Assembly: GCA_964634935.1 (NCBI GenBank)
Contig: CAZWJT010000005.1
Coordinates: 71,128 to 135,127, forward strand
Origin: an uncultured Planctomycetia bacterium
Lineage (GTDB): Bacteria; Omnitrophota; Gorgyraeia; Duberdicusellales; Duberdicusellaceae
Reading direction: 5' to 3'
DNA length: 64,000 nt
This document shows, in pieces, positions 1-64,000 of the stretch; position 1 is the stretch's first letter; each line of letters starts with the position of its first letter. The translations under genes and the position numbers were made by a program. Below the pieces are notes generated by a model that was not told where the DNA came from, made no database searches, and saw nothing but the letters and a program-made list of their open reading frames with translations.

Positions 1-304
1 TGGCAAACCCCTTCCGGATAGATAATTGCTGCTTGATGCCCGATAAGAGCGGAAGGCGGCTTCAAAAAAATGATAGGGTTACTTGGTATTTTCATTCCTA
101 ACTCCCGGCAATGATCACGATAGTTTAAACCAACCAACACTATTTTTGAAGGAACAACCGGAGGCAAAAAACAACCGGCTTGTATCTTGAGTTTCCTCTT
201 TCCGACTCTTGGATTTCGGAAAATACTACCCGAGATGGAATAGAAATTTTCCCCTTCAACTGCAACATAAAAGACTTTTTGCTGATACAAAACTCTTGCG
301 ATAT

Positions 305-853
305 TCATGCCAGCCTTCTTTTGAGGTAAAATGCAATTCCCAAGGCGCCGAATGCCATACTGATCTCGAAAATAACAAAAATACCACAGAACAACGGCGA
401 AGGCGTCTGAGCTAAATGCATGCTATGTTTTTTAAAAATGACGTACCGTTCTGGTAACTGAACTACGAAATAGAGGAATTTTTCAAAAAGAGGATAGAGT
501 CCGCCAGCAATCGCGAATAATTTCATAGTTCGATAGGATTTTTTCGTTATAAAAAACATGGCACAAAAGTATAGAGCGGCGACAGAAAGCTGCTTCATCC
601 ACCACTTCGTAACGAGAGGAACGGAAACCCTGTAGAGAAAATCGAAGTGCGGCAGTAAATCAACTAATATGTGAAAAACAGCTCCTGACAAAAAAAGCAA
701 AAGTACGGCCAACGGGTACTGCGAGGGAATAAGAAAGAATGTTCGGATTTTCTTATGAGCAAAAATCGCATCACACATAATTGAAGAAATGGCTACATGT
801 CCAAATACATCCATACCGATTACCAGCGGCAACGTGCATAATAGAATAGGCAA
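305..853 (-). CDS. Polytopic membrane protein of unknown function (possibly a DUF457/YdjM-like metal-dependent membrane hydrolase). The true start is probably the internal Met near 814.
   Basis: Hydrophobic ORF with several predicted TM segments and His-containing N-terminus 'MDVFGHVAI'. It overlaps the VanZ-like ORF by 34 nt if the first Met is used. Confidence 0.3.
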   Translation of the reverse strand: MPILLCTLPLVIGMDVFGHVAISSIMCDAIFAHKKIRTFFLIPSQYPLAVLLLFLSGAVFHILVDLLPHFDFLYRVSVPLVTKWWMKQLSVAALYFCAMFFITKKSYRTMKLFAIAGGLYPLFEKFLYFVVQLPERYVIFKKHSMHLAQTPSPLFCGIFVIFEISMAFGALGIAFYLKRRLA

Positions 854-1200
854 CCGACATGCGCCCCAAAAATATCAAATATATAGTCAACAAAATCTGG
901 GTTCCGGTATGGAATAAACCGTTGCAAAAATTCATCGCAAGCGCCCACGCTGACAATATAGAAAAAAGCGTATACATATCCTTTCAAAAATCCACTTTTC
1001 GAAAAAATCCCGGAATAAGATAAAGCTCGGAACAACAAAAATCCCAGCATCCCATACATCGCCATATGAACAATTTTATCAGTATTGAGGGGAACGCTGA
1101 TTCTTCGAAAAGCGCTGCCAGGAATCGAAGATAAAGCAAAAATACAACCTGTCTGGAAAAAAACAGCGACCCAAGGTTTTCGAATTAAGAATTCCACCAT
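820..1200 (-). CDS. VanZ-like family membrane protein
   Basis: Matches the VanZ-like signature in 'DKIVHMAMYGMLGFLLFRAL' and 'DEFLQRFIPYRNPDFVDYIFDIFGAHVG' (D-E-x-Q...R...D...N/D..G..G). At 126 aa it is typical size for the family. Confidence 0.5.
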   Translation of the reverse strand: MVEFLIRKPWVAVFFQTGCIFALSSIPGSAFRRISVPLNTDKIVHMAMYGMLGFLLFRALSYSGIFSKSGFLKGYVYAFFYIVSVGACDEFLQRFIPYRNPDFVDYIFDIFGAHVGCLFYYARCRW

Positions 1201-1535
1201 CGTTTCTGGAATTCGTGGGGAGAATAAACAATGAGGTAGTTATAAAGGTCTTCTTTGACCTTTTCAGGAATTTTAACAAATGAACAGCCGTATTCAAATC
1301 CAAATTCCCTCTTGTTTTTCCAAACAATTTTTGCCAACGCTTCTTCCATGGGTAAATCGGGAAAGAAAAACCGCACATGAATAACTGTTCCTTCAAGTAA
1401 CTCCTTGGAAGAAACTACTTTCATTCCCCGCATACTGATATCCTTGGTCGAAGAGAAAAATACAGCATCACCGCTATCATTCTGGCCTTCAATCTGAACA
1501 GGAACAGAAAATCGAGGAATCTGGCGTTTCTCCAT
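1185..1535 (-). CDS. Stand-alone PilZ domain protein (c-di-GMP binding)
   Basis: Canonical PilZ motifs: 'RQIPR' (RxxxR) followed by 'DISMRG' (DxSxxG) about 25 aa later. It is 116 aa. Confidence 0.6.
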   Translation of the reverse strand: MEKRQIPRFSVPVQIEGQNDSGDAVFFSSTKDISMRGMKVVSSKELLEGTVIHVRFFFPDLPMEEALAKIVWKNKREFGFEYGCSFVKIPEKVKEDLYNYLIVYSPHEFQKRWWNS

Positions 1536-1602
1536 AAAAAAATTCTAACATACTACCCTGAAAATACAACCCAAATTAATTGCCTATTTTAACCACTAAA
1601 AA

Positions 1603-2835
1603 TTGCTTCTTTCTTATTCTCTGTGCTATAATTTCTTTATGCGTGTAAAGAGAATCTTGTTTTTTGCTTTATTTCTCTTATGTTTGTTTTTTCTGCCTGT
1701 AACCTGCATCCTGCAACCCCAAGCCACCTACGCTGTCTGGACACAACAGATTATTGACAGCTCAGTTGATACCCAAAGCATGTCACTCGATATAGATGCA
1801 AATGGTTTTGTACATATTAGCTATATGAGTACATCAGCCAGTGATCTTAAATATGCCTATTTTAACGGCACAGGATGGAATATACAAACATTGGCAAGCA
1901 CGGGGGCTGTCGGCCAATTCAGTTCACTCACATTAAATACTCAAGGGTATGCCCATATCAGTTATTGTGATGCAACCAACGGAGATCTTAAGTATACTTC
2001 CTTTAATGGAACTGGCTGGACAGTCCAAACAATTGATAGCGCGGGCATAGTAGGAACCTCCACCTCGCTTGCGCTTGACGCTCAGGGATATGCTTCGATA
2101 AGTTACAAAGATGTTACCAATAACGATTTTAAATTCGCTTCTTTCAACGGAACCGGGTGGGTGACCCAGACAGTTGACAGCGCGGGAAATGTTGGTTCTG
2201 ATACTTCTCTTGTTCTTAATTCCCAGGGCTATGCCCAAATAAGTTACTGCGATTTCAGCAATGCTAATCTTAAATTCGCTTCTTTCAACGGAACCGGGTG
2301 GGTGACCCAGACAGTTGACAGCGCGGGAAATGTGGGTACATCTACTTCGCTACTCCTTGATGCTCAAGGATATGCCAATATCAGCTACCATGACTTTGGC
2401 AACTATGACCTTAAATTCGCTTCTTTCAATGGAATCGATTGGAACATTCAGGTAGTTGAAAGCACGGGTAGTGTCGGTTATTATTCTTCTCTTGGTTTTG
2501 ACTCCCAAGGATACGCATATATCAGCTATATTGAAACCGTCGACAGCGTATACAATCTCAAACTTGCTCATTACAATGGAGTTGGATGGAGCATAGAAAC
2601 ACTCTATACGCGTTTGGGATTCTATGGAGGATTGCCCGCTGAATCATCGCTGCATATGCTCGGCGACTATGTTTATGTTGCTTACGGCCAATACGGAGGG
2701 GATCTCGCCTATACAACAAATGCTCCAGCAGGATACGTCTCAGAACCCGCAACAGATACGCTCGGGAAAATACTCCTTTTCTACTTACCGTTCTTTGTGG
2801 TATTTCATCGTAGGGGCACCTGGAAAGAAAAATAG
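1603..2835 (+). CDS. Secreted beta-propeller-like repeat protein with a PEP-CTERM-like C-terminal sorting tail. The start is possibly at Met13 (nt 1639).
   Basis: N-terminal signal peptide 'MRVKRILFFALFLLCLFFLP'. About seven tandem ~47-aa repeats of the form 'ISYxDxxNxDLKFASFNGTGWxxQTVDSAGNVGxxTSLxLxxQGYA'. The C-terminus 'SEPATDTLGKILLFYLPFFVVFHRRG' reads as P-E-P-like, then a TM helix, then an Arg cluster. Confidence 0.55.
   Translation: MLLSYSLCYNFFMRVKRILFFALFLLCLFFLPVTCILQPQATYAVWTQQIIDSSVDTQSMSLDIDANGFVHISYMSTSASDLKYAYFNGTGWNIQTLASTGAVGQFSSLTLNTQGYAHISYCDATNGDLKYTSFNGTGWTVQTIDSAGIVGTSTSLALDAQGYASISYKDVTNNDFKFASFNGTGWVTQTVDSAGNVGSDTSLVLNSQGYAQISYCDFSNANLKFASFNGTGWVTQTVDSAGNVGTSTSLLLDAQGYANISYHDFGNYDLKFASFNGIDWNIQVVESTGSVGYYSSLGFDSQGYAYISYIETVDSVYNLKLAHYNGVGWSIETLYTRLGFYGGLPAESSLHMLGDYVYVAYGQYGGDLAYTTNAPAGYVSEPATDTLGKILLFYLPFFVVFHRRGTWKEK
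1790..2560 (+). repeat. Intragenic tandem repeat array, period 141 nt, about 6 to 7 copies. Two copies share an identical 62-nt core (2131..2192 and 2272..2333).
   Basis: Exact identity of 'aaattcgcttctttcaacggaaccgggtgggtgacccagacagttgacagcgcgggaaatgt' at the two positions, read directly from the sequence. Confidence 0.85.
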
Positions 2836-2955
2836 CTCGTGATGATGAGCTGTACTCCTAACGTCTGACTCACGAACTAACCGACAATCTACGTTAGTTT
2901 ATCAAGGAAACAGCCCCATAACGCTACCATAGAGATTCTGGATTGGAGTTGAAAA

Positions 2956-3861
2956 TTAAAACTTAAATTCAACCCCAGCCTTTATTCCAACATCACGTGA
3001 ATTTTTAAAAAGCGAAAGGAATAATTCTTTGTTGACGCTATTCCTCACCAAGCGAAGCTCAAAAGCGGGTTTTGATGATTTTGCTAAATCTAAGGAGAGG
3101 GTAACTGTATGCTTACCAGGAAAAACTTTACTGATTGAAAAAACAATAGAAGTTTTCCGATGTAAATCACGAATAATAAATTCTATTTCTCGGTCATTTT
3201 TTATCTTCCAATTTCCAAACAATCCAATACGCTTTGATTTACCACTCTCACCTTCAAGGCCTAAGGTAAAATAGATCTTTCGATCATCAACACCCAAAAG
3301 ATTGGTTAAACCGGTCTTAAAACATAAAGCGTGCTTGTCTTTTTCAAGCCAATAGCTGATATGGCTTTCTTGAATCTGCCAGAAACCTTGCAGGATAAAA
3401 GAATGAAGGCTTGTTTCTAAGCGCGTGGTTGTCTTTTTTTCGTAGAAGTAGATTATCTGGTTATTCGCATCAAGTTCCCATGTTCCCTTGAAGAAAAGCT
3501 TATCCGTTTTTTGGTGTTCGCGTTTAACTTCAAAGCAAAAATATTTTTCTTCAAAAACCTGCCAGCGTCCTTTGAGAATAATCCGTCCGATTTTCCGAAA
3601 GAGAGGCGTTGTGCGCTCGAGAAGTTCAAAACACAGCACATTGCTTTTGGCCTTAGTGATCTGTGTAGAAAACGAAATGGTCTTGCCAAAAAGTTGGTTA
3701 TAAGAATGAGCTACTACAAAAATGAGATTAGATGATGAATCTATTTTCCAGATGCCGTTGATTTTCAACAAGTGAGGAATCTGCTCCGAGGGGATAAGCG
3801 GATGAAAGAAAAGGTTATTACCTTCTACGGTAAAAATCCCTTGGGGAAGTTGTTTCGCCAA
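2956..3861 (-). CDS. Hypothetical protein with five internal ~40-aa repeats centred on a G-x-W motif. It is co-directional with, and immediately downstream of, the cimA-lysC genes.
   Basis: The 301-aa ORF starts 4 nt after the cimA stop. Repeated 'INGIWKID / LKGRWQVF / FKGTWELD / LQGFWQIQ / LFGNWKIK' motifs occur. It ends in '...VEFKF' but has no N-terminal signal peptide. Confidence 0.4.
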   Translation of the reverse strand: MAKQLPQGIFTVEGNNLFFHPLIPSEQIPHLLKINGIWKIDSSSNLIFVVAHSYNQLFGKTISFSTQITKAKSNVLCFELLERTTPLFRKIGRIILKGRWQVFEEKYFCFEVKREHQKTDKLFFKGTWELDANNQIIYFYEKKTTTRLETSLHSFILQGFWQIQESHISYWLEKDKHALCFKTGLTNLLGVDDRKIYFTLGLEGESGKSKRIGLFGNWKIKNDREIEFIIRDLHRKTSIVFSISKVFPGKHTVTLSLDLAKSSKPAFELRLVRNSVNKELFLSLFKNSRDVGIKAGVEFKF

Positions 3862-3864
3862 TAC

Positions 3865-5445
3865 TTAAAGTGGTTTTTTCTTGCTTTCCTTAAGAAGTTT
3901 ATATTCGACAGAGTCAAGAAGAGCCTGCCAGGAAGCTTCAATGATATTTTCAGAAACCCCGACCGTTGACCAAACCTCGTTGTTATCCTGAGACTCAATA
4001 AGAACCCTTACCTTGGTAGCTGTTCCGCCTTTTTCTTCCAGCACGCGTACTTTAAAGTCAGTCAGGTGCATTTCGTTAATCACCGGGTATTCATTCTGCA
4101 GAGACTTGCGAAGTGTATTGTCCAAGGCATTCACCGGACCATCTCCTTCGGCAACAGTATAGCGTAATTTTCCTGCAATGCGCAGTTTCAGAGTAGCCTC
4201 ACACAAAAGACGCCCGTCTTCACGCTTTTCAACAATAACCCGGAATCCAAGAAAAGTAAAGAATCTTTTGTGTTTTTTTACATTGCGCTGGATAATCAGC
4301 TTCAGCGACCCTTCAGCCGCTTCAAACTGATACCCATTCCGCTCAAGTTCTTGAACAATTTTATGAATCTTACCGACCTTTGCCGATGTCTTATCAAGCA
4401 GAAGATTAAGGTCTTTGGCCATCATCACAATCGAAGTCTTCCCGGAAACTTCCGATGTCAAAATCCTACGCTTATTGCCGACACGCTTCGGATCAACATG
4501 TTCATAGGCAACCGGGTTCTTTAAAACCGCGTTAATATGCACCCCTCCCTTATGGGCGAAGGCGCTTCTGCCAACATAGGGAAAATTATCCTGATGTTTT
4601 AAGTTACTGATCTCACTGATAAACAGAGAAAGCTCAGTTAATTCCTCCATTTGCTTTGCCGAAATATGCTCATACCCCATTTTCAGTTTTAAATTTGCGA
4701 GAATCGGGATTAAATTCGCGTTGCCGCAACGCTCCCCGTATCCGTTCATTGTACCCTGCACATATACACAGCCTGCCCGTACTGCTTCGAGAGAATTCGC
4801 GACTGCAAGCCCAGTGTCATTGTGGGCGTGAATACCCAAGGGGATTTGCAATACTTCTTGGGCTTTCTGAACAGCCGAAAGAATCTGCCAAGGCATCATC
4901 CCGCCATTCGTATCACAAAAAATAACGGCGTCTGCCCCTGCCTTCTGGGCTGCGGCTATAGTCTTCAACGCATACTCTTGATTCTGAAAAAACCCCTCAA
5001 AAAAATGTTCTGCATCATAAAAAACTTTTCTGCCTTTTTTCTTAAGAAAAGCAATGCTTTCATCAATCATCCTAAGATTTTCTTCGAGAGTCGTCCGCAA
5101 AACATCCTTCACCTGCAGATCCCATGTTTTGCCGAAAAGAGTGATAGACCCAGCCCCTGAAGCCAGAAGACTTAAAAGGTTTTTATCCTGCTCTGGTTTT
5201 ACCCCCGGGTACCTGGTTGAGCCAAAAGCCACAAATTCTGCATGCTTGAGCGGATGTTTCTTGAAATAAGAGAAAAGTTCTTTATCCTTTGGGTTTGAAT
5301 ACGGCCATCCTCCTTCAATAAAATCAATACCGAAATTGTCCAGCTTCTTGGCAATACGGATTTTATCCTCCAAAGAATAGGAAATCCCTTCCGATTGAGC
5401 TCCATCCCGGAGCGTTGTATCATAGAAATAAACCGTTTTCTTCAT
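3865..5445 (-). CDS. cimA: Citramalate synthase / 2-isopropylmalate synthase, long-form LeuA-2 (CimA-type) family. The start is at the internal Met 'MKKTVYFYDTTLRDG'.
   Basis: HMGL-like TIM-barrel motifs 'DTTLRDGAQ' and 'HAHNDTGLAVANSLEAVRAGC'. The ~527-aa length with a C-terminal regulatory domain is typical of the CimA/LeuA-2 group. The first 28 codons of the ORF probably precede the real start. Confidence 0.65.
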   Translation of the reverse strand: MKKTVYFYDTTLRDGAQSEGISYSLEDKIRIAKKLDNFGIDFIEGGWPYSNPKDKELFSYFKKHPLKHAEFVAFGSTRYPGVKPEQDKNLLSLLASGAGSITLFGKTWDLQVKDVLRTTLEENLRMIDESIAFLKKKGRKVFYDAEHFFEGFFQNQEYALKTIAAAQKAGADAVIFCDTNGGMMPWQILSAVQKAQEVLQIPLGIHAHNDTGLAVANSLEAVRAGCVYVQGTMNGYGERCGNANLIPILANLKLKMGYEHISAKQMEELTELSLFISEISNLKHQDNFPYVGRSAFAHKGGVHINAVLKNPVAYEHVDPKRVGNKRRILTSEVSGKTSIVMMAKDLNLLLDKTSAKVGKIHKIVQELERNGYQFEAAEGSLKLIIQRNVKKHKRFFTFLGFRVIVEKREDGRLLCEATLKLRIAGKLRYTVAEGDGPVNALDNTLRKSLQNEYPVINEMHLTDFKVRVLEEKGGTATKVRVLIESQDNNEVWSTVGVSENIIEASWQALLDSVEYKLLKESKKKPL

Positions 5446-5450
5446 GCGCC

Positions 5451-6680
5451 CTATGCTTTTTCGGAAAGATTGAATTCTTTGTGCAAAGCTTGGATTGCAC
5501 GCCGACCATCGGATTTCTTGACGATACAAGAAATACTGATTTCTGAAGTAGAAATCATTTCGATATTAATCTGGTGCTCAAAAAACACCTTAAATACCTT
5601 AGCGGCAACCCCCGGATGCGATTTCATCCCAACTCCCACCACGGAAACTTTAGCGATATCTTGATCGCTCAAAATTTCTGCTGCGCCGATTTTTTTGGAA
5701 ACTTTCCGCATAATTCCTATGGCTTTTTTGAAAGCCGTCTTTTCCACGGTAAAAGAAACATCTGTGGTGCGTTCTTTGCTGACATTTTGGACGATGATAT
5801 CAACGTTTATTGCATTCGAAGCAAGTTCCTTAAAAATATTTGCTGCCATGCCAGGCTTATCGGGAACATTGCAAATTGTGACTTTTGCCTCATTTTCAGT
5901 CAAAGCAAGACCCCGGACTAAAGGATCTTCCAGTGATGGTTTTCTATCCATAATAAGCGTGCCCTCCTTTTTCGTTAAACTTGATCTTACCTCCAATGGT
6001 ACATTATATTTTTTGGCAAATTCAATCGAACGGGTCTGCATCACTTGCGCCCCTAAAGATGCCATCTCAAGCATTTCGTCAAAGCTAATAAGCAGTAGTT
6101 TGCGGGCATCCTTCACGATACGCGGGTCAGCTGTATAAATCCCGTCCACATCGGTATAGATATGGCATGCCTTTGCTTTTAAGGCGTAAGCAAGCGCCAC
6201 TGCCGATAAATCAGAACCACCTCTTCCTAAAGTCGAAATATCGTTGTTTTCAGTGATCCCCTGAAACCCCGTAACCACAACAATTTTTCTCCGGCGCACT
6301 GCCTCTTCAATACGATGAGCATCGATCGCTTTAATCCTTGCTTTTGTGTGAACGGCATCGGTCAGGATACCGACTTGCTGTCCGGTGAAAGAAATCGCTG
6401 AAACCTTTTTCGCTTGTAAGGCGAGCGTTAAGAGTGCAGACGATACTTGTTCCCCGGTGGAGATAAGCATGTCGATTTCCCGTTCGGCTGGACGCGCATT
6501 GACCTGTTCGGCAAGCACTAAAAGATCGTCCGTCGTATCTCCCATCGCCGAAACAACCACAACAGGCGCAAGTCCTGCCTTCTGATACCCCAGAGTAATA
6601 TCTGCGGCGTTACGAATCCGCTCCACATTCGCGACAGAAGAACCGCCAAATTTCAGCACAATAATCTCGTTTTTTGCCAT
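5451..6680 (-). CDS. lysC: Aspartate kinase
   Basis: 'IVLKFGGSSVANVERI' N-terminal kinase motif, 'VVVVSAMGDTTDDL', and C-terminal ACT domains. It is 409 aa. Confidence 0.9.
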   Translation of the reverse strand: MAKNEIIVLKFGGSSVANVERIRNAADITLGYQKAGLAPVVVVSAMGDTTDDLLVLAEQVNARPAEREIDMLISTGEQVSSALLTLALQAKKVSAISFTGQQVGILTDAVHTKARIKAIDAHRIEEAVRRRKIVVVTGFQGITENNDISTLGRGGSDLSAVALAYALKAKACHIYTDVDGIYTADPRIVKDARKLLLISFDEMLEMASLGAQVMQTRSIEFAKKYNVPLEVRSSLTKKEGTLIMDRKPSLEDPLVRGLALTENEAKVTICNVPDKPGMAANIFKELASNAINVDIIVQNVSKERTTDVSFTVEKTAFKKAIGIMRKVSKKIGAAEILSDQDIAKVSVVGVGMKSHPGVAAKVFKVFFEHQINIEMISTSEISISCIVKKSDGRRAIQALHKEFNLSEKA

Positions 6681-6731
6681 CGTTAATCCCTTTTTGTCCT
6701 TACAAACACGATACCTATACTATGAGAACCC

Positions 6732-7937
6732 TTATGGAGTATTGCCATACTTTATAAAATAGCTCATAAGCTGAGTCGCATCTTCAAAAAACAGATTACT
6801 CTGAGCCGCATCTTCCTCCGAAAATCTGCCAGACAAAGATTTTGGGATTCCCGCGCCGGCCATTAGAAATGGAACAGGCTCAGAAGTATGAGTCCCCACG
6901 GATACGGGAGTAAAGTGATCGGGAACTACCAGGATACGAGTATCAGCAAGATCAATCTTATTCAGGATAGTTCCCACTACAAGCTTGTCGATCCGCTCAA
7001 GACAGGCGATTTTCATCCGTAAATCCTTATTGTGTCCTGCTTCATCTGTGGCTTCGATATGCACATACACAAAATCCACTTCTTCCAAGGCAGCAAGCGC
7101 AGCCTGAGCCTTTCCGAGATAATTCGTATCGTAATACCCAGTCGCATTTTCCACTGAAAGAACCCTAAACCCAATGGTTTTCCCCAGCCCCTTAATCAAA
7201 TCAACTGCTGAGATTACCGCACCGTCAATGCCGAATTTGCTCTGGAAAGTTTCCATTTTTGACTGAACACCCTGCCCCCATAGCCAAATCATGTTTGCCG
7301 GGTTCTCGTGTAAATCCACTCGAACCGTATTAATTTCATTCTTTGCCAAGACAGAACGGGAACGTTCCATAAGATCAATGATAAACTGGGAACCTTTGCC
7401 TGAAGGTAAATTTTTCTTAACCAACTGTCCGGTAATATCGTGAGGAGGAAAACACTTCAAAGTATCAAGTTTTTTCTCAACACCGCCTTTTACGACGACT
7501 AAATGCCGGTAACTCACCCCGGGATAAAACTTTACCTCTTCTGTCCCAAGCTGAATATCAAGATTCTGAATCAAGATGCCGGCTTCCTTGGTGGAAATAT
7601 GCCCGGCACTGTAGTCAAAAACCTTCCCGTCAACTTCCGTAATCAAATTACACCTGAAAGCGACATCACCCTGAGCCAGAGTAATCCCCATATTTGCTGC
7701 CTCAAGCGGCGCTCTCCCTGTATAGTGCGTGCGCGGATCATATCCAAGGATCGAAAGATTCGCAACATCGCTTGCCGGAGAAAATCCCTTAGGCACCGTT
7801 AATACCCTTCCAATAACTCCCTGAGAAGTGAGCGCGTGGATATTGACTAAATCGGCTACTTCAAAAGGAGTTTTTCCTCCCAGGCTCTCCTGAGGGTAAT
7901 CTGCCGCCCCGTCTGGAACAATAACGATATATTTCAT
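6732..7937 (-). CDS. Cofactor-independent phosphoglycerate mutase (ApgM/archaeal-type) family protein. Gene context suggests the non-orthologous homoserine kinase role. The start is at the internal Met 'MKYIVIVPDGAADYP'.
   Basis: 'IVIVPDGAADYP' metal-binding N-terminus and 'HIEATDEAGH' motif, characteristic of the ApgM/alkaline-phosphatase superfamily. It sits directly upstream of lysC in the same orientation. Confidence 0.6.
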   Translation of the reverse strand: MKYIVIVPDGAADYPQESLGGKTPFEVADLVNIHALTSQGVIGRVLTVPKGFSPASDVANLSILGYDPRTHYTGRAPLEAANMGITLAQGDVAFRCNLITEVDGKVFDYSAGHISTKEAGILIQNLDIQLGTEEVKFYPGVSYRHLVVVKGGVEKKLDTLKCFPPHDITGQLVKKNLPSGKGSQFIIDLMERSRSVLAKNEINTVRVDLHENPANMIWLWGQGVQSKMETFQSKFGIDGAVISAVDLIKGLGKTIGFRVLSVENATGYYDTNYLGKAQAALAALEEVDFVYVHIEATDEAGHNKDLRMKIACLERIDKLVVGTILNKIDLADTRILVVPDHFTPVSVGTHTSEPVPFLMAGAGIPKSLSGRFSEEDAAQSNLFFEDATQLMSYFIKYGNTP

Positions 7938-8034
7938 ATCTTTCTCGATAAACCTCTTTAAAATATAATAACTATAGCACAAAATTGTGCGTTGTTAAGT
8001 GAAAAATTTAACCTTGCAGAACAAGCTTTGAAGG

Positions 8035-8691
8035 TTATTTTTTTTGAAAAGCACTTTCTATTTTCCTGCGCAAAACCCGGCTATTGGGATACCCGTATTT
8101 CTCTGCTTGAATGATATCATCCAAGGCTCTTGAAAAATTTTCTTCAGTAAAAAAAACAAGGGCTCTCCCGTACCAGGCAGCGGAAAATTCTGGATTGAGT
8201 AACAAAGCTCTGTTGAAATCACTCAGCGCGCTACGGAAATCCTTCTGGTCAAAATACACTAACCCCCGATTATAGGAAACTACGGCGTCTTGAGGATCCA
8301 ACAGCAAAGCATTTGTATAATCAGAAATCGCCGCATCAAAGTTTTTCTTGGCGTGATAAGCAAGACCCCGATTAATAAAAGACTGGGGATGCCGAGGGTT
8401 CAACTTCAAAGAAAAAGTATAGTCAGCGATTGCTTTATCAATCTCGTTTTTCTTATAATAGGCGAGCCCTCGGTTATAGTATGTATAGAAATATCCTGGA
8501 TTGAGTTCAATCGCTTTACTGAACTCGTCGATCGCCTGGTTATATTGCGCTTTGGAAAGATAACGATGGGCACGTTTATATGCTTCGTAGCCTTGGTTTG
8601 GAAAACATCCGTGGAGGAAAAAAGATAAAGCCAAAAACATAGAACATAAATACCTCGTTTGAGCTATATAGTTTCGCCCATGCATACCCAT
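8035..8691 (-). CDS. TPR-repeat lipoprotein
   Basis: Signal peptide with lipobox 'FLHGC'. It contains five to six canonical 34-aa TPR units ('AIxxYxxAIxLNPxxxxAYxNRG'). Confidence 0.7.
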   Translation of the reverse strand: MGMHGRNYIAQTRYLCSMFLALSFFLHGCFPNQGYEAYKRAHRYLSKAQYNQAIDEFSKAIELNPGYFYTYYNRGLAYYKKNEIDKAIADYTFSLKLNPRHPQSFINRGLAYHAKKNFDAAISDYTNALLLDPQDAVVSYNRGLVYFDQKDFRSALSDFNRALLLNPEFSAAWYGRALVFFTEENFSRALDDIIQAEKYGYPNSRVLRRKIESAFQKK

Positions 8692-8774
8692 AAGGGAAAA
8701 TTTTCAATGCGCATCAAAAAGCCGATTCTGGAATGATAAGAATACCAACAAAAATTTCCCATTGCCTTATTCGC

Positions 8775-9413
8775 TTAAGAACCTTGAAACAACCTAAAAA
8801 GCAGACTGATACCCAATAGGATAAATCCTTGAATAAAATCAATAATCGGATCTAACGTGCGGGTAAGAAGTAAAACGATCAGGATAAAAAATCCATATGG
8901 TTCCAGAAGTGCCAGCTGCATTTGGGCCCGGTAAGGCAAAACCCCCATGAGAATCTTTGAGCCATCGAGCGGAGGAATAGGAATCAAATTAAAAGCACCG
9001 AGAATAATATTGATCCGCACCACAATCAATAAAGCCGTATACAAAAAACTATTTTCATAAACCGAGGGAAATTGAATAAAAAAAAGGGCAAAAGTCGCAA
9101 GTAGAATATTCGCGCAACAGCCAGCAAGCGACACACAAATTACCCCGGCACGCCCGTGCCGCAGGTATGAATAATTTACCGGAACTGGTTTTGCCCATCC
9201 AAAGCCCGCAAAAAGGAGCATAAGCGCTCCGATAGGATCAAGGTGGAGTCGTGGATCGAGTGAAAGCCTTCCTGAAACTCTTGCGGTATTGTCCCCGAAA
9301 AGAGACGCTACCCACCCATGAGCGACTTCATGGATAATAATTGAATAAAGTAAAAGTCCGGCAAGCAAAAGAAACATTATCGGATCGCGGAAAAGGATGT
9401 CAATCAAACCCAT
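8775..9413 (-). CDS. Site-2 protease family (M50) intramembrane metalloprotease
   Basis: The 'HEVAHGWVA' HExxH motif lies in TM1 and 'LIPIPPLDGSKIL' is the LDG motif. It is a polytopic membrane protein of 212 aa. Confidence 0.75.
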   Translation of the reverse strand: MGLIDILFRDPIMFLLLAGLLLYSIIIHEVAHGWVASLFGDNTARVSGRLSLDPRLHLDPIGALMLLFAGFGWAKPVPVNYSYLRHGRAGVICVSLAGCCANILLATFALFFIQFPSVYENSFLYTALLIVVRINIILGAFNLIPIPPLDGSKILMGVLPYRAQMQLALLEPYGFFILIVLLLTRTLDPIIDFIQGFILLGISLLFRLFQGS

Positions 9414-9622
9414 AGTTTTCCAATCTTTAATACTCCAATATGACAGGGTGCAGCAGACTCAATTAATTATATGCTTTTTCACATAATCATCAACTGTTTT
9501 GTATTTCCTCAGTCCTAAGGCTGTTTCGCGGCTTCCCCCATAGCCAAAAATCTTTTCCTTGTAATCTTTCCCTTACTCCGATAGAATCATGTGCAAGAAT
9601 ACTATAAAAAAGAAAGTATTTC

Positions 9623-10399
9623 ATGAATCCAATCCCCGCTTTCCTACGCAGCCTAAACCATTTTTCCAACCGTCATTTTTCTCAATGCAACGACATAGAA
9701 CTGCCCCCGCCTTTACTGCGAGAGCGTGTTCATGGCACAATGGACGTACGAAGTTTTATCAAGGTGGGAAGAAATTGCGTTCGAGATTTAACCTTGGTGC
9801 TGCAAAAAAATGGTAAAAATTGGCGTGAATTTCCGATGGTCCTCGATTTTGGCTGCGGCTGCGGCCGGATACTGCGTCACTTAAAAGAGTTTTCTCATCT
9901 CTCCAGGTTTTATGGGATAGACATGGATCGAGAAGCTATCGAATGGTGCCAGAAAAAAATGGGATTTGCTCAGTTTAATACTAATAATCCGCTGCCTCCC
10001 CTAAATCTTCCTCATAAAACATTTGATTTAATCTTTGCTGTCTCTGTATTCACCCACTTGGACGAAAAAGATCAATTTGCCTGGCTTACGGAATTACACC
10101 GCATAGCAAAAGAAAAAGCACTGATACTGATAACAACGGAAGGAAGTCTTATCCCTACAATCGGAAACTACTGCGGCCAGTCGCTTTCGCGGCAAGAAAT
10201 CGAACTCCTGAAAAATAACGGAATCTTTTCAAAAAAACCAGCACCTGAAAGCTACTTTTCCTCCTACGCATCATACTGCCATAGTTATCACACCAAAGAA
10301 TATATCTTTGCGAATTGGCCGAGGTATTTCAACATCACAGACTTTATTCGGCGCGGCCTCAACAATCATCACGATATTACAGTCTTAGAAAAGATCTAA
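9623..10399 (+). CDS. Class I SAM-dependent methyltransferase
   Basis: Motif I 'VLDFGCGCGRILRHL', with an acidic residue at the end of beta2 ('YGIDMD'). Confidence 0.7.
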   Translation: MNPIPAFLRSLNHFSNRHFSQCNDIELPPPLLRERVHGTMDVRSFIKVGRNCVRDLTLVLQKNGKNWREFPMVLDFGCGCGRILRHLKEFSHLSRFYGIDMDREAIEWCQKKMGFAQFNTNNPLPPLNLPHKTFDLIFAVSVFTHLDEKDQFAWLTELHRIAKEKALILITTEGSLIPTIGNYCGQSLSRQEIELLKNNGIFSKKPAPESYFSSYASYCHSYHTKEYIFANWPRYFNITDFIRRGLNNHHDITVLEKI

Positions 10400-10600
10400 G
10401 CCCGGCTTGCATAAGCCCATGCGCGCAAAAGGACAAACAAAATCAAAACTCTGTTACGATTCTATTTTTCGGAAGGTTTCTTTAAAAAACTGCTGTAGCT
10501 CTAGAAATTGAACTCCCCCTCGTGGAAACGCTTGGATATTTCTTCGAAATCTCCTGCGCACATTTCGGGATGATTTTTTAGCCTTTGGCTAAAAAATCTA

Positions 10601-10688
10601 CGGAGAGGCAGGGATTTGAACCCTGGGACCGCTTTTGGCGGTCACACGCTCTCCAGGCGTGCCGATTAAACCACTCTCGCACCTCTCC
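10601..10688 (-). tRNA. tRNA-Ser (anticodon GGA), 88 nt, type II long variable arm, no encoded CCA
   Basis: Manual fold of the reverse complement gives acceptor GGAGAGG/CCTCTCC, anticodon stem CACGC/GCGTG with loop CTGGAGA, a long variable arm and a T-arm CAGGG-TTCAAAT-CCCTG. Confidence 0.8.
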
Positions 10689-10741
10689 GAAAAACCACGG
10701 CAAGCGGTTCAAGAAGCGTTTGTTTCTGAAAAAGGTGGGCG

Positions 10742-10939
10742 TTACTTTAAATTCTTGCGTACTTCCTGTTCAGCCTGAAACCAAAAACTCCAATCATTGC
10801 CGAACGGCTTCCCGGCTTTCTCCCAGAGTTCAAAAGCCTTATTTTGAACCAAAGCGAATATTTCATTCTCACTGATCTTCTTTGATGTAGTGCTTTTTTG
10901 CGGCTTAGACACCACTTTGGACTTTGCTTTTTGGATCAT
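10742..10939 (-). CDS. DUF2934-family small protein
   Basis: The 65-aa protein carries 'EIFALVQNKAFELWEKAGKPFGNDWSFWFQAEQE', matching the DUF2934 consensus (I...AYELWE..G.P.G.D.EDW..AE). It overlaps the start of the first GH57 gene by 4 nt. Confidence 0.55.
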   Translation of the reverse strand: MIQKAKSKVVSKPQKSTTSKKISENEIFALVQNKAFELWEKAGKPFGNDWSFWFQAEQEVRKNLK

Positions 10940-12990
10940 GACACTCCTCCTTTTTTCTCAAGCGAAAGACTAAAATGAAAACTTTTATCACCCAGGTCTT
11001 TTATAAAATAAACGGCGATCTGCTGATAATTCTTCTCGTATCCGGATTCAGAAGAAGAAACTGAATATAGAGGATAAACTAAAATGGAGAAATTTTCAAG
11101 AGAAAATTTAAGAATAATCTTTCTCCACTCATCAACCAGCATAAATTTGGTAACCCGTTCAAAAATATTTTCAGTCTTTAGTGAAAAATTCTGCCCTCCG
11201 GCGTTATAGAAAGCGCTTTCGATTGAGGGAATAAACAGATTGAATTCAATCGCTATTTTCTTATCCTGAAATTCTTTCTGGGCAGCAACCTGATAAGAAA
11301 AATCAATTCTCGGTTCAGCGGAAAAAACCTTAATATCTTTCTTCAATGAAAGAAAAGAGCATGCATTGGCGCAGGTAACTTTTAAGGCAGATTGCGAATG
11401 AACCCAGGAAATATCGTAGAATGTGTTGGCGAAAGAATGAAAATACCTTCCTTCCTGAAATGCCCGCATATCTATCCGTTCAACGATATGATCAAGACAA
11501 GCGGTTTTTTCATACCAGTCATAGATAAGCAGTTTCTCCAATCCATCCTCTTTTGCCCGGGGAGCATCGTGGATCGTAGCAGGCGTACCCTGGGAAGCTT
11601 GTCCGGATTTTTCGAAAAGATGACTATGATAATTTTCTCTGCGCCGGGTCACCGTATTGAGCAAATTAATCGAAAACTCGGGAGCGCTCAGCTCCGTGAT
11701 ACTCCCTGAAAGAGAAGAACACACAAGGTGCAGGGCACGAGTACGCACCATGAGCTCTTCTGCTCCATCAAGGTTGACATCCTTCTTTTCAACAAAAAAA
11801 TCCTGTTTTCCCTTCCGATGAAGCAATGCTTCTGCCTGAATCAAATTCTGATAGACTGCATCGCGTAAATGTCCAAGATAGAAACCCCCGAATACTCCAT
11901 GCCAATACGCGCAGTTGCATTGGGCTTTCCAGAGGTATTCGAAAATAGATTTATCTTTTTTTGCGTCAGCTTCAGAACCAATCTTATCGCTTAAATACAT
12001 CATTTTTTTGTGCATATCGTTAATCCGGGGATATTTATGGAAAAAATTCTTGAAAAAACCTCCCCGCACAAACGGTTCCGCCTGAGGAAATTCCTGTTTT
12101 ACCTTCTGGGATAAATTCCGGTAAATCAAATATTGATCATATTCAAGAACCCATTCCATCATCTCACTATAAGATCCTGTTGGCAGATAAACAATGCCCG
12201 AAGAAGCAAACTGTTCAAGCGCTTCCGCAAAAGTAATCGTTTCAATCCAGCTCTGGTTAGCCTCGAGAAATGCAAAGAAATCATTCAGCCACTTTTTGGT
12301 ATAAACCCAATCGTAAGTATGCGGCCACATACCGAACTTTTCACCATCATCCACCAGGGTAACCAGAACATCACTATCCTGCCGCAGGAATTTTTTCAAT
12401 AGGCCCGCTAATTCTGGTATGGTTGAGAATGGAACTTTGTACCGCAGTGTCTTACAAATTGGAAATACAGAAACCGCGCGACCGCTCTCTTCGGTGGTGT
12501 AGTATCCGAGTATTTCATCGTCAAGAAAACCGCATTGACGGAAATGAGCGTCGTCGACGAGCGTAAACCGCAGGTCGCTCTCGGATAAAACCAATGGTAC
12601 ATCAGGTTGCCAAATCCGCTCCGTAAGCCAAGCCCCCTGGGGCTTTTGTTTAAATTGCTTCGCAATAAACAAATTCATCTTATGAATCTGTGCCAGCTGG
12701 TCTGAGCGAGGAATCACCGAAAGAATAGGCTCATAGTAACCGCTGCTCAAAAACTCAATCTGCTTCTTTGCTCCAAGGTTTTTTAGAATTCCCAACAAAT
12801 CTTCTTTTTTCTGCTCAAGAAGCCAATCAAAAAGACAACCACTGAAATGCACATTGCATTTAACGGAAAAGTTGCGTAAAACCCGGAAAAATGGAAGATA
12901 ACACGTCTGGTAAGCCTGCTCAATGACTGAATCGAAATTTCCTACAGGCTGGTGGTTGTGGACTCCGAAAAGCAGATATACCTTACCCAT
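10936..12990 (-). CDS. Glycoside hydrolase family 57 protein (large form; alpha-glucanotransferase/amylopullulanase-like)
   Basis: N-terminal 'LLFGVHNHQPVGNF' is the GH57 signature (HxHQP). The 684-aa protein overlaps the next GH57 gene by 8 nt. Confidence 0.75.
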   Translation of the reverse strand: MGKVYLLFGVHNHQPVGNFDSVIEQAYQTCYLPFFRVLRNFSVKCNVHFSGCLFDWLLEQKKEDLLGILKNLGAKKQIEFLSSGYYEPILSVIPRSDQLAQIHKMNLFIAKQFKQKPQGAWLTERIWQPDVPLVLSESDLRFTLVDDAHFRQCGFLDDEILGYYTTEESGRAVSVFPICKTLRYKVPFSTIPELAGLLKKFLRQDSDVLVTLVDDGEKFGMWPHTYDWVYTKKWLNDFFAFLEANQSWIETITFAEALEQFASSGIVYLPTGSYSEMMEWVLEYDQYLIYRNLSQKVKQEFPQAEPFVRGGFFKNFFHKYPRINDMHKKMMYLSDKIGSEADAKKDKSIFEYLWKAQCNCAYWHGVFGGFYLGHLRDAVYQNLIQAEALLHRKGKQDFFVEKKDVNLDGAEELMVRTRALHLVCSSLSGSITELSAPEFSINLLNTVTRRRENYHSHLFEKSGQASQGTPATIHDAPRAKEDGLEKLLIYDWYEKTACLDHIVERIDMRAFQEGRYFHSFANTFYDISWVHSQSALKVTCANACSFLSLKKDIKVFSAEPRIDFSYQVAAQKEFQDKKIAIEFNLFIPSIESAFYNAGGQNFSLKTENIFERVTKFMLVDEWRKIILKFSLENFSILVYPLYSVSSSESGYEKNYQQIAVYFIKDLGDKSFHFSLSLEKKGGVS

Positions 12991-14557
12991 GAGGCAGGGA
13001 TGGTAAGCGAACTCCCAGAAGTTTGCTTATTTCTTTGACATAAGAGAAGAATATTTGGGCGAAATCTTTCTTTGAATCTTCAAAAGTATTCCACCAGTTC
13101 CAATCGCTACCCTCGATAATATGCAAATAGTCCTCAATCTTCTTGCGCTTACGTTCGTCAAGCTTTACCTCGCTCAGTTTACGCCGCAATCTGGCGAGAA
13201 TCTCCCAGTTGGTATTATTCTTTTCCGAACCAACCCAAACCCCAAAGTCGCCGTTAATCCATGATCCGGGTGATAAACGCTCAAGACGCTTTGGTTTCTG
13301 CTGCGCGGTATAGCCGGAGATCGTGTTTGACAGAAGCTCAGGATGTTTTTCAATTTCAGCATACAGCGTACTTAAGAACTGCCGTCCGTTGTCTGGATAA
13401 TACTCCCAGGCATTCTCCCCATCCATGGCGATAACTACCCCGGGTTGAGGGTAAATCTTCCCGACATATTCATGGATACGCCGGAAATGACCGACAATAT
13501 CGAAAGCTGCAGCAGAAAGATTCTGCCAGCTATGGTAGCTGAAACCAATTGTATCCGAAAGATTCTTATCACGAAACACGAAGTTCATCGAGTCAAAAGA
13601 ATACGGCTGATAGATGATGTGCCTTTGGCGTTTTAAAAGATCCACGGGAATTTTTGATCCCGCAAGACTCTTAAACAATATGTCCTCATCCGTTGCCAGC
13701 CACCGGAAATTCTTCCCTTGGTAGATAGAAACAACCGCCTCACTGACGCTGCCTTCCGAAGGCCAGGAACCACACGGTGAAGTATGGAAAACTTTTTCTG
13801 CAAGGTTTTTGGCATTTTCTACATGCCACAATGCGTCCTCAGGGAAGGCAAACCTCAGCGAAGGAGCAGTAAGATAAGAAAACTGCTTGGTAATATCCGT
13901 ATCGCAAAGCAAGGGCATAATCGGATGATAATACGGGGTGATACTGATTTCGATTCTTCCTTCCGCGCACAGTTTCTGATAAAGAGGAAAAATCTTCTCC
14001 ATAACATCGTAGTGCTTCTGAAACACGTATTTCTTCTCACTCAGAGAAAAATTCTTCCCTTTAGCAAATATGTGCTGGAGATTCTTATCCTCCTCAATCG
14101 TGAGACTGTGAAACCATACCAGATTAAAATAAACCTGAAGATCAAAAATATCTTGCCTGGAAAACTTGGTGAATTGTTTGCTGAGAAATTTTTGGTAGAG
14201 CTCAAGGTAGCGAGGATACGGTTCAATCATGGTTTTTCGGTTAACTCCGAAAAACCTTTCGAGGATAAATTTTCGTTCAAGGCTTGTGAGAGAAGCCGGG
14301 TCTTTCTGGGAAAGCTTTAAATAGTAATCGGATGCTTTGTTGACGGTGTAATCACGAATCTGCTCAAGCAGAATGCCGGAAAAATTGAAGTTCCCCTTGA
14401 TCGCATGAAAACGTGAAAGCAACAGAGCAAATGGATAGTAATCTTTCACGGCATGCAAGCGTGTCCATGGCAAATAGTAATCCTTGCTATTCACCTTGCG
14501 ATAACAAGGCTGATGCATATGCCAGAGAAAAACTAAATGAGTGCGGCGCGTGTGCAT
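12983..14557 (-). CDS. Glycoside hydrolase family 57 protein (alpha-amylase-like paralog)
   Basis: 'LVFLWHMHQPCYR' GH57 N-terminal signature in a 524-aa protein. Confidence 0.75.
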   Translation of the reverse strand: MHTRRTHLVFLWHMHQPCYRKVNSKDYYLPWTRLHAVKDYYPFALLLSRFHAIKGNFNFSGILLEQIRDYTVNKASDYYLKLSQKDPASLTSLERKFILERFFGVNRKTMIEPYPRYLELYQKFLSKQFTKFSRQDIFDLQVYFNLVWFHSLTIEEDKNLQHIFAKGKNFSLSEKKYVFQKHYDVMEKIFPLYQKLCAEGRIEISITPYYHPIMPLLCDTDITKQFSYLTAPSLRFAFPEDALWHVENAKNLAEKVFHTSPCGSWPSEGSVSEAVVSIYQGKNFRWLATDEDILFKSLAGSKIPVDLLKRQRHIIYQPYSFDSMNFVFRDKNLSDTIGFSYHSWQNLSAAAFDIVGHFRRIHEYVGKIYPQPGVVIAMDGENAWEYYPDNGRQFLSTLYAEIEKHPELLSNTISGYTAQQKPKRLERLSPGSWINGDFGVWVGSEKNNTNWEILARLRRKLSEVKLDERKRKKIEDYLHIIEGSDWNWWNTFEDSKKDFAQIFFSYVKEISKLLGVRLPSLPHG

Positions 14558-16143
14558 TATTTTTTCGCAAACACCGAGAAATCTATTTCGGAGAATATGT
14601 TATTCCTACTTTCCATATTCGCCAAAATATCCTGCCTCGGATTATCATGCCGGTAGAGCCGGGTAAGCGTATGGAAGTTTCGTAAGTGCTCAAGGGTTCT
14701 TTTCTTGGCGTACTCAGTGAATGTGCCTGTTTTCATAATAAAAGCCCAGTCGCTCGATTGCGCCAAGAGAAGTTCTCTGGCCATCTGATTGAGAATGCGC
14801 CGTTTGACCGCTGGAGCCCCGTTCGCCTGCGTAGCAAGATTTGTCATTGTTTCACAGGCACGATGCAAATGAGGATAAACCCAATCATTGGAACCATTTA
14901 ACCAAACCTCGCTGTATCCTTTCCAGCCCCAGCTTGACGCTGCAGGACGAATCACCTGATTTTTCGGATAGAGTTTCAGATATCCCATTGGAGTAATTAA
15001 TTTTATATCCGACTGGTCGTAGTGCATTTTCTTAATTAAAAAATAGAGAAAATCAACTCCTTCAAACCACCAGTGTCCATATAATTCGGCATCGTAAGGA
15101 GAAAGAATGATCGGTTCACGGCCAAGACGCGACTGTAAGTATTCAACCTGCCGTTGGCGGTTAAACATAAAGTTCCCGGCATGATCAGCCGCCTTCGAAA
15201 GAGCAACATTGTAATCGTATGGTTCCTTTATCGGAGATTCACCGGTAATTTTGTGATATTTGATCCCTGTGAAGATCCTCACTCCATCAGCAGCGACATA
15301 AGGACGAATATAGTTAAAATCCAGATCAAATCCAATGTCACGATAATATTCGCGATAATTATAGTCGCCTGGATATCCTTCAATCGAACTCCAAACGCTC
15401 TTGGAGCTTTCGTGGTCGCGCCCGAACACGGCAACCCGGTTAGGGGTGTAATATCCGGAGTAAACCCCGAATTTTGGACGGGGACGCGCGAAGAGTACTC
15501 CGTGGGTTTCAAGAATAAAAAATTTGATTCCCTCTTCTTTCAAAAATTTATCGACCCCTTCAAAATAACCGCATTCAGGAAGCCAGATTCCGTTTGGATT
15601 CCGCCCAAAATATTTACGGTATGAATTTACTCCAACGCGTATCTGCGCCCGCACTGCCTCATCCTGAATACTCAGAAGAGGCAAATATCCATGGGTTGCT
15701 CCGCAGGTAATAATTTCAAGATGCCCGCTCTCCTGAAGACTTTTGAATTGCCCCAGAATATCCCGCGACCACTTGTGAAATACCAAATCCTTGCTGTGCG
15801 CAAAGCGATGATAATACATCTGCGCCAACTTATAGAATTCCGGAGACCAACGGTTCCTTTCAATTTCCTTCTCGGACAGCTCGATCATCTTGTCGAGGTA
15901 GGCACCATAACGGCTCACCAAGAGTTCGTCGGCAAGCATATTGCAGAGCGAAGGAGAAACATTGATCGTTACCGCGAAACTCACTCCTTCGCTTCGCAGA
16001 GAAAAGAATTTATCGAGTAAAGGGATATAGGTTTCAGTAAGAGCTTCGAAAAACCAGCGCTCTTCAAGAAACTCCTCGTATTCGGGATGCCGGACAAAAG
16101 GCAGATGCGCGTGCAAAACAATTGAAAGATATCCTTTTGGCAT
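14557..16143 (-). CDS. GH57-type 1,4-alpha-glucan branching enzyme (GH57 catalytic domain plus DUF1957-like C-terminus)
   Basis: 'YLSIVLHAHLPFVRHPE' is typical of GH57 branching enzymes. At 528 aa it matches Thermus/Thermococcus-type GH57 GBEs in size. Confidence 0.7.
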   Translation of the reverse strand: MPKGYLSIVLHAHLPFVRHPEYEEFLEERWFFEALTETYIPLLDKFFSLRSEGVSFAVTINVSPSLCNMLADELLVSRYGAYLDKMIELSEKEIERNRWSPEFYKLAQMYYHRFAHSKDLVFHKWSRDILGQFKSLQESGHLEIITCGATHGYLPLLSIQDEAVRAQIRVGVNSYRKYFGRNPNGIWLPECGYFEGVDKFLKEEGIKFFILETHGVLFARPRPKFGVYSGYYTPNRVAVFGRDHESSKSVWSSIEGYPGDYNYREYYRDIGFDLDFNYIRPYVAADGVRIFTGIKYHKITGESPIKEPYDYNVALSKAADHAGNFMFNRQRQVEYLQSRLGREPIILSPYDAELYGHWWFEGVDFLYFLIKKMHYDQSDIKLITPMGYLKLYPKNQVIRPAASSWGWKGYSEVWLNGSNDWVYPHLHRACETMTNLATQANGAPAVKRRILNQMARELLLAQSSDWAFIMKTGTFTEYAKKRTLEHLRNFHTLTRLYRHDNPRQDILANMESRNNIFSEIDFSVFAKK

Positions 16144-16144
16144 A

Positions 16145-17275
16145 TTATTTCTCGGTTCTTTCTACGACTGGAGTAATCGTAATCGTGTCGATTTTGTCAG
16201 AAGAAGTTGCGGATATCGGAAATTCAAATTTTCCCTTTGGAAGATACTGGCGAAAACTGAAAGTTCCGTCATGGCGGAGCGGGGTTTGCTTGCCATGAAC
16301 AGTCAGAGTAGCATCTGGCTTAGTTCTGCCATAGACGATAAGTTCCGTATGCACCTCTAAGAAAAACTCTCTTTCCTTGGCTTTCTTCGAAGGCACAAAC
16401 GATGACATTCCGGAAGCGCCGAACGAAGAAATCTGCCGTTTAAATACTTCTTCAAACTTTCTCCGGCGTTCAAGAGAACTGCGACCTAAATCATAGAGAC
16501 CAAGTATCCGGAAATACTCCTCGTCGGGTAAAACCCACTCTTCATCAATAAGATCAGAAATTCCAAAATAAGGGGTCGAGACGATATTCGAACGACAAAT
16601 CATATAGAATTTTCCGCTGGCGGTTAGAAAACCGATATCAACACAAAAACTATTTTCGGGGTTTTCCACGTTGATATACCAATTTTGCGCAACATCGCCG
16701 ACTACAATATCAAAATAACTCTTGGCATTCAACCCATCGAAATGAGCAACGCCGGTCACATTGTATACGCGCAACGCCTTCCGGATATCGGTTCGTTCGT
16801 GTTGAGGAATGCTCTCGAAAACTTCGCGTTCGTGTTCGGCGGAAATATCCCAATAGGTATGAAGCCACCAAGGATCTCGTACTAAAAGCACAATACGGTT
16901 ATCCTGGTAGCGATACGGCAGATCCACGGAAACTTCTTTTTGTTCCTGAGCGCTCGTTTCGTATTTTGCGCTCTCAGCGTGCATCTTATTATTGAGCATG
17001 CCCGGGATTGTCTCTTCACGGATTAAATTTTCCCGCAAAGCAGAAGACGCTGGTTTGCCTTTGGCTATAACTTTTTTTCCTTGAGAGATAGAACGAACCT
17101 TCTGAACAAAAGAAGTTATCTTTTTCTTGGTTGCTTTCTTGTTGTCGGCTGGTTTGTTTGCAGAAGCTCGAGCAGTTTTTTCTATGATTTTTCCAAGTAG
17201 CGAAGTTGATTTCTTTTTTGAGGAAGCACTTGCTTTTTTTGAAGAAAATCCAAATACTCCGCCTTTTTTCATCAT
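16145..17275 (-). CDS. DUF4912-domain protein with a K/S/A-rich low-complexity N-terminus (GH57-associated partner)
   Basis: 'LLVRDPWWLHTYWDI' motif. The N-terminal ~110 aa are Lys/Ser/Ala-rich and likely disordered. The gene is immediately upstream of, and co-directional with, the GH57 genes. Confidence 0.55.
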   Translation of the reverse strand: MMKKGGVFGFSSKKASASSKKKSTSLLGKIIEKTARASANKPADNKKATKKKITSFVQKVRSISQGKKVIAKGKPASSALRENLIREETIPGMLNNKMHAESAKYETSAQEQKEVSVDLPYRYQDNRIVLLVRDPWWLHTYWDISAEHEREVFESIPQHERTDIRKALRVYNVTGVAHFDGLNAKSYFDIVVGDVAQNWYINVENPENSFCVDIGFLTASGKFYMICRSNIVSTPYFGISDLIDEEWVLPDEEYFRILGLYDLGRSSLERRRKFEEVFKRQISSFGASGMSSFVPSKKAKEREFFLEVHTELIVYGRTKPDATLTVHGKQTPLRHDGTFSFRQYLPKGKFEFPISATSSDKIDTITITPVVERTEK

Positions 17276-17407
17276 TCTCCCCCCGCCTTATTTTGTAGGT
17301 TATTTGAAAGATATAGTGATAGTATCATTCCTCATTTTAAAAGTCAAGAAATTTGTGCCCTGGAATACCTTCCTTTATAGATAGGTTATATATAATTTTA
17401 TATAATA

Positions 17408-18025
17408 CTATATAAGCGGCTTCCGGCTACAAAAAGACTCTTTTAAGGTTGCTACATCTGTGTGTTCGATCTGTCTCCCTAATGGAATTCCAAGAGCAAT
17501 CCGTGACATCTTCATTGCGTACTGTGAAAATTTATCTTTCAGGAAAAGAGCTGTAAGCTGTCCTTCATTATCAGACCCAGTAGCAATAACTAGTTCTTTA
17601 ATTTCTCCTTTTGCAATCCTATTTTCCAACATTCTTACATCCATTGCTTCCGGGGTCCTCCCCTCTAATGGCGAAATTCCTCCCAAAAGAACAAAATAAA
17701 GACCCTGGAATACGCCCGTTCGCTCAATAGCAAGAATATCCCGCGGATGCTCAACAACGCAAACAACTGATTTATCCCTTTTGGAATCCCGACACAATGC
17801 GCATATAGGTTCCAGAGAAAAGTTATTACAAAGAGTGCAAGGCTTGATCACTGATCTCGTTTTCCGGATAAGCTCAGAAAGACCTTCAGAAAAACCGTTC
17901 CTCGACTCCACGAGATAGAAAGCAATCCGCTCAGCGCTCCTGCGCCCTACTCCTGGTAAAAAACTCAGCGCATCGATTAATTTTTCTAAAACTTCCGGAT
18001 AGACACCCATCTTACCGTCACCCAC
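17408..18025 (-). CDS. recR: Recombination protein RecR
   Basis: HhH motif 'LSFLPGVGRRSAERIAF', C4 zinc finger 'CTLCNNFSLEPICALC' and a Toprim domain with 'DxD'. It lies directly downstream of dnaX. Confidence 0.85.
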   Translation of the reverse strand: MGDGKMGVYPEVLEKLIDALSFLPGVGRRSAERIAFYLVESRNGFSEGLSELIRKTRSVIKPCTLCNNFSLEPICALCRDSKRDKSVVCVVEHPRDILAIERTGVFQGLYFVLLGGISPLEGRTPEAMDVRMLENRIAKGEIKELVIATGSDNEGQLTALFLKDKFSQYAMKMSRIALGIPLGRQIEHTDVATLKESFCSRKPLI

Positions 18026-18028
18026 ACA

Positions 18029-19732
18029 TTAGTAAACTACCTCGCCTCCAAAAGTATCAATCACATTATTCAGTGTTTTCTTGGAAACCTCATTCGTGTT
18101 GTCGGGTTTCTTTTTCTCTAAAACATCCTTGGAGAGCATATAGCGTATTCCGATGTCTTTTCCTGTGCAGCGCGCCAGAATATCTTCGACTAATTTTTTA
18201 TTCTCTCGCTTCTCCAGACTCTCTCTGTGTAAGGAACAACCGAGAGGAAAACCAACAATAATGTGATTTTTCTCCACACCCAATACATCTCCCTCCCGGA
18301 GGAAAGTACCGATGGAGATCTTCGCCTTTTCCACCTCCAAAAGCACCTGTTCCCAAATACTCTTGATCTCATCCACTTTGAGCGCCAGATGCTCTTTCGC
18401 TTCTCGGTCAGGAATTTCCGGAAACCCTTCTTTTGGCTCTTGAACAATAACGTTTTTTTTCGTCCGAAAAAGCTCATCAGCAATACCGTGGAAATCATCC
18501 GCAGTAATTTCTTTCCCGTAAGATGTTTTCTCCTGAGCATGCTCTTGCCCGGGTAAAAATTTAGCGGTTTTGAGCTCTGGGGTTTTCGGATTTTCTTTTG
18601 GAACAGAACCAGAAAGTTCAGCACAGGTTAAGCGTATGAGGGCTACTTCGAGAGGAATCCGGAAAGAATCGATATTCCGAGCGTTCTTGTAAATCTCCAA
18701 GAAACATTCCATACAGTTCAACAAAAAACCTGCCTGTACACTTTGACTTAAGCTGTTCATATGCTTTTTTGTTTCCGGAGAGATGCCCACATGTGAGTTA
18801 AAAACTTTTACGGCGATTTTTGCACAGAGGAGCTGGCGGAAAAATTCAAGCAGCGATTTCAAAAAACTATCAAAATCGCGTCCCTGATGAATCAGCTCCT
18901 CCACCATTTCCAGGCATGCCTTGGTGTCTTTTTGAATAATCCGCCGAGACATTTCGAACAGAAGCTTCTCGTCAATTATTCCCAACATTTCAAAAACTTC
19001 AGGCAAAGACGCGCCGCTCAACAATGATGGGACTAACTGATCAAATAAAGATTCTGCGTCGCGGATACTTCCTCCAGAATTGGCCGCAATCGTCGCTGCT
19101 ATTGTTTCATCAACCCGGATATTTTCTTTCTGGGCTATAGCCATCAATTGCCGGACAATTTTCTCCTGTTCCACGAGTTGAAAGTTAAATTTTTGGCACC
19201 GCGAAAGAATAGTCAGCGGTAGCTTGTTCGGCTCGGTAGTCGCAAAAATAAATTTAACGTGCAGGGGAGGCTCCTCCAATGTTTTTAAAAGCGCATTAAA
19301 TGCGGGCTCAGTAAGCATATGCACCTCATCGATAATGTAAATCTTATACCGGCTCAAAGAAGGTGCTAAATGAATATTCTCCCGAAGGGTTCTTATTTCA
19401 TCGATGCCCCGGTTCGATGCTCCATCGATCTCAATAACATCAAGCGCATTCCCTTGTTGGATACTGGCACAGCTGGGACATGTACCGCATGGCTTCACTG
19501 AAGGCTTCTGAAACGTTTGACAGTTCAATGCTTTAGCCACAATCCGAGCAACCGTGGTTTTACCAACGCCTCTTGGACCAGCGAAAAGATATGCGTGGTA
19601 AATTCTCCCGCTTTGAATCGATTCGGATAAAGTCCTAACGATAGCTTCTTGGCCAATAACTTCAGAAAAATCCTGGGGTCTATACTTGCGGGCAAAAACC
19701 AAATAATTCACGAAACCATCCTTCCTCTGCAT
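18029..19732 (-). CDS. dnaX: DNA polymerase III subunit gamma/tau
   Basis: Walker A 'GPRGVGKTT', zinc module 'CGTCPSCASIQQG' and 'SRCQKF' sensor motif. It is 567 aa. Confidence 0.9.
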   Translation of the reverse strand: MQRKDGFVNYLVFARKYRPQDFSEVIGQEAIVRTLSESIQSGRIYHAYLFAGPRGVGKTTVARIVAKALNCQTFQKPSVKPCGTCPSCASIQQGNALDVIEIDGASNRGIDEIRTLRENIHLAPSLSRYKIYIIDEVHMLTEPAFNALLKTLEEPPLHVKFIFATTEPNKLPLTILSRCQKFNFQLVEQEKIVRQLMAIAQKENIRVDETIAATIAANSGGSIRDAESLFDQLVPSLLSGASLPEVFEMLGIIDEKLLFEMSRRIIQKDTKACLEMVEELIHQGRDFDSFLKSLLEFFRQLLCAKIAVKVFNSHVGISPETKKHMNSLSQSVQAGFLLNCMECFLEIYKNARNIDSFRIPLEVALIRLTCAELSGSVPKENPKTPELKTAKFLPGQEHAQEKTSYGKEITADDFHGIADELFRTKKNVIVQEPKEGFPEIPDREAKEHLALKVDEIKSIWEQVLLEVEKAKISIGTFLREGDVLGVEKNHIIVGFPLGCSLHRESLEKRENKKLVEDILARCTGKDIGIRYMLSKDVLEKKKPDNTNEVSKKTLNNVIDTFGGEVVY

Positions 19733-19848
19733 TCAAAAGACATCGCCCATAAAATAATCTTTTTCGACAAGAATCATATTTAAACGAGGAGGTGAGAGAG
19801 AAATTTTCTATTGCCCTATTGTATCCTTTCAAGAACAAAAAACAAGCA

Positions 19849-21750
19849 CTATCTTTTCTGGAAACACGCTTGCATCTTCTTACGAAGAAGTGCCTGTGCG
19901 GAAGAATCTCGGCTTAAGCGGAAAAATCTATGGGTGTATTCCAGAAACAACTTGCAATCACCCTGACTCTCAGCAATAAGCCCAAGAGCCAGATAGACAA
20001 GCGGCGAGAGCGCCTCGCCCTGATAAAATGACTTCTCCAACAATTCTTTTGCGCGTCGGTAATCACGCTGGTTAAAAAAATAAAGCCCTCCAAGCATGTT
20101 GGCCCGGCGGGAATGCGCGGAAAACTGCAATAACCGATTAAGCTCAGAAACCGCCTGGGGATAAGCCTCAAGCTGAGACAAAATTGCCGCATCGTTCAAA
20201 AATGGCTTCAAAATCCGGTAGGCATACTGAACACGGGATGGAAAACGATCGACCCTGGCAAAAATAACATGGTAATCATCCCAATAGAGCACCATAAACC
20301 GAGGATCTTCATCGAGAAATTTCCAAATGGAATATAAGCCATTTCGTGGATAAGTAAGAATAAAATAATCGATCGCATGCTTTGCAATGATTCTTTCAAG
20401 ATCTTCTTTGCTGCGCCCAGCAGTTACATAATCCTCGACGAAAAATTTTGGAGGATAACAGTCGATGACTCTTCCATCGATAAATACCTTTCGTTCAGGA
20501 TAAGCATTCCAAATCAAATAGCTTCCGAGATCAAGCTGGTTGAACATGTTCCCTTGGATATCAGCCTGCCTGAGAAACGAGACTACCCCCTTGATATCCC
20601 GCGAGGGGTGAATTCCAAAACCAAACTTTCTCTGCAGAAAACCGGTCTGATAGCCAAAGAATGCGACCCAAATCGAACCAAAAAGTCCAAGAAACGTTAT
20701 GATGAGAAATATTTTTTTGTCCTGTAGAAAACGAAAGGAAAATCTTCCTCTGCTTTCCGGAGAAGAATACTGTGCGTACGCCGCATAAAATACCACTAAA
20801 ATCCCATAACAAGCCGACGGAATGAAACGTACCGCGCGCAGAGAAAGCACAGAAAATAAAACCAGAAGAAACCAGGAATGGAGGCGTATTCTGCGGAAGT
20901 TGGCGAAAAACCATACGACTACGCAGAAAAGAAGAAAGAAATACAGGATAACATAAGGCATACTTAAATACATACGCTGGAAAGGAGACATCCACTCATA
21001 GATAAACTGTCTTTGGTTATAAAAGTTATCGAAGAAAAAACGCAATGGCTCAAGATAAACAAAAACCCCGGAAGGATTCATACAGGCGGCAAGACAGGTT
21101 GCGAAAAAACAAAGATAGTAAGAACGAGGGATTTCTTTTCGTGCAAACAATCTGCTTACAAAAAAGAATAAAAAAATCCCAGCCCCAAGAATAGCGGAAT
21201 AATTCATATTGGCCCACAGAATCTGCACCAGAGGTAAACCATACAGGAAGCGCGTCGGTCGCACTTCAGCAATAAAAAGCGTGCAGAGAAAAAAAGTCAT
21301 AAAGAAATCAGCAAAAATATGGGGACGCTCTATGAAGCGTTCGGCGCAGATAAATGCCCCGAAAAACAAAAGCAAATAGGAAAAAAAGTTATAAAAACGC
21401 AGTAGTATAAGAAATCGCGCGATTATAAGAAAAATTCCAAGCACCACGAGAAACTTGAACAGAATCAGACCAGTTATACCAGCCCATTGGTAAATAAGAT
21501 AAAAAACGACTTGCCCAAGCCATTCAACATTAATCCATACCGAAGCAGGACGCGTAAATGAAAAGGGGTCGCTCGTCAAAATCTTTCCTTCTCGGAAAAT
21601 GAACTCTCCAGTCTTCAGGTGTGTCCCAATATCGTCACTTTGGACGGGAAATATCGAGAGAACAAAAATAAAAAGAGCAAGAACACATATAGAAAAAACT
21701 GTTAAACCGTAAAAAGAACGGTCGCGATCACAAGATTGAACAATATTCAT
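19849..21750 (-). CDS. Polytopic membrane protein with C-terminal TPR repeats; GT-C-like (PMT_2/ArnT-type) glycosyltransferase candidate
   Basis: At least 10 predicted TM helices, with a 'QSDDIGTH' acidic motif in the first extracytoplasmic loop as in GT-C enzymes. The C-terminal ~150 aa are TPR-like ('AKELLEKSFYQGEALSPLVYLALGLIAESQGD'). Confidence 0.4.
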   Translation of the reverse strand: MNIVQSCDRDRSFYGLTVFSICVLALFIFVLSIFPVQSDDIGTHLKTGEFIFREGKILTSDPFSFTRPASVWINVEWLGQVVFYLIYQWAGITGLILFKFLVVLGIFLIIARFLILLRFYNFFSYLLLFFGAFICAERFIERPHIFADFFMTFFLCTLFIAEVRPTRFLYGLPLVQILWANMNYSAILGAGIFLFFFVSRLFARKEIPRSYYLCFFATCLAACMNPSGVFVYLEPLRFFFDNFYNQRQFIYEWMSPFQRMYLSMPYVILYFFLLFCVVVWFFANFRRIRLHSWFLLVLFSVLSLRAVRFIPSACYGILVVFYAAYAQYSSPESRGRFSFRFLQDKKIFLIITFLGLFGSIWVAFFGYQTGFLQRKFGFGIHPSRDIKGVVSFLRQADIQGNMFNQLDLGSYLIWNAYPERKVFIDGRVIDCYPPKFFVEDYVTAGRSKEDLERIIAKHAIDYFILTYPRNGLYSIWKFLDEDPRFMVLYWDDYHVIFARVDRFPSRVQYAYRILKPFLNDAAILSQLEAYPQAVSELNRLLQFSAHSRRANMLGGLYFFNQRDYRRAKELLEKSFYQGEALSPLVYLALGLIAESQGDCKLFLEYTHRFFRLSRDSSAQALLRKKMQACFQKR

Positions 21751-22094
21751 AGCGGGAAAACGTTCTTTAAAAGATAATATTCTTCTCCCAAAGAAAATGC
21801 GACCACTGACACGATATCAAAACGAAAGTTCTTGTCTGGCTTTCTGCGAGCATAAGAAACAGCCACTCTTTTGATTCTTTCTTCCTTTTGTCTATCTACG
21901 GCTTGTGCGGGAAAAAATTTGTAGCGCGAACTCCGCCCTTTCACTTCAACAAAACAGATAGTTCCCTGATCTTCCGCCACAATGTCTATCTCGCCAAATC
22001 GAGTTCGTAGATTGCGCTCGAGAATTCGATAGCCTTTCCGCTGTAAAAATAAACAGGCATAATCCTCAAAAAGCTTTCCTGCTTTCTGACTCAT
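21747..22094 (-). CDS. yraN: YraN family (UPF0102) endonuclease-like protein
   Basis: 'LQRKGYRILERNLRTRFGEIDIVAEDQGTICFVEVKGR' is the YraN/PD-(D/E)xK-like core. It is 115 aa and sits downstream of rnhB as in many genomes. Confidence 0.75.
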   Translation of the reverse strand: MSQKAGKLFEDYACLFLQRKGYRILERNLRTRFGEIDIVAEDQGTICFVEVKGRSSRYKFFPAQAVDRQKEERIKRVAVSYARRKPDKNFRFDIVSVVAFSLGEEYYLLKNVFPL

Positions 22095-22699
22095 AAGAAA
22101 TCCTCCGGTTTCACTGGCTTTTGCCCGCAGGAAAAAGTACGCCGATGAATCCTTGAAAAACCATTCTTTTCGATTGCGTGGTAATGTTCAGGCGTAGGAT
22201 ATCCCTTATGCCGGACAAAACCCCACTGTGGATACAAGCGATCGTACCCACACATAATTCTATCGCGGAGAACCTTAGCCAGAATTGAAGCAGCGGAAAC
22301 CTCAGGGATAAAATCATCAGCATCAACAATAGAGCGCGCATGGATTGGAAGGCCTGTCTGGAAAAGGGGACCGTCAACAAGAAAAACAACATCCGAGATA
22401 GCAATATTTGTTTTTTCTAGAAATTTACGAATTGCCTTGTGAAACGCAGAATAGGTTGCTTGAAGAATATTTTCAGAATCAACAATCCGGTGGTCAACGA
22501 GGCCAAAAGAATAAAAAGCAGTGTTACAAATCTTCGGGAAAAGTGTTTGCCGTTGTTGGGGAGAAAGTTTTTTGGAGTCGCGAACCGTAAAATCAGGTAA
22601 ACGACGGAAACACACACAAGCAGCGACAACCGGACCGGCAAGCGGACCACGGCCTGCTTCATCGAGCCCGGCTATGAATCTGAATTTCCGAGGGATCAC
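22091..22699 (-). CDS. rnhB: Ribonuclease HII
   Basis: 'GLDEAGRGPLAGPVV' N-terminal active-site motif in a 202-aa protein. Confidence 0.9.
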   Translation of the reverse strand: MIPRKFRFIAGLDEAGRGPLAGPVVAACVCFRRLPDFTVRDSKKLSPQQRQTLFPKICNTAFYSFGLVDHRIVDSENILQATYSAFHKAIRKFLEKTNIAISDVVFLVDGPLFQTGLPIHARSIVDADDFIPEVSAASILAKVLRDRIMCGYDRLYPQWGFVRHKGYPTPEHYHAIEKNGFSRIHRRTFSCGQKPVKPEDFL

Positions 22700-22767
22700 A
22701 AGCGAAAAGTGCTCAAAATTGTTTCCGGGAGAATCTTACGCTCCTGAATGAAACCGAGCAGTGCTCG

Positions 22768-23115
22768 TTAAACTACGTTCGCTTTTTTCCCTGCTTTTCC
22801 GCGCAGATAGTATAAGCGGCTTCTCCGAGGCTGACGTTTTGCGTTCTGCACCAATTCAATTCGCTCCAAATTCGGAGAATACAAAGGAAAGGTAATTTCC
22901 ATCCCTTCTCCATACGAAGTTCGGCGCACCGTAAAAGCCCGACGGTTCATCTCTGACTGCATCTTAATCACGATGCCCTCAACGGTATGAGTACGCTCTT
23001 TATCCCCTTCTTTTATCTTATAATCCACCCGGATCGTATCCCCTACCCGAAATTCAGGGAAACTCTTTCCATACTCTTTTTGTGCCTGACGTTCAAAATC
23101 AACCAATTTATTCAT
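22768..23115 (-). CDS. rplS: 50S ribosomal protein L19
   Basis: 'FRVGDTIRVDYKIKEGDKERTHTVEGIVIKMQ' is strongly L19. It is 115 aa. Confidence 0.9.
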   Translation of the reverse strand: MNKLVDFERQAQKEYGKSFPEFRVGDTIRVDYKIKEGDKERTHTVEGIVIKMQSEMNRRAFTVRRTSYGEGMEITFPLYSPNLERIELVQNAKRQPRRSRLYYLRGKAGKKANVV

Positions 23116-23292
23116 ATTATCCTCCTCTATAAACTTATTGTTTTGCTTTTAAGTGGATATTACTATACCAAAATAAATCATTAATGCAATATCCTTGCAT
23201 AAAAATAATTTTATGATAATATAACACCCACCAGAGAGAATGAAAGCAGTATCCGCTTCCGTCCCAAGGTAAGAAGAAAAAACCAAGAAATT

Positions 23293-24231
23293 ATGATCAA
23301 AAAAACAAAAACAATCAAGCTAAAAGACCCCATTCTCATTGCCTGTTGGCCGGGAATGGGAGAAGTCGCTATAAAATCAGGTATTTTCTTACGAGATACC
23401 CTGGGATTCAAAGAATTTGCCGAGATCCAAAATTCTGGGCTTTTTGAACCAGCGGGAATTATGGTAGAAAACGGGATTATCTCTATGCCAGATTTTAAAG
23501 AGGGCATCTTCTACCATTGGCGGGGCAAAAAGAAAGACATTGTCCTCTTTCTTGCGGAAATTCAACCAGCTTTGGATAAAGGCTACGTATTCTCGAAAAA
23601 AATCATTGAATTCGCTCGATCCTTGAAAATAAAGACAGTCATCACTTTCGCAGCAATGCCTTCTCCGATAGAACATACGCAGCCGACAGTAACCTGGGTA
23701 GCGGCAACAGAAAAAAATATCCTTCAAGAATGCACGCGATATGGAGCTAAAGCGGTTAAAGAAGGACAGATCAGCGGCCTCAATGGACTCTTAATTGGCG
23801 TGGCGCGCGAAAAAAGAATGAAAGGATTCTGTCTCTTGGGGGAAATTCCGCTCTATACTATTCAGATAGAAAATCCAAAAGCCTCCAAGGCTGTTTTAGA
23901 GATTGTTTCCAAATACCTCGGCATAGATCTGGAACTCTCCTCATTTGACCAAAAAGCCCAATATATCGATCAAGAAATCAACAAATTAATCGGTTATCTT
24001 AAAGGCGAAAACCCAACAGCCACACCCTTAAGCGAAGACGATATCACGAAGATAAAAAATGAGCTTGCCCGCCTGACTCGGCTCCCTGCTTCAATTGAAG
24101 AGAAAATAGAAGATTTATTTAAGAAATCACACCAAGAAGCGCGGTATTCAACTGAGCTCAAAAAACTACTTGACGATTGGGGAGTTTACAAAAAATACGA
24201 AGACAGGTTTCTAGATCTTTTCCGCAAATAA
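23293..24231 (+). CDS. PAC2 (proteasome assembly chaperone 2)-family protein
   Basis: N-terminal 'KLKDPILIACWPGMGEVAIKSG' resembles the PAC2/DUF75 N-terminal motif. It is a lone plus-strand gene of 312 aa. Confidence 0.45.
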   Translation: MIKKTKTIKLKDPILIACWPGMGEVAIKSGIFLRDTLGFKEFAEIQNSGLFEPAGIMVENGIISMPDFKEGIFYHWRGKKKDIVLFLAEIQPALDKGYVFSKKIIEFARSLKIKTVITFAAMPSPIEHTQPTVTWVAATEKNILQECTRYGAKAVKEGQISGLNGLLIGVAREKRMKGFCLLGEIPLYTIQIENPKASKAVLEIVSKYLGIDLELSSFDQKAQYIDQEINKLIGYLKGENPTATPLSEDDITKIKNELARLTRLPASIEEKIEDLFKKSHQEARYSTELKKLLDDWGVYKKYEDRFLDLFRK

Positions 24232-24253
24232 CAATTTAATACTCCCTCACCTT

Positions 24254-25411
24254 TTACCGCTTTTCCAGAATAACCAATGTTTCGACATGGGCAGTATGTG
24301 GGAAAAAATCAAACGGCTGGATAAGAACTATCTTGTAATGCAATCTAAATTCTCTTAAATCTGCCGCGAGGGTCTGAGGGTTACATGAAGAATAAAAAAT
24401 AGTCTGAGGAGCAATCTCTACTATCCGACGTGCTATTCGATACGACATCCCTGAACGAGGAGGATTTAGTAAAACTATATCGAAATTTCTCCGCCAGGCA
24501 TTGAGATTTTCAAAAAGCACTCTCCGCGCATCGCCCTGGATAAATGTAATATTACCCAGTCCGTTCGCCCGGGCATTTTCCCGAGCATTCTCTATGCCGC
24601 AAACATCAACCCCTATTACCGAAGAAACACACTGCGCCAGAAATAACCCCAAGCCGCCGATTCCACAGAAAAGATCTAAAACTGTTCGGTGAGGAATATT
24701 TTGCACATAGGAAGCAACCTTTTGGTAAAAAAAAGAGAGTATCGAACAATTTACCTGAAAGAATGAGAATGGATAGATTTTGTATGTAACCCCGAGAATA
24801 TTTTCTTGAATGCATCTTGCCCCGTACATAAGCACACTTTCCTCTGCGACGACAGCATCGGAAAAAGAATCGCTTTTTGTCCAAAGAAGAGATCGAATAT
24901 CTCCGTGAAGCTTCAACCCAAGGAGCCGGCGTTGAAGCTCGGAAGAATCGAATGTCGATTGCGAAGTAGTGACTATATTGATAAGAAGCTCTCTGTGTTC
25001 CTGAGCGGTACGGATCACTAAGTATCGTAAAAACCCTTTCCGCGTAAAGTTATCGTAAACAGACAAGCCATAATCACGGACAAAATCGCCAAGAGTTTGG
25101 AGTATCGGCTTCAGATCCGGAGAGAAAATATTGCAGGCCAAAGCGCTTACGATCTGCCGTTCACTTCCCTTCCGGTGAAACCCGATAACGCATTGGCCAT
25201 CCACGTATCCGAAACTTAATTCAATTTTGTTCCGATATTCGTACTGCCGAAACGACGGGATAATCGGCATAACGGAAATGCCTTCTTCTTGCTGAAAAAA
25301 ACCATCTACGATCTTTTGCTTATGGGCTAATTGTTCAGCGTACGGCATGCCCTGGAAAACACAACCTCCGCATGATCCTGCCTGGGGACAACTATTGATA
25401 AGGGGAAACAT
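24254..25411 (-). CDS. 23S rRNA (uracil-C5)-methyltransferase, RlmC/RlmD (RumA/RumB) family
   Basis: N-terminal Cys cluster 'CPQAGSCGGC' (Fe-S), SAM motif 'VLDLFCGIGGLGLFLA' and C-terminal catalytic Cys region. No TRAM domain is present, which favours the RlmC type. Confidence 0.7.
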   Translation of the reverse strand: MFPLINSCPQAGSCGGCVFQGMPYAEQLAHKQKIVDGFFQQEEGISVMPIIPSFRQYEYRNKIELSFGYVDGQCVIGFHRKGSERQIVSALACNIFSPDLKPILQTLGDFVRDYGLSVYDNFTRKGFLRYLVIRTAQEHRELLINIVTTSQSTFDSSELQRRLLGLKLHGDIRSLLWTKSDSFSDAVVAEESVLMYGARCIQENILGVTYKIYPFSFFQVNCSILSFFYQKVASYVQNIPHRTVLDLFCGIGGLGLFLAQCVSSVIGVDVCGIENARENARANGLGNITFIQGDARRVLFENLNAWRRNFDIVLLNPPRSGMSYRIARRIVEIAPQTIFYSSCNPQTLAADLREFRLHYKIVLIQPFDFFPHTAHVETLVILEKR

Positions 25412-25437
25412 TGATTAATGCGGCATGCAGAAAAAAC

Positions 25438-26337
25438 TCACTGGTCGCTATACCCTAATTCCGTGAGAATTCTTGGCTTAGACTGCCAGTCACGCACAAC
25501 CTTCACCGTCAAATCAAGAAAAACCTTTTTTTTCATGATATCCTCGATATCCTTCCGAGAAAGTATGCCAACTTGTTTTACCCGCTCTCCGGATTTTCCA
25601 ACAACAATCGGCTTTTGCGATTCTTTTTCAATATAGATCATTGCCTTAATATATAATACGTTTCCCTTGTCGGTAATTTCCTCAGTCTTTACTGCCACGG
25701 CATGGGGTAGCTCTTGCCGCAACATCGAGAAAAGTTTCTCACGGATAATGTCGGAAATTCTAAATTCCAAGGAGAAATCCGTGAGTTGATCTTTTTCATA
25801 GAACGGATCACCCTCCGGAAGAGACTCCAAAAGCGCCGATTTCAGCTCTCCAACATTCTGCCCGGACAACGCTGAAATAGGGATAAAATACTTAATCAGG
25901 TTTTTATTTTCGATCTTTTCCTTGCAAAGATCTACATAGAGAGAAAGATAATCGGTCGACCGGTCTATTTTATTCAGAGCCACAATTGTCGGGATGTTTA
26001 GTCTTGAGATGAGTTGCACTATTTTTTGCTCTTCCTGCAGGGGAAAGCGGGCAACATCAGCGACATATAAAACTATATCGCAATATTCGAGCGATTTCTT
26101 AGCCAAGCTATTAAGATGTGAAGACAGGTGATGAGAAAACTCATGCATACCCGGAACATCAACAAAAATCATCTGGTACTGTTCAGTAGTCAAAATACCC
26201 CGAACCATATGCCTGGTAGTCTGGGGGACAGAAGAAACTATACTGATTTTCTGCCCAACCAGTTGATTCACCAAGGTTGACTTACCCACATTTGGCCTGC
26301 CGAGAAGCGTGATAAAACCACACTGAAAATTACCCAT
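25438..26337 (-). CDS. era: GTPase Era
   Basis: G1 'GRPNVGKST', G3 'DVPG' and G4 'NKID' motifs, plus a C-terminal KH domain. It is 299 aa. Confidence 0.9.
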   Translation of the reverse strand: MGNFQCGFITLLGRPNVGKSTLVNQLVGQKISIVSSVPQTTRHMVRGILTTEQYQMIFVDVPGMHEFSHHLSSHLNSLAKKSLEYCDIVLYVADVARFPLQEEQKIVQLISRLNIPTIVALNKIDRSTDYLSLYVDLCKEKIENKNLIKYFIPISALSGQNVGELKSALLESLPEGDPFYEKDQLTDFSLEFRISDIIREKLFSMLRQELPHAVAVKTEEITDKGNVLYIKAMIYIEKESQKPIVVGKSGERVKQVGILSRKDIEDIMKKKVFLDLTVKVVRDWQSKPRILTELGYSDQ

Positions 26338-27475
26338 TTTCTCCTATCGTATGATCAAGTTCGCATAAAAAATCCTTCAGCACCCGCACTCCCAGGAAAA
26401 CATTCTTAACTGCCACATACTCGTCGCTTGCATGCGCGGTTGCACGACTGCCGAATCCAAACGCACAGCCGCATATTCCACGCTGAGCAAGATAAGTGAT
26501 CACGGTCGCTCCCTTACTGATGAGCGGCTTAAAACCAATCTGATGAGCCCGCAAGACCCGCTGAAACGTCCGCATCAAAATATTGCCCTTCTCCAACTGA
26601 ATGGACGGTTGATACGCCAAGACAGAAAATCTGCACGAAATGGCGTTTCGACGCACAATATCTCTCACCCGCCGGATCACGTCTTTTTTTCTTTGAGAAA
26701 AAAAACGTATATCAATTTCGGCCTTACAGGCATCCGCAACAATATTCACCTTTTCCCCGCCTTGAATTCTCCCAAAATTGACAGTCATGGCCTTTGTGGG
26801 ATCTTTTTCTCGGTATAACTTTTCAAGTTCCTTTATCTCTGACAAAATCTTCAGCATTTCCTCGATCGCGTTTCTTCCTCGTTCGGGATAAGCCCCGTGC
26901 GCTTTCTTTCCTGCGACTTCCAGTTCGATGTGAAGCAAAGCTTTCTGCCCATAAACTACTTCGAATTCATCACAATCAAGAACGACTCCATAATCGATCT
27001 TCCCAAGCCGAGGAAGAAGAGGAATAATCCCCAAAGCATTCCCTGTTTCTTCATCAGCTGAAGCAGCGAGAATAACATCAAGATTTTCAAGCTTTCCTTT
27101 TTCTTCGCGCAACTGCATAAGCGCCTCTGCGGCAACTGCAACATTAACTTTGCAATCCGTAGCTCCCCTTCCATAAACACGTCCTCTTTGAACAAACCCG
27201 CTGAAAGGATTGACGGTCCATTTATCGCCAGCGGGAACCGTGTCCAGATGGGGCGTTAACAAAATCTTTTTTCTATGGGTTTTCGAAGGAAAAGCAGCAA
27301 TGAGATTTGAACGGTGTTTCTTAAATTCAAGAATTTTGCATGAAAACCCTCCTGACCGAAGAAACGCTCGTAAATACCTCGCTACCTTTTCTTCATTCCC
27401 AGGAGGATTTTCCGAATTTATCCTCACTAAGGATGTTAAAATGGAAATTACGCGCTCTTTTTTATTCATGATCAC
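26330..27475 (-). CDS. M20 family metallopeptidase (ArgE/DapE-type deacylase)
   Basis: 'LTPHLDTVPAGDKWTVNPFSG' and 'GRGATDCK' are M20 metal-binding motifs. It overlaps era by 8 nt. Confidence 0.75.
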   Translation of the reverse strand: MIMNKKERVISILTSLVRINSENPPGNEEKVARYLRAFLRSGGFSCKILEFKKHRSNLIAAFPSKTHRKKILLTPHLDTVPAGDKWTVNPFSGFVQRGRVYGRGATDCKVNVAVAAEALMQLREEKGKLENLDVILAASADEETGNALGIIPLLPRLGKIDYGVVLDCDEFEVVYGQKALLHIELEVAGKKAHGAYPERGRNAIEEMLKILSEIKELEKLYREKDPTKAMTVNFGRIQGGEKVNIVADACKAEIDIRFFSQRKKDVIRRVRDIVRRNAISCRFSVLAYQPSIQLEKGNILMRTFQRVLRAHQIGFKPLISKGATVITYLAQRGICGCAFGFGSRATAHASDEYVAVKNVFLGVRVLKDFLCELDHTIGENG

Positions 27476-29495
27476 AGGAAAAATCGGTAACTTCTAATTC
27501 TGGGTTCAACGGGTTAAACCCCTTGTAAGCCAGAATGTAGTATGCAGTTGAAGAAACAGCCCCCGTCGTTGTACCAGAAGGAGTCCTCCAGCCGTGCCCA
27601 GTATCTACATTACCAGAAGAAGCATACGGAAGACAACCTCTTCCTTGGCCGGAAGCCGAGGGCGATGAAACTACCATCTTTATCAACTCATTCAAGTATT
27701 TCTCGGCTAATAAACAGTACCGTCGTGATTGTTCCAAATTTCCTTTTTGAGAATGAAAATAAGCCATAATCTTGAAAGCAAGAATCATTTGTGCCGTCCA
27801 CTCCCCAGAAACCACTCCGCCGCGAGCACTGTGCATACTTCGAGAGAAGTCGAAACCTTCGAGCGGAATTTTTTTGTTTTGAGTCTCAAAAAAAGTACTT
27901 ACTTTGCATTTCTGGATTGCAAACTCGATAATCGCATCGGGATCCATCCCGCACCCGAGAAGAATTTCTGGCCCAACCGCTGTAATCGACCACGCGTAGG
28001 TATCCGTAGCTATGGTCGCATCACCTTTCCCGCGATTCACCGGAATGTGCCCTTTGGTATAAGAATAGGCGCGCAACCAGTTAAGAACATCTTTCTTTGC
28101 GCGGCTTGAGCGAGCATCTTTGAGAAAAAATTCAAGCTGAAGTAAAAAAGCGTACGCATCAAGATTGTGTTCGGTAGCATACCAGTTTACTTCTGGCCCG
28201 CCCCGGATTCCTCCTTCGGCATCCTGAACGGTAGTAAGAAACTGGAATACCCCACGGGCCAATTCAAGGTATCTTTTATCCCGGGTCACAGACCAATAAC
28301 GCAAAGCAGCAAGACCAATCCAAATATTTGGCCCGCTGTGAACAATGTATTCGCAAGGATCCCCCGTTCGAGCATCATACGCGTTCATAAAACCATCTTT
28401 GTGTTTTTTAGCTGTGGAAAGGTAAAATTTCAATATTTTTTCTGCTGAAACGGTATCGTTATAGAGCAAAAATACAAAGACCGCTAAAGATTGATCGTAG
28501 CTAAAAGCCCAGTTCTCCAGGGTTTCATCACCCTCAAAACTCACAACCAGTCCTGTTTTTTGATTCTGATGACGCTTAATCCAGGAATACATTGCCTGCA
28601 CGCTTCGCTCATTGAATTGTTGCTTCTGGCCGGCCAGGACTCCGATGCGCTCAGTCTCTTGGGCAAGAAATGAATTTTCTTTCTGAAGCTCTTGACGCAG
28701 ATAACCATTCTCTCGCTGAAGCACTGCGATCTGCTTCTTCAGATTTTCCGCCTGCTCTTTGGTCTTTTGGATCTGCAAGACAACTTCTTGAACATCTGAA
28801 TCCATCGCGTGCAAAGATCGCTCTTTCTTCTGAAGCTGCTCATAATCTTGCATTAAAAGGCTATGCTCATATTGCAAATTATGCACCGTATTGTTTATTT
28901 TTCTTATCCGGTCATCAAGCAACCGTACAACAGTTTTCGATTGCGTAAGATATTTTTCTTGCAAACCAATCTCTTCATTTAAATTCGCTAAAACCCTCAC
29001 TAAGTTGCGGTTTGCCAAAACAACGCCACGGTTCCACATAAGCGTAGAAACTAGGAACATAAAAAGAACAACGACACACCCGATAATAAAACGGGGAATA
29101 AGAATTTTAGTCCACGTAAAGTTGAGAAGCATGCCAAGATCTCTTGGCTGAATATTTTGGAACATAAGTCCAAACTCATATCGAAAACCCTCGATGGTCT
29201 CATCCTTCCAAGAAACTAAAGCTTCCGCATGCAGCATCTGTCCAGTAAATGGAAGATGCATCGTGAGCTGAAAGCTGGTTTTCCCTGGCTCGATAAAATC
29301 CCAGAGTTGTCTCGGGAACGACAAACAACGCAATCGGATACCTCCACGCGAAACGTCAAAGGTAAATCCAGAAAAACTGGTTGTTTTCTTTTGAATGCCT
29401 ACAACCCTACATTCAACCGGAATGGCACTGCGGATACGCAGAAATTTTCTTCGGTCAAAGGCTGTTGATTTTTTACGCCTGAACACGCTCAACAT
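27462..29495 (-). CDS. PilZ domain, TM segment, coiled-coil and six-hairpin (alpha/alpha)6 glycosidase-like domain fusion protein
   Basis: N-terminus: 'RRKFLR' (RxxxR) and 'DVSRGG' (DxSxxG), a canonical PilZ. One TM helix ('LIPRFIIGCVVVLFMFLVSTLMW') is followed by a ~150-aa heptad-rich region. The C-terminal ~400 aa carry aromatic-rich helical-hairpin motifs ('SYDQSLAVFVFLL', 'TEHNLDAYAFLL', 'TAYYILAY') typical of (alpha/alpha)6-barrel glycoside hydrolases or epimerases. Confidence 0.5.
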   Translation of the reverse strand: MLSVFRRKKSTAFDRRKFLRIRSAIPVECRVVGIQKKTTSFSGFTFDVSRGGIRLRCLSFPRQLWDFIEPGKTSFQLTMHLPFTGQMLHAEALVSWKDETIEGFRYEFGLMFQNIQPRDLGMLLNFTWTKILIPRFIIGCVVVLFMFLVSTLMWNRGVVLANRNLVRVLANLNEEIGLQEKYLTQSKTVVRLLDDRIRKINNTVHNLQYEHSLLMQDYEQLQKKERSLHAMDSDVQEVVLQIQKTKEQAENLKKQIAVLQRENGYLRQELQKENSFLAQETERIGVLAGQKQQFNERSVQAMYSWIKRHQNQKTGLVVSFEGDETLENWAFSYDQSLAVFVFLLYNDTVSAEKILKFYLSTAKKHKDGFMNAYDARTGDPCEYIVHSGPNIWIGLAALRYWSVTRDKRYLELARGVFQFLTTVQDAEGGIRGGPEVNWYATEHNLDAYAFLLQLEFFLKDARSSRAKKDVLNWLRAYSYTKGHIPVNRGKGDATIATDTYAWSITAVGPEILLGCGMDPDAIIEFAIQKCKVSTFFETQNKKIPLEGFDFSRSMHSARGGVVSGEWTAQMILAFKIMAYFHSQKGNLEQSRRYCLLAEKYLNELIKMVVSSPSASGQGRGCLPYASSGNVDTGHGWRTPSGTTTGAVSSTAYYILAYKGFNPLNPELEVTDFSCDHE

Positions 29496-30579
29496 GCTTC
29501 AATCTTTCTCCCAGAGGAGGGTGGGTATAGAAAAAAAACTTAACGAGCCGGGAAGGGTGGGCGTCTGAGAAATTAACTCTCCCAAGTTTCTGGAGGGCTG
29601 CGATGAATGCCGCGGGATTGCGGGAAAGTTTTACAGCGTACTTATCCGCAGCAAACTCAAGCTTTCTGCGGAACGCATTGGAAATGGGAAGCCAAAAAAG
29701 AGAACAAAAAGAAAAAACAAGGGCAAAAATAGGAAAATTCAACACATGCGTGTACGGCAAGAAAGAAAGTTTCTCAATGACCGCCTGGAATAAAATATAC
29801 GAGCATCCAAAAATCAAGAAAGCCCCGGCGGCTTCGAAAACCAAACACCGGAATTCATCGCGTTTCTTAAAATGACCTATCTCATGGGCACAAACTGCCT
29901 GTATTTCTTGAGGAGAAAAACCTGTAAGAAGAGTATCGGCAAGCATCAGTTTCTTGCTTTGCCCTAAACCAACAACGGCAGCATTAGCTTTTTTTGTTTT
30001 GTGAGAAACTCGTATTTTATAGATATCCTTGAGATCCAAAGAAGCAGTGGCAGCAAGTAACAAAAGTTCCTGCCGAAGCGTCCCCTTTTCCAGAGGCGCA
30101 TAAGGATAAAATATCGGGATAAGAACAAGCGGAGCGATATAGGAAATAAAAATCCCGATAAACACCCAGAGAATCCAAAGATACACCCAACCAAAGGGTA
30201 ACGGTAAGAACACATAGAGACCAAAAAAACCAAGACTAAAGAATAATCCTTGGAGTAGAAAGCGCTTGCAGTAATCAAGAAACCATGTCTTTTTTGTCTG
30301 TGTATTAAGACCAAAGTCTTCTTCTAGACGGAAATTCTCCAAGAAATCAAGAGGAAGAAAAATCAGAAAAACGCAGCAATAGAATAAAAGGGCGTAGCGG
30401 TAATAAGAAAAAAAACTCGACAGCACCACGGGAAAAAACACGCCTCCTGTGACATAAAAAAGAGAGATAGCATGAAAAATAAACAAAAAACCGCACCAAA
30501 GAATCAACCTTGCAACCACGCAATAAATTTTGAGGCGCTGATAGTTTTTTTCCGGAGAAAACATATTATACTGCTTCAC
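29473..30579 (-). CDS. M48 family (Ste24/HtpX-like) membrane zinc metalloprotease
   Basis: Multi-TM N-terminal half, HExxH 'CAHEIGHFKKRD', and a downstream Glu in 'EFAADKYAV'. Confidence 0.75.
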   Translation of the reverse strand: MKQYNMFSPEKNYQRLKIYCVVARLILWCGFLFIFHAISLFYVTGGVFFPVVLSSFFSYYRYALLFYCCVFLIFLPLDFLENFRLEEDFGLNTQTKKTWFLDYCKRFLLQGLFFSLGFFGLYVFLPLPFGWVYLWILWVFIGIFISYIAPLVLIPIFYPYAPLEKGTLRQELLLLAATASLDLKDIYKIRVSHKTKKANAAVVGLGQSKKLMLADTLLTGFSPQEIQAVCAHEIGHFKKRDEFRCLVFEAAGAFLIFGCSYILFQAVIEKLSFLPYTHVLNFPIFALVFSFCSLFWLPISNAFRRKLEFAADKYAVKLSRNPAAFIAALQKLGRVNFSDAHPSRLVKFFFYTHPPLGERLKHVERVQA

Positions 30580-30949
30580 AGACGCGCACTGGCCGGGATA
30601 CTTTTTGCAAGAAACCCTGAAAACGATCGTCTTTTTTCAGATTATCAAGATCCTTATCTTGAAGCATATACTGAATATCATCGTACCCAAAAACAAAAGA
30701 TTTGGTTAGATGCCGCAATGATTGATCTATGTTTTTCAAAAGAGCATGGCTACACGCAATATTATAGTGTACGAGAGGATCGCAAGGATGCAACTGTGAA
30801 AGCATCGTATCGATTTTAAGCCCCTCCTCGTAGAAACCGTTCTCCGTATAAGCATTTCCCAGGCAAACCAATGCCTCAAAGAAAGGACGGTCCTGAACAA
30901 CCCCCTCATAGAAACGAATTGTAAAATTCTTTCTCCTATGTGTTTTCAT
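30566..30949 (-). CDS. Small TPR-like helical protein, hypothetical
   Basis: The 127-aa helical protein has TPR-like 'YNIACSHALLKNIDQSLRHLTKS' and overlaps neighbours on both sides by a few nt, consistent with an operon. Confidence 0.4.
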   Translation of the reverse strand: MKTHRRKNFTIRFYEGVVQDRPFFEALVCLGNAYTENGFYEEGLKIDTMLSQLHPCDPLVHYNIACSHALLKNIDQSLRHLTKSFVFGYDDIQYMLQDKDLDNLKKDDRFQGFLQKVSRPVRVCEAV

Positions 30950-33326
30950 CTTTCTCCAGGATAATTTGCTGTTTTAAACTGTCTAAAATGCGTTCAACCA
31001 CGTTTTTAAACTGAGGGTATTCTCCTCTGGTGACTTCGCGTCGGTGAATCGTCATCACTTGTAAAAATTGTACCATACTCTCTTTGTGTGTATAGAATAT
31101 TTTTAGAGAAACCCATGGACTGACAATATCAACAAAATCTGGCAGATATTTCACTTTTAAATTCCCCGGCAGATGAACGTCAGCGCTAATGCGCATCGTA
31201 TAAAGACCCTTTAAAGAAACCGGATATTTTCTATCATCTTTCGAAAGATACGAAGCATCTAATACGTTTTCGGAAAGCAAGGGCAACACCCTGAGTCCCT
31301 TAACTTTACTCAGCAGCGCTGAAGCATCAAACACATAACGGATAAAAGGAGATTCTGTCAGCGCCTCTTCCCCCCGTATCTTAAACTCTTTCATCGTCGC
31401 AACAGAAGATAGAGTACGCATTTTTTCTTGCAGATCCTCTTCAACAAGAGTAATCGGCGTATGTTGCAAATACAATCGCCTGATCGCGGAATAAAAACCG
31501 CTCGATTCAATGGTGCGGGTAACTCGAGCAGTTTCATCGTGTTTCATCGCGATATCCGTATGAATCGAAAGGCTATTCTGTGATAAAACCGGTGTATTCA
31601 CAATCAATGGTTTTTCCTTGGTGCAAATAAGCACAGAACGGCCCTGATCCGCAAGAGGTAAATCACCAAAGGAGACGGTTGAAGCTGTGGGATCCATAAA
31701 AATAAAAGAATCTTTAATCTTTACACACGCAATAGCATGATTAAAATACAAGCAAGGAAAATCCTCAACAAGATTATAGGCTTCCTCCGTTGGAATAAGC
31801 ACGGGATACGCCTCAATACCCACGCTCTTCAGTAAAGCGACTAAAAGAATCGCTTGATCCTTACAATCACCGTACTTGTTTAAAAACACGTCTTCCGCCG
31901 TATGCGGCTCATACCCACCCTTCCCGTATTCTACGGCAACATAGCGAATCTGCTGTGCGCAGAATTCATAGATTTTTCTCGCCCGGTCGCGTTCATTCTC
32001 GATGCCCGCGATCAGTTCTTTTACTTTCACTTTCATCATGGGAGTAAGCGTAAGTTTCTCGGAAATTAAAGCATTCCACCATTGGAAGATTTCATCCCAC
32101 GAAGTGAAGGTCGAGATAACAAGCGCTGGATTTACCAAAGAAGAAGCAACCATTTCTGCTTCTGGTAGAAACTGAGGAATATTTTCCATTTCCCATGTAA
32201 AACAGAGCTTGCCATTTTGGATTGATTTCTTTGGCTCAAGCGTCATATGCTCGGGGAGATATTCCGGATGTATGATTTTGAACGAAACAGGTTTTGTCTC
32301 AGGCACCTCAAGCTTCAATGATGCCTTTTGAACAGGATAATTTTCTTGGACATTGTAGATCAATGAGAAATCCTTACCATTGACCAATGAAGAGCGGTAA
32401 AACCTTGCCCTATATTCGACAACGCAGTTTTTGCTGACTTCCGGCATCGAAATAATTCTCACTCGAACATTGCTATACAAAGGAAAATTAAGATATTTCG
32501 AAACATCTCGAATATTTTCTTTCCCGGCGTAAACAACTCTACCTTCGGGGGTGATCGTCCGGGCAAATTCAAGCTCAACCCTCTCATAGGTTGAATCGTA
32601 TTCAAGCGCAATCTCTCCCCATTCTTCTTTGCCTTTCTCTTTGACTATCTTAACCGCCGCGTGAACAGTCGAAAGCATGGTATTCTCTTCTGAAACCTGT
32701 ATGAATTCATCAGAAAAAAGAACCACTGCGGACGCATCAGGGACGGATTCTGAAGCAGGAGCAGCAGTAATAACTTTCTTCAGAGAACTGGGTAGCTCTT
32801 CCTGGGCCAGAGTCGCCTTAATCCCTTGAATACGCTCACGAGCAAGCGCTTGATATGGATCAGAACCTACGGTTTTGTACACCTCTAACGCCTTCCCAAA
32901 AAGGTTTTTTTCCTCGAGAGTAACCCCATAGAGATAGAGTGCTTCTGGGTCAGAAAATTTTTCGACCTTTTCGAAAATCTCGAGAGCCCCCGTAAAATCA
33001 TTGAGACGAGCCAAGGTTTTACCGAGAAGCATCAAAGCGGTATTATCTTTTATTCCGGCAAGAAGCGGCTTGATTTTCTGGTAATCTCGATTGGAGTAGT
33101 AAAAATCTGCGCACTCGATCTTCAGCGATGGATCACCGGGAGCAGAAAGAATGGCTTTTTGGTAAGCCTTTTCTGCTTGCGCATAAAGAATGTTTGTTTG
33201 TTGGGCAAGAGTTTTCGCAGAGTGATCACGCGAAAAACATCCTGGAAGAAAAAGAATAAAAACAACAAAAAATATCCTAAAAGATATCTTCATTGCCTCT
33301 GGAGAAATCGCCCAATGCGCATACAA
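30936..33326 (-). CDS. DUF3857/transglutaminase-like cysteine protease-fold protein with N-terminal TPR region (secreted or lipoprotein)
   Basis: Signal/lipobox 'FILFLPGCF'. The transglutaminase core 'KYGDCKDQAILLVALLKSVGIEA' (G-D-C...) has downstream His and Asp. Its 796-aa size matches DUF3857-TGc-DUF3858 architectures. The start is likely the internal Met near 33293. Confidence 0.6.
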   Translation of the reverse strand: MYAHWAISPEAMKISFRIFFVVFILFLPGCFSRDHSAKTLAQQTNILYAQAEKAYQKAILSAPGDPSLKIECADFYYSNRDYQKIKPLLAGIKDNTALMLLGKTLARLNDFTGALEIFEKVEKFSDPEALYLYGVTLEEKNLFGKALEVYKTVGSDPYQALARERIQGIKATLAQEELPSSLKKVITAAPASESVPDASAVVLFSDEFIQVSEENTMLSTVHAAVKIVKEKGKEEWGEIALEYDSTYERVELEFARTITPEGRVVYAGKENIRDVSKYLNFPLYSNVRVRIISMPEVSKNCVVEYRARFYRSSLVNGKDFSLIYNVQENYPVQKASLKLEVPETKPVSFKIIHPEYLPEHMTLEPKKSIQNGKLCFTWEMENIPQFLPEAEMVASSLVNPALVISTFTSWDEIFQWWNALISEKLTLTPMMKVKVKELIAGIENERDRARKIYEFCAQQIRYVAVEYGKGGYEPHTAEDVFLNKYGDCKDQAILLVALLKSVGIEAYPVLIPTEEAYNLVEDFPCLYFNHAIACVKIKDSFIFMDPTASTVSFGDLPLADQGRSVLICTKEKPLIVNTPVLSQNSLSIHTDIAMKHDETARVTRTIESSGFYSAIRRLYLQHTPITLVEEDLQEKMRTLSSVATMKEFKIRGEEALTESPFIRYVFDASALLSKVKGLRVLPLLSENVLDASYLSKDDRKYPVSLKGLYTMRISADVHLPGNLKVKYLPDFVDIVSPWVSLKIFYTHKESMVQFLQVMTIHRREVTRGEYPQFKNVVERILDSLKQQIILEKDENT

Positions 33327-34435
33327 GCTTCCTTGAGTAGGTCAAACTCTTGAGCAAACGATATGCGGACATAATCGTTGTATGCCTGACCAAACGCATT
33401 ACCAGGCACAACAGCAACTTTTTCAGCCTTGAGTAATTTACTGGCAAAATCCAGCGAAGAAAAACCCGAACGTTTGATAGAAGAAAAACAATAAAATGCA
33501 CCCTGAGGCGGAAGTGTTGTCATTCCTATCTCATTGAGTTTCTCAACGATAAAATTCCTCCTCCGCCGGTATTCACGCATCATATCAAAAACTCGCTTCT
33601 GAGAATGGAGAGCTTCAACAGCCCCGATTTGCGCAGTAATCGGAGCACAGAGCATAACGAAAGAATGAATTTTTGTCATCGCATCGATAACCGGAGATGG
33701 AGCGCAAGCAAAGCCTACGCGCAGACCGGTCATCGCATAATTTTTTGAGAATCCTCCCAAATAAATTGTTTTTTCACGAGCACCAGGAAAAGCCGCAAAA
33801 GGAGTATGAGGAAAATCGAAACTCAGCTGGTCGTACACTTCGTCGGAAATAATAAGCGTATCTTCTTTCCGGAGTATTTCCCAGAGAATACGCAATTCCT
33901 TCTTGGTATAGGAAACTCCCGTAGGATTCGCCGGATAGTTGAGAATAATCGCTTTCGGTTTCTGTTTCAGCAATACCTTGAGTTTCGCGGGATTGATTTT
34001 AAACTGTTCTTCTTGGGTGGTACACAAATCAAGTACCTGGCCACCAGCAAGTTCAACATCAGCGGAATACGCGACATACGACGGCCGGACGACAATAACC
34101 TTATCTTGCGGATCAAGAATGGCCCGAAGCGCAAGATCAAGAGCTTGACTTACTCCGACGGTTATGAGAATTTCACGCTCGGCATTATAGCGTAAACCGT
34201 AAGTTTTCTTAAGAAAAACCTCGAGCTCCCGTCTTAAGCGAAGAAGTCCCTTGTTTGACGTATAGGAAGTAACCCCTTCTTCCAATGAAGAAATAACTTT
34301 CTCCCGGATATTCCAGGGTGTTACAAAATCAGGCTCGCCGACCCCCAATGAAATTACATCTTCCATCCCCAGCACGAGATCAAAAAAAACTCGGATCCCG
34401 GAAGGCGGAAGACTCGATACTTTTTTCGCTATCAT
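33290..34435 (-). CDS. Class I/II pyridoxal-phosphate aminotransferase (aspartate aminotransferase-like)
   Basis: PLP-lysine region 'LGGFSKNYAMTGLRVGFA'. The 381-aa protein shows N-terminal 'GEPDF' and 'NPTG' motifs. Confidence 0.8.
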   Translation of the reverse strand: MIAKKVSSLPPSGIRVFFDLVLGMEDVISLGVGEPDFVTPWNIREKVISSLEEGVTSYTSNKGLLRLRRELEVFLKKTYGLRYNAEREILITVGVSQALDLALRAILDPQDKVIVVRPSYVAYSADVELAGGQVLDLCTTQEEQFKINPAKLKVLLKQKPKAIILNYPANPTGVSYTKKELRILWEILRKEDTLIISDEVYDQLSFDFPHTPFAAFPGAREKTIYLGGFSKNYAMTGLRVGFACAPSPVIDAMTKIHSFVMLCAPITAQIGAVEALHSQKRVFDMMREYRRRRNFIVEKLNEIGMTTLPPQGAFYCFSSIKRSGFSSLDFASKLLKAEKVAVVPGNAFGQAYNDYVRISFAQEFDLLKEACMRIGRFLQRQ

Positions 34436-34445
34436 AGTGCTTCAA

Positions 34446-34928
34446 TCAATAGGTAATATTCAGCCGCTTGTTAGTTGAGACTTTTTTAAAAACAACTCCG
34501 TCTTCTTTATACTTCTTCAAAAGAAAGTGCGTAGCCGTCCCCCGCACAGAAGGTAACGGAGAAAGTTTCTCGGCAACAAAACTCGCTACCGTATGAATAT
34601 CTTTCCCCTCAACGATGACTAAAATATCGTACGTTCCCGAAACCAAATAACAGTTTTTCACTTCAGGAAACCGGTAAATTCTTTCGGCAATTGCCTGGAA
34701 ACCAACATCTTTCTCGGGCGTAACCTGCACTTCTATAAGCGCCATGACTGATTTGTGATTCTCAAGGCTTGATCGATCTACGATCGTCTTATACTTAACG
34801 ATTACTCCTTTTTTCTCATATTGCTTAATTCGGCGGTTTACTTCCTTTTCGCTCAACCGTGTTAACTTAGCAATCTCTCGATCGGAAATCCTCGCGTTAT
34901 TTTCTAAAATCTCAAGAATCTCGTCCAT
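34446..34928 (-). CDS. Lrp/AsnC family transcriptional regulator
   Basis: HTH 'NARISDREIAKLTRLSEKEVNRRIK' with a C-terminal RAM domain. It is 160 aa. Confidence 0.85.
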   Translation of the reverse strand: MDEILEILENNARISDREIAKLTRLSEKEVNRRIKQYEKKGVIVKYKTIVDRSSLENHKSVMALIEVQVTPEKDVGFQAIAERIYRFPEVKNCYLVSGTYDILVIVEGKDIHTVASFVAEKLSPLPSVRGTATHFLLKKYKEDGVVFKKVSTNKRLNITY

Positions 34929-34991
34929 ACATCCTCCTCTTTCATCTTACCGACAGATCAAAAAGATGGCATACGTTTCACTCCAAATTCA

Positions 34992-35071
34992 TGCCGGGAG
35001 AGGGATTTGAACCCTCACGCCGAAGCATACGCCCCTCAAACGTATGTGTCTGCCAATTCCACCATCCCGGC
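34992..35071 (-). tRNA. tRNA-Leu (anticodon GAG), 80 nt with an 11-nt variable arm, no encoded CCA
   Basis: Manual fold of the reverse complement gives acceptor GCCGGGA/TCCCGGC, anticodon stem TACGT/GCGTA (one G-U) with loop TTGAGGG, and T-arm GAGGG-TTCAAAT-CCCTC. Confidence 0.6.
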
Positions 35072-35133
35072 TTTGAATCGAGTTAAATTATAGCATAGAT
35101 TATTGAGAATGCAATTGAAGCGAAAAAAGAGTC

Positions 35134-35481
35134 CTATGAAGCGGTCGCGGAAGAATCTTCAGGTATAATAAAGTCAACTTTCACGCAAATCCGAAATAAC
35201 TCAGAAAACATCCTCTTAATCCAAACAACTTGCCCGGTCTGGCGAATATTGGGAAAATCCCCTTTTGAACAAAGCCATATTTCCACTTTATCACCGACAA
35301 AGAACAATTTTGCGCTCTCCACGTAAACATTGCTCTCTTTGACTGCAACACACCTGCCACCACTTTCAAAGTCTTTACTTAAATTACGCAGACTTATACT
35401 CGTGCGTACATCCAAAAAGTCTGATACCCCCTGGATACTCATCATCTTTTTCTGCTGTACTCTATTATCCATAGTCTGCAA
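35134..35481 (-). CDS. Small PilZ-like (degenerate) protein, co-transcribed with the giant gene
   Basis: The 115-aa protein starts 3 nt after the giant ORF stop. 'RTSISLR ... DFESGG' resembles PilZ RxxxR/DxSxxG with shifted spacing, and a beta-barrel-like hydrophobic pattern follows. Confidence 0.3.
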   Translation of the reverse strand: MQTMDNRVQQKKMMSIQGVSDFLDVRTSISLRNLSKDFESGGRCVAVKESNVYVESAKLFFVGDKVEIWLCSKGDFPNIRQTGQVVWIKRMFSELFRICVKVDFIIPEDSSATAS

Positions 35482-35483
35482 AA

Positions 35484-38400
35484 CTATTCAACAACATTCT
35501 GTCTGATGCGCTCCGGTTCCAAAAAATGAGAAAGTGAAGCGATTGGCTGAATCTGAACAATGAGAAAAGTGAATCCTTGAATATGCTCAAAGTGTTCACC
35601 AAGCTTATTCCCTAAAATGCTATTTTTCTGATTGAGCGATAACGATCTAAAATCAATACCGCCGGTATCGGAAGTTTGCCCTCTGCGTTCCTGGGAAATA
35701 ATCTTGCCTGAACTTAAGTTTTGGATAAAAGTATCGTATGCTTCTCGCACTACCCGACCATCATTCATCCGGTAAATAATCCACTTCATCGCGTTACGAC
35801 CATCTACCTCGGCGGAAACAATTGCGGCATAGTTAAAATTTTCGATTGCTTTTGCCATAGCATCGGCTGATTGTGCCGAAGTATACGTATCAGCGTATCC
35901 ATAAACCCTTTCTGAGTCGTCATGCCAAGGATGCGTAACAGCGGTCACACCCAAAGCAAATGTGATATCTGGTGGCCGCGAGGTCTGGTCGTGATTGATC
36001 TCAGCAGCCATAATCCGAACGTTCATCCCTCCCGGGGAAAGCGCAGTTTCCAGCTCAGAAAGATTGAAGTCTCGGGGCACAAAGAATACAATCTCATCTC
36101 CACCGTCTTGATTGATGATAACCGCTGACCCGCGAAGTCCAACTTCGCTTATGAAGTTTTCCTCGGGTATTGTCTGCCGTAGAATACCGATGAGCGTTTC
36201 CACCTTCTCTCGCATAGTACTTTTCACGAAATCATCTGCCTGAACCATCTCGTGAATAGCGACTTGCTCTTTATCCTGGACATCCTGGTCAATGACGGCA
36301 AGATAATTCTGATGGGCTTGAATGAGATTACCTTGAATCATCGCCCAAAAGCCTTTTACGTCAGCCGCCACTACTCTGCCTCCGTTCTGAGAAAGACGAT
36401 ATGCTTCACGATGAAATTGCTCAGATGAGGTGATGGTTCTGTTCTTTGGATTTGTTTCAATGAGAATAACTGCTTCTTGGAAAAGCGTAATATATTCACC
36501 AAATGTATCCGGAGGAGCCCTAGTCCGCAAAGCCTCCAAACCCTCGAGCACCCGTAGAATCCTCTGACTCTCCTGTTCAATATTGGCGCCAAGCCAGTTC
36601 TTAGGGTAGTCGAAAAGATCAAGAATATCCAAGTACTGCTTAAGCTGAAGCTGTGTACCTGCAAGGTGCGCATGAGCTTGCCCTCTTACCGCCTTCATCT
36701 TCTCTTCAGAAGGAGCCTCTTGAGGCCGCAAGCCCAAAGATTCACGCAGAGATTCAGCCTGCATAACGAATTGATCGAAAGTGTCCAGAGAAAAAATAGC
36801 TCCACGGATTTTATTGCCCAAATCACTGCTTATTTTAGCAATCTTTGCTGCCTGAAGTGCCTGAATATCAGCTAGAATGCGCGCCTGATTTGTAGGTTTT
36901 TTCACTGCCAAACTTACCCCATAGTTCGCCCTGAATTGAAAAGTACTGAGCGCTTCATAGTTCGAATATTCATCGTGAACAAAACGGTTCATTTCATGAG
37001 CAAGGTCCTGAATAACCCGCTCAAGTGCTTGGAGCAACAGTTCTGGATTACCCATAAACCTGCTCTCAAATACGGATTTTTTAATCACAAACTTGTCTTG
37101 CTTATAGTCAGAAGAAATTCTTTGCTCTTCGGAGCTGATAATCCCTGATTTCCGCAAGAGCTCAAGGAGAGTCATTTGGCGGTGTAATATAACCGCATCG
37201 TTTTCGGGCATACTGAGAATCTTATTGAGTAATTTTATGTCCTGCTGATTAAAAACCAATACGGAATCACCTTCTTGAACCTGCCGAATCAAAGCAACTA
37301 CCGGGTTTTGGGAAATTATCCTCTGGCTCATCTCCCCGAGCGTCTGAATATCCCCCTTGGTAAGTGGCCTGCGCATCATTAATGCTGAGAGGACATGGGT
37401 TACCCGAATCCCAAACTCATTGAATTTGTGGATACCAACAACAATACGATCAACAGCGCTTCTGCGTTGGGTATCTTTTCGTTGCTCATGCTCCACTCGC
37501 CTTTCTCCTGGCTTGACAGTGCTGCGTGGCTGTCGATGCCGCGCAAGAGTCTCAAATATGCTTTCAATATAGGTCTGGTAAATCCGGGCCAACTCTCTTC
37601 CTCTGTCGAATCTATCGAGCGGTAATTCGACCGTTCCGCGTACAATATCATCAAACACTCTGTGTGTTGCTTTTTGTTTACTCTGGGAAAACAACCAGTC
37701 AAAATAGGAATTGTCGTCTTCGTCCTCATGGAAAACCACAGCAGCCAAGTTTGCTTCTAGATCAGAAACATCGACTGTGGAAATGACCTCAGAGAACAAA
37801 GCAACATCTGCGCGCGCCTGAGCAGACATTGACAATCCCTCGACGATACGGTGCAGAACATAGAGCATAAACAAGTATTCGGGGGTTTGACGAACTTTCC
37901 CCTGGATAAGCTCAGTGAGATAGTGAAAATCTTCTCCAAAAAGTTGTTCCAACTGCCGAGGGTCAGCCGCTCTTAAAAAACTATCGATCGCTCCTTGCGC
38001 TTTCCCGGGCCACCGTTGAAGCATTTCTGCAACAAGTCGTTGCTCGGCAAGGTAAGTGCTTGAAACTTGACTTACAAGCCACTGAATTTCATCATCGATG
38101 CCGGCAAGAATCATTAATCCAGAGCTGGTTATATCTTTTCTTTCAAGGAGCATTTCCCGAATAGCTGGATTTGATCGGCACAGCTGTTCTGTGATCTGAC
38201 CAGCTTGGCGCTCAACAGTCGCCTCCTCAAAAATACTAAATAAGCCGACCAGCTGTCTATTCTTACTGCTATTGTCATATCGGCCTTGGCTGAACTGTTT
38301 ATGGAGCGCCTCGTGAATTAATGTTTTAGTGATTACCAGCGGATCTTCCAAATCGCTTGAAATAAGCACGATATAAGAAAAACCTCCCCGTCCATTGGGA

Positions 38401-41400
38401 ATACTGAGAATCATACCCTGCGCGGAAAAACCAAGAAGATCAGCCGCCCAAGAATCGCGAGAAACAAAAACTACTTGCTCTACGTCAAGCATATCTTCCG
38501 AATAACTGCGCAATACCTGATTAATAGCGTCAATTAAAAAAGCCTGTTTTTCCGATGCCATACGTACCGCCTGTGAATCAACGCCATGCAGAGCAGCAAG
38601 AAAACTGCGCACTCCACCATCCATATCCATTCTCTCTTGCACGCTGCTTACGATCATTTTTCTTTCGTCCAACAATTGTCGATGCCGATCCAGAGTATCC
38701 TGTAATGTCTTAATCACCCTCGGGTCTCCGTTATGCTTTTGTTCCCGGTTTAAATCTTTCTTGGTTCTTTCGATTGCAGAGGATAATCGGGAAAGATACC
38801 GGGCCAATATCCCATGGACATATTCTTTCTCGTGAGAAGAAACAGGATAAGAACCAAGCCTCTCTCCCCCGAGATCCTCCCGATCAACTCCTATACCCTG
38901 GCCCCACCCCAATCCTAAGGCTAACCCGACAAGCAAAGCCTGCCGGTTTGTAAAACCAAATTCTCTCTGCAAAACAGATAATTCTTCCTGAGGATCTTTT
39001 ATGCCAAAATTTTGAGGATGATCTCTCAGGCGCATTAAAGCAAGACGCATCCCGGCTGTAGACGGATCTTCACCAACCCGGCTCAGTATGTGCGCGGCAA
39101 TCGCACCCCAGTCGGTTAAGCCCGACTGCACCAAGGATAACTTTGTTGCGTTGAAATCCGACATAAGTTCCTGGATGAATCCCAATTCCCCGGAAATAAG
39201 CTTGCCTTGTACTTTTTGTTCTTTTGCGATAAGCAGGATGCTATCTTCTAAGGCCTGACGAGCTATTCCCATAGGCGATTGCTTTGTGATGTGCAAAAGC
39301 CTTCTTACTTGTGCCGGCGAAAGAATGATGCGCGCCTTCGGTAACGACCGGGTAAACATCAAGGAAACCTCTCGGTATACAGAAGGGCGCACGGAAGATT
39401 CTAAAATATCAAAAACATGGTCTACAAATCGTGGATGGCTACGAAAAATCCTGGGGAGCACTTTCGGCAGATGTATCGGTGACTGAGCCATCGCATGCAC
39501 AATAATCTTAGCTTCTCTTTTCCCGATGGGCACACTGTACATGACAAATATTTCTTCCAGTTTCTCGGCAATGACCGAACGAACAAAATCCGCAAATTGC
39601 CCTTTATGCCCGCTTATCTCTTTCAATTTATTTACAAGATACAAAAATTCTTTTTCCGGAGGATTATCAGAACGAATAACATCTTTCCGCTCCTGAATTG
39701 CTTGAGCCAAAGAAAGCAGCTTCATGTTTTGTGTCTCGCTCCGGATATATTGTGTCAAGAACCTATCGCTTTCACCAAAAACATACCGCTGAACTGCCCG
39801 CAAAAGATAATGGGGATTATTCTTGTCGCGTAAAGCGATTCTTAAAGATTCTCCATTGATTTTAATCCGAGCGATTTCCCTACCGCGGGCACTCATCACT
39901 ATTTCCCCGCTCACTGCATCGTTTTTATGAAAAATCCTCCCCATCCCCAGGGCGTTCAGAAAGGCAGGGAATGCTCCTCGAAAATGCAACGTAAGCAGAT
40001 TCGCTGCCACCAAATACTCAAAAAGCTCATGAAGATACGCGATAGTCTTTATATCCTGGGTTGCGGATCCGGTGGGAGCTAGGTTACCAAAGATTGCGAT
40101 AAAATTATTCTCGATTGAAACAAACCCGAATAAATCATCTACAAGAGAATCGAAGGTATACAGAGAAGGTCTCCGTTCCTCAGGAAGGTCGCGAAAAATA
40201 TTGAGAAGCGAAGTCAGTAAATCCTGCTTTTCTTTACTGAATCCGAAAAACTCAATATTCTGGATAATCCGCTCAAGATCAATCTTTCCTTTTTTACCCA
40301 ACGGGAGAACCTGCTCCTTGCCTGATTGGGTAATAAGCGTGATATTTTCTCCGGTAAAAATTTTAAACGCCTTCACGCGTTTCCCCATCTGCGGCAGCTT
40401 ATCCTCTGTTTGTTCATCAGCTCGACCAGAAGTAATCGGGGCGACATTAACCCGGACTACCGAAGCCTTACCGGGAATATTTGGCGGAACAGACGACGGA
40501 CGTAACATCTGTGGCATTTTGGTAAAATCAGCACCCCCGGAGTAATACCGACGCTTCACTGTCCGCCCAGTATGGTTGTCGTATTCGGATTTAATGTAGT
40601 TATAGATTCCCTTCTTGAATGCCTCGAGATACAGCTGATATATTTTTTCTTTTGCCGCGGTGTCTACAATATCGATCCCGGAAATCTTCTCTTTGTTGAT
40701 ATACCCGGTATAGACACTTTCTTTAAGTTTATTTTTGAACCAGACTGCCAGAATAAGCGAAGAATAAATTTGCCGGAGCCTGGCAAAATTCCTTCCAGAA
40801 TTGATCTCCTGTTCTATCTGAGGAAGAAGAATCTCGCGAACCATCCGGGATGAAATCCTATTCACCTGACTGATGGTTTGATCATTGAGAGAACTTTCGT
40901 GCTTAATGTAGCTTCGATTATTCTGCAAAGCTCGGTAATCTTCTTCCAGCATTGCCTTCAGCGAGGATTCACCGATGAGCGCCGTTGTCCCTTCCTCATA
41001 CACAGAAACTGAACCTGGAATAATCCAAATCTTGTTGAAGGTATTCACTGGGATATTTTCTGCTTGAATAACCCGGTAAATCTCTTGATATGTTTTTTTC
41101 CAGAAAGCTCGTCCTAATTCGGCCTCAGGATACGTAAGAGACGCTAAAAGTTGTTTTAACACATAGTCTTGCGAAAGTAGGTCTCTGCCTAAATCCGTTC
41201 CGCTGAGAGCGTGCGGCGCCACGCGATCTTGTTCGTATGGAGAAAGATTGACCCAAAGGTTCTCTTCGGGAATCGTAAGTCCGGCAAGAAAATACTTAAT
41301 CAACAGTTCAGCTTCTTCACGCAACATACCGCTCGAGGCGTCAGCAAGGTCATGCGAAGAAAGGATAAATTCAAGTTCGAACGGCTTGTCTGGATTGATC

Positions 41401-41603
41401 CGGATACCCGCCAGAGTGGGTAAAGAATAGTGTGCCGACATATCCACTAGAGTCGCGGGGCGCGGAACATCGATGGCTTCGGCAAATGAGTTTATCTGGT
41501 ATGAATGAAAGGCTCGCTGCGAAACAAATGTGCTGAAAACAAATATGCAGACAATTACCAGCCCCATTGCCCTGATTGAAGCATTTCCTTTTCTTCCGAC
41601 CAT
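35484..41603 (-). CDS. Giant protein (2,039 aa): N-terminal signal/anchor, long mostly helical body with an internal HExxH zincin-like motif, and a C-terminal GGDEF-like (GGDEI) domain
   Basis: Uninterrupted 6,120-nt ORF. The N-terminus 'MVGRKGNASIRAMGLVIVCIFVFSTFV' is a signal peptide or signal anchor. 'LIHEALHKQF' followed by 'FEEATVE' about 25 aa later lies at nt 38301..38315. The C-terminal ~180 aa align along their length with diguanylate cyclase domains: 'LAVIDQDVQD' vs DxD, 'NQDGGDEIVFFVP' vs RYGGEEFvvilP, 'ITFALGVTAV' vs tvSiGva, 'ADAMAKAIENFNYAAIV' vs AD.ALY.AK..GRN.v. Confidence 0.6.
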   Translation of the reverse strand: MVGRKGNASIRAMGLVIVCIFVFSTFVSQRAFHSYQINSFAEAIDVPRPATLVDMSAHYSLPTLAGIRINPDKPFELEFILSSHDLADASSGMLREEAELLIKYFLAGLTIPEENLWVNLSPYEQDRVAPHALSGTDLGRDLLSQDYVLKQLLASLTYPEAELGRAFWKKTYQEIYRVIQAENIPVNTFNKIWIIPGSVSVYEEGTTALIGESSLKAMLEEDYRALQNNRSYIKHESSLNDQTISQVNRISSRMVREILLPQIEQEINSGRNFARLRQIYSSLILAVWFKNKLKESVYTGYINKEKISGIDIVDTAAKEKIYQLYLEAFKKGIYNYIKSEYDNHTGRTVKRRYYSGGADFTKMPQMLRPSSVPPNIPGKASVVRVNVAPITSGRADEQTEDKLPQMGKRVKAFKIFTGENITLITQSGKEQVLPLGKKGKIDLERIIQNIEFFGFSKEKQDLLTSLLNIFRDLPEERRPSLYTFDSLVDDLFGFVSIENNFIAIFGNLAPTGSATQDIKTIAYLHELFEYLVAANLLTLHFRGAFPAFLNALGMGRIFHKNDAVSGEIVMSARGREIARIKINGESLRIALRDKNNPHYLLRAVQRYVFGESDRFLTQYIRSETQNMKLLSLAQAIQERKDVIRSDNPPEKEFLYLVNKLKEISGHKGQFADFVRSVIAEKLEEIFVMYSVPIGKREAKIIVHAMAQSPIHLPKVLPRIFRSHPRFVDHVFDILESSVRPSVYREVSLMFTRSLPKARIILSPAQVRRLLHITKQSPMGIARQALEDSILLIAKEQKVQGKLISGELGFIQELMSDFNATKLSLVQSGLTDWGAIAAHILSRVGEDPSTAGMRLALMRLRDHPQNFGIKDPQEELSVLQREFGFTNRQALLVGLALGLGWGQGIGVDREDLGGERLGSYPVSSHEKEYVHGILARYLSRLSSAIERTKKDLNREQKHNGDPRVIKTLQDTLDRHRQLLDERKMIVSSVQERMDMDGGVRSFLAALHGVDSQAVRMASEKQAFLIDAINQVLRSYSEDMLDVEQVVFVSRDSWAADLLGFSAQGMILSIPNGRGGFSYIVLISSDLEDPLVITKTLIHEALHKQFSQGRYDNSSKNRQLVGLFSIFEEATVERQAGQITEQLCRSNPAIREMLLERKDITSSGLMILAGIDDEIQWLVSQVSSTYLAEQRLVAEMLQRWPGKAQGAIDSFLRAADPRQLEQLFGEDFHYLTELIQGKVRQTPEYLFMLYVLHRIVEGLSMSAQARADVALFSEVISTVDVSDLEANLAAVVFHEDEDDNSYFDWLFSQSKQKATHRVFDDIVRGTVELPLDRFDRGRELARIYQTYIESIFETLARHRQPRSTVKPGERRVEHEQRKDTQRRSAVDRIVVGIHKFNEFGIRVTHVLSALMMRRPLTKGDIQTLGEMSQRIISQNPVVALIRQVQEGDSVLVFNQQDIKLLNKILSMPENDAVILHRQMTLLELLRKSGIISSEEQRISSDYKQDKFVIKKSVFESRFMGNPELLLQALERVIQDLAHEMNRFVHDEYSNYEALSTFQFRANYGVSLAVKKPTNQARILADIQALQAAKIAKISSDLGNKIRGAIFSLDTFDQFVMQAESLRESLGLRPQEAPSEEKMKAVRGQAHAHLAGTQLQLKQYLDILDLFDYPKNWLGANIEQESQRILRVLEGLEALRTRAPPDTFGEYITLFQEAVILIETNPKNRTITSSEQFHREAYRLSQNGGRVVAADVKGFWAMIQGNLIQAHQNYLAVIDQDVQDKEQVAIHEMVQADDFVKSTMREKVETLIGILRQTIPEENFISEVGLRGSAVIINQDGGDEIVFFVPRDFNLSELETALSPGGMNVRIMAAEINHDQTSRPPDITFALGVTAVTHPWHDDSERVYGYADTYTSAQSADAMAKAIENFNYAAIVSAEVDGRNAMKWIIYRMNDGRVVREAYDTFIQNLSSGKIISQERRGQTSDTGGIDFRSLSLNQKNSILGNKLGEHFEHIQGFTFLIVQIQPIASLSHFLEPERIRQNVVE

Positions 41604-41807
41604 CGTTTTAGAAATTTGTTATAAAATGTTTACCCCGGACGCCTCTTTTTTAGCTATAACCGTTTATACTATATATATAGGTACAGCCCAGGTATACCAT
41701 ATAGGAAGTGGTAAAAACTACTGTAATTGGAGGTATTTACAATAAGCCTGAAAGCGGTTTCAGAAAAGGAACGACCGAGGAATACAAAATAAAACAGATG
41801 GAAAAAT

Positions 41808-42923
41808 TTAAGGGTTGAATTGTTCGAGGACTAAAAGATGTTCTTTGGGATTTAACTTAACCGTGAAATGCTTCAGGAAACTCATTCCTAAGAGACCATC
41901 TTCTGGCATTGGTTCAGCTTGTTCTAAAACTGCAGCGAGAACATTGTTGACTTCGGCATCCCCAAGCTTAACATTCCTGAGAATGACCTGCTTTGCCTTC
42001 ACGGTTCTCCCGTCAGCAAGAATAGCCTGCATCTCTTCTTTTTCCTCCGCAAGATTAATGTTCAGTTTCTCGGCTAAGTCACGCGATAATAAAACCATTG
42101 CGGCTCCCGTATCCAAAACAAACCGTCCTCGAACCGAATGGTTCAGTAATACTTCGACGATAATACTTGCCCCTGTTTGATCATACACAACGACTTCCCG
42201 GTTAAAATCATTCTCCATCTTTTCAAGATGCTCTTTTGCCGATTCAAAAAATAACCTCATCTGGTTGTCAATCTGTTCATGCTTCAGTCCGGAAAACCGC
42301 TCCATAAGTTTTTTCCGAAACAGGGCAAGTTCATTTGTATAGTTAAAAATCTGTTTTTCGAATCGCTTTATTTTATCGTTCGATTCTGCGATTGTATACT
42401 CATGAATCCTCACCTGGGCGTTTAGGTTATTCATCTCAGTCACCAGATTATTATATAATTCAATGTTTTCTGCCGGATTTTTCACTGCCGCGACTTGCTC
42501 GCTTACTTCAATAAGGCGCTTCTTAAGCTCATCTGTTTTTTGCTCTAAGACTGAGAGGCTTCCCTGAGAATCATCTTTATCCTTTTTGGCCTCAACGGCA
42601 AGGGTGCGCGCCCGTTCAAGCTTACGAAACTCAGCAGCAAGATCCTTCAGTTTAAACGGAGTGTATTCCGGACGTGAAAAATATTTCTTTCTCCAGTTTC
42701 GTTCTAAACGCTCCTGAAGCACATACGGATATCTATCAATCCGTTCAACCTCTTCTTTCTTAATATGCATAGTGCCGCAACCAATATTCACAACAATTGC
42801 TTTTTCTGTTTCACGCTCGATAATCCCCTCAATCTGTCCTTTATTCGTAAGATAAACCATATCGGCAAAAACCTGGAACTGAAAATACCCCAAGAAAAAG
42901 AAGATTAAAAATAATCGGCCCAT
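41808..42923 (-). CDS. Signal-peptide protein with central coiled coil and C-terminal retropepsin-like (clan AA) aspartic protease domain
   Basis: 'RGRFVLDTGAAMVLLSRDLAEKL' contains the D-T-G-A catalytic motif, followed by 'LLGMSFLKHF', as in the bacterial retropepsin-like family. The N-terminus is hydrophobic ('MGRLFLIFFFLGYFQFQVFA'). Confidence 0.6.
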   Translation of the reverse strand: MGRLFLIFFFLGYFQFQVFADMVYLTNKGQIEGIIERETEKAIVVNIGCGTMHIKKEEVERIDRYPYVLQERLERNWRKKYFSRPEYTPFKLKDLAAEFRKLERARTLAVEAKKDKDDSQGSLSVLEQKTDELKKRLIEVSEQVAAVKNPAENIELYNNLVTEMNNLNAQVRIHEYTIAESNDKIKRFEKQIFNYTNELALFRKKLMERFSGLKHEQIDNQMRLFFESAKEHLEKMENDFNREVVVYDQTGASIIVEVLLNHSVRGRFVLDTGAAMVLLSRDLAEKLNINLAEEKEEMQAILADGRTVKAKQVILRNVKLGDAEVNNVLAAVLEQAEPMPEDGLLGMSFLKHFTVKLNPKEHLLVLEQFNP

Positions 42924-42954
42924 GGGTTCCTTTTTTCCTATTGATCTGAAATAC

Positions 42955-44868
42955 CTAGATTTCAGCGACTACCACCGTGACATCGTCATGTTGAATAGTA
43001 TTCCGCGAAAAAAACAATAAACGTTCCTTGAGCGAAAATGCCACATCTGCTGCCCGCAACCCGGAAAATGCATTGGCATAATCGAGAAAACGGTGAGGCC
43101 CAAATTCCTGTTGGGCTCTATTGCGCGCTTCCGTTACCCCATCGGTATAAAATATGAATTTGTCGCGGGGTGCGATGTTATCAAATGTATTGTCACGGTA
43201 TGCGTAGTTTTCTATAACACCGAGAGGAATACCGGAATCTAGAGAAAGATATTTACTTGAAAGTTTATTGGTATCGCAGTACACCGGACTGCTGTGGCCA
43301 GCAGACGCGCAAATACAAGTCCGTTTGGAAAAATCAAAAACAGCATACAGCGCAGTGACAAAACGACCTTTCAACCTCCCGGACAGTTCATGGTTTAAAA
43401 GAGTCAGTACTTTTGCCGGGGAAGACTCTTGTCTGGCGTAGATACGAAATAAAGAAAGCGTTTGCGCCATAATCAAAGATGCGGGCACTCCTTTACCGGC
43501 GACATCACCGATAAAAATTCCCGAGGCATGTTCGTTAAAAATAACAAAATCATAAAAATCACCGGCAACGAATTTTGCAGGTAGGAAAAATACTTCAACC
43601 TGGAATTGTTTTGAAGGAGCGTCTTCCAGGGGAAGAAATGAACTTTGGATTTCGCGCGCGACGACGAGTTCTTTTTCTAAGGCCCCCCTCCGGCGCACTT
43701 CTTGGGCAGCTTTCAGCAGCGCTGAACAAAAAAATAAAGCCGCAAGCGTGCTGGTTGGGGTAAAAACTAAAATCCACAACCCGGTAAACGCAAACAACAA
43801 AAATGCGAGCGTTGCGTAACCAAAAATGAGCAGAAAAAGGTACTGAATTCCCTTCCGTAATGAACAAGCTAAGAAAACAATCCAGCCTAGAAGAAGAAAC
43901 CCTGAACAAAGCAGAAAATTCCATACCTCGCCGATCTGGACAAGAAATTTTCCAGTCATCAGATTATGGAAGATGTTCGCCTGAAGCCCAACCAGAGGAT
44001 AAAGAACGCCAACCGGTGTAGGACGTAAATCGGAAGTGCCGACCGCGGTTAAACCGATAAAACAAACTTTGCCTTGCAGCTGCGTTAAATCAAAGCTTGG
44101 CTTCTTTCCTTTCAATACAGCTTGATGGCTCCGCAAAATCTCAAGATAGGAAGTGTGGGTAAAAGTACGCGTGAAATCCCCAGCGTAATTTACCAGAAAA
44201 GTGCCTTTATAAACCGGCACAGATATTTTACCATCTAAAAAGATTCTGTTCTGGCCGACAACAATCTTTTCCGGATTGGCCTGTAAAATATCACAAGCAA
44301 CTCTTGCTCCAAGCGGCAGATAGGTTTTCCGGCCTTGGGAGAGAAGAAAGGGAAGCCGACGTATTTTCCCGTCTCGATCAACTGAGACATTGATATGGCC
44401 GCTTGCCACTGCCGAAGAAGCAATTTTTTCTTCCGAAACCAGAGCGAATTCTGAAGATGATTGCGAAGATGAGGCTTTCTCCACCTGAAAAACAACCGGG
44501 AGATAAACATTTTTGGCTTTCTGAAAAGCAGAAATAAGTAAGTTGTCGTAGGCGGTTTTCTCAGAAAAAACCATGTCAAAAACAATGGCTTGAGCCTTAT
44601 AGTGCGAAAGAATATCTACAATGGAAGCGTGAAAATCACGGGGGATCGGCCATGAGCCGAGTTTTTTCAAGCTTTCTTCGGAAATCTCAACGAGAACGAC
44701 CCGGGAAGAAGAAACTCCTGGCGGACGGAGAGAAAAGAACCAATCAAAAATAAATAACTCATATTGCTCAAAAGGCCTGCAAAAAACAAGATATCCAACA
44801 ACAAGGATAAAAAAGATGCCAATAACGATATTGCGTACTGATTGGCTTAAAGACAGGAAAAGCTTCAT
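42955..44868 (-). CDS. CHASE2 extracytoplasmic sensor, TM region and PP2C/SpoIIE-family serine phosphatase
   Basis: N-terminal TM, then a ~300-aa periplasmic CHASE2-like region, four TM helices, and a C-terminal 'GDVAGKGVPASLIMAQ' and 'FYTDGVTEA' PP2C/SpoIIE core. Confidence 0.65.
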   Translation of the reverse strand: MKLFLSLSQSVRNIVIGIFFILVVGYLVFCRPFEQYELFIFDWFFSLRPPGVSSSRVVLVEISEESLKKLGSWPIPRDFHASIVDILSHYKAQAIVFDMVFSEKTAYDNLLISAFQKAKNVYLPVVFQVEKASSSQSSSEFALVSEEKIASSAVASGHINVSVDRDGKIRRLPFLLSQGRKTYLPLGARVACDILQANPEKIVVGQNRIFLDGKISVPVYKGTFLVNYAGDFTRTFTHTSYLEILRSHQAVLKGKKPSFDLTQLQGKVCFIGLTAVGTSDLRPTPVGVLYPLVGLQANIFHNLMTGKFLVQIGEVWNFLLCSGFLLLGWIVFLACSLRKGIQYLFLLIFGYATLAFLLFAFTGLWILVFTPTSTLAALFFCSALLKAAQEVRRRGALEKELVVAREIQSSFLPLEDAPSKQFQVEVFFLPAKFVAGDFYDFVIFNEHASGIFIGDVAGKGVPASLIMAQTLSLFRIYARQESSPAKVLTLLNHELSGRLKGRFVTALYAVFDFSKRTCICASAGHSSPVYCDTNKLSSKYLSLDSGIPLGVIENYAYRDNTFDNIAPRDKFIFYTDGVTEARNRAQQEFGPHRFLDYANAFSGLRAADVAFSLKERLLFFSRNTIQHDDVTVVVAEI

Positions 44869-44875
44869 CGCATCT

Positions 44876-45850
44876 TCAGAAATTATACTGAAGGCTGCAG
44901 GAGATTATATTTTCTGAATATTCCTGGAAATGATCATTAGAAACATTTTGTTTATACGTATATGAGATATCGAGAGCCTGCGCTGAATTAATCATGTATT
45001 TTACTCCGGATGTCGCGGAATACAGTTTATCTCTCTGGATAAACCCACCCGCTGTCACCTGGCGGGATGTATAATTCTTCTTCTGAAACGAAAAATCGGT
45101 AAGCAGCGTCCACCGCGGAGTTAAGAAATGGCGTAATCCGACTTGCCCAAAATATGCTTTATAATCATAATAATCTTGAAAGCGAGCATTTGAATCATTC
45201 AGAAAAAGCTTTGTCCTACCGATAAGCAGGTTTTTCTTATCCAGATTCCCCCTCAATTCATACCCAAGCGTATGCTTCCGATCAAAACGCGTCTTCTCTT
45301 GATATGCAGTCGCGGTACCATCTAACGCGTACGCATTCAAGTAATCCTTCATACCATAGTGCCAGAAAATTCTCTGAGATAATTTCGGGGTAAGCCTGTG
45401 ACGTATGTAAAAAAATGGTTCATGAATAATATTGTTCCCTTCCCGATTCTCAGGAAAATAAAGGAATTTGAAATCATATCCAGTGCCGAGAGTAAAATCG
45501 CCAATACGCTTATGTAAGCCAAGTTCTAAGTTCTGCCACAGGGAACTTGCGTCGACAACTTCCGAATAATTCGTATAATCACCCGAATAAAGTATCCGGA
45601 GGTTGGTTGTAGGACATAATTTCAAGGAATATGCTTGAGCAAAAGAAATCTTCTCGAATACATCTCCTTCGCGTTCCTGATCCAAACGGACATTACTATC
45701 GAACCCTGTCGATAAGCCCCATTGCGTGCGCGAGAACATATTAAAAGATTTCTGCGCTTCCGGCCGCTGAGCCTTTTCCTCAACAAGCGAAAGAGCAAAA
45801 ACACTCAAGGGAGCACAGATTATAATAAGAACCATTAACGCTTTTTTCAT
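44876..45850 (-). CDS. Outer-membrane beta-barrel protein (unknown family)
   Basis: Signal peptide 'MKKALMVLIIICAPLSVFA', amphipathic beta-strand periodicity, and a C-terminal '...CSLQYNF' aromatic terminus typical of OMPs. Confidence 0.55.
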   Translation of the reverse strand: MKKALMVLIIICAPLSVFALSLVEEKAQRPEAQKSFNMFSRTQWGLSTGFDSNVRLDQEREGDVFEKISFAQAYSLKLCPTTNLRILYSGDYTNYSEVVDASSLWQNLELGLHKRIGDFTLGTGYDFKFLYFPENREGNNIIHEPFFYIRHRLTPKLSQRIFWHYGMKDYLNAYALDGTATAYQEKTRFDRKHTLGYELRGNLDKKNLLIGRTKLFLNDSNARFQDYYDYKAYFGQVGLRHFLTPRWTLLTDFSFQKKNYTSRQVTAGGFIQRDKLYSATSGVKYMINSAQALDISYTYKQNVSNDHFQEYSENIISCSLQYNF

Positions 45851-45907
45851 AGTTTCCCTCCCCTATAAAAACTTGTTATATTACAGCAAAAAACTGTATT
45901 TGTAATT

Positions 45908-46747
45908 TTAATATTCGTTTTCCTCTTCTTCCTCTTCCTCTTCTTCTTCCTCTTCTTCCTCTTGTTCCTCTTCTTCCTCTTCTTCTTCCTCTTCTTGCAA
46001 CTGCAAACGCTCATCATCTTGAGTTTCACGCAAATCCTCTTTCCGAGTGTCCTCTGTTTCAGAAGAAAAATCTTCATCGGAAGTATCTGGATCGCTGGTT
46101 AAAAGAGCAAGAAAAGCATCCCATGCTTTCTGTTGTTCTTCAGAAAGAGGAAATGGGGGTCGTAAATTTCCCTGATCGTCAGAAGAAATACAGAAGCCCT
46201 CTTGAATAACCTGTTCTTCATCCTTAATTGACCGGATAAAAATCTGGTCTTCAAAACAACAGATCGTAGCTCCCTTTTTGTCAGAAGAAGCCCCTAATCC
46301 TGTACCGCGAACTCCAGCTATCGCGACTGGAGTTTCCAGAGTAAACTCTTCCCCTGCCGGAATATCGTCGATTAATGAAAAAACACGCCCGCTCTTTAAA
46401 ACAATGGCTCCGGGAATAAGATTAGCAACAATAAGGTGCGAGTTTTCTCCAATCTGAACTTTGTTGGCTTGCTCCATTCCAAACTCCAGGATACACTCTG
46501 CGTTCTCCCCAGTCCTAATTTCTCCCCGGGAAGAAAGAACACCCCCTATTGCGGCAGGAATAAAATCAGAATCAGTCACATCTTTTACCGTAACTACTCC
46601 TTTGGTATGCGTGATTTTTGCGGTTTGAGCATCCGCCTTGCTTCCAAAAGACAAACACAACACAACAATAAGAAAAATACTTATCCGGCGCATAAGTCCC
46701 TCCTTATTTAAAACTATTTTCGTTCTTTGCGATAGAGTAATTTCCAT
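45908..46747 (-). CDS. FecR-domain secreted protein with C-terminal poly-Glu tail
   Basis: Signal peptide. 'TKGVVTVKDVTDSDFIPAAIGGVLSSRGEIRTGENAECILEFGMEQANKVQIGENSHL' matches the FecR/PF04773 beta-sandwich pattern. The C-terminal ~30 residues are almost pure Glu. Confidence 0.55.
   Translation of the reverse strand: MEITLSQRTKIVLNKEGLMRRISIFLIVVLCLSFGSKADAQTAKITHTKGVVTVKDVTDSDFIPAAIGGVLSSRGEIRTGENAECILEFGMEQANKVQIGENSHLIVANLIPGAIVLKSGRVFSLIDDIPAGEEFTLETPVAIAGVRGTGLGASSDKKGATICCFEDQIFIRSIKDEEQVIQEGFCISSDDQGNLRPPFPLSEEQQKAWDAFLALLTSDPDTSDEDFSSETEDTRKEDLRETQDDERLQLQEEEEEEEEEEQEEEEEEEEEEEEEENEY
45915..46000. repeat. Imperfect (TTC/CTC)n trinucleotide microsatellite, ~85 nt, encoding the poly-Glu tail on the minus strand
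   Basis: Read directly: 'ttcctcttcttcctcttcctcttcttcttcctcttcttcctcttgttcctcttcttcctcttcttcttcctcttctt'. Confidence 0.9.
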
Positions 46748-47346
46748 GGGTGGCGCTTCAAATCAGCGCTCATTTCCTCAATATTCTGTGAAGTTGACTC
46801 AAAATTCTTCAACATTTGAGAAAGCGTAGTCTTATTCTCGGAAACAGTAAGGTTCAGGTTTGTGGAAAGAATTTTAACTTCGTCGATTAAGCTTTCGACT
46901 TTTTTTGAAATCACCAAAGCCTCTTCCATGATCGCATCAAGATCCTGCATGCTTACGCCTTGAAGAATTTCTCCGGGCATAATAAATTGCTCCCCTGTGT
47001 GACTTGCAATCTGGATATACTTTTCGCCCATCAAACCTAAGGTCTTTATCGATACCTTGGCCCCTTTGCGAATTTGCGCCTTTTTTTCAATCCAAAGCTT
47101 AAGTTTAATAAAAGTCTTATCTTCCTGGTAGACCGGCTCAATACCGTCTACCTTACCAACCGTAAGACCGTTGAGCATTACGGGCGCTTTGTCTTCCAAA
47201 CCGGAAATTTCATCAAAAATGACGAATATCGAATACCCTTCCTGCTTTAGGGGTAACTTACCTGTTTTTACGGTAATGTAACCAAGCGTTATGATAGCAA
47301 GAAGAATGAGAAATCCTGCCTTGAATTCATTCGAATAGTTCTTCAT
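46714..47346 (-). CDS. mlaD: MlaD (MCE-domain) periplasmic component of phospholipid ABC transporter
   Basis: N-terminal TM followed by an MCE domain ('VKTGKLPLKQEGYSIFVIFDEISGLEDKAPVMLNGLTVGKVDGIE'). It is 210 aa. Confidence 0.8.
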   Translation of the reverse strand: MKNYSNEFKAGFLILLAIITLGYITVKTGKLPLKQEGYSIFVIFDEISGLEDKAPVMLNGLTVGKVDGIEPVYQEDKTFIKLKLWIEKKAQIRKGAKVSIKTLGLMGEKYIQIASHTGEQFIMPGEILQGVSMQDLDAIMEEALVISKKVESLIDEVKILSTNLNLTVSENKTTLSQMLKNFESTSQNIEEMSADLKRHPWKLLYRKERK

Positions 47347-47354
47347 GTGTCCTC

Positions 47355-48167
47355 CTAAGCAGTTAAGTCTTTTAATAAACTATCGTCTTCACGATAAAAA
47401 TCAATCGGGCCCTCTGCCAACCCATTAATGAATTGCTGAATCACCTGGTTCTTAGAATGCTTCAGTTCTTGCGGGGTCCCTATCTCGACAATTTTCCCCT
47501 GATAGAGCATAAGCGCCCTGTCCGCAATACGGAAAACACTCTGCATATCGTGAGTCACTACAATAGAAGTAATGAGCAGTTTTTTACTTAAATCAAGAAT
47601 GAGTTTATCAATGATCCCACCGACTACTGGATCAAGCCCAGAAGTAGGTTCATCATAAAAAACAATATCTGGATCTAAAGCAATCGCCCGAGCTAAACCT
47701 ACACGCTTACGCATGCCCCCAGAAATCTGTGATGGATAATATTGCTCAAAACCGCGAAGACCGACGAGCGAAAGCTTCATTTTGACGATAATCTTGATGA
47801 TGCTTTCTGCTAAATGCGTGTGCTCGCGAATAGGCAAAGCAACATTTTCCTCTACCGTAAGAGAATCAAGAAGCGCGGAATATTGGAAAAGCATGCCGAA
47901 AGACTTTCTCACTTCTTCCAATTCATTCTGAGTATGGTTTGTGATATCTTTTCCCTTAATAAGAATTCGGCCGGAATCAGGGGTAAGAACACCGGTCATC
48001 AGTCTTAAAAGCGTGCTTTTCCCAGAACCAGAACATCCCATGATCACAAAAATCTCGCCGCATCGTATATCAAAACTTACGTTATCGATAACCGGACGAC
48101 CGGAAAGAATCTTGGTAACATTTTGGAAAGAAATCACGGTCTCAGCAGTACATTTTTTCTCGTTCAT
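47355..48167 (-). CDS. mlaF: MlaF ABC transporter ATP-binding protein (start probably the internal Met at 48167; the ORF extends to 48209)
   Basis: Walker A 'GCSGSGKST', signature 'LSGGMRKRVGLARA' and Walker B 'VFYDEPTSGLD'. Confidence 0.85.
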   Translation of the reverse strand: MNEKKCTAETVISFQNVTKILSGRPVIDNVSFDIRCGEIFVIMGCSGSGKSTLLRLMTGVLTPDSGRILIKGKDITNHTQNELEEVRKSFGMLFQYSALLDSLTVEENVALPIREHTHLAESIIKIIVKMKLSLVGLRGFEQYYPSQISGGMRKRVGLARAIALDPDIVFYDEPTSGLDPVVGGIIDKLILDLSKKLLITSIVVTHDMQSVFRIADRALMLYQGKIVEIGTPQELKHSKNQVIQQFINGLAEGPIDFYREDDSLLKDLTA

Positions 48168-48169
48168 AC

Positions 48170-48958
48170 TTACATTTTTGAAAAATAAAATATTCCTGTC
48201 AACACGCAATCAGCAAGAATAATAAGAATAAAGCTGGTAACAACGCTCTTTGTCGTTGCCTTGCCTACCCCTTCAGCTCCACCTTTGGTATTCAGCCCCT
48301 CAAAACAGCCGACCAAAGCTATAATCATCGCAAAAACAAATGCCTTGGTAAGCCCGGTAAAAATATCTTTAAGTTCCAAATATTTGAAGGTTGTTTGGAG
48401 ATAGAGATCGGGACTGAGGTGGAGACTATTCACGCCCACAAGAAAGCCGCCGAGAATCCCAGAGATATTACCGATTATCGTCAATGAAGGAAGCATGATA
48501 AAAAGAGCGACAAACCGCGGAACCGCGAGGAAACGAACAGGATTGATTGCCATGATTTCAAGAGCCTCAATTTGTTCGGTAACTTTCATCGTCCCAAGCT
48601 CAGCTGCGATTGCAGAACCCACTCGCCCGGCAACAACCAATGCCGTGAGCACCGGGCTTAATTCCCGACAAAGCGAAATGGCGACCAGCGAAGCAACATA
48701 AAGAACCCCTCCCATTTTCTGCAATTGGTAAGCGGTCTGCATCGCAAGAACAATCCCGGTAAAAATCGTAACAAAAAAAACGATCACCAGAGAACGGTTG
48801 CCTGAAAAAACAAGCTGGGCAGCGATATTTTCGCGCATGGAGGATGTCCTTTTCACGAAACTTAACCCAATCCAGTAAAAAATCTGCCCCAAGAGAACTG
48901 ACATTTTCTGGGCAGTAACAAAAAAATCAAGAAAAATTCTCCCGATATATACTATCAT
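48170..48958 (-). CDS. mlaE: MlaE ABC transporter permease
   Basis: Five to six TM helices with 'VALVGCFEGLNTKGGAEGVGKATT', typical of MlaE/TTG2B permeases. It is 262 aa. Confidence 0.8.
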   Translation of the reverse strand: MIVYIGRIFLDFFVTAQKMSVLLGQIFYWIGLSFVKRTSSMRENIAAQLVFSGNRSLVIVFFVTIFTGIVLAMQTAYQLQKMGGVLYVASLVAISLCRELSPVLTALVVAGRVGSAIAAELGTMKVTEQIEALEIMAINPVRFLAVPRFVALFIMLPSLTIIGNISGILGGFLVGVNSLHLSPDLYLQTTFKYLELKDIFTGLTKAFVFAMIIALVGCFEGLNTKGGAEGVGKATTKSVVTSFILIILADCVLTGIFYFSKM

Positions 48959-48961
48959 TCT

Positions 48962-49294
48962 TTAAAAATTCTTTTTTGCGGTTTCAAGATCGTTCACAAT
49001 AGTAAAAATTGTGTCGAGTTTGGTAACTTCAAAAATATTCTTCACTTGAAAACTCATCCCGCACAGTTTCATAATCCCTTGTATCTTTTTTATTCTCTGG
49101 AGCATCTCAATCAAAGTGGCAAGCCCGGAACTATCGATATACGAAACGTGGGCAAAATCGACAATTACCTTTTTAGCGTCTTGTCGAATCAATCTATCAA
49201 AAAATTTTCTGAGCTCCGGAGATGTGCTGATATTGATTTCTCCGGAAACCGCACAAATACTTATGTCGTTTTCTTTTATCTCTTTCATCTCCAT
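48962..49294 (-). CDS. STAS-domain protein (anti-sigma-factor antagonist / MlaB-like)
   Basis: 'VDFAHVSYIDSSGLATLIEML' STAS core with a conserved Ser in the 'DSSG' phosphorylatable position. It is 110 aa. Confidence 0.7.
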   Translation of the reverse strand: MEMKEIKENDISICAVSGEINISTSPELRKFFDRLIRQDAKKVIVDFAHVSYIDSSGLATLIEMLQRIKKIQGIMKLCGMSFQVKNIFEVTKLDTIFTIVNDLETAKKNF

Positions 49295-49312
49295 CGAATA
49301 CCTCCCTTACAC

Positions 49313-49777
49313 TTATCTTTCTGTCGTCGGTTGAACTGAATCCGCCGTAGTCCCGCGGAGCACCTTACTCATTCGTATTCTACTTCCGCCTTCAAGAAAT
49401 TCCACGCGATCCATGAGTTTTTCAATCAAATACACGCCCCTTCCTGAAGTCCGCATGAGATTATTACCCTGCGTTGGATCAAGAATTTTTTCTCTACAGA
49501 AACCGTGTCCTTGATCTTTGATTTCGATTTCAAGGACTTTCTCGCCTCCGCCAATCTGCACCTCCCAGGAAAGCTCCTCCTGTTTTTTATTTCCATGCAC
49601 AATAGCGTTGACAATCGCCTCCTGTAGAGCGGTTCTAATCAAAAAAACCTCTTGTTCATTAGGGGAATTTGACTGCAGGATTGAGTTCATTACTGTTTCA
49701 ACAAAGCAAGAAACTTTTGTGATAATTGAGGGAAAAATAAACTTTACTGGTTGTGGCATACTTGCTCTATGCGGCAC
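49313..49777 (-). CDS. RsbW/SpoIIAB-like anti-sigma factor serine kinase (GHKL ATPase)
   Basis: N-box 'ALQEAIVNAIVHGN' and G-boxes 'DQGHGF' and 'GRGVYLI'. It is 154 aa. Confidence 0.75.
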   Translation of the reverse strand: MPHRASMPQPVKFIFPSIITKVSCFVETVMNSILQSNSPNEQEVFLIRTALQEAIVNAIVHGNKKQEELSWEVQIGGGEKVLEIEIKDQGHGFCREKILDPTQGNNLMRTSGRGVYLIEKLMDRVEFLEGGSRIRMSKVLRGTTADSVQPTTER

Positions 49778-49786
49778 AAAGAACGA

Positions 49787-50098
49787 TTAACGCTTCGTTC
49801 TTAATTTTATTTGCTGTTCGAGCTTTTTGATTTCTGTGCAGTAAGAAGCTATCTCTTTACTCTCTGCCCAACTTGCTTTTGCAGTAGAGGCGATTTTTTT
49901 GCCCAGCTGATAGTACAATTGTTCTTTCTTCACCTGCAGGACGAGGGTTTCAGCTTTTTTCGCGCTTTTCTCCGAAAAATCCTTTAAGTATTCTTCCCCT
50001 TTTTTAAGAATCTTTGAAGTTTCTTTGGAGAAAACTTCTAAATCATTCTTGGCGGTAGGCCACAGTTTCTCAATATTCTTCTGAAGGTCGCCTTTCAC
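49787..50098 (-). CDS. Small helical or coiled-coil hypothetical protein (phasin-like?)
   Basis: The 103-aa Lys/Glu-rich helical protein has no diagnostic motif. Confidence 0.3.
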   Translation of the reverse strand: MKGDLQKNIEKLWPTAKNDLEVFSKETSKILKKGEEYLKDFSEKSAKKAETLVLQVKKEQLYYQLGKKIASTAKASWAESKEIASYCTEIKKLEQQIKLRTKR

Positions 50099-50322
50099 TC
50101 TCGTCTCCTGTTCGATAAAAACAAATAACCTGCAATTAGTATATAGTGTTTCTTATAAAATGCAAGAAAACACTCAAAACAAAAATATCCGGGCTGAAGT
50201 CATCGGCAGCAAGGAGCTTAAAAAGCTGATTTTCCTGTCGTTTTTGCGCCTCTCCTGCCAAAATTGGCCTTGAACAGCAGAAGGGTGTTTGTATTCAAAT
50301 TCCTTGGGAATGAGATAAAGAA

Positions 50323-51150
50323 TTAAAGGAATTGATCTTTTTCGACGATCGCTGTCTCCAGAATGTGTGAAATACGGAAAGTGCGTTCTTCGTTATTTCT
50401 CAAGCAGAATGCAACAAGATACGTCTTTTCTTGACGAATCTCTATCTTCTTTGGCACGATATCCCTCTCGGAAAGAAATCCTCCGTTTGATGCCAGATAT
50501 TTGATATGTACTGTTTTCTGTCGCTGGATAGCCTGATCGAAAAGAGAAATTTTCTCCTGCTCAAGCTTTGACCGTTGTGAAACCCCAAAAACAGACAAAA
50601 GCTCTTCCAGCGAAACAATGCCGCTTTTCTCTAAGAATGGTAAAAAATGCAGAAATATTTCTCCGGTCACCCGGGCATCAAAAAGTGCGCGATGGAATTG
50701 AGGCGTAACCATATGGAGTTGGTTACTCACATGCTGTAAATTATAGCGGGTGAGTCCCGGTAAGTAGGTACGAGCCATAGCAATGACATCAACGGCGTGA
50801 TTTACAGGAAAATCAGTCCCTGTCCTTCTCAATTCTTCGCGCAGAAAACCAAGGTCAAAGCCGATATTATACCCAAGCAACACCGCATTGCCCAAAAACC
50901 CGCGGAAGTTCTCCCAAATTTCCCCGAAAAAAGGGGCTGAAACAACATCTTGGTCGGATATTCCATGAACACGGGTTGCCTCGTCAGGAATAGAACGCCC
51001 AGGATTGACTAGAGTGGAGAAGGTCTCGGAAATAGTTGCTCCCCTGATCCGAACAGCCGCCAGTTCACATACTGAATGTTCCCCAGGAAGAATTCCGGTT
51101 GTCTCAAAATCAAATACAACAAACTCTGTATCTTTGACTGCTTGAATCAT
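50323..51150 (-). CDS. DEDDh 3'-5' exonuclease (DnaQ/epsilon-like) with ~100-aa C-terminal extension
   Basis: Exo I 'VVFDFETTG', Exo II 'LGYNIGFDLGFL' and Exo III 'HRALFDARVTGEIF' motifs. Confidence 0.75.
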   Translation of the reverse strand: MIQAVKDTEFVVFDFETTGILPGEHSVCELAAVRIRGATISETFSTLVNPGRSIPDEATRVHGISDQDVVSAPFFGEIWENFRGFLGNAVLLGYNIGFDLGFLREELRRTGTDFPVNHAVDVIAMARTYLPGLTRYNLQHVSNQLHMVTPQFHRALFDARVTGEIFLHFLPFLEKSGIVSLEELLSVFGVSQRSKLEQEKISLFDQAIQRQKTVHIKYLASNGGFLSERDIVPKKIEIRQEKTYLVAFCLRNNEERTFRISHILETAIVEKDQFL

Positions 51151-51656
51151 ATATCGAGCGTGGAGAGAATCCGCTTTGACGCCTTAATAGCGGAAGACGC
51201 GGAATCGACTTTTTGAACTCCCGGAATGTCCCATGTTTCAATGCCTATCACTTTTTTCCCCTCACTCAGTGCGAAAGAAAGCTCAGACAAAGTACCACAT
51301 TCACCCGCGATGGCAATAAGCACATGGCAGGCCCGAACAATGAGAAAATTACGAGCATAACCTAACCCGGTCGGAATACCTACGGTAAGATACGCATTGG
51401 CGTCTTTACCGTCAGGGCTCGGTAAAATCCCGATGCAGATTCCTGATAACCTCCGCGCACCTCTGCATGCTGCCTCCATTACGCCTCCTCTTCCCCCGCA
51501 GATAAGCACCCAGCCTTCTTTGGCAATTAACTCGCCAACTTCTTCGGCAATCTTGGCGATTGCCTTGGTGCAAACATGACCTCCAATCACTCCGATGTTA
51601 ATCTTACTCCCCAACATATTTAACAACGATCTTTCTGGATCTCTTCCGGGTATCAA
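51147..51656 (-). CDS. TIGR00725/LOG-like (SLOG) Rossmann-fold protein
   Basis: 'IGVIGGHVCTKAIAKIAEEVGELIAKEGWVLICGGRGGVMEAACRGA' matches the LOG/TIGR00725 GGGxGxME-type core. The start is probably an internal Met, and the ORF overlaps the next one by ~50 nt. Confidence 0.55.
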   Translation of the reverse strand: MIPGRDPERSLLNMLGSKINIGVIGGHVCTKAIAKIAEEVGELIAKEGWVLICGGRGGVMEAACRGARRLSGICIGILPSPDGKDANAYLTVGIPTGLGYARNFLIVRACHVLIAIAGECGTLSELSFALSEGKKVIGIETWDIPGVQKVDSASSAIKASKRILSTLDI

Positions 51657-52020
51657 ACTCTAAGAATATGATTTGCTGCCATGTCCCCAGTTCAAGTGTC
51701 CCGTTCGTCACAGGAAAAGTCAAACTGGTGCCTAAAAGAGTGGAACGCAGATGAGAAAACCCATTCGCATCTCCCCATGTCTGATCGTGCGCATACGATT
51801 TATCTTGTGGAATAATCTTGTTCAGCAGCATTGTAAGGTCGCTGACTAATGCTGGCTCATATTCCAACGTGGTAAGCGCTGCCGTTGAACCAATCACGCT
51901 TATACAGACGATCCCTTCCTTGGCAGAATGTTTATTCAGTATATTCTGAATATTCTCAGTAATATCAAGAATATCTGACGGCCTTGTAGTGAGGGAAAAA
52001 TATTCGGTAAGAACCCGCAT
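51604..52020 (-). CDS. YjbQ/UPF0047 family protein
   Basis: The 138-aa protein with 'EGIVCISVIGSTAALTTLEYEPALVSDL' and 'HLRSTLLGTSLTFPV' matches the YjbQ family in pattern and size. Confidence 0.55.
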   Translation of the reverse strand: MRVLTEYFSLTTRPSDILDITENIQNILNKHSAKEGIVCISVIGSTAALTTLEYEPALVSDLTMLLNKIIPQDKSYAHDQTWGDANGFSHLRSTLLGTSLTFPVTNGTLELGTWQQIIFLEFDTRKRSRKIVVKYVGE

Positions 52021-52343
52021 TACTTGATAATCGAACCCGGAGCGATTGGACGATCAAGAGTCAGAAGCGCAATTGAATCTTCTGTGCTTGCGGCAAGAAT
52101 CATTCCCCGAGATTCAACTCCCCGGAGCATCTTCGGTTCAAGATTCTCCAAAAGAACAACCGCTTTGCCGATGAGTTCTTCTTTCGCATACCCGCGCTTA
52201 ATACCCGCTACTACCTGAGTTTCGCGGTCACCAAGACTAACTTTAATCACATAGAGCCTATCGGCATTCGGATGTTCCAAAACTTCCTGTATGGTCCCGA
52301 CACGCAATTCAAGTTTTAGAAAATCATCGTAGGTTATATTCAT
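52020..52343 (-). CDS. CsaA-like tRNA-binding (Myf/EMAPII-fold) protein
   Basis: 'LELRVGTIQEVLEHPNADRLYVIKVSLGDRETQVVAGI' is an OB-fold tRNA-binding domain signature. It is 107 aa. Confidence 0.65.
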   Translation of the reverse strand: MNITYDDFLKLELRVGTIQEVLEHPNADRLYVIKVSLGDRETQVVAGIKRGYAKEELIGKAVVLLENLEPKMLRGVESRGMILAASTEDSIALLTLDRPIAPGSIIK

Positions 52344-52361
52344 AGAAAAACTCCTTTCTTA

Positions 52362-53306
52362 TCATGGCAGTCTCTTCATGATCTTCCGAAAATACGGGAT
52401 GGTTTTCTGCAAACCATCAGCAAGCGATACTACGGGATTCCACTGAAAAAGCTGCTGCGCCTTTGTAATATCTGGTTTCCGCTTTTTTGGGTCATCTTCC
52501 GGAAGAGGCAGAAGTTTGATCTGCGATATCCCTCCGGTCATTTGTTGAATAAGCAATGCTAATTCCTGAACGGTGAATTCAGTAGGATTGCCTAAATTCA
52601 CTGGTCCCGGGTAATCAACGCCCATAGAACGGACAATCCCTTCAATCAAGTCATCGACGTAACAGAAAGAACGAGTTTGGCTGCCAGAACCATAGACAGT
52701 AATATCTTCACCTTGGACTGCCTGAGTAATAAAATTTGAAATTACCCGGCCATCATTCACCCGCATAAAAGGTCCGTAGGTATTAAAGATCCGGATTACC
52801 CGAGTATTAATTTTATGTTGGCGAAAATAAGCAAAAGTAAGGGCTTCTGCGGCCCGCTTTGCTTCATCATAACAACTCCGGACTCCGATCGGATTAACAT
52901 TCCCCCAGTATTCTTCCGGCTGAGGGTGTACTTGAGGATCCCCATAGACTTCGGAAGTCGAGGCAAGAAGAAAATGAGCTTTTTTTTCCTTGGCGATACC
53001 AAGACAATTATGAGTCCCCAAAGTCCCCACTTTCAGGGTTTTTATGGGATAGTCAAGGTAATCCTTCGGAGAGGCAGGAGAAGCGAAATGCAAAACCCAA
53101 TCAATGGCGTCGTTTAGATATAAAGGATTGGAAATATCGTGTTCAATAAACGTAAAGCGGCTCTGTCCGGATAAATCACGAATATTATCGAATGTACTGG
53201 TAATGAAATTATCTATCCCTATCACTTTATAACCATCGGCCAGAAGCCGGCGGCTTAAGTGTGAGCCGATGAAACCACTGCAGCCGGTCAGAAGAACTGT
53301 TTTCAT
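52362..53306 (-). CDS. uxs: UDP-glucuronate decarboxylase (UDP-xylose synthase)
   Basis: '[13 protein letters not shown]' Rossmann motif, '[38 protein letters not shown]' with the YxxxK catalytic motif, and length 314 aa are all characteristic of UXS. Confidence 0.8.
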
Positions 53307-54268
53307 CTCTTCGCAGCAAACTGTTGTTGAAACCAGGAAACAGTCCGCGATAAACCTTCTTCGAAGCTGATCTGTTTTTTCAAGCCTAAAACGAGCCTGA
53401 GTTTACGGGTATCCGCCTGCGTTTTATAGACGTCCCCCCGACGAACAGCAAGATAACGCGGGGTAACCTTTGTGCCAATAATTTTCTGCAATGCTGAAAA
53501 CAAACCATTCACTGAATACGGCTTTCCTAACGCAACATTGAAAATCTCGCCTTCAATCTTTTCTTTAGAAAGCGCTAGGATATTCGCCGTAACTACATTC
53601 TCAATATAAGTAAAATCTCTCTCTTGGGTCCCATCTCCGTAAATCGGCGGCCGTTCCTTACGCAGAAGAGTGGTGATAAATTTTGGCACAACTACGGCGT
53701 ATTGATTTTCAAGGGATTGCCGCGGACCAAAAACATTAAAATACCGCAAGCCAACCACGCCTAATTTATAGAGCTTACTAAAAAGATACCCGTAGTGTTC
53801 ACAAAGAAGCTTGGTCGCCGCATAGGGAGAAACCGGCTTCGGCAGGTCTGTTTCCCTCTCGGGAAAATCAGTGCGGTCGCCATACACGGAACTGGAAGAA
53901 GCAAAAACAACTCTTTTTACGCGCGCAGTTTTTGCTTCAAGCAATAAATGGAAAGTCCCGGTGACATTCACATCATGATACTCTTCCGGGCATTCCACAG
54001 ATTTTGGAACACTCCGAAGGGCCGCTTGGTGACAAACAAACTCTGTTCCTCGCAGCAGTTTCGCCAGAACTTTCCGGTTTCGGATATCCTCCCGAACCAT
54101 CGTAACACGGGAACAACAACCCGCTAAATTTTCTTCTTTACCGGTGTATAAATTATCAAGAACCGTTACTTTCGCCCCATACTCAAGAAGTTTTTCGACA
54201 ATATGCGAACCAATAAAACCACATCCTCCGGTCACAAGAATTTTCTTACCTTTTAACATACCACTCAT
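53303..54268 (-). CDS. NAD-dependent nucleotide-sugar 4-epimerase (TviC/WbpP-like)
   Basis: '[19 protein letters not shown]' and '[11 protein letters not shown]' (YxxxK). It is adjacent to a TviB/WbpA-like dehydrogenase. Confidence 0.65.
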
Positions 54269-54280
54269 GACTTTTAAAAA

Positions 54281-55582
54281 TTATAGCTTGATTATATTCG
54301 CACTCTTTACCGAGTAGACATTTCGTGTATCAAAAATAACTCTGCTATTTTTCTGAAGAAAAGAATAATCAACCCCTGAGTGGTCTGTAACCAATATAAC
54401 ACAATCAAGGTTTTTCAGTAACTTCTTTGAGAGAGGCTGCGAAGAAAGTTTAAGACCGTTGATATCAAGATAAGGGATGAGCGGATCGTTATAGAAAATA
54501 TCCGCCTGCTGCGCTTTGAGCAGCTCAAGGATATCTAAAGCCGGCGATTCACGTAAATCCTTCACATCCCGCTTATAGGTTACGCCTAAAACGAGAATTT
54601 TCTTTGATTGGAGCGTAGCGGAACTTAAGATCTGTTTTATTCTTTCAACGACGTAGAAAGGCATATAACGATTTGTGAATGACGCAAGATCGATCATTTT
54701 TGTCTTAAAACCTACCTGCTTTGCTTTCCAGGAAAGATAGAGCGGGTCTTTTGGGATACAGTGTCCTCCAATTCCCGGTCCAGGATAAAATGGCATGAAA
54801 CCAAATGGTTTCGTTTTTGCCGCTTCAATCACCTCCCAAACGCTAATCTTGAGCTTTGAGCATAACATTGCAAATTCGTTAATCAAACCAATATTTACCA
54901 AACGAAAAGTATTCTCCAGGAGTTTAACAGTCTCAGCGGTTTCTATGGAAGAAACTCCGACGACTTTCTTGATAATCTTCGAATAGAGCAACTGAGTAAG
55001 CATCCGGGAATTTTCTCCGATTCCGCTTACAACTTTCGGTATTTTTGCGAGTGGATAACGCTTATTGCCCGGATCAATACGCTCAGGAGAAAAACTCAGA
55101 AAAAAATCCCTTTCTTCACAAAATCCTGATTTTCGCAAAAGTGGAAGGATGACCTCGCGTGATGTTCCAGGATAGGTTGTACTCTCAAGAATGATAAGCT
55201 GAGGAGGATGCAAGTACTTGCGGATCATTTGGGAAGCGTGAATAATATAAGAAATGTTCGGGGTCTTTACTTTTCGAAGCGGAGTTGGAACGCAAATCAG
55301 GATGACCTCGGAATCTTTGATAATCTCAGGAGAAGTGGTCGGCTTAAAAATTCCTTTTTTGATATACCCAAGGATCTCCCGCGAGTTCGTATCAGTGATA
55401 TATTCTTTGCCCTGATAGAGAGCTTCTATCCGGGCGGAATTTGTGTCATATCCATAGACAAAGAAGCCTCGCTTGGCAAACTCAAGCGCCAAAGGCAATC
55501 CCACATACCCCATCCCGATAACGCAGAGCTTTACGGTCTTCTTTTGAATCTTGTGTTGCAAAGAAACAGCGGCTTCTATCAT
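54281..55582 (-). CDS. UDP-N-acetyl-D-glucosamine/mannosamine 6-dehydrogenase family (TviB/WbpA/WecC-like)
   Basis: 'KLCVIGMGYVGLPLALEFA' N-terminal NAD fold and 'GPGIGGHCIPKD' catalytic Cys motif in a 433-aa protein. Confidence 0.65.
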   Translation of the reverse strand: MIEAAVSLQHKIQKKTVKLCVIGMGYVGLPLALEFAKRGFFVYGYDTNSARIEALYQGKEYITDTNSREILGYIKKGIFKPTTSPEIIKDSEVILICVPTPLRKVKTPNISYIIHASQMIRKYLHPPQLIILESTTYPGTSREVILPLLRKSGFCEERDFFLSFSPERIDPGNKRYPLAKIPKVVSGIGENSRMLTQLLYSKIIKKVVGVSSIETAETVKLLENTFRLVNIGLINEFAMLCSKLKISVWEVIEAAKTKPFGFMPFYPGPGIGGHCIPKDPLYLSWKAKQVGFKTKMIDLASFTNRYMPFYVVERIKQILSSATLQSKKILVLGVTYKRDVKDLRESPALDILELLKAQQADIFYNDPLIPYLDINGLKLSSQPLSKKLLKNLDCVILVTDHSGVDYSFLQKNSRVIFDTRNVYSVKSANIIKL

Positions 55583-55583
55583 G

Positions 55584-56903
55584 CTATCCTCCTAACGCAA
55601 TATAGGTAAAACCTAAGGTCTCAAGAGTGTGCCGATCGTAAAAGTTTCTCCCGTCAGCAACGAAAGGAAAACGCATTGTCTTTTTAATCGCTTTAAAATT
55701 CAGCTTTCTAAATTCATCCCAATCGGTTAAAAGCGCCAAACAGTCAGCTCCAGCCAGAACTTCTTCTGGCGAGGTAAAAAACTCAACGCCATCAACAACT
55801 GTCTTTGCTTTTTCCATTGCCTGAGGATCATAAGCGGCAATCTTTGCCCCTTCTTTCTTGAGCAACTCAATGATCTCAAGCGCCGGTGAATCACGAATAT
55901 CATCTGTGTGCGGCTTGAAAGAAAGCCCCAAAACACCGATCTTTTTCCCTTTAAGAATCCAGAGAACTTCTTTAATCTTGGAAACAAAATGAACACGCTG
56001 TGCATGATTAATATTTTTTACTTCTTCCAAAAGCTTAAAATCATACCCAACTTCTTGAGCCAGATGCAAGAACGCATCGACGTCTTTTGGAAAACAACTC
56101 CCCCCAAATCCAATCCCGGCATCAAGAAACTTCCTGCCAATCCGCTCGTCTAAACCCATTCCCAGAGCAACCTGCTTAATGTCTGCCCGAGTATACTCAC
56201 AAATCCTCGATACCGCATTGATAAAGGAAATTTTTGTCGCCAAGAATGAGTTTGAGGCATGTTTGATAAGTTCTGCGGTATTAATATCGGTCACAATAAG
56301 TGGAGCTTCCATTAACCGGTACAAATTACGTAATATCTTCTCTGCCTTTTCTGTTTCTACCCCGATAACGATCCGGTCCGGATGAAGAAAATCATAAACT
56401 GCTCTGCCTTCGCGCAGGAATTCCGGATTTGAAGCAATATCGAATTTACTGCCCGGCGGGGCGTATCGACGTATGGTCTCCTTTATCTTAAGACCTGTTT
56501 TCGCGGGTACGGTCGACTTCTCAACAATGAGCTTGTAAGCAGTGAGATTCTTGGCTATTTGTTGAGCAACGTTTTCCAGGGCGCTTAAATCGGCTTCTCC
56601 GTTAGCGAGCGGCGGCGTTCCGACTGCCAGAAAAATTATCTCTGCCTCTCTTACCCCTTCGGCAATGTGCGAAGTAAACCGGAGTAATTTTTTTTGGACG
56701 GCTGTTTTAATAATTGGTTCAAGCCCTGGCTCGTAATTTGGAATCTTTTTTTCTTTCAGTAATTTTATCTTACGCTCATCGCTATCAACGCAGATAACCG
56801 TATGTCCTAGTTTAGCAAAACAACCCGCAGCTACTAAACCGACATAACCAGCCCCGATTACGCAAAGCGAGTATGACTTTTTTTGAGTACTTTGGACAAC
56901 CAT
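55584..56903 (-). CDS. ugd: UDP-glucose 6-dehydrogenase
   Basis: 'LCVIGAGYVGLVAAGCFA' and 'GIGFGGSCFPKD' catalytic Cys motif in a 439-aa protein. Confidence 0.85.
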   Translation of the reverse strand: MVVQSTQKKSYSLCVIGAGYVGLVAAGCFAKLGHTVICVDSDERKIKLLKEKKIPNYEPGLEPIIKTAVQKKLLRFTSHIAEGVREAEIIFLAVGTPPLANGEADLSALENVAQQIAKNLTAYKLIVEKSTVPAKTGLKIKETIRRYAPPGSKFDIASNPEFLREGRAVYDFLHPDRIVIGVETEKAEKILRNLYRLMEAPLIVTDINTAELIKHASNSFLATKISFINAVSRICEYTRADIKQVALGMGLDERIGRKFLDAGIGFGGSCFPKDVDAFLHLAQEVGYDFKLLEEVKNINHAQRVHFVSKIKEVLWILKGKKIGVLGLSFKPHTDDIRDSPALEIIELLKKEGAKIAAYDPQAMEKAKTVVDGVEFFTSPEEVLAGADCLALLTDWDEFRKLNFKAIKKTMRFPFVADGRNFYDRHTLETLGFTYIALGG

Positions 56904-56909
56904 GAAGAA

Positions 56910-59018
56910 TTAACTTTCCGATTCTTGAGGACCTTTGTATGACTTACGGAAATCAACGCCTATTTCTGGGAAGGCTTTGATGCGGAAGGCAACCCAATAG
57001 GTAAATTCGCGCTCTTCTTCGCCTTGGTCATGATTGATATCAACACCAAAATCCATCTCCCAGCAATGCAAGTCACGGGTAAGAAAATATTGCTGACGCT
57101 CCAATTCCCCTGTTTTTGTTTCAAAGCGGTGATAGGTATGAAATTTCCATTTCGGACTTAACGTGTAATCAAAGCTCGTTGTAAACTGGGAAGATTCTTC
57201 ACGCGCGTAGCGATGCCCTAGGCTAAATTCGTACAAGGCACCCTTGAAAGCAACATCAGAAAGCATTTCGGTGATCGCGCGCTCTGGAACATTATATGTA
57301 GCTTTATTTTTGAGTGCGATCCAGCTAGAAGCGAACGGTTGGAACTCGAAATCAGAAGTCAGCTCCCGCAGATAGCTTCCTTTATCTTCCTGCAGAAAAT
57401 AGTAGTTTGCCGCGGGAGCAAAGTAAATCATATCCCAAACACTGTCTCCGTTCTTTGCCTGGAGTTTATTGTTTAACGTAAGCGTAAGTTTATGCTCTCT
57501 ATTCAAAACATCAATATCATCAAAATAAAGTATCCGGGAAGAACTCACTGACGGCCGATGCACATAACTATACTGGGCAGTCGGCGTAATCGTATGCTTA
57601 AATTTCTCCACCTTTAACCCGAAAATGTCAAACCCATAGTCAAAAATCTTATATATTTTTGTGCTTAATTCCACCCCAGTATCAAAAATGGTGCGGATAA
57701 GTTTTTCCCTGCCTGAAACATCTTTTGAGTATACCGTTTCTCGAATTCCAGCATACGGTTTTACATTCAGCCAGGCGAATTTATTCTGATATGAAAGCGT
57801 GTTATGGCTGTCAAAGCGCACAACATCATTATCGATTGCTGAAGAAGCGTTTTTCCGGGTAAGATTTGAGAAAGATGAGGTGGAGCTCACGTAAAAATTA
57901 CTCACCCCAATCGGACGACTGAACACATCGAGTTTCACCTCAGGCAAATATTCAGTCTGAGTAACAAACTTGTTGAAACGCTTCTGAGCGTTTAACGATA
58001 CTGTGGAATACCCGAGAGAACGCTGGAGAAGCATATATGACAATGGTTGATTATCCCGCTCATACTCCCGGTAGAAATAATCTTTCATAAAATCCCGATC
58101 GGAAAACTTGTGAAGCTCAAGATGTAAGTTCGTTTTCGGGTCAATATCCCAAAAATGGCGCAGTTGGATCTTGTAACGATTGTGTCCGGTATCAGTCAAC
58201 TCATCGAATGATGTCCCGGCTTTGTCATTGATGTAGTATAACTTCAGTAAACCATTGCCAAAATTCTTGCTGTCGATTTTGTGAGTGATGCCCCGCCCAA
58301 ATCCTTTCCGTGAATAATAATCGAGGTGGAGCCTGCCCTTAAACTCTTCATTAAAGTAATACCTCCAGGCAGAAAGCATATACATGCCCATATCATCGTC
58401 TCGACCAGGACTTAAAGTTACCCGGGGACGATTCTCGTTCAAAGGTTGCAAGAAAAATGGAATATAAAACACGGGTAATTTTCCGATTCTCAAAAATACA
58501 TGCCGAGCAACCATCTTATCGCCCGGATAAAACAATACCTGCTTAGCCGTAAAACGATAATGAGGAACATCGAGATCGCAGGTCGTAAAATACCCGTTCT
58601 GCATCATGTATTTTTTGTCCGAAACCTTCTCAGCATTCACCGCCCATGCGTAAAACGGGCTTGAATGGATTTTCATCTCGATAATCTGGGCAGTCCTGTT
58701 CTTAAAATCATAGCTGACTTTGGTCCCGTAAATATCCCCTTTGGAATGTTCAATTTTTACGTTACCTTCAAGCTCAGCAGTTGTATCCTGATTATTCACT
58801 GAAGCTTTATCGCATGTGACAGTGATATCCCGATAGGTGATTTTTACGTGTCCCTGCGCCTCCATCCGTTGAGCCTCACTGTTGTAAAAAACATTGTCAC
58901 CGTTCACTACAACTGGAAATTTTTCTTGGGTTGGCGCAGCACCATCAGCGTAAATTCCAAAAAAAGATACGAAAAATAAAATACCGAGAAAGAAAAGAAT
59001 GCGCATCCGCTTATCCAT
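56910..59018 (-). CDS. lptD: LPS-assembly protein LptD (OstA family)
   Basis: Signal peptide, an N-terminal OstA-like beta-jellyroll ('[26 protein letters not shown]'), a large C-terminal beta-barrel region, and length 702 aa. Confidence 0.6.
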
Positions 59019-59670
59019 TCGCTAAACAATGGTTGAGTGTTGCCCAATCGTTCAGAAACTTTTTAATACCAGCGTCGGTTAAAGGATGTTTCAAGAGCTG
59101 AGCAATAACTTTAAAGGGAATTGTTGCCACTTCAGCGCCAAGCCGCGCCGCCTCAAGAACATGAATCGGATGGCGGATTGAAGCAACAATGATTTCAGTG
59201 GAAAATTTGTAGTTGGCAAAAACCTGCCGGATATCAGCAATCAATTTCATCCCTTCGGCTGAAACATCATCTAGTCTCCCCACGAAAGGAGACACGTAGG
59301 TTGCCCCCGCCTTCGCAACCAAGAGAGCCTGGAGTGGAGAAAAGCAAAGAGTAAGATTCGTCTTGATGCCCTGCTCGGTAAGAATTTTTGTTGCTTTCAG
59401 CCCTTCTTCGGTAACCGGAATCTTAATGACGATGTTCCCGGCTATCTGAACCAAAGTTTTTGCTTCCTGAATGATTCCCGCACACTCGGCGCTGATTACC
59501 TCAGCGCTGACCGGACCTTTGACAATTGCGCAGATTTTCATAAGTTGCTTTTCAGGAGCCGTTTTCTCAAGGGCAAGAAGCGTAGGATTGGTGGTTACCC
59601 CGTCTAAAACACCAAGGTCATTTGCCTTTTTAATCTCGTCAATATTTGCAGTATCAATAAAGATTTTCAT
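59011..59670 (-). CDS. Transaldolase / fructose-6-phosphate aldolase (short Fsa/TalC type)
   Basis: '[32 protein letters not shown]' with Schiff-base Lys region 'IVIKIPVT'. It is 219 aa. Confidence 0.85.
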
Positions 59671-59781
59671 TTATTTGTGGCTGGTGAAGAATCAATATGG
59701 GATATACTATATCTTAAATTACAAAAAAAGTAAATATAAAAATAAGCCTAAAAATGGCGTAGATAATTTCCGGTTTTTGGG

Positions 59782-59787
59782 TATAAT
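59782..59787 (+). promoter_or_regulatory. Candidate -10 hexamer TATAAT 11 nt upstream of tRNA-Leu(CAG)
   Basis: The 'gggtataataaaatcttct' sequence lies immediately upstream of the tRNA 5' end. The -35 is weak. Confidence 0.3.
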
Positions 59788-59797
59788 AAAATCTTCT

Positions 59798-59882
59798 GCG
59801 GAAGTGGCGGAACTGGCATACGCGCAGGTCTCAGAAGCCTGTGTCGCAAGACTTGAGGGTTCAAATCCCTCCTTCCGCACCA
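59798..59882 (+). tRNA. tRNA-Leu (anticodon CAG), 85 nt, CCA encoded
   Basis: Manual fold gives acceptor GCGGAAG/CTTCCGC, anticodon stem CAGGT/GCCTG with loop CTCAGAA, long variable arm, T-arm GAGGG-TTCAAAT-CCCTC, and 3' ACCA. Confidence 0.8.
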
Positions 59883-60004
59883 GTTATCATTTTCATTTCA
59901 AAATGGAAAAAAAACCCGGTTGTTTTGACGTTAAAAATATCCGCTTGATTTCCAACCTGCTGCGAAGAATAATTCTTTACCGCCAGCTGCATCAAAAATC
60001 TTCC

Positions 60005-60029
60005 TCTCTCTTAGCATTTTAAAGAGAGA
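60005..60029 (-). terminator. Candidate rho-independent terminator for the alpha/beta-hydrolase gene
   Basis: An 8-bp stem tctctctt/aagagaga with a 9-nt loop is followed on the minus strand by 'GGAAGATTTTT'. Confidence 0.35.
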
Positions 60030-60043
60030 AACCACGACAAACA

Positions 60044-61171
60044 TCATGGCTCGTCGGTGACATGCAACTCTTGAACAGCCACCCCATCGCTCCATACCCC
60101 CATAGAACGCTGCTTTGGCGTATTGCCTAAGGCATATTCCTGGTCCTTGCCGAAAAAAGCTGCCCCATAAAGCCCGTCAAAGAGCTTCCAAAGGCCATAA
60201 TAGTCAAGAGCATTGACCGAACATTTCCCGCGATTCACGGCGTTGTGCAAATAATCCAGCCTGTGATCAGCTTCAGTCTTCCTTTGCGCAAGGCGTTGTC
60301 GAATTTTTGGTCTTGCATAAGACTCTTGCCTATTCCGCAGTCCGCCAGTTTTTTTCTTCTGCTCTACATTATATGCCTCGTTGACTGCGACGGGGGCGAA
60401 ATGATCCGCCTCTAATGCCGGTACCCCATGAGCATCTGAAACCATCACCACAAAGTCTTTTTGATGTAGAGGAATCTGTCTAGCTCCTTTGAATATCTTT
60501 TTAGCATCTACATCTTGAACAACCTGATCATGATCACCCACCACAACTAATAAAAGCGTGTCCGAAGTAATAGAACTAAGATCGTCGAGCGGGATTGCAA
60601 CACGTTCGCTCTTTGCCCACGTCTTACCGGGCTGCACGCACATAATGGCTTTAGGGACAGGTAAACCTGCGCTGGCAGCAAGGGCTGCCATATTAGCGGT
60701 AATCAACCCACCCGCCGAATGCCCAAGTATGGCAAATTTCTCCATATCTGGCTGTACATATCTTTTGACATCGGCTCTCATGCACTCAAGAGCATTTTTA
60801 ACCGCCGCGATTGCGTTCGGAGTTATCTTGTTCGTCGGATACCGCCATTCTTCTTCATCTTGATAAACGGGATAAACAACGATATTGCCCCGGCGCACAA
60901 GGTGTTCAATCCAGGCTCCGTATGTTGCCGGATTGGTCCCACCCCATCCATGGTTGAAAACGATAAGCGGTGCCTGTGCCGGCTTAGGATCGTCCGGTTC
61001 GAAGATCCAGCTTTTCGTATCTCCTTGACCGCATGCGCTCTTGGTAACGACTCGATGATGATATACGCTTCCGCCCGGTTCTGAGGTTTTCGGTTGAGAC
61101 GGAGGCACTGCAGCATAAGCACCCTGCCCAATCAACAACACTACAGTTGTGACCATCATCCTTTTCGTCAT
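60044..61171 (-). CDS. Secreted alpha/beta-hydrolase fold esterase/lipase
   Basis: Signal peptide 'MVTTVVLLIGQGAYAA' and nucleophile elbow 'GHSAGG' (GxSxG). It is 375 aa. Confidence 0.6.
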   Translation of the reverse strand: MTKRMMVTTVVLLIGQGAYAAVPPSQPKTSEPGGSVYHHRVVTKSACGQGDTKSWIFEPDDPKPAQAPLIVFNHGWGGTNPATYGAWIEHLVRRGNIVVYPVYQDEEEWRYPTNKITPNAIAAVKNALECMRADVKRYVQPDMEKFAILGHSAGGLITANMAALAASAGLPVPKAIMCVQPGKTWAKSERVAIPLDDLSSITSDTLLLVVVGDHDQVVQDVDAKKIFKGARQIPLHQKDFVVMVSDAHGVPALEADHFAPVAVNEAYNVEQKKKTGGLRNRQESYARPKIRQRLAQRKTEADHRLDYLHNAVNRGKCSVNALDYYGLWKLFDGLYGAAFFGKDQEYALGNTPKQRSMGVWSDGVAVQELHVTDEP

Positions 61172-61196
61172 TATGGCATCCTCCTGTCGGTTTGAT

Positions 61197-62321
61197 TTAC
61201 TTCTGTCTTAAAGCCTGCCCTTCTATTTTCTGAATCAGCATCTTCCCGAGCCGTTGGCCGGGTAGCTCAACAAGCCGGTACGTAACATAAGAAACTCCGA
61301 TACAAATAAAGAGAGCGAGAATAAACCGGGGGATACAATCAAGCGGATTTCCGGGAATAAAATTAACTAACCCGGATTGCTGCAAAAAATAATACACCAT
61401 GTCCTGTACAAGATATATGCTGAAACTAATTCTTCCGACAAACACCGTAAATCTATTCACAAAGAATTTTACCGGAAAGCGGAAAAGGGTAAAAACAAAA
61501 AAAGCAAGACCAATGCTCCGAGAAAAATGCTGAGAAAAAATATGAAATCCTCCGGGTTGAACAAAGACAACCGCACTGAGAATAAGCCAGAAACGCCAGG
61601 ACAATTGTTGCCCTTTATTGGACACAGCCTGTTGAGCCCGTATGACATGGAACAGGGTTACCCCAAGAAGAAAAACCGGCAACTGGGCGGGGAAAAAAAA
61701 GTACAGGTATTCACCCCAAAAATGCTGGTTTGGTATCGGAGGATACCGATAGAGAAAAGTTACTAAAACCTTGGCAAAAAACCCGGAACCAATTGCCCAC
61801 CAAAAAGCCTTTGATAGCGTAGTGATCGTCCGGAACAAAAAAGGCAAAGTCAGATAAAACATCATTTCAACCGCGATTGACCATCCCCCAGGAACAATGC
61901 TGTTTATCCAGTAGGGGTTGATGCCATTTAAAAAAGTTACGGTGCTGAGAATATTCCAAATTCCAATATATGGGGTATCATTCAGCCAATAGCGGGGACC
62001 GAAGCCATAGAGTAAAAGGTATCCGAATACCGCCAAGTAGAACAGCGGAGCGATGCGGAAAAATCTACGGATAAAAAAGTTTATGAATGGATGCTTCTCT
62101 TTCTTCCGGCGGCTCTCAAGCGAAAAAAATAAAGTAAGAGCGCTGACGATGTAAAAAAGCTGAACCCCCAGCCCTCCGCTGAAAACAAGAAAACTGAACC
62201 AATCTGGATAGGTATTGTCCCCATACTGCCGGGTATGAGCAAAGACAACAAGCATGATTGCCCATCCACGTAATGCATCAATATAGGGAAATTTTTGAAG
62301 ATCAACCTCGTTGCCGTTCAT
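61197..62321 (-). CDS. Acyltransferase family 3 (OatA-like) membrane O-acyltransferase
   Basis: A 10-TM protein with N-terminal 'FPYIDALRGWAIMLVVFAHT', characteristic of PF01757. Confidence 0.7.
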   Translation of the reverse strand: MNGNEVDLQKFPYIDALRGWAIMLVVFAHTRQYGDNTYPDWFSFLVFSGGLGVQLFYIVSALTLFFSLESRRKKEKHPFINFFIRRFFRIAPLFYLAVFGYLLLYGFGPRYWLNDTPYIGIWNILSTVTFLNGINPYWINSIVPGGWSIAVEMMFYLTLPFLFRTITTLSKAFWWAIGSGFFAKVLVTFLYRYPPIPNQHFWGEYLYFFFPAQLPVFLLGVTLFHVIRAQQAVSNKGQQLSWRFWLILSAVVFVQPGGFHIFSQHFSRSIGLAFFVFTLFRFPVKFFVNRFTVFVGRISFSIYLVQDMVYYFLQQSGLVNFIPGNPLDCIPRFILALFICIGVSYVTYRLVELPGQRLGKMLIQKIEGQALRQK

Positions 62322-62458
62322 AAAAGATTTTGACTAAAAGAACCATGCGGAAGAAAAATATCCCAGCGTTATTATACACTCATCGTGCATTTCTCCTATG
62401 GATTTTTTCCTATTTTATTGCACTTTGCGGAGAATAAAACATACAGTATAATATTTTT

Positions 62459-63478
62459 GTGGATATTCGGATAAACCGTGCGCTCACAAAATTACAAGGA
62501 GTAGCCGCTTATCTTTTTACCATTCTCAGTTTATGCCTTGTGAATCTCTTCATGCCTTCTGCGCCAAAAATAAAGATTGCGCAAACTCCTGACTTTAGAA
62601 CAGAAAAAGACATCCTCGCTGAATTAACCAAGAAAATTGGCCAGCACCAACATGCCTCTTTTGAGTTTATCGTCGATATGCTGGCAATCCTGTTGATTAC
62701 GGTGATCGCTATCGGCACTATCCTGGATGTAGCGTATCTCAAGAAAATCCGAACAGAGAAAAAGCCAGCCCTTGCGGGACTACTTCCGGGTATCTCAGGA
62801 AAAGAATTTCTGCGGATTACTTCCATCACCATGCTTTTCTACACGATTCTCAAGCTCACGGTAAACTTTTTGGCCGCCTCCCCGGGTCAAATGGTCGGAG
62901 TAACACTCTTGATTAATTTATTTTTCCAGGGCGCAATTCTCTGTACGCTGATACGTTATACAACAATCAACACTCTAAGATTACGCGCGCGGGAAATACT
63001 CAAAAAACCATTTTTGGTTTTTAAGGCATATCTCATGTGCATTCCCTTCCTCTTTTTGGCACTTCTCGCTACGAATCTACTTACAAAAATACTGAAAATA
63101 CCTTTTAGTCCTCAGGCAGCTGTACAATTTCTTTCAGAGGTACGACACAATCCATTCTTTACCGCAGTGATGGTAACCCAGATTGTTCTGATCGGGCCGT
63201 TCCTTGAAGAATTATTGTTCCGAGGAATACTCTATCGTTTTCTGCGTTCTCGGTTTTCTCTGTCATTCTCAATTTTTGTAAGCGCGGTTGCTTTTGGACT
63301 TTTGCACACGCATTTGTTCTCATTCCTGCCAATCGTCGTTCTGGGAGGAGCTCTCGCATATCTTTATGAAAAAACAGAGAACCTCATCTTCCCTGTTGCT
63401 TTCCATGCTCTGCATAACCTGGTGAACCTGGGAATACTGATGTTACTTGAACGATTTATGAAGGCTTTCGTCCTGTAA
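62459..63478 (+). CDS. CPBP-family (CAAX/Abi) intramembrane glutamic endopeptidase
   Basis: 'GPFLEELLFRG', 'FGLLH' and 'FHALHN' motifs on consecutive TM helices. It uses a GTG start. Confidence 0.75.
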   Translation: MDIRINRALTKLQGVAAYLFTILSLCLVNLFMPSAPKIKIAQTPDFRTEKDILAELTKKIGQHQHASFEFIVDMLAILLITVIAIGTILDVAYLKKIRTEKKPALAGLLPGISGKEFLRITSITMLFYTILKLTVNFLAASPGQMVGVTLLINLFFQGAILCTLIRYTTINTLRLRAREILKKPFLVFKAYLMCIPFLFLALLATNLLTKILKIPFSPQAAVQFLSEVRHNPFFTAVMVTQIVLIGPFLEELLFRGILYRFLRSRFSLSFSIFVSAVAFGLLHTHLFSFLPIVVLGGALAYLYEKTENLIFPVAFHALHNLVNLGILMLLERFMKAFVL

Positions 63479-63486
63479 GCGCGGAA

Positions 63487-64000
63487 TCAGGAATTGATAA
63501 TATCACGAAAATCCAAGGGTAACCCTAACATCTCTTTGGCGCTCTTAATCCGCTGGTAGATAAATGGATGCGTTCTAAAGTACTCCATCGGGCGGGCGGG
63601 TTCTTTTTTATGCACTTCTTCAAGCTTGGTGAATACCCCGAGGCTTGCTTCCGGTTGAAAACCTGCTTTTTTGGCATATTCGATACCGAGCTTATCCGCA
63701 AGCAGTTCATCTTCCTGCGCATAACCGCTTAAAACCGTTGCCAAAGCTAAGGTAATCCCCTGAGGCAATCCTCCAGTCGAAGGAGCCTGCGTGCTGGCAA
63801 TCATTAAAATATTGTAACCCAGAACTGCCTGCAGTCTTTTAATCGCATGCCGAGCGACAACATGCGCTACTTCATGCCCAAGCACAAAAGCAACCTCGTC
63901 ATCGCTTTCGAGGATATCCAAAAGTCCTTTGTGGATATACACAAACCCACCTGGAAGGCTAAAGGCATTCTTCTTCTCGTCATGAATCACATAAAAACGA
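63487..64000 (-). CDS. M48 family peptidase (BepA/YfgC-like), N-terminally truncated by the window edge
   Basis: HExxH 'LGHEVAHVVARH' with 'GGFVYIHKGLL'. The ORF runs off the end of the window. Confidence 0.65.
   Translation of the reverse strand, partial: RFYVIHDEKKNAFSLPGGFVYIHKGLLDILESDDEVAFVLGHEVAHVVARHAIKRLQAVLGYNILMIASTQAPSTGGLPQGITLALATVLSGYAQEDELLADKLGIEYAKKAGFQPEASLGVFTKLEEVHKKEPARPMEYFRTHPFIYQRIKSAKEMLGLPLDFRDIINS

What the first reader, a model, noticed from the sequence alone, without database searches (positions are those of the whole stretch)
35800..36340. C-terminal GGDEI diguanylate-cyclase-like domain retains metal-binding Asp residues but lacks the inhibitory I-site
The GGDEI motif is encoded at nt 36090..36104 on the minus strand. 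The upstream 'LAVIDQDVQD' corresponds to the Mg-binding DxD of active cyclases. 'ITFALGVTAV' and 'ADAMAKAIENFNY' match the late GGDEF beta-strand and helix. The position 5 residues upstream of GG, where RxxD normally sits, reads 'RGSAVIINQD'. This suggests either an unregulated active cyclase or a degenerate receptor-type GGDEF. The F to I change in the fifth position is uncommon.
Basis: seen in the sequence. Interest (0 to 1): 0.6.

Follow-up and report, generated by a model that had tools for sequence, protein, structure and literature searches.

The report
Hidden two-part cyclase-like module
The GGDEI motif is real and conserved, but it belongs to the second half of a previously unannotated ~600-residue pair of fused cyclase-fold domains (one degenerate, one with its catalytic residues intact) found only in large secreted-looking Omnitrophota proteins, so it is probably a nucleotide-joining enzyme of unknown product, not an ordinary diguanylate cyclase.

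Summary
GGDEI is encoded at 36090-36104 (-), residues 1834-1838 of a 2039-aa ORF (35484-41603). No Pfam, NCBIfam, PADLOC or PDB-sequence search recognises a GGDEF domain.

An exhaustive HMMER search plus contig scans gave 18 relatives, apparently all Candidatus Omnitrophota large proteins. They share a ~600-aa module (residues 1370-1980), not just the motif.

AlphaFold2 on a 15-sequence alignment gave pLDDT 84 and pTM 0.84, showing two beta-alpha-beta-beta-alpha-beta domains joined by a helical linker. The best Foldseek matches are Cas10/Cmr2 and two-domain adenylyl cyclases, with single GGDEF domains matching well locally.
- Domain A (1445-1595) is a degenerate GGDEF domain. It has KQDKF for GGDEF and Asn for the metal Asp, but keeps the base- and phosphate-binding positions.
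- Domain B (1742-1925) keeps Asp1748, GGDE, Arg1863 and Lys1918 in 19/19 sequences. It lacks the guanine-reading Asn/Asp.

No RxxD I-site exists in any member.

Most likely this is a fused pseudo-dimeric nucleotidyl transferase or cyclase with an unknown product. The main caveat is an N-terminal signal-peptide-like segment, which predicts export away from NTPs.

The parts
35484..41603 (-). 2039-aa ORF that contains the feature. It has an N-terminal signal-peptide-like hydrophobic segment (residues 9-27) and an N-terminal ~400-aa domain shared with >1400 Omnitrophota-type large proteins.
35664..37496 (-). Conserved ~600-aa tandem cyclase-fold module (residues 1370-1980)
   Evidence: Local phmmer gave E 1e-106 to 1e-33 over the whole module in the homologues that are complete, with shorter coverage for truncated contigs and the most distant members. 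AlphaFold2 model: pLDDT 84.4, pTM 0.84. Foldseek: Cas10/Cmr2, two-domain adenylyl cyclases and GGDEF domains.
37281..37472 (-). N-terminal helical hairpin of the module (residues 1378-1441)
   Evidence: Helices at model residues 9-40, 47-63 and 65-72
36819..37271 (-). Domain A (residues 1445-1595), a degenerate GGDEF domain. Asn1452 sits at the metal-Asp position. Lys1457, Asn1460, Asp1469 and Lys1587 occupy the nucleotide-binding positions.
   Evidence: Secondary structure. hhalign against 77 authentic GGDEF domains gave P=0.01 over 122 columns in the expected register. The domain A HMM scores 71% of real GGDEF domains above the 99th percentile of shuffles. Conservation.
37089..37103 (-). KQDKF (residues 1501-1505), at the beta-hairpin position where GGDEF would be in domain A
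36384..36788 (-). Helical linker between the two domains (residues 1606-1740), with conserved 'VRG', 'YLDIxDLFDY' and 'TNPKNxxITSGEAF' motifs
35829..36380 (-). Domain B (residues 1742-1925), a divergent GGDEF/cyclase-like palm domain with its catalytic residues retained.
36360..36362 (-). Asp1748 codon: invariant Asp at the end of the first strand ('VVAADVKGFW'), the predicted metal ligand
   Evidence: 19/19 conserved. Strand at model residues 373-380 followed by a helix. Codon read.
36273..36302 (-). 'LAVIDQDVQD': variable loop and helix start inside a ~40-residue helical insertion. It is not a catalytic motif.
36090..36104 (-). GGDEI (residues 1834-1838) at the hairpin between the strands at model residues 461-464 and 468-473
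   Evidence: GGDE is 19/19 conserved. The fifth position is Ile in 16 sequences and Phe, Val or Leu in one each.
36015..36017 (-). Arg1863 codon: invariant Arg at the start of the 'VRIMAAEI' strand
35850..35852 (-). Lys1918 codon: invariant Lys in helix 'SADAMAKAIENF', at the position of the phosphate-binding Lys of GGDEF 'ALYxAK'
35685..35822 (-). Small beta-rich subdomain plus a helix that closes the module (residues 1928-1973)
35487..35663 (-). C-terminal tail that begins with 'GGIDFRSL', shared with many proteins of the same large-protein family
35134..35445 (-). 103-aa ORF starting 39 nt downstream of the stop codon. It gives a weak PilZ-like match and may or may not belong to the system.
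   Evidence: Pfam PF07238 E=0.011, 16.5 bits, below the cut-off of 22.5. No RxxxR motif.

Best explanation
Shown:
- The GGDEI region is domain B of a fused pair of GGDEF/cyclase-fold (palm) domains that forms one conserved ~600-residue module.
- The module consists of a helical hairpin, domain A, a helical linker, domain B and a small beta-rich cap.
- Domain A is a catalytically dead GGDEF domain. It has KQDKF instead of GGDEF and Asn instead of the metal Asp. It still conserves the residues that GGDEF domains use to hold a guanine nucleotide.
- Domain B conserves the two-metal catalytic set: Asp1748 at the end of strand 1 and Asp1836/Glu1837 in the GGDE hairpin. It also conserves Arg1863 and Lys1918.
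- Domain B has lost the guanine-reading Asn/Asp and carries a ~40-residue helical insertion.
- There is no RxxD I-site, so any activity would not be under classical product feedback.

Inferred:
- The two domains work together within one chain as a pseudo-dimer, as the two palm domains of Cas10 or C1/C2 of membrane adenylyl cyclases do.
- Domain A presents one nucleotide, probably GTP. Domain B activates the alpha-phosphate of a second NTP for attack by a 3'-OH, giving a linear or cyclic di- or oligonucleotide.
- The product and base specificity cannot be read from the sequence.
For: - Conservation: Asp1748, Gly1834, Gly1835, Asp1836, Glu1837, Arg1863 and Lys1918 are invariant in 19/19 modules. 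Lys1457, Asn1460 and Lys1501 are conserved in all 18 sequences that include domain A, and Gly1562, Ser1564 and Lys1587 in 19/19. Overall identity is only 27-40%.
- The module is conserved as a unit: A and B co-occur in every homologue that is not cut by a contig end.
- In P0135 'GARLA' motifs flank the module closely, at residues 2576 and 3209. In P0134 they bracket it at 599 and 1408.
- The AlphaFold2 model has pLDDT 84.4 and pTM 0.84. Each domain has beta-alpha-beta-beta-alpha-beta order, the Asp lies at the end of strand 1 and GGDE lies at the hairpin.
- Foldseek against the PDB: Cas10/Cmr2 hits 3w2w_A and 4h4k_C (E 3-4e-4, probability 0.98-0.99, ~600 aligned columns), membrane adenylyl cyclases (6r3q, 9u3u), LapD GGDEF-EAL (3pjw) and single GGDEF domains (6eib, probability 1.00, TM 0.58-0.60 on the target).
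- hhalign against 77 authentic GGDEF domains: domain A P=0.01 over 122 columns in the expected register; domain B P=0.0013 with GGDEI aligned to GGEEF.
- HMMs of both domains score real GGDEF domains well above shuffled or reversed decoys, with constant offsets.
- Context: a weak PilZ-like ORF lies immediately downstream, and a protein with a canonical PilZ domain (RKFLR, DVSRGG) lies 6 kb downstream.
- West-Roberts et al. (10.1101/2023.11.21.568195) report PilZ genes following Omnitrophota giant genes and GGDEF domains inside those genes.
Against: - No sequence profile detects GGDEF, class III cyclase or Cas10: Pfam, NCBIfam, PADLOC and PDB profile searches were all negative.
- The hhalign P-values are modest. 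The Foldseek E-values are borderline, with whole-chain TM of only ~0.2.
- The pseudo-dimer geometry could not be inspected, because model coordinates and PAE were not available to me.
- The assignment of domain B's first strand rests on the model and on conservation. hhalign in one mode instead paired 'ADDFVK' with 'DIDFFK'.
- The protein has a single N-terminal hydrophobic segment, and family N-termini look like Sec signal peptides. This predicts an extracytoplasmic location where NTPs are not expected.
- The small downstream ORF is not conserved next to homologues.
- There are only 19 family members, and no biochemistry.
Confidence: 0.5

Rival explanations
1. Conventional diguanylate cyclase. 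Domain B of one protein pairs with domain B of a second copy and makes c-di-GMP from two GTP, unregulated by product because the I-site is missing. Domain A is only a regulatory GTP or nucleotide sensor.
For: - The GGDE hairpin, metal Asp and phosphate Lys are all retained.
- PilZ-type proteins are encoded nearby.
- Canonical GGDEF domains and downstream PilZ genes are reported for Omnitrophota giant proteins.
- One family member, P0133, has an exact GGDEF.
Against: - Domain B lacks the equivalents of the guanine-binding Asn and Asp. Ile1756 and Gln1765 occupy the +8 and +17 positions after the metal Asp.
- The Asp-to-GG spacing is doubled by a helical insertion.
- GGDEF HMMs fail even at E<=10.
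- The first-strand motif DxxGFW resembles class III cyclases more than DxDxFK (my knowledge of those motifs).
- The protein is predicted to be exported.
Confidence: 0.2
2. Non-catalytic nucleotide receptor or scaffold. Both domains are degenerate and only bind a nucleotide or a partner protein, as in PelD, LapD or PopA-type GGDEF domains.
For: - Domain A is clearly degenerate (KQDKF).
- The LapD GGDEF-EAL receptor is among the structural matches.
- No I-site is present, and no profile recognises the module.
Against: - Receptor-type GGDEF domains usually lose the GGDEF acidic pair or the metal Asp, and often keep the I-site (my knowledge).
- Here the reverse holds. Asp1748, GGDE, Arg1863 and Lys1918 are invariant in 19/19 at ~30% background identity, which is the pattern of selection on catalysis.
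Confidence: 0.12
3. A different palm-fold nucleotidyl transferase, for example a Thg1-like 3'-5' adding enzyme, a small polymerase or primase-like enzyme, or a protein nucleotidylyl transferase. It would act on a polymer or protein substrate and would not make a second messenger.
For: - The Asp ... (G/S)DE pattern is common to the whole palm superfamily.
- A Thg1 hit appears in the viral structure library.
- The 86-residue spacing resembles palm enzymes that carry inserted subdomains.
- Sister modules in these proteins are very diverse enzymes.
Against: - The best structural matches are all cyclase-type palm proteins: Cas10, adenylyl cyclases and GGDEF domains.
- Domain A carries GGDEF-specific signatures, namely IKxLN...D, GxS and ADIQALQAAKxxRR.
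- No nucleic-acid-binding domain was recognised.
Confidence: 0.1
4. A chance GGDEI pentapeptide in an unrelated helical protein.
For:
- All family databases are silent.
Against: - Expected occurrence in the ORF is 0.02.
- The motif is invariant in 19 homologues.
- It sits at a predicted beta-hairpin of a confidently modelled palm fold.
- The profile shows a signal against real GGDEF domains.
Confidence: 0.01

Closest known systems
GGDEF diguanylate cyclase domains (Pfam PF00990; e.g. PleD, WspR, V. cholerae GGEEF domain PDB 6eib)
   Same: - Both domains have the same beta-alpha-beta-beta-alpha-beta palm fold. 6eib matches with probability 1.00 and TM 0.58-0.60 on the target.
- Domain B has GG(D/E)E-hydrophobic at the hairpin, an Asp at the end of strand 1 and a Lys in the last helix.
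- Domain A keeps the FKxxN...D, SxG and ADxALxxAKxxR signatures in register.
   Different: - The Pfam model does not detect it, even at E<=10.
- The two domains are fused in tandem and always occur together.
- Domain A has no GGDEF motif and no metal Asp.
- Domain B has no guanine-binding Asn/Asp, a ~40-residue helical insertion and a DxxGFW first motif.
- Neither domain has an RxxD I-site.
Cas10 / Cmr2 (type III CRISPR), with two palm (cyclase-like) domains and GGDD in the second
   Same: - It is the top structural match over ~600 aligned columns (3w2w_A, 4h4k_C, 9l7c_B; E 3-8e-4, probability 0.96-0.99).
- The order of parts is the same: degenerate palm, then helical domain, then a catalytic palm with GGD(D/E), then a C-terminal domain.
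- One chain carries a complete two-nucleotide site (my knowledge of Cas10).
   Different: - Whole-chain TM is only ~0.2, so the domain packing differs or is mis-modelled.
- PADLOC, whose only Cas matches here were chance Cas4 hits, reported no match at E<=1.
- There is no HD domain, and none of the ten flanking ORFs that were scanned has a Cas-related Pfam family.
- The module is embedded in a large multi-enzyme protein with a signal peptide.
Membrane adenylyl cyclases (C1-C2 pseudo-heterodimer) and class III nucleotidyl cyclases
   Same: - Two homologous cyclase-fold domains lie in one chain with complementary residue loss (metal ligands in one, base or second-site residues in the other).
- Structural hits: 6r3q_A, 9u3u and 7pde_A for the tandem; 4wp3, 1wc1 and 7r65 for single domains.
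- Domain B's 'D-V-x-G-F-W' resembles the class III 'D-I-x-G-F-T' motif (my knowledge).
   Different: - The second catalytic motif is GGDE, which is GGDEF/Cas10-like and not the class III 'IGD'.
- There is no Pfam PF00211 match.
- TM on the target is lower (~0.4) than for GGDEF domains.
- Domain A is recognisably GGDEF-derived.
Degenerate GTP- or c-di-GMP-binding GGDEF domains (e.g. the GTP-sensing GGDEF of Caulobacter PdeA, or LapD and PelD receptors; my knowledge plus the 3pjw/6pwk hits)
   Same: Domain A has lost the catalytic residues but keeps the nucleotide-contacting positions Asn1460, Asp1469, Lys1457 and Lys1587. LapD is among the structural matches.
   Different: - Domain A is partnered with a second palm domain that looks catalytic. 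It is not partnered with an EAL domain or an output domain.
- It has no I-site, so c-di-GMP binding of the LapD or PelD type is not expected.

Membership tests
GGDEF diguanylate cyclase (PF00990) | Significant match to the family profile | tested here: not met
   - No PF00990 or NCBIfam hit at E<=10 for this protein or for any of 15 homologues.
- A PDB profile search found no GGDEF chain.
- Only weak profile-profile signals were found: P=0.0013 for domain B and P=0.01 for domain A.
GGDEF diguanylate cyclase (PF00990) | Palm fold (beta-alpha-alpha-beta-beta-alpha-beta-alpha-beta) with the signature motif on the beta2-beta3 hairpin | tested here: met
   - The AlphaFold2 secondary-structure order fits in both domains.
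- Foldseek matches GGDEF domains 6eib, 3i5c, 3icl and 6zxm with probability 0.96-1.00.
- Which of the two domains gave each hit is not reported.
GGDEF diguanylate cyclase (PF00990) | GG(D/E)EF motif and a metal-binding Asp at the end of strand 1 | tested here: met
   - Domain B meets this: GGDEI (fifth residue Ile) and Asp1748, both invariant in 19/19.
- Domain A does not: it has KQDKF and Asn1452.
GGDEF diguanylate cyclase (PF00990) | Guanine-recognising Asn and Asp (PleD N335 and D344 positions) in the catalytic domain | tested here: not met
   - In domain B, positions +8 and +17 after Asp1748 are Ile1756 and Gln1765. No conserved Asn/Asp lies there.
- The equivalents are present only in the dead domain A: Asn1460 and Asp/Asn1469.
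- The register for the domain B helix comes from counting and from the model. It does not come from a significant alignment.
GGDEF diguanylate cyclase (PF00990) | RxxD inhibitory I-site five residues before GG (present in many but not all members) | tested here: not met
   Positions -9 to -6 are G-S-A-V here. No RxxD occurs in any of the 19 sequences, in either domain.
GGDEF diguanylate cyclase (PF00990) | Synthesis of c-di-GMP from two GTP by a dimer | not testable with these tools
   This needs an enzyme assay.
Cas10 (type III CRISPR large subunit) | Two palm domains in one chain, the second carrying GGDD, separated by a helical or zinc domain | tested here: inconclusive
   - The architecture is analogous, and Cas10/Cmr2 gives the best Foldseek matches (E 3.4e-4, probability 0.99).
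- Whole-chain TM is only ~0.2 and rmsd exceeds 20 Å.
Cas10 (type III CRISPR large subunit) | Sequence-profile match and association with Csm/Cmr subunits and a CRISPR array | tested here: not met
   - The PADLOC scan of the module reported no match at E<=1.
- The neighbouring genes that were scanned encode an aspartyl protease, CHASE2-SpoIIE, AsnC, an aminotransferase and similar products, not Cas proteins.
- No CRISPR-array search was run on the window.
Class III nucleotidyl cyclase (PF00211) | Profile match, plus D-I-x-G-F-T and (K/R)xIGD metal motifs | tested here: not met
   - No Pfam hit.
- The first motif is similar (D-V-K-G-F-W), but the second motif is GGDE.
- The structural matches are weaker than those to GGDEF domains (TM on target ~0.4).

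The most novel reading that the evidence does not exclude
The module is a self-contained, Cas10-like single-chain oligonucleotide or dinucleotide synthase that evolved from a GGDEF duplication. It is carried as a cargo cassette in secreted, modular effector proteins of predatory or epibiotic Omnitrophota. These proteins have a signal peptide plus a conserved N-terminal domain, variable enzyme cassettes and a conserved 'GGIDFR' tail. After delivery or processing, the module would make a nucleotide signal in or at the prey cell, not in the producer's cytoplasm. This would also explain why NTP-using and glycolytic enzymes sit behind signal peptides.
Probability: 0.1. Interest if true: 0.85.

Novelty: new variant of a known kind. 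Interest (0 to 1): 0.55.

Why it matters
If the module is active, it would be a third independent case, after Cas10 and eukaryotic adenylyl cyclases, of a cyclase-fold pair fused into one chain with one dead and one live half. This one is visibly derived from GGDEF domains.

It is invisible to the standard domain libraries, so c-di-GMP or cyclic-nucleotide censuses of Omnitrophota would miss it.

It sits in signal-peptide-bearing multi-enzyme proteins, which sharpens an open puzzle about where these proteins act and on what.

The conserved residue set gives clear mutational targets: D1748, D1836/E1837, R1863 and K1918 in domain B, and N1460 and K1587 in domain A. The module is also a tractable ~600-residue construct for biochemistry.

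Tried and rejected
- Pfam and NCBIfam scans of the full ORF, the C-terminal 372 aa and 15 homologous modules found no GGDEF, cyclase or Cas10 family, even at E<=10.
- A PADLOC scan found nothing relevant.
- PDB sequence searches:
  - The single sequence gave only a non-significant Amt-GGDEF hit (8qpf, E=0.74) that did align GGDEIVFFVP to GGEEFAILLP.
  - The profile of the whole module gave nothing.
- Word-indexed homologue searches:
  - The C-terminal region found nothing.
  - The module alignment found only one protein, P0136.
  - The full-length protein found >1400 hits, but apparently only through the N-terminal ~15-29%.
- A single-sequence AlphaFold2 model was useless (pLDDT 38).
I replaced them with 77 authentic GGDEF domains fished from metagenomes.
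- hhalign of domain A against domain B was not significant, so the internal duplication is inferred through GGDEF and the fold. It is not shown directly.
- I considered 'ADDFVK' (residues 1789-1794) as the first strand, because its spacing to GG (about 43) is canonical and hhalign paired it with DIDFFK. I rejected this for three reasons. The model places it inside a long helix (model residues 406-442). Only the first acidic residue is conserved. The register is one residue short.
I repeated it with 5 sequences.
- I tested whether the small downstream ORF is conserved next to homologous modules. It is not.
- Pfam scans of six homologous full-length proteins showed almost no recognisable partner domains.
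Full report
**1. The observation**

The minus strand of 35484-41603 is one 2039-aa ORF. It is the only GG[DE]E[FILVY] in all six frames of the window. From the amino-acid composition, 0.26 such motifs are expected per window and 0.02 in this ORF. The pentapeptide alone is therefore weak evidence, and its significance has to come from conservation and fold.

**2. Standard annotation is silent**

- Pfam and NCBIfam find no GGDEF, cyclase or Cas10 domain in the ORF or in its C-terminal 372 residues, even at E<=10.
- A phmmer search of PDB sequences gave only a non-significant hit (E=0.74) to the GGDEF part of an Amt-GGDEF protein. That hit aligned GGDEIVFFVP to GGEEFAILLP.

**3. Relatives**

- The word-indexed search with the C-terminal region found nothing.
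- The full-length protein found >1400 proteins, but the matches cover only ~15-29% of the query, apparently its N-terminal domain. Those that carry a name are Candidatus Omnitrophota large proteins. Their remaining parts carry very different enzyme domains, including enolase, TIM, PGK, PEP-utilising enzymes, methyltransferases and M48 peptidases.
- The exhaustive HMMER search of 1.8 billion representatives with the C-terminal 372 aa found 15 relatives, with E from 3e-40 to 3e-4.
It spans about residues 1370-1980, with E from 1e-106 to 1e-33 in the complete homologues.
- A scan of one genome per species gave six loci. Five are labelled Candidatus Omnitrophota and one 'uncultured Planctomycetia'. 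Three of the six were new sequences. One further member came from the profile search.
- In two distant, high-GC members a repeated 'GARLA' motif brackets the module: closely in P0135 (2576 and 3209, module 2600-3180) and more loosely in P0134 (599 and 1408, module 813-1400). This independently marks the module as a discrete cassette.

**4. Fold**

- A single-sequence AlphaFold2 model was useless (pLDDT 38).
- With the 15-sequence alignment (A1), the 611-residue module gave pLDDT 84.4 and pTM 0.84.
- The model has five parts, in model numbering (add 1369 for protein numbering):
  - a helical hairpin (9-72);
  - domain A, with strand 78-84, helices 87-116, hairpin 126-129/133-138, helices 140-176, strand 190-194 and helix 203-225;
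  - a helical linker (237-371);
  - domain B, with strand 373-380, helix 383-399, long helix 406-442, strands up to 461-464, GGDE at 465-468, strand 468-473, helix 479-486, strand 493-500 and helix 539-553;
  - a small beta-rich cap (559-604).
- Both domains therefore have the palm/cyclase order of elements.
- Foldseek against the PDB ranked the following:
  - Cas10/Cmr2 first (3w2w_A E 3.4e-4, probability 0.99; 4h4k_C; 9l7c_B), aligned over ~600 columns;
  - then membrane adenylyl cyclases, which also have two cyclase domains (6r3q_A, 9u3u, 7pde_A), and LapD GGDEF-EAL (3pjw);
  - then single-domain hits to GGDEF domains (6eib probability 1.00, TM 0.58-0.60 on the target; 3i5c; 3icl; 6zxm) and class III cyclases (4wp3, 1wc1, 7r65; TM ~0.4).
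- Whole-chain TM scores are low (~0.2). The shared feature is the tandem of palm domains and their order, not a superposable quaternary arrangement.

**5. Register against real GGDEF domains**

- I used three GGDEF sequences recalled from memory only as bait, to fetch 80 authentic GGDEF loci from metagenomes. I built a 77-sequence alignment from them.
- hhalign of the domain A sub-alignment against it gave P=0.01 over 122 columns, with these pairings:
  - NQQDIKLLNKILSMPENDAVI with DIDhFKxvNDtyGHaaGDxVL;
  - YKQDKFVI with YGGEEFVV;
  - NYGVS with SiGVA;
  - ILADIQALQAAK with LixrADxALYxAK.
- Domain B gave P=0.0013 over 56 columns, with VIINQDGGDEIVFFVP paired with DxxaRYGGEEFvViLP.
- As a calibration, HMMs of domains A and B were scored against the 77 real domains and against 20 shuffles plus the reverse of each. 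71% (A) and 61% (B) of real domains exceed the 99th percentile of the shuffles. The 77 domains are related to one another, so these percentages are not independent tests.
- For domain A the signal comes from strand 1 and the following helices, independent of the GGDEF motif. For domain B it comes from the hairpin onward. Offsets are constant in both cases.
- The homology is remote but real. It is clearest for domain A.

**6. Residue inventory (19 sequences)**

Domain B:
- Asp1748, Gly1834, Gly1835, Asp1836, Glu1837, Arg1863 and Lys1918 are invariant. Phe1752, Lys1794 and Asp1914 are nearly so.
- The fifth motif residue is Ile in most members, with Phe, Val and Leu once each. The F-to-I change is therefore a family trait and conservative.
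- Asp1748 ends strand 1 in 'G-R-V-V-A-A-D-V-K-G-F-W'.
It lies in the most indel-rich part of the alignment, so it is not the metal site.
- Asp1748 and GG are 86 residues apart, against about 41 in PleD-type domains (my knowledge). The excess is the long helix that carries the conserved 'A-[DE]-x-x-[VI]-K' motif.
- The positions that read guanine in diguanylate cyclases (Asn at +8 and Asp at +17 after the metal Asp; my knowledge of PleD N335 and D344) are Ile1756 and Gln1765 here.

Domain A:
- The metal Asp position is Asn1452, and the signature is KQDKF.
- Lys1457 and Asn1460 are conserved in all 18 sequences that cover domain A, Asp/Asn1469 and the Arg pair after Lys1587 are largely conserved, and Lys1587 is invariant. 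These are the base- and phosphate-binding positions of GGDEF domains.
- The two halves have thus lost complementary functions.

I-site: no RxxD lies at -9 to -6 before either hairpin in any member.

'ITFALGVTAV':
- hhalign pairs it with the GGDEF 'vTvSiGVA' strand.
- The model makes it a helix, and the segment is deleted in P0125, P0126 and L001.
- The invariant 'VRIxAxxI' strand is the only candidate for the core fourth strand in those proteins.

**7. Mechanism**

Shown:
- The module is a tandem of a dead and a catalytically equipped palm domain.
- The two domains always occur together.
- A high pTM suggests one rigid unit.

Inferred:
- It acts as an intramolecular pseudo-dimer, analogous to Cas10 or to adenylyl cyclase C1/C2.
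- Domain A would hold one nucleotide, probably GTP. Domain B's two-metal site would activate a second NTP, giving a 3'-5' linked di- or oligonucleotide, linear or cyclic, with no product feedback through an I-site.
- The alternative of an ordinary B-B dimer that makes c-di-GMP cannot be excluded, and the context gives it some support:
  - the ORF immediately downstream (35134-35445) gives a weak PilZ hit (E 0.011, below the cut-off, no RxxxR);
  - ORF 27462-29495 begins with a canonical PilZ domain (RKFLR, DVSRGG);
  - West-Roberts et al. report PilZ genes after Omnitrophota giant genes.
- However, the small ORF is not conserved beside homologous modules.

**8. Main difficulty**

- The protein has one N-terminal hydrophobic segment (residues 9-27) after a basic stretch. 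Family N-termini look like Sec signal peptides.
- Taken at face value, the module is exported to a place where NTPs are not expected.
- The same paradox applies to the glycolytic domains in sister proteins. It was noted by West-Roberts et al. and in the 2026 Omnitrophota preprint.
- Either the topology prediction is wrong, or the proteins are processed, or the cassettes act in another cell.

**9. Verdict**

- The motif and the missing I-site are real.
- The 'DxD' landmark is wrong, and the late-strand landmark is doubtful.
- The interpretation as a GGDEF-like domain with retained catalytic acids is right in kind. What is actually there is a Pfam-invisible, so far Omnitrophota-restricted tandem GGDEF/Cas10-like module with unknown product.
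- I rate it a new variant of a known kind, of moderate interest. All functional statements remain untested.

Noticed in passing
window 40400-41603 (-), residues 1-400 of the ORF; proteins P0002-P0120: The N-terminal ~15-29% of the query, presumably the signal-peptide-like segment plus the ~350-aa domain behind it, matches >1400 large proteins, apparently Omnitrophota. Their remaining parts carry very different enzymes, including enolase, TIM, PGK, phosphoglucomutase, PEP-utilising enzymes, methyltransferases, M48 peptidases and kinases. Pfam does not recognise this N-terminal domain.
   Followed up: partly
window 35487-35663 (-), residues 1981-2039: A C-terminal tail that begins with 'GGIDF[RK]' lies 54-133 residues before the C-terminus in 29 of 135 fetched family proteins. 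It may be a sorting or processing signal. Together with the shared N-terminal domain it frames variable 'cargo' cassettes.
   Followed up: partly
P0134 and P0135 (distant high-GC homologues): A 'GARL[AS]' pentapeptide recurs 9 and 14 times respectively. In P0135 it closely flanks the tandem module (2576 and 3209, against module 2600-3180). It looks like a linker or cleavage site between cassettes. It is absent from the window protein.
   Followed up: partly
window 38301-38315 (-), residues 1097-1101: An HExxH motif ('LIHEALHKQF') lies in the otherwise unannotated middle of the ORF. It may be a zincin-like metallopeptidase cassette. No Pfam hit.
   Followed up: no
window 35134-35445 (-): A 103-aa ORF starts 39 nt after the stop codon of the large gene and gives a sub-threshold PilZ match (E 0.011). 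It has 'DFESGG' but no RxxxR. It is not conserved next to homologous modules in L001-L006.
   Followed up: yes
window 27462-29495 (-): A 677-aa protein has a canonical N-terminal PilZ domain (RKFLR ... DVSRGG), a hydrophobic segment, a coiled-coil-like stretch and a weak match to the prenyltransferase alpha-alpha toroid family. This suggests the organism uses c-di-GMP signalling.
   Followed up: partly
window 41808-44868 (-): Directly upstream of the large gene lie a 371-aa protein with a retropepsin-like aspartyl protease domain and a CHASE2-SpoIIE (PP2C phosphatase) sensor protein. Further downstream are an AsnC regulator, an aminotransferase, a DUF3857/transglutaminase-like protein and an M48 peptidase.
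   Followed up: no
P0125 and P0131, downstream of the module: In several homologues the module is followed by other cassettes. Examples are a JAB/MPN-like 'HTHPYD' segment in P0125 and P0131, and a methyltransferase in P0128 (confirmed by Pfam). In the window protein the module is the last cassette before the tail.
   Followed up: partly

Follow-up and report, generated by a model that had tools for sequence, protein, structure and literature searches.

The best-described relatives of the transporter considered here are the MlaFEDB complexes of E. coli and A. baumannii. In E. coli, MlaB is required for MlaF to join the complex, its Thr52 is central to the MlaF interface, and a Thr52Glu substitution weakens binding (PMC7367683, PMC5016091). 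Phosphorylation of MlaB has been hypothesised for E. coli, though the authors left the matter undecided, no kinase for it being known (PMC5016091, PMC7367683). Many Mla systems function without any MlaB (PMC10665443), and the Veillonella-type 'ancestral' MlaEFD lacks MlaA, MlaB and MlaC alike (PMC10665443).

The closest counterparts on the signalling side are the partner switches RsbU-RsbV-RsbW and SpoIIE-SpoIIAA-SpoIIAB, as well as switches of the same kind which act on targets other than sigma factors: Vibrio SypE/SypA, Pseudomonas HsbR/HsbA and SiaABCD, Bordetella BtrUVW, and Anabaena HenR/All4160. In these, a phosphorylatable STAS or STAS-like protein controls another target, often related to the envelope or to polysaccharide (PMC8256260; PMC8457831; bioRxiv 10.64898/2026.04.08.717354). 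Unlike the locus described below, none of these switches is encoded in among mla genes, and no ABC transporter adjoins them or has been proposed as their target. The literature we searched yielded no paper describing the wiring of a kinase and phosphatase to MlaEFD.

The window analysed here, a 64-kb stretch of DNA from a Candidatus Omnitrophota bacterium, carries both kinds of component in one minus-strand cluster (Table 1). All eight ORFs between 42955 and 49777 were confirmed by ORF coordinates and domain searches, and the gene content, order, strand and domain names given in an original prediction, made from the sequence alone, held. We favour the reading in which the output of the switch is the Mla transporter, the STAS protein serving as an MlaB-equivalent partner of MlaF whose reversible phosphorylation gates transport. 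We place the probability of this reading at roughly 0.6, as it is inferred from gene context without STAS-MlaF binding data.

Table 1. Features of the cluster and the adjoining gene, with window coordinates and supporting matches.
Feature	Coordinates	Strand	Evidence
GHKL serine kinase	49313-49777	-	HATPase_c_2 (PF13581), 75.6 bits
STAS protein	48962-49294	-	PF01740, 75.1 bits; YIDSSGLAT at residues 52-60
MlaE permease, 262 aa	48170-48958	-	PF02405, 266.6 bits
MlaF-type ABC ATPase	47355-48209 (longest ORF); 47355-48167 (from ATG)	-	NCBIfam best match MlaF
MlaD (MCE-domain), 210 aa	46714-47346	-	PF02470, 61.7 bits
FecR-domain protein with poly-E tail	45908-46747	-	PF04773, 25.2 bits (cut-off 24)
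Beta-barrel OMP, 324 aa	44876-45850	-	BBP2_2, 27.4 bits; signal peptide; C-terminal Phe
CHASE2-PP2C phosphatase, 637 aa	42955-44868	-	PF05226 and PF07228, 179.6 and 143.8 bits
Retropepsin-like protein	41808-42923	-	

The cluster is tightly packed, its eight genes lying 2-57 nt apart. The kinase and STAS genes are separated by 18 nt, within which lies a GGGAGG ribosome-binding site; the STAS stop is followed after 3 nt by the MlaE start, MlaF after 8 nt by MlaD, and the OMP gene after 7 nt by that of the phosphatase. The ORFs of MlaD and the FecR-domain protein overlap by 34 nt, or are 20 nt apart if counted from an internal Met of the latter. Among the spacings originally predicted, the 57 nt after the FecR-like gene (before the OMP gene) held, while the 31 nt placed before the phosphatase gene did not: that gap follows it in the direction of transcription, ahead of the retropepsin-like gene. 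The predicted 40-nt overlap, between MlaE and MlaF, is only nominal. The longest MlaF ORF, opening with a TTG at 48209, is probably overlong, and with the ATG at 48167, the start called on the Logan contig, the two genes are 2 nt apart. Likewise predicted was the absence of a sigma-factor target, which held: no sigma-factor domain was found in any ORF of at least 150 aa in the window, nor any sigma factor within 8-10 kb in five Pfam-annotated related loci (L082, L083, L085, L089 and L090). A separate mlaC or further mlaB had also been suggested as worth seeking; no MlaC domain was detected in window ORFs of at least 150 aa, and no second STAS, kinase or PP2C gene in the window.

The first gene of the conserved cluster encodes an RsbW/SpoIIAB-type GHKL serine kinase of 154 aa (GTG start) or 148 aa (ATG at 49759). 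It scores 40-50 bits against the SpoIIAB and RsbW NCBIfam models, under the equivalog cut-offs, and its closest solved structures are RsbW and SpoIIAB, with weak matches. Its catalytic motifs are intact: the N-box (E53, N57, G62), G1 (D88-x-G90-x-G92) and G2 (G112-R-G114) are conserved in 71-78 of 78 orthologs.

The second gene encodes a single-domain STAS protein of 110 aa belonging to the SpoIIAA/RsbV class. It passes the TIGR00377 anti-sigma antagonist model (76.2 bits, cut-off 53.45) and fails the MlaB equivalog model mlaB_1 (NF033618; 26.6 bits, cut-off 90). An AF2 model (pLDDT 95.9) contains strand beta5 (98-100) and helix alpha4 (103-107), with helix alpha2 beginning at residue 55, and gives TM-scores of 0.85-0.90 to TM1442, SpoIIAA and RsbV against 0.59-0.64 to E. 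coli MlaB. By sequence and predicted fold, the protein thus belongs to the anti-sigma-antagonist class, its fold nearly identical to those of RsbV and SpoIIAA, rather than to the minimal MlaB class, which lacks beta5 and alpha4. Its D54-S55-S56-G57 aligns with D57-S58-S59-G60 of SpoIIAA, such that Ser55 corresponds both to SpoIIAA Ser58 and to Thr52 of E. coli MlaB, at the MlaF interface. That the serine in the acceptor position is homologous to MlaB Thr52 is shown by this alignment; that Ser55 is the phospho-acceptor is inferred from sequence alone. The original prediction had pointed to the conserved Ser in 'DSSG', now refined to the first of the two.

The transporter genes are clear homologs of those encoding E. 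coli and A. baumannii MlaE, MlaF and MlaD. MlaE passes TIGR00056 (246.7 bits, cut-off 212.2). The ATPase, 270 aa from the ATG, has A. baumannii and E. coli MlaF as its top PDB matches (248 and 215 bits), in alignments extending to residue 273 through a conserved C-terminal GP(I/V) segment; its 250.5 bits against the NCBIfam MlaF model fall under the equivalog cut-off of 441. We therefore regard it as a member of the MlaF family with the MlaF-specific C-terminal extension, and not as an equivalog. MlaD has an N-terminal TM helix (residues 8-26), one MCE domain and, towards its C-terminus, a helical region that closes with a conserved HPWKLL tail. As in MlaFEDB, a single-domain STAS gene forms part of the operon. 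Several features nonetheless set the locus apart. Firstly, the STAS gene is placed first in the operon, ahead of the transporter genes, whereas mlaB is last. Secondly, a dedicated kinase and sensor phosphatase are encoded, whereas MlaB has no known kinase (PMC7367683). Thirdly, neither the periplasmic shuttle MlaC nor the outer-membrane lipoprotein MlaA was found among domains in window ORFs of at least 150 aa, an optional FecR-domain protein and small OMP being present instead. The Veillonella-type MlaEFD offers a parallel in its core without MlaA or MlaC and its neighbouring outer-membrane protein (PMC10665443), but here MlaD lacks a beta-barrel extension, and a STAS protein, kinase and phosphatase are present.

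The phosphatase consists of a first TM segment (7-25), a periplasmic CHASE2 domain (PF05226, residues 23-330), three further TM helices (about 319-384) and a cytoplasmic PPM/SpoIIE (PP2C) domain (PF07228, residues 447-636). It satisfies the architecture of a CHASE2 sensor with PP2C as the output domain, and its metal-binding Asp motifs (D437, D455, D576-G and D628-D629) are conserved in 45-46 of 47 orthologs. The locus thus resembles the Rsb and SpoII modules in its three protein types, intact catalytic motifs and DSSG acceptor. It differs from them in that no sigma gene follows the kinase, the order being kinase, STAS and then transporter genes, and in that the phosphatase receives its input through periplasmic CHASE2, or through GAF in relatives.

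Assessing whether this arrangement exceeds chance is an immediate concern. The modules might be functionally unlinked, their adjacency being fortuitous or merely a by-product of strand bias and dense gene packing in this genome. Window genes are almost all on the minus strand and closely spaced, so co-directionality by itself is weak evidence, and promoter and terminator scans were no better than shuffles. Comparative data all but exclude this explanation, and effectively refute it. We compared 80 species-level Omnitrophota loci, drawn from 545 genomes carrying the STAS, with per-gene counts restricted to loci with enough flank. Protein identity among them is only about 40-65%, yet the gene order kinase-STAS-MlaE-MlaF-MlaD almost never varies: MlaE is present in 74/74 loci, MlaF in 68/68 and MlaD in 65/65, and the kinase in 72 of the 73 with sufficient upstream flank. 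In about half of the loci, 0-3 nt separate the STAS stop from the MlaE start. A CHASE2-PP2C gene lies downstream in 40/44 loci, the other four having no nearby PP2C. The loci were gathered using the STAS motif itself, and the invariance of the STAS is therefore partly built in. As the genes flanking the cluster vary from genome to genome, what is conserved is the cluster and not its surroundings, and this conservation in 80 other genomes places the arrangement beyond chance. Neither the retropepsin-like gene nor an upstream 103-aa gene is a conserved member in the Omnitrophota loci. Distance-matrix correlations did not single out the STAS-MlaF pair. Extra STAS paralogs were seen beside other signalling genes in some loci.

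The arrangement also recurs in two other phylum-level groups. In Auribacterota, the order is GAF-PP2C, kinase, STAS, MlaEFD, with kinase and phosphatase upstream. In Verrucomicrobiota-labelled MAGs, STAS-MlaEFD either stands alone or is accompanied by a gene fusing GAF-PP2C to the kinase. Two loci (L069 and L085) have the kinase fused to the phosphatase downstream of STAS-MlaEFD, and in L082 both kinase and PP2C are absent nearby. Three independent architectures thus keep the STAS contiguous with MlaEFD, while CHASE2 input is restricted to Omnitrophota, other lineages using a cytoplasmic GAF domain. Beyond these lineages, the more remote relatives of the STAS are orphans with no Mla genes beside them, which argues that the STAS-Mla linkage is specific.

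These comparisons bear on the remainder of the original prediction. The Mla transporter as output of the switch, a guess from one locus, is now backed by comparative evidence, with STAS-MlaF binding still inferred. Control through a periplasmic CHASE2 sensor held in part, for Omnitrophota only, as did membership of the FecR-domain protein and OMP, which are optional. The retropepsin-like gene adjoins the string here, but does not belong to it elsewhere. The claim that such wiring was undescribed holds only for the link to a kinase and phosphatase: for two Omnitrophica genomes, a published supplementary table (PMC10665443) already included the STAS among clustered MlaB proteins.

A more serious alternative is that the module works as a classical partner switch on a target not linked to it. 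The kinase would inhibit a sigma factor or other regulator encoded elsewhere, and the STAS would do no more than antagonise the kinase; the mla genes would then share the operon as part of an envelope-stress response under the switch, without STAS-transporter contact. In its favour are the TIGR00377 match, the fold nearest to SpoIIAA, RsbV and TM1442, and the kinase's nearest named relatives, SpoIIAB and RsbW. In Chlamydia, likewise a PVC member, the Rsb genes are scattered and the sigma factor they act on is encoded at another site (PMC4552016), and the extra STAS paralogs suggest a broader network. Against it, there is no sigma factor in the window or within 8-10 kb in the five annotated loci; the gene which always abuts mlaE is that of the STAS, not the kinase; and where the kinase has changed position, is joined to the phosphatase or is missing, the STAS remains beside mlaEFD. 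So deeply conserved an operon, with abutting start and stop codons, is typical of subunits and not of mere co-regulation. We consider this alternative unlikely, although the genome could encode a sigma factor or another target at a different site, a possibility that counts against our reading. So does the dispensability of MlaB in many Mla systems, on account of which a STAS subunit is not obligatory, and so do the anti-sigma-antagonist character of the STAS, the four loci with no nearby PP2C and the distance-matrix result.

Less likely still is that MlaF (or MlaE) takes the place of the sigma factor, the kinase sequestering MlaF until dephosphorylated STAS frees it by capturing the kinase. 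This would preserve the canonical order of partner-switching interactions, and kinase and STAS do adjoin the transporter genes in most loci. However, L082 retains STAS-MlaEFD without a kinase nearby, the fusions in L069 and L085 are awkward for a stoichiometric MlaF inhibitor, and the documented precedent is of a STAS protein, MlaB, binding MlaF directly (PMC7367683). We consequently find this possibility very doubtful.

In the reading we favour, the locus would encode a lipid ABC transporter of the MlaFED type, and its cytoplasmic STAS subunit would have retained, or gained, a complete circuit for partner switching. Unphosphorylated STAS would bind the helical subdomain of MlaF, as E. coli MlaB does, permitting an active MlaF2E2D6 complex. 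The RsbW-like kinase would bind free STAS and phosphorylate Ser55; phospho-STAS would lose its binding to MlaF, or to the kinase, and transport would drop. An envelope signal at periplasmic CHASE2 may then lead PP2C to dephosphorylate the STAS, resetting it and reactivating transport. A cytoplasmic GAF domain would supply the input to this circuit in Auribacterota and in some Verrucomicrobiota. The binding of STAS to MlaF, the direction in which phosphorylation shifts transport and the kind of signal sensed are all inferred. Should the switch control lipid transport, the linkage, seen in Omnitrophota (a phylum of uncultured bacteria) and some relatives, would offer a natural test case for the unanswered question of how Mla transporters are regulated.

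The envelope signal may reach CHASE2 by way of the secreted FecR-domain protein and the OMP. These two occur together in 25/44 loci and are thus optional accessories. Operons of Burkholderia and P. aeruginosa likewise place a secreted FecR-domain protein beside a TM-CHASE2-3TM sensor (PMC5192318), but there the output is a histidine kinase with a response regulator, whereas here it is PP2C and the OMP gene lies between the two. Since FecR-domain proteins and CHASE2 are a known pair, the FecR-domain protein and OMP more likely serve the sensor than the lipid path, and by this analogy the former is probably a periplasmic co-sensor. FecA-FecR-FecI signalling was rejected, given the weak FecR match (25.2 bits), an OMP without Plug or TonB-dependent-receptor domains, and no ECF sigma factor. 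Besides BBP2_2, the OMP has weak matches to PEP-CTERM-associated OMPs, and 32/34 orthologs end in a C-terminal Phe. The FecR-domain protein has a signal-like hydrophobic segment at residues 17-35 and is likely secreted, with Met19 (46693) the likely start; it matches Leptospira Lsa33 and LipL45 weakly. One to four copies of FecR-domain genes occur in about 60% of loci. The tail of the protein encoded here is acidic and of low complexity; acidic tails are common in the products of these genes, the poly-E run being confined to this genome.

The open reading frames named in the original prediction (41808-49777, minus strand) were all present, and Pfam and NCBIfam upheld each of its assignments (see the table). 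Three of the products, namely the kinase, the STAS protein and the CHASE2-PP2C protein, carry the sequence features by which a partner-switching module is defined. The active sites of both enzymes are intact: the kinase N-box (E53, N57, G62), G1 (D88-x-G-x-G92) and G2 (G112-R-G114) motifs are kept in 71-78 of 78 orthologs, and the PP2C aspartates D437, D455, D576 and D628-D629 in 45-46 of 47. The STAS motif D54-S55-S56-G57 is invariant across orthologs, an invariance which is partly built in, as the scan that collected the loci used two patterns, YIDSSGLAT among them. Hydropathy placed a transmembrane segment at residues 7-25 of the CHASE2-PP2C protein, followed by CHASE2 and three transmembrane helices at approximately 319-384; the CHASE2 domain is thus predicted to be extracytoplasmic and the PP2C domain cytoplasmic. 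MlaE, MlaF and MlaD proved to be members of their families, with MlaF nearest to its Acinetobacter baumannii and Escherichia coli namesakes and retaining the C-terminal extension, which in the E. coli protein stretches as far as the MlaF-MlaB interface of the adjacent subunit (PMC7367683). Literature follow-up of the kinase's best PDB match, "SenB" (9qih), yielded nothing relevant.

Genes of the cluster and its surroundings in the window. Loci: comparison loci with a syntenic counterpart / testable loci. Identity: mean pairwise value over 28 complete clusters.
Feature	Position	Strand	Basis	Loci	Identity
LptD	56910-59018				
Four UDP-sugar dehydrogenase/epimerase genes	52362-56903				
RNase_T exonuclease-WYL fusion and SLOG/LDcluster4 protein	50323-51656	minus			
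HATPase_c_2 (RsbW/SpoIIAB-type) kinase	49313-49777	minus	Pfam, NCBIfam	72/73 (upstream)	0.40
Single-domain STAS protein	48962-49294	minus	TIGR00377 anti-sigma-antagonist, 76.2 bits (above cut-off 53.45)		0.53
MlaE	48170-48958	minus	Pfam, NCBIfam	74/74	0.65
ABC ATPase, best named match MlaF	47355-48209 (longest ORF)	minus	Pfam, NCBIfam	68/68	0.65
MlaD	46714-47346	minus	Pfam, NCBIfam	65/65	0.44
FecR-domain protein (weak match), poly-Glu tail	45908-46747	minus	Pfam, NCBIfam		
Beta-barrel OMP, signal peptide, C-terminal Phe	44876-45850	minus	Pfam, NCBIfam		
CHASE2 + SpoIIE/PP2C protein	42955-44868	minus	Pfam, NCBIfam	40/44 (downstream)	0.41
Retropepsin-like (clan AA) protein	41808-42923	minus	Pfam, NCBIfam		
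2039-aa ORF	35484-41603	minus			

A further feature of partner-switching modules, an adjacent sigma factor, was tested for and is unmet. No sigma-factor domain was detected among ORFs of at least 150 aa in the 64-kb window, nor in the annotation of an identical Logan contig, and the 64-kb window holds no second STAS, kinase or PP2C gene. The earlier claim that no sigma-factor target is present therefore holds for the window at this ORF length; the rest of the genome lay outside the search. A classical switch, with its sigma factor or other target encoded elsewhere and the mla genes merely co-transcribed, is in our view unlikely. We instead regard the transporter as the likely output, and a partner switch encoded next to an MCE-family ABC transporter appears to be an undescribed variant of known systems: full-text literature searches returned no account of a kinase or phosphatase wired to Mla. 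If correct, an ABC transporter would join a short list of non-sigma outputs of partner switches, such as SypA/SypE, HsbA, SiaABCD and, recently, HenR/All4160 of Anabaena.

Junction sequences revealed very tight packing. The STAS gene is preceded by 18 nt including a GGGAGG site and its stop codon lies 3 nt from the MlaE ATG; a further 2 nt separate the MlaE stop from an MlaF ATG at 48167, the apparent 40-nt overlap of these two genes arising only when the longest ORF is taken. Just 7 nt precede the PP2C gene, and the 31-nt gap originally placed there is in fact 3' of it. Nearly all genes of the window occupy the minus strand, and co-directionality by itself is therefore weightless. Scanning 41.5-51.5 kb for promoters and terminators gave counts no better than those of shuffled sequences, which have no bearing on operon boundaries, and uncovered no convincing internal terminator.

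Relatives of the STAS protein number in the hundreds at 50-60% identity, almost all of them 110 aa long and labelled Candidatus Omnitrophota. This phylum consists of ultra-small bacteria, for the most part uncultured. When one genome per GTDB species was scanned, 545 proved to encode a STAS relative, and 80 loci were fetched for comparison; several of these bear "Planctomycetia" labels, apparently as placeholders. As loci were sampled via the STAS motif, our counts do not represent a share of all Omnitrophota, and variants without the acceptor serine would escape. Synteny was scored by tblastn with the window's proteins, using loci with enough flank as denominators, and the arrangement is conserved (see the table), with STAS and MlaE separated by 0-3 nt in roughly half of them. 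The PP2C gene follows MlaD directly, or after one to four FecR-domain genes and an OMP gene, FecR and OMP being jointly present in 25 of 44 loci. Such comparative data all but exclude the possibility that switch and mla genes are adjacent by chance.

The retropepsin-like gene, which the original prediction had counted within the gene string, was rejected as a cluster member, having a counterpart in no other locus; an upstream gene of 103 aa was likewise rejected, the other loci giving one weak match only. The flanks of the cluster in a complete Omnitrophota genome bore no relation to the genes flanking it in the window. The conserved unit therefore extends from the kinase gene through the PP2C gene. 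A mirror-tree analysis covered six proteins (kinase, STAS, MlaE, MlaF, MlaD and PP2C), whose distance matrices all correlated with one another at r = 0.73-0.92, in support of co-inheritance of the cluster as a unit; partial correlations (0.27-0.49) did not single out the STAS-MlaF pair over others. One single-cell assembly contig (JBHPFV010000032.1, loci L049/L050) carried two inverted, facing MlaE-MlaF-MlaD-PP2C copies, which are probably not biological but a chimeric or palindromic artefact of MDA assembly.

Rewired versions occur in other lineages. In two Verrucomicrobiota-labelled loci (L069 and L085), STAS-MlaE-MlaF-MlaD is followed by one 570-aa GAF-SpoIIE-HATPase_c_2 protein, a phosphatase and a kinase fused behind a cytoplasmic sensor; one of the two comes from an assembly bearing a cyanobacterial name and is likely to be a contaminating contig. 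Candidatus Ancaeobacter and relatives (Auribacterota, PVC group) encode GAF-SpoIIE, HATPase_c_2, STAS, MlaE, MlaF and MlaD. In a Verrucomicrobiae MAG (L082), STAS-MlaEFD adjoins LpxA-like and LpxC-FabZ genes (L082 7917-10064), the STAS protein retaining YIDSSGLAT and neither kinase nor phosphatase occurring within 5 kb. More distant STAS relatives (P0174, P0180 and P0154), approximately 50% identical to the Auribacterota protein, were orphan genes without Mla neighbours; they were rejected as an extension of the linkage and serve as a negative control. Given that the rewired loci keep STAS-MlaEFD and the distant relatives are orphans, the linkage is specific, and the STAS gene is the element constantly kept with the transporter. 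It has also to be considered whether the kinase, rather than the STAS protein, might be an MlaF-binding inhibitor. This fits poorly with loci lacking a separate kinase, and we consider it very unlikely.

As modelled by AlphaFold2 (pLDDT 95.9), the STAS protein has every element of the SpoIIAA-type fold, the fifth strand and last helix among them. The model superposed best on TM1442, SpoIIAA and RsbV (TM 0.85-0.90), with E. coli MlaB ranking 36th or lower (TM 0.59-0.64). Profile searches likewise placed TM1442/SpoIIAA/RsbV ahead of MlaB, and the protein fails the MlaB equivalog model and has the longer, SpoIIAA-type fold. Membership of the SpoIIAA/RsbV class has thus been tested; that the protein works like MlaB is inferred. 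Its Ser55 aligns with Ser58, the phosphorylated residue of Bacillus subtilis SpoIIAA, and with Thr52 of E. coli MlaB. The numbering of the two reference sequences used matches the published Ser58 and Thr52.

MlaF depends on MlaB for stability as well as assembly (Thong et al. 2016, PMC5016091; Kolich et al. 2020, PMC7367683). According to the same studies, Thr52 occupies the middle of the contact surface between MlaF and MlaB, Thr52Glu weakens binding, and phosphorylation of Thr52 has been proposed without a known kinase or phosphatase; the idea is attractive and unproven, and the regulation of active MlaB an open question. The cluster offers candidate enzymes for this hypothesis, which has stood since 2016. 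What was missing – a cognate kinase, a phosphatase with a sensor and a STAS protein with a canonical acceptor – is encoded beside the transporter in these PVC-related lineages, and the hypothesis is therefore directly testable with recombinant proteins. In a survey of Mla components across 1083 genomes, MlaEFD formed the ancestral core, with MlaA, MlaB and MlaC sparse (Grasekamp et al. 2023, PMC10665443). Its supplementary table lists, in two of five Omnitrophica genomes, a clustered "MlaB" just before MlaE, MlaF and MlaD with consecutive accessions, and mentions neither kinase nor phosphatase.

Our main reading, that the STAS protein is a functional MlaB equivalent through which a phospho-switch gates the transporter, rests on gene context and homology only, and we lean towards it at a probability of roughly 0.6. 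Unphosphorylated STAS protein would bind MlaF and permit an active transporter, a contact inferred in the absence of binding data. The RsbW-like kinase would phosphorylate Ser55 and so withdraw the STAS protein, which the CHASE2-PP2C protein, stimulated through its periplasmic domain, would return to its active form; in relatives, GAF-PP2C, stimulated via its cytoplasmic domain, would take this role. The direction of control is likewise inferred, by analogy with the E. coli Thr52Glu result and SpoIIAA, as is the signal. If true, a periplasmic CHASE2 sensor, the ligands of which are unknown, would be tied to outer-membrane lipid homeostasis.

The FecR-domain protein and OMP, where present, would most likely feed the CHASE2 sensor; lipid carriage, as replacements of MlaC and MlaA, was ranked below this sensory role, as the pair is optional and FecR-CHASE2 pairing is known elsewhere. 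A secreted FecR-domain protein beside a CHASE2 sensor kinase forms a conserved pair in Burkholderia and Pseudomonas aeruginosa (PMC5192318). The pair in the window is not a Fec system. Orthologs of the FecR-domain protein have acidic, Gly-rich, low-complexity tails (20-48% D+E) without a homopolymer, the uninterrupted C-terminal poly-Glu run (45908-46090) being peculiar to this genome.

A bolder reading, offered only as a possibility, is that a single unit encodes an entire feedback loop across the envelope, serving lipid homeostasis of the outer membrane. The OMP and secreted FecR-like protein would report outer-membrane or periplasmic state to CHASE2, which would activate PP2C; dephosphorylated STAS protein would then license the MlaF ATPase. 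Were this so, phospho-control of an MCE/Mla transporter would be seen in nature for the first time, and MlaB would be the degenerate remnant of such a switch; this would account for Thr52 of the E. coli protein, a residue conserved but hitherto unexplained.

Several neighbouring genes merit mention. The 2039-aa ORF immediately downstream of the cluster region had no Pfam matches; L011 (17544-18536) and L041 (12992-14011) have partial homologs (approximately 16% coverage, 41-46% identity) shortly downstream of the same cluster. The retropepsin-like protease comprises an N-terminal hydrophobic segment, a long coiled-coil region and then the protease domain. Outer-membrane biogenesis genes (LptD and the UDP-sugar genes) are located upstream of the kinase gene, at a distance of 3-9 kb. 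The RNase_T-WYL and SLOG/LDcluster4 genes, immediately upstream of the cluster, overlap by 4 nt and may represent a nucleotide-signalling or defence-type pair, one not conserved at this position in the other loci. A small Zn_ribbon_8 (PF09723) gene, none of which was seen in the window, is the next gene after the cluster in a complete Omnitrophota genome (L090 16468-16680) and in both Auribacterota loci (L083 11212-11499, L089 11344-11592). L043 has an extra STAS gene after the PP2C gene. In L015 (5951-9442), and also L023, a second STAS paralog (40% identical), divergent from the kinase gene, is followed by HD_5 (HD-GYP-type), PilZ and MscS-family genes, neighbours which hint that the kinase of this lineage could possibly serve a second, c-di-GMP-related branch.
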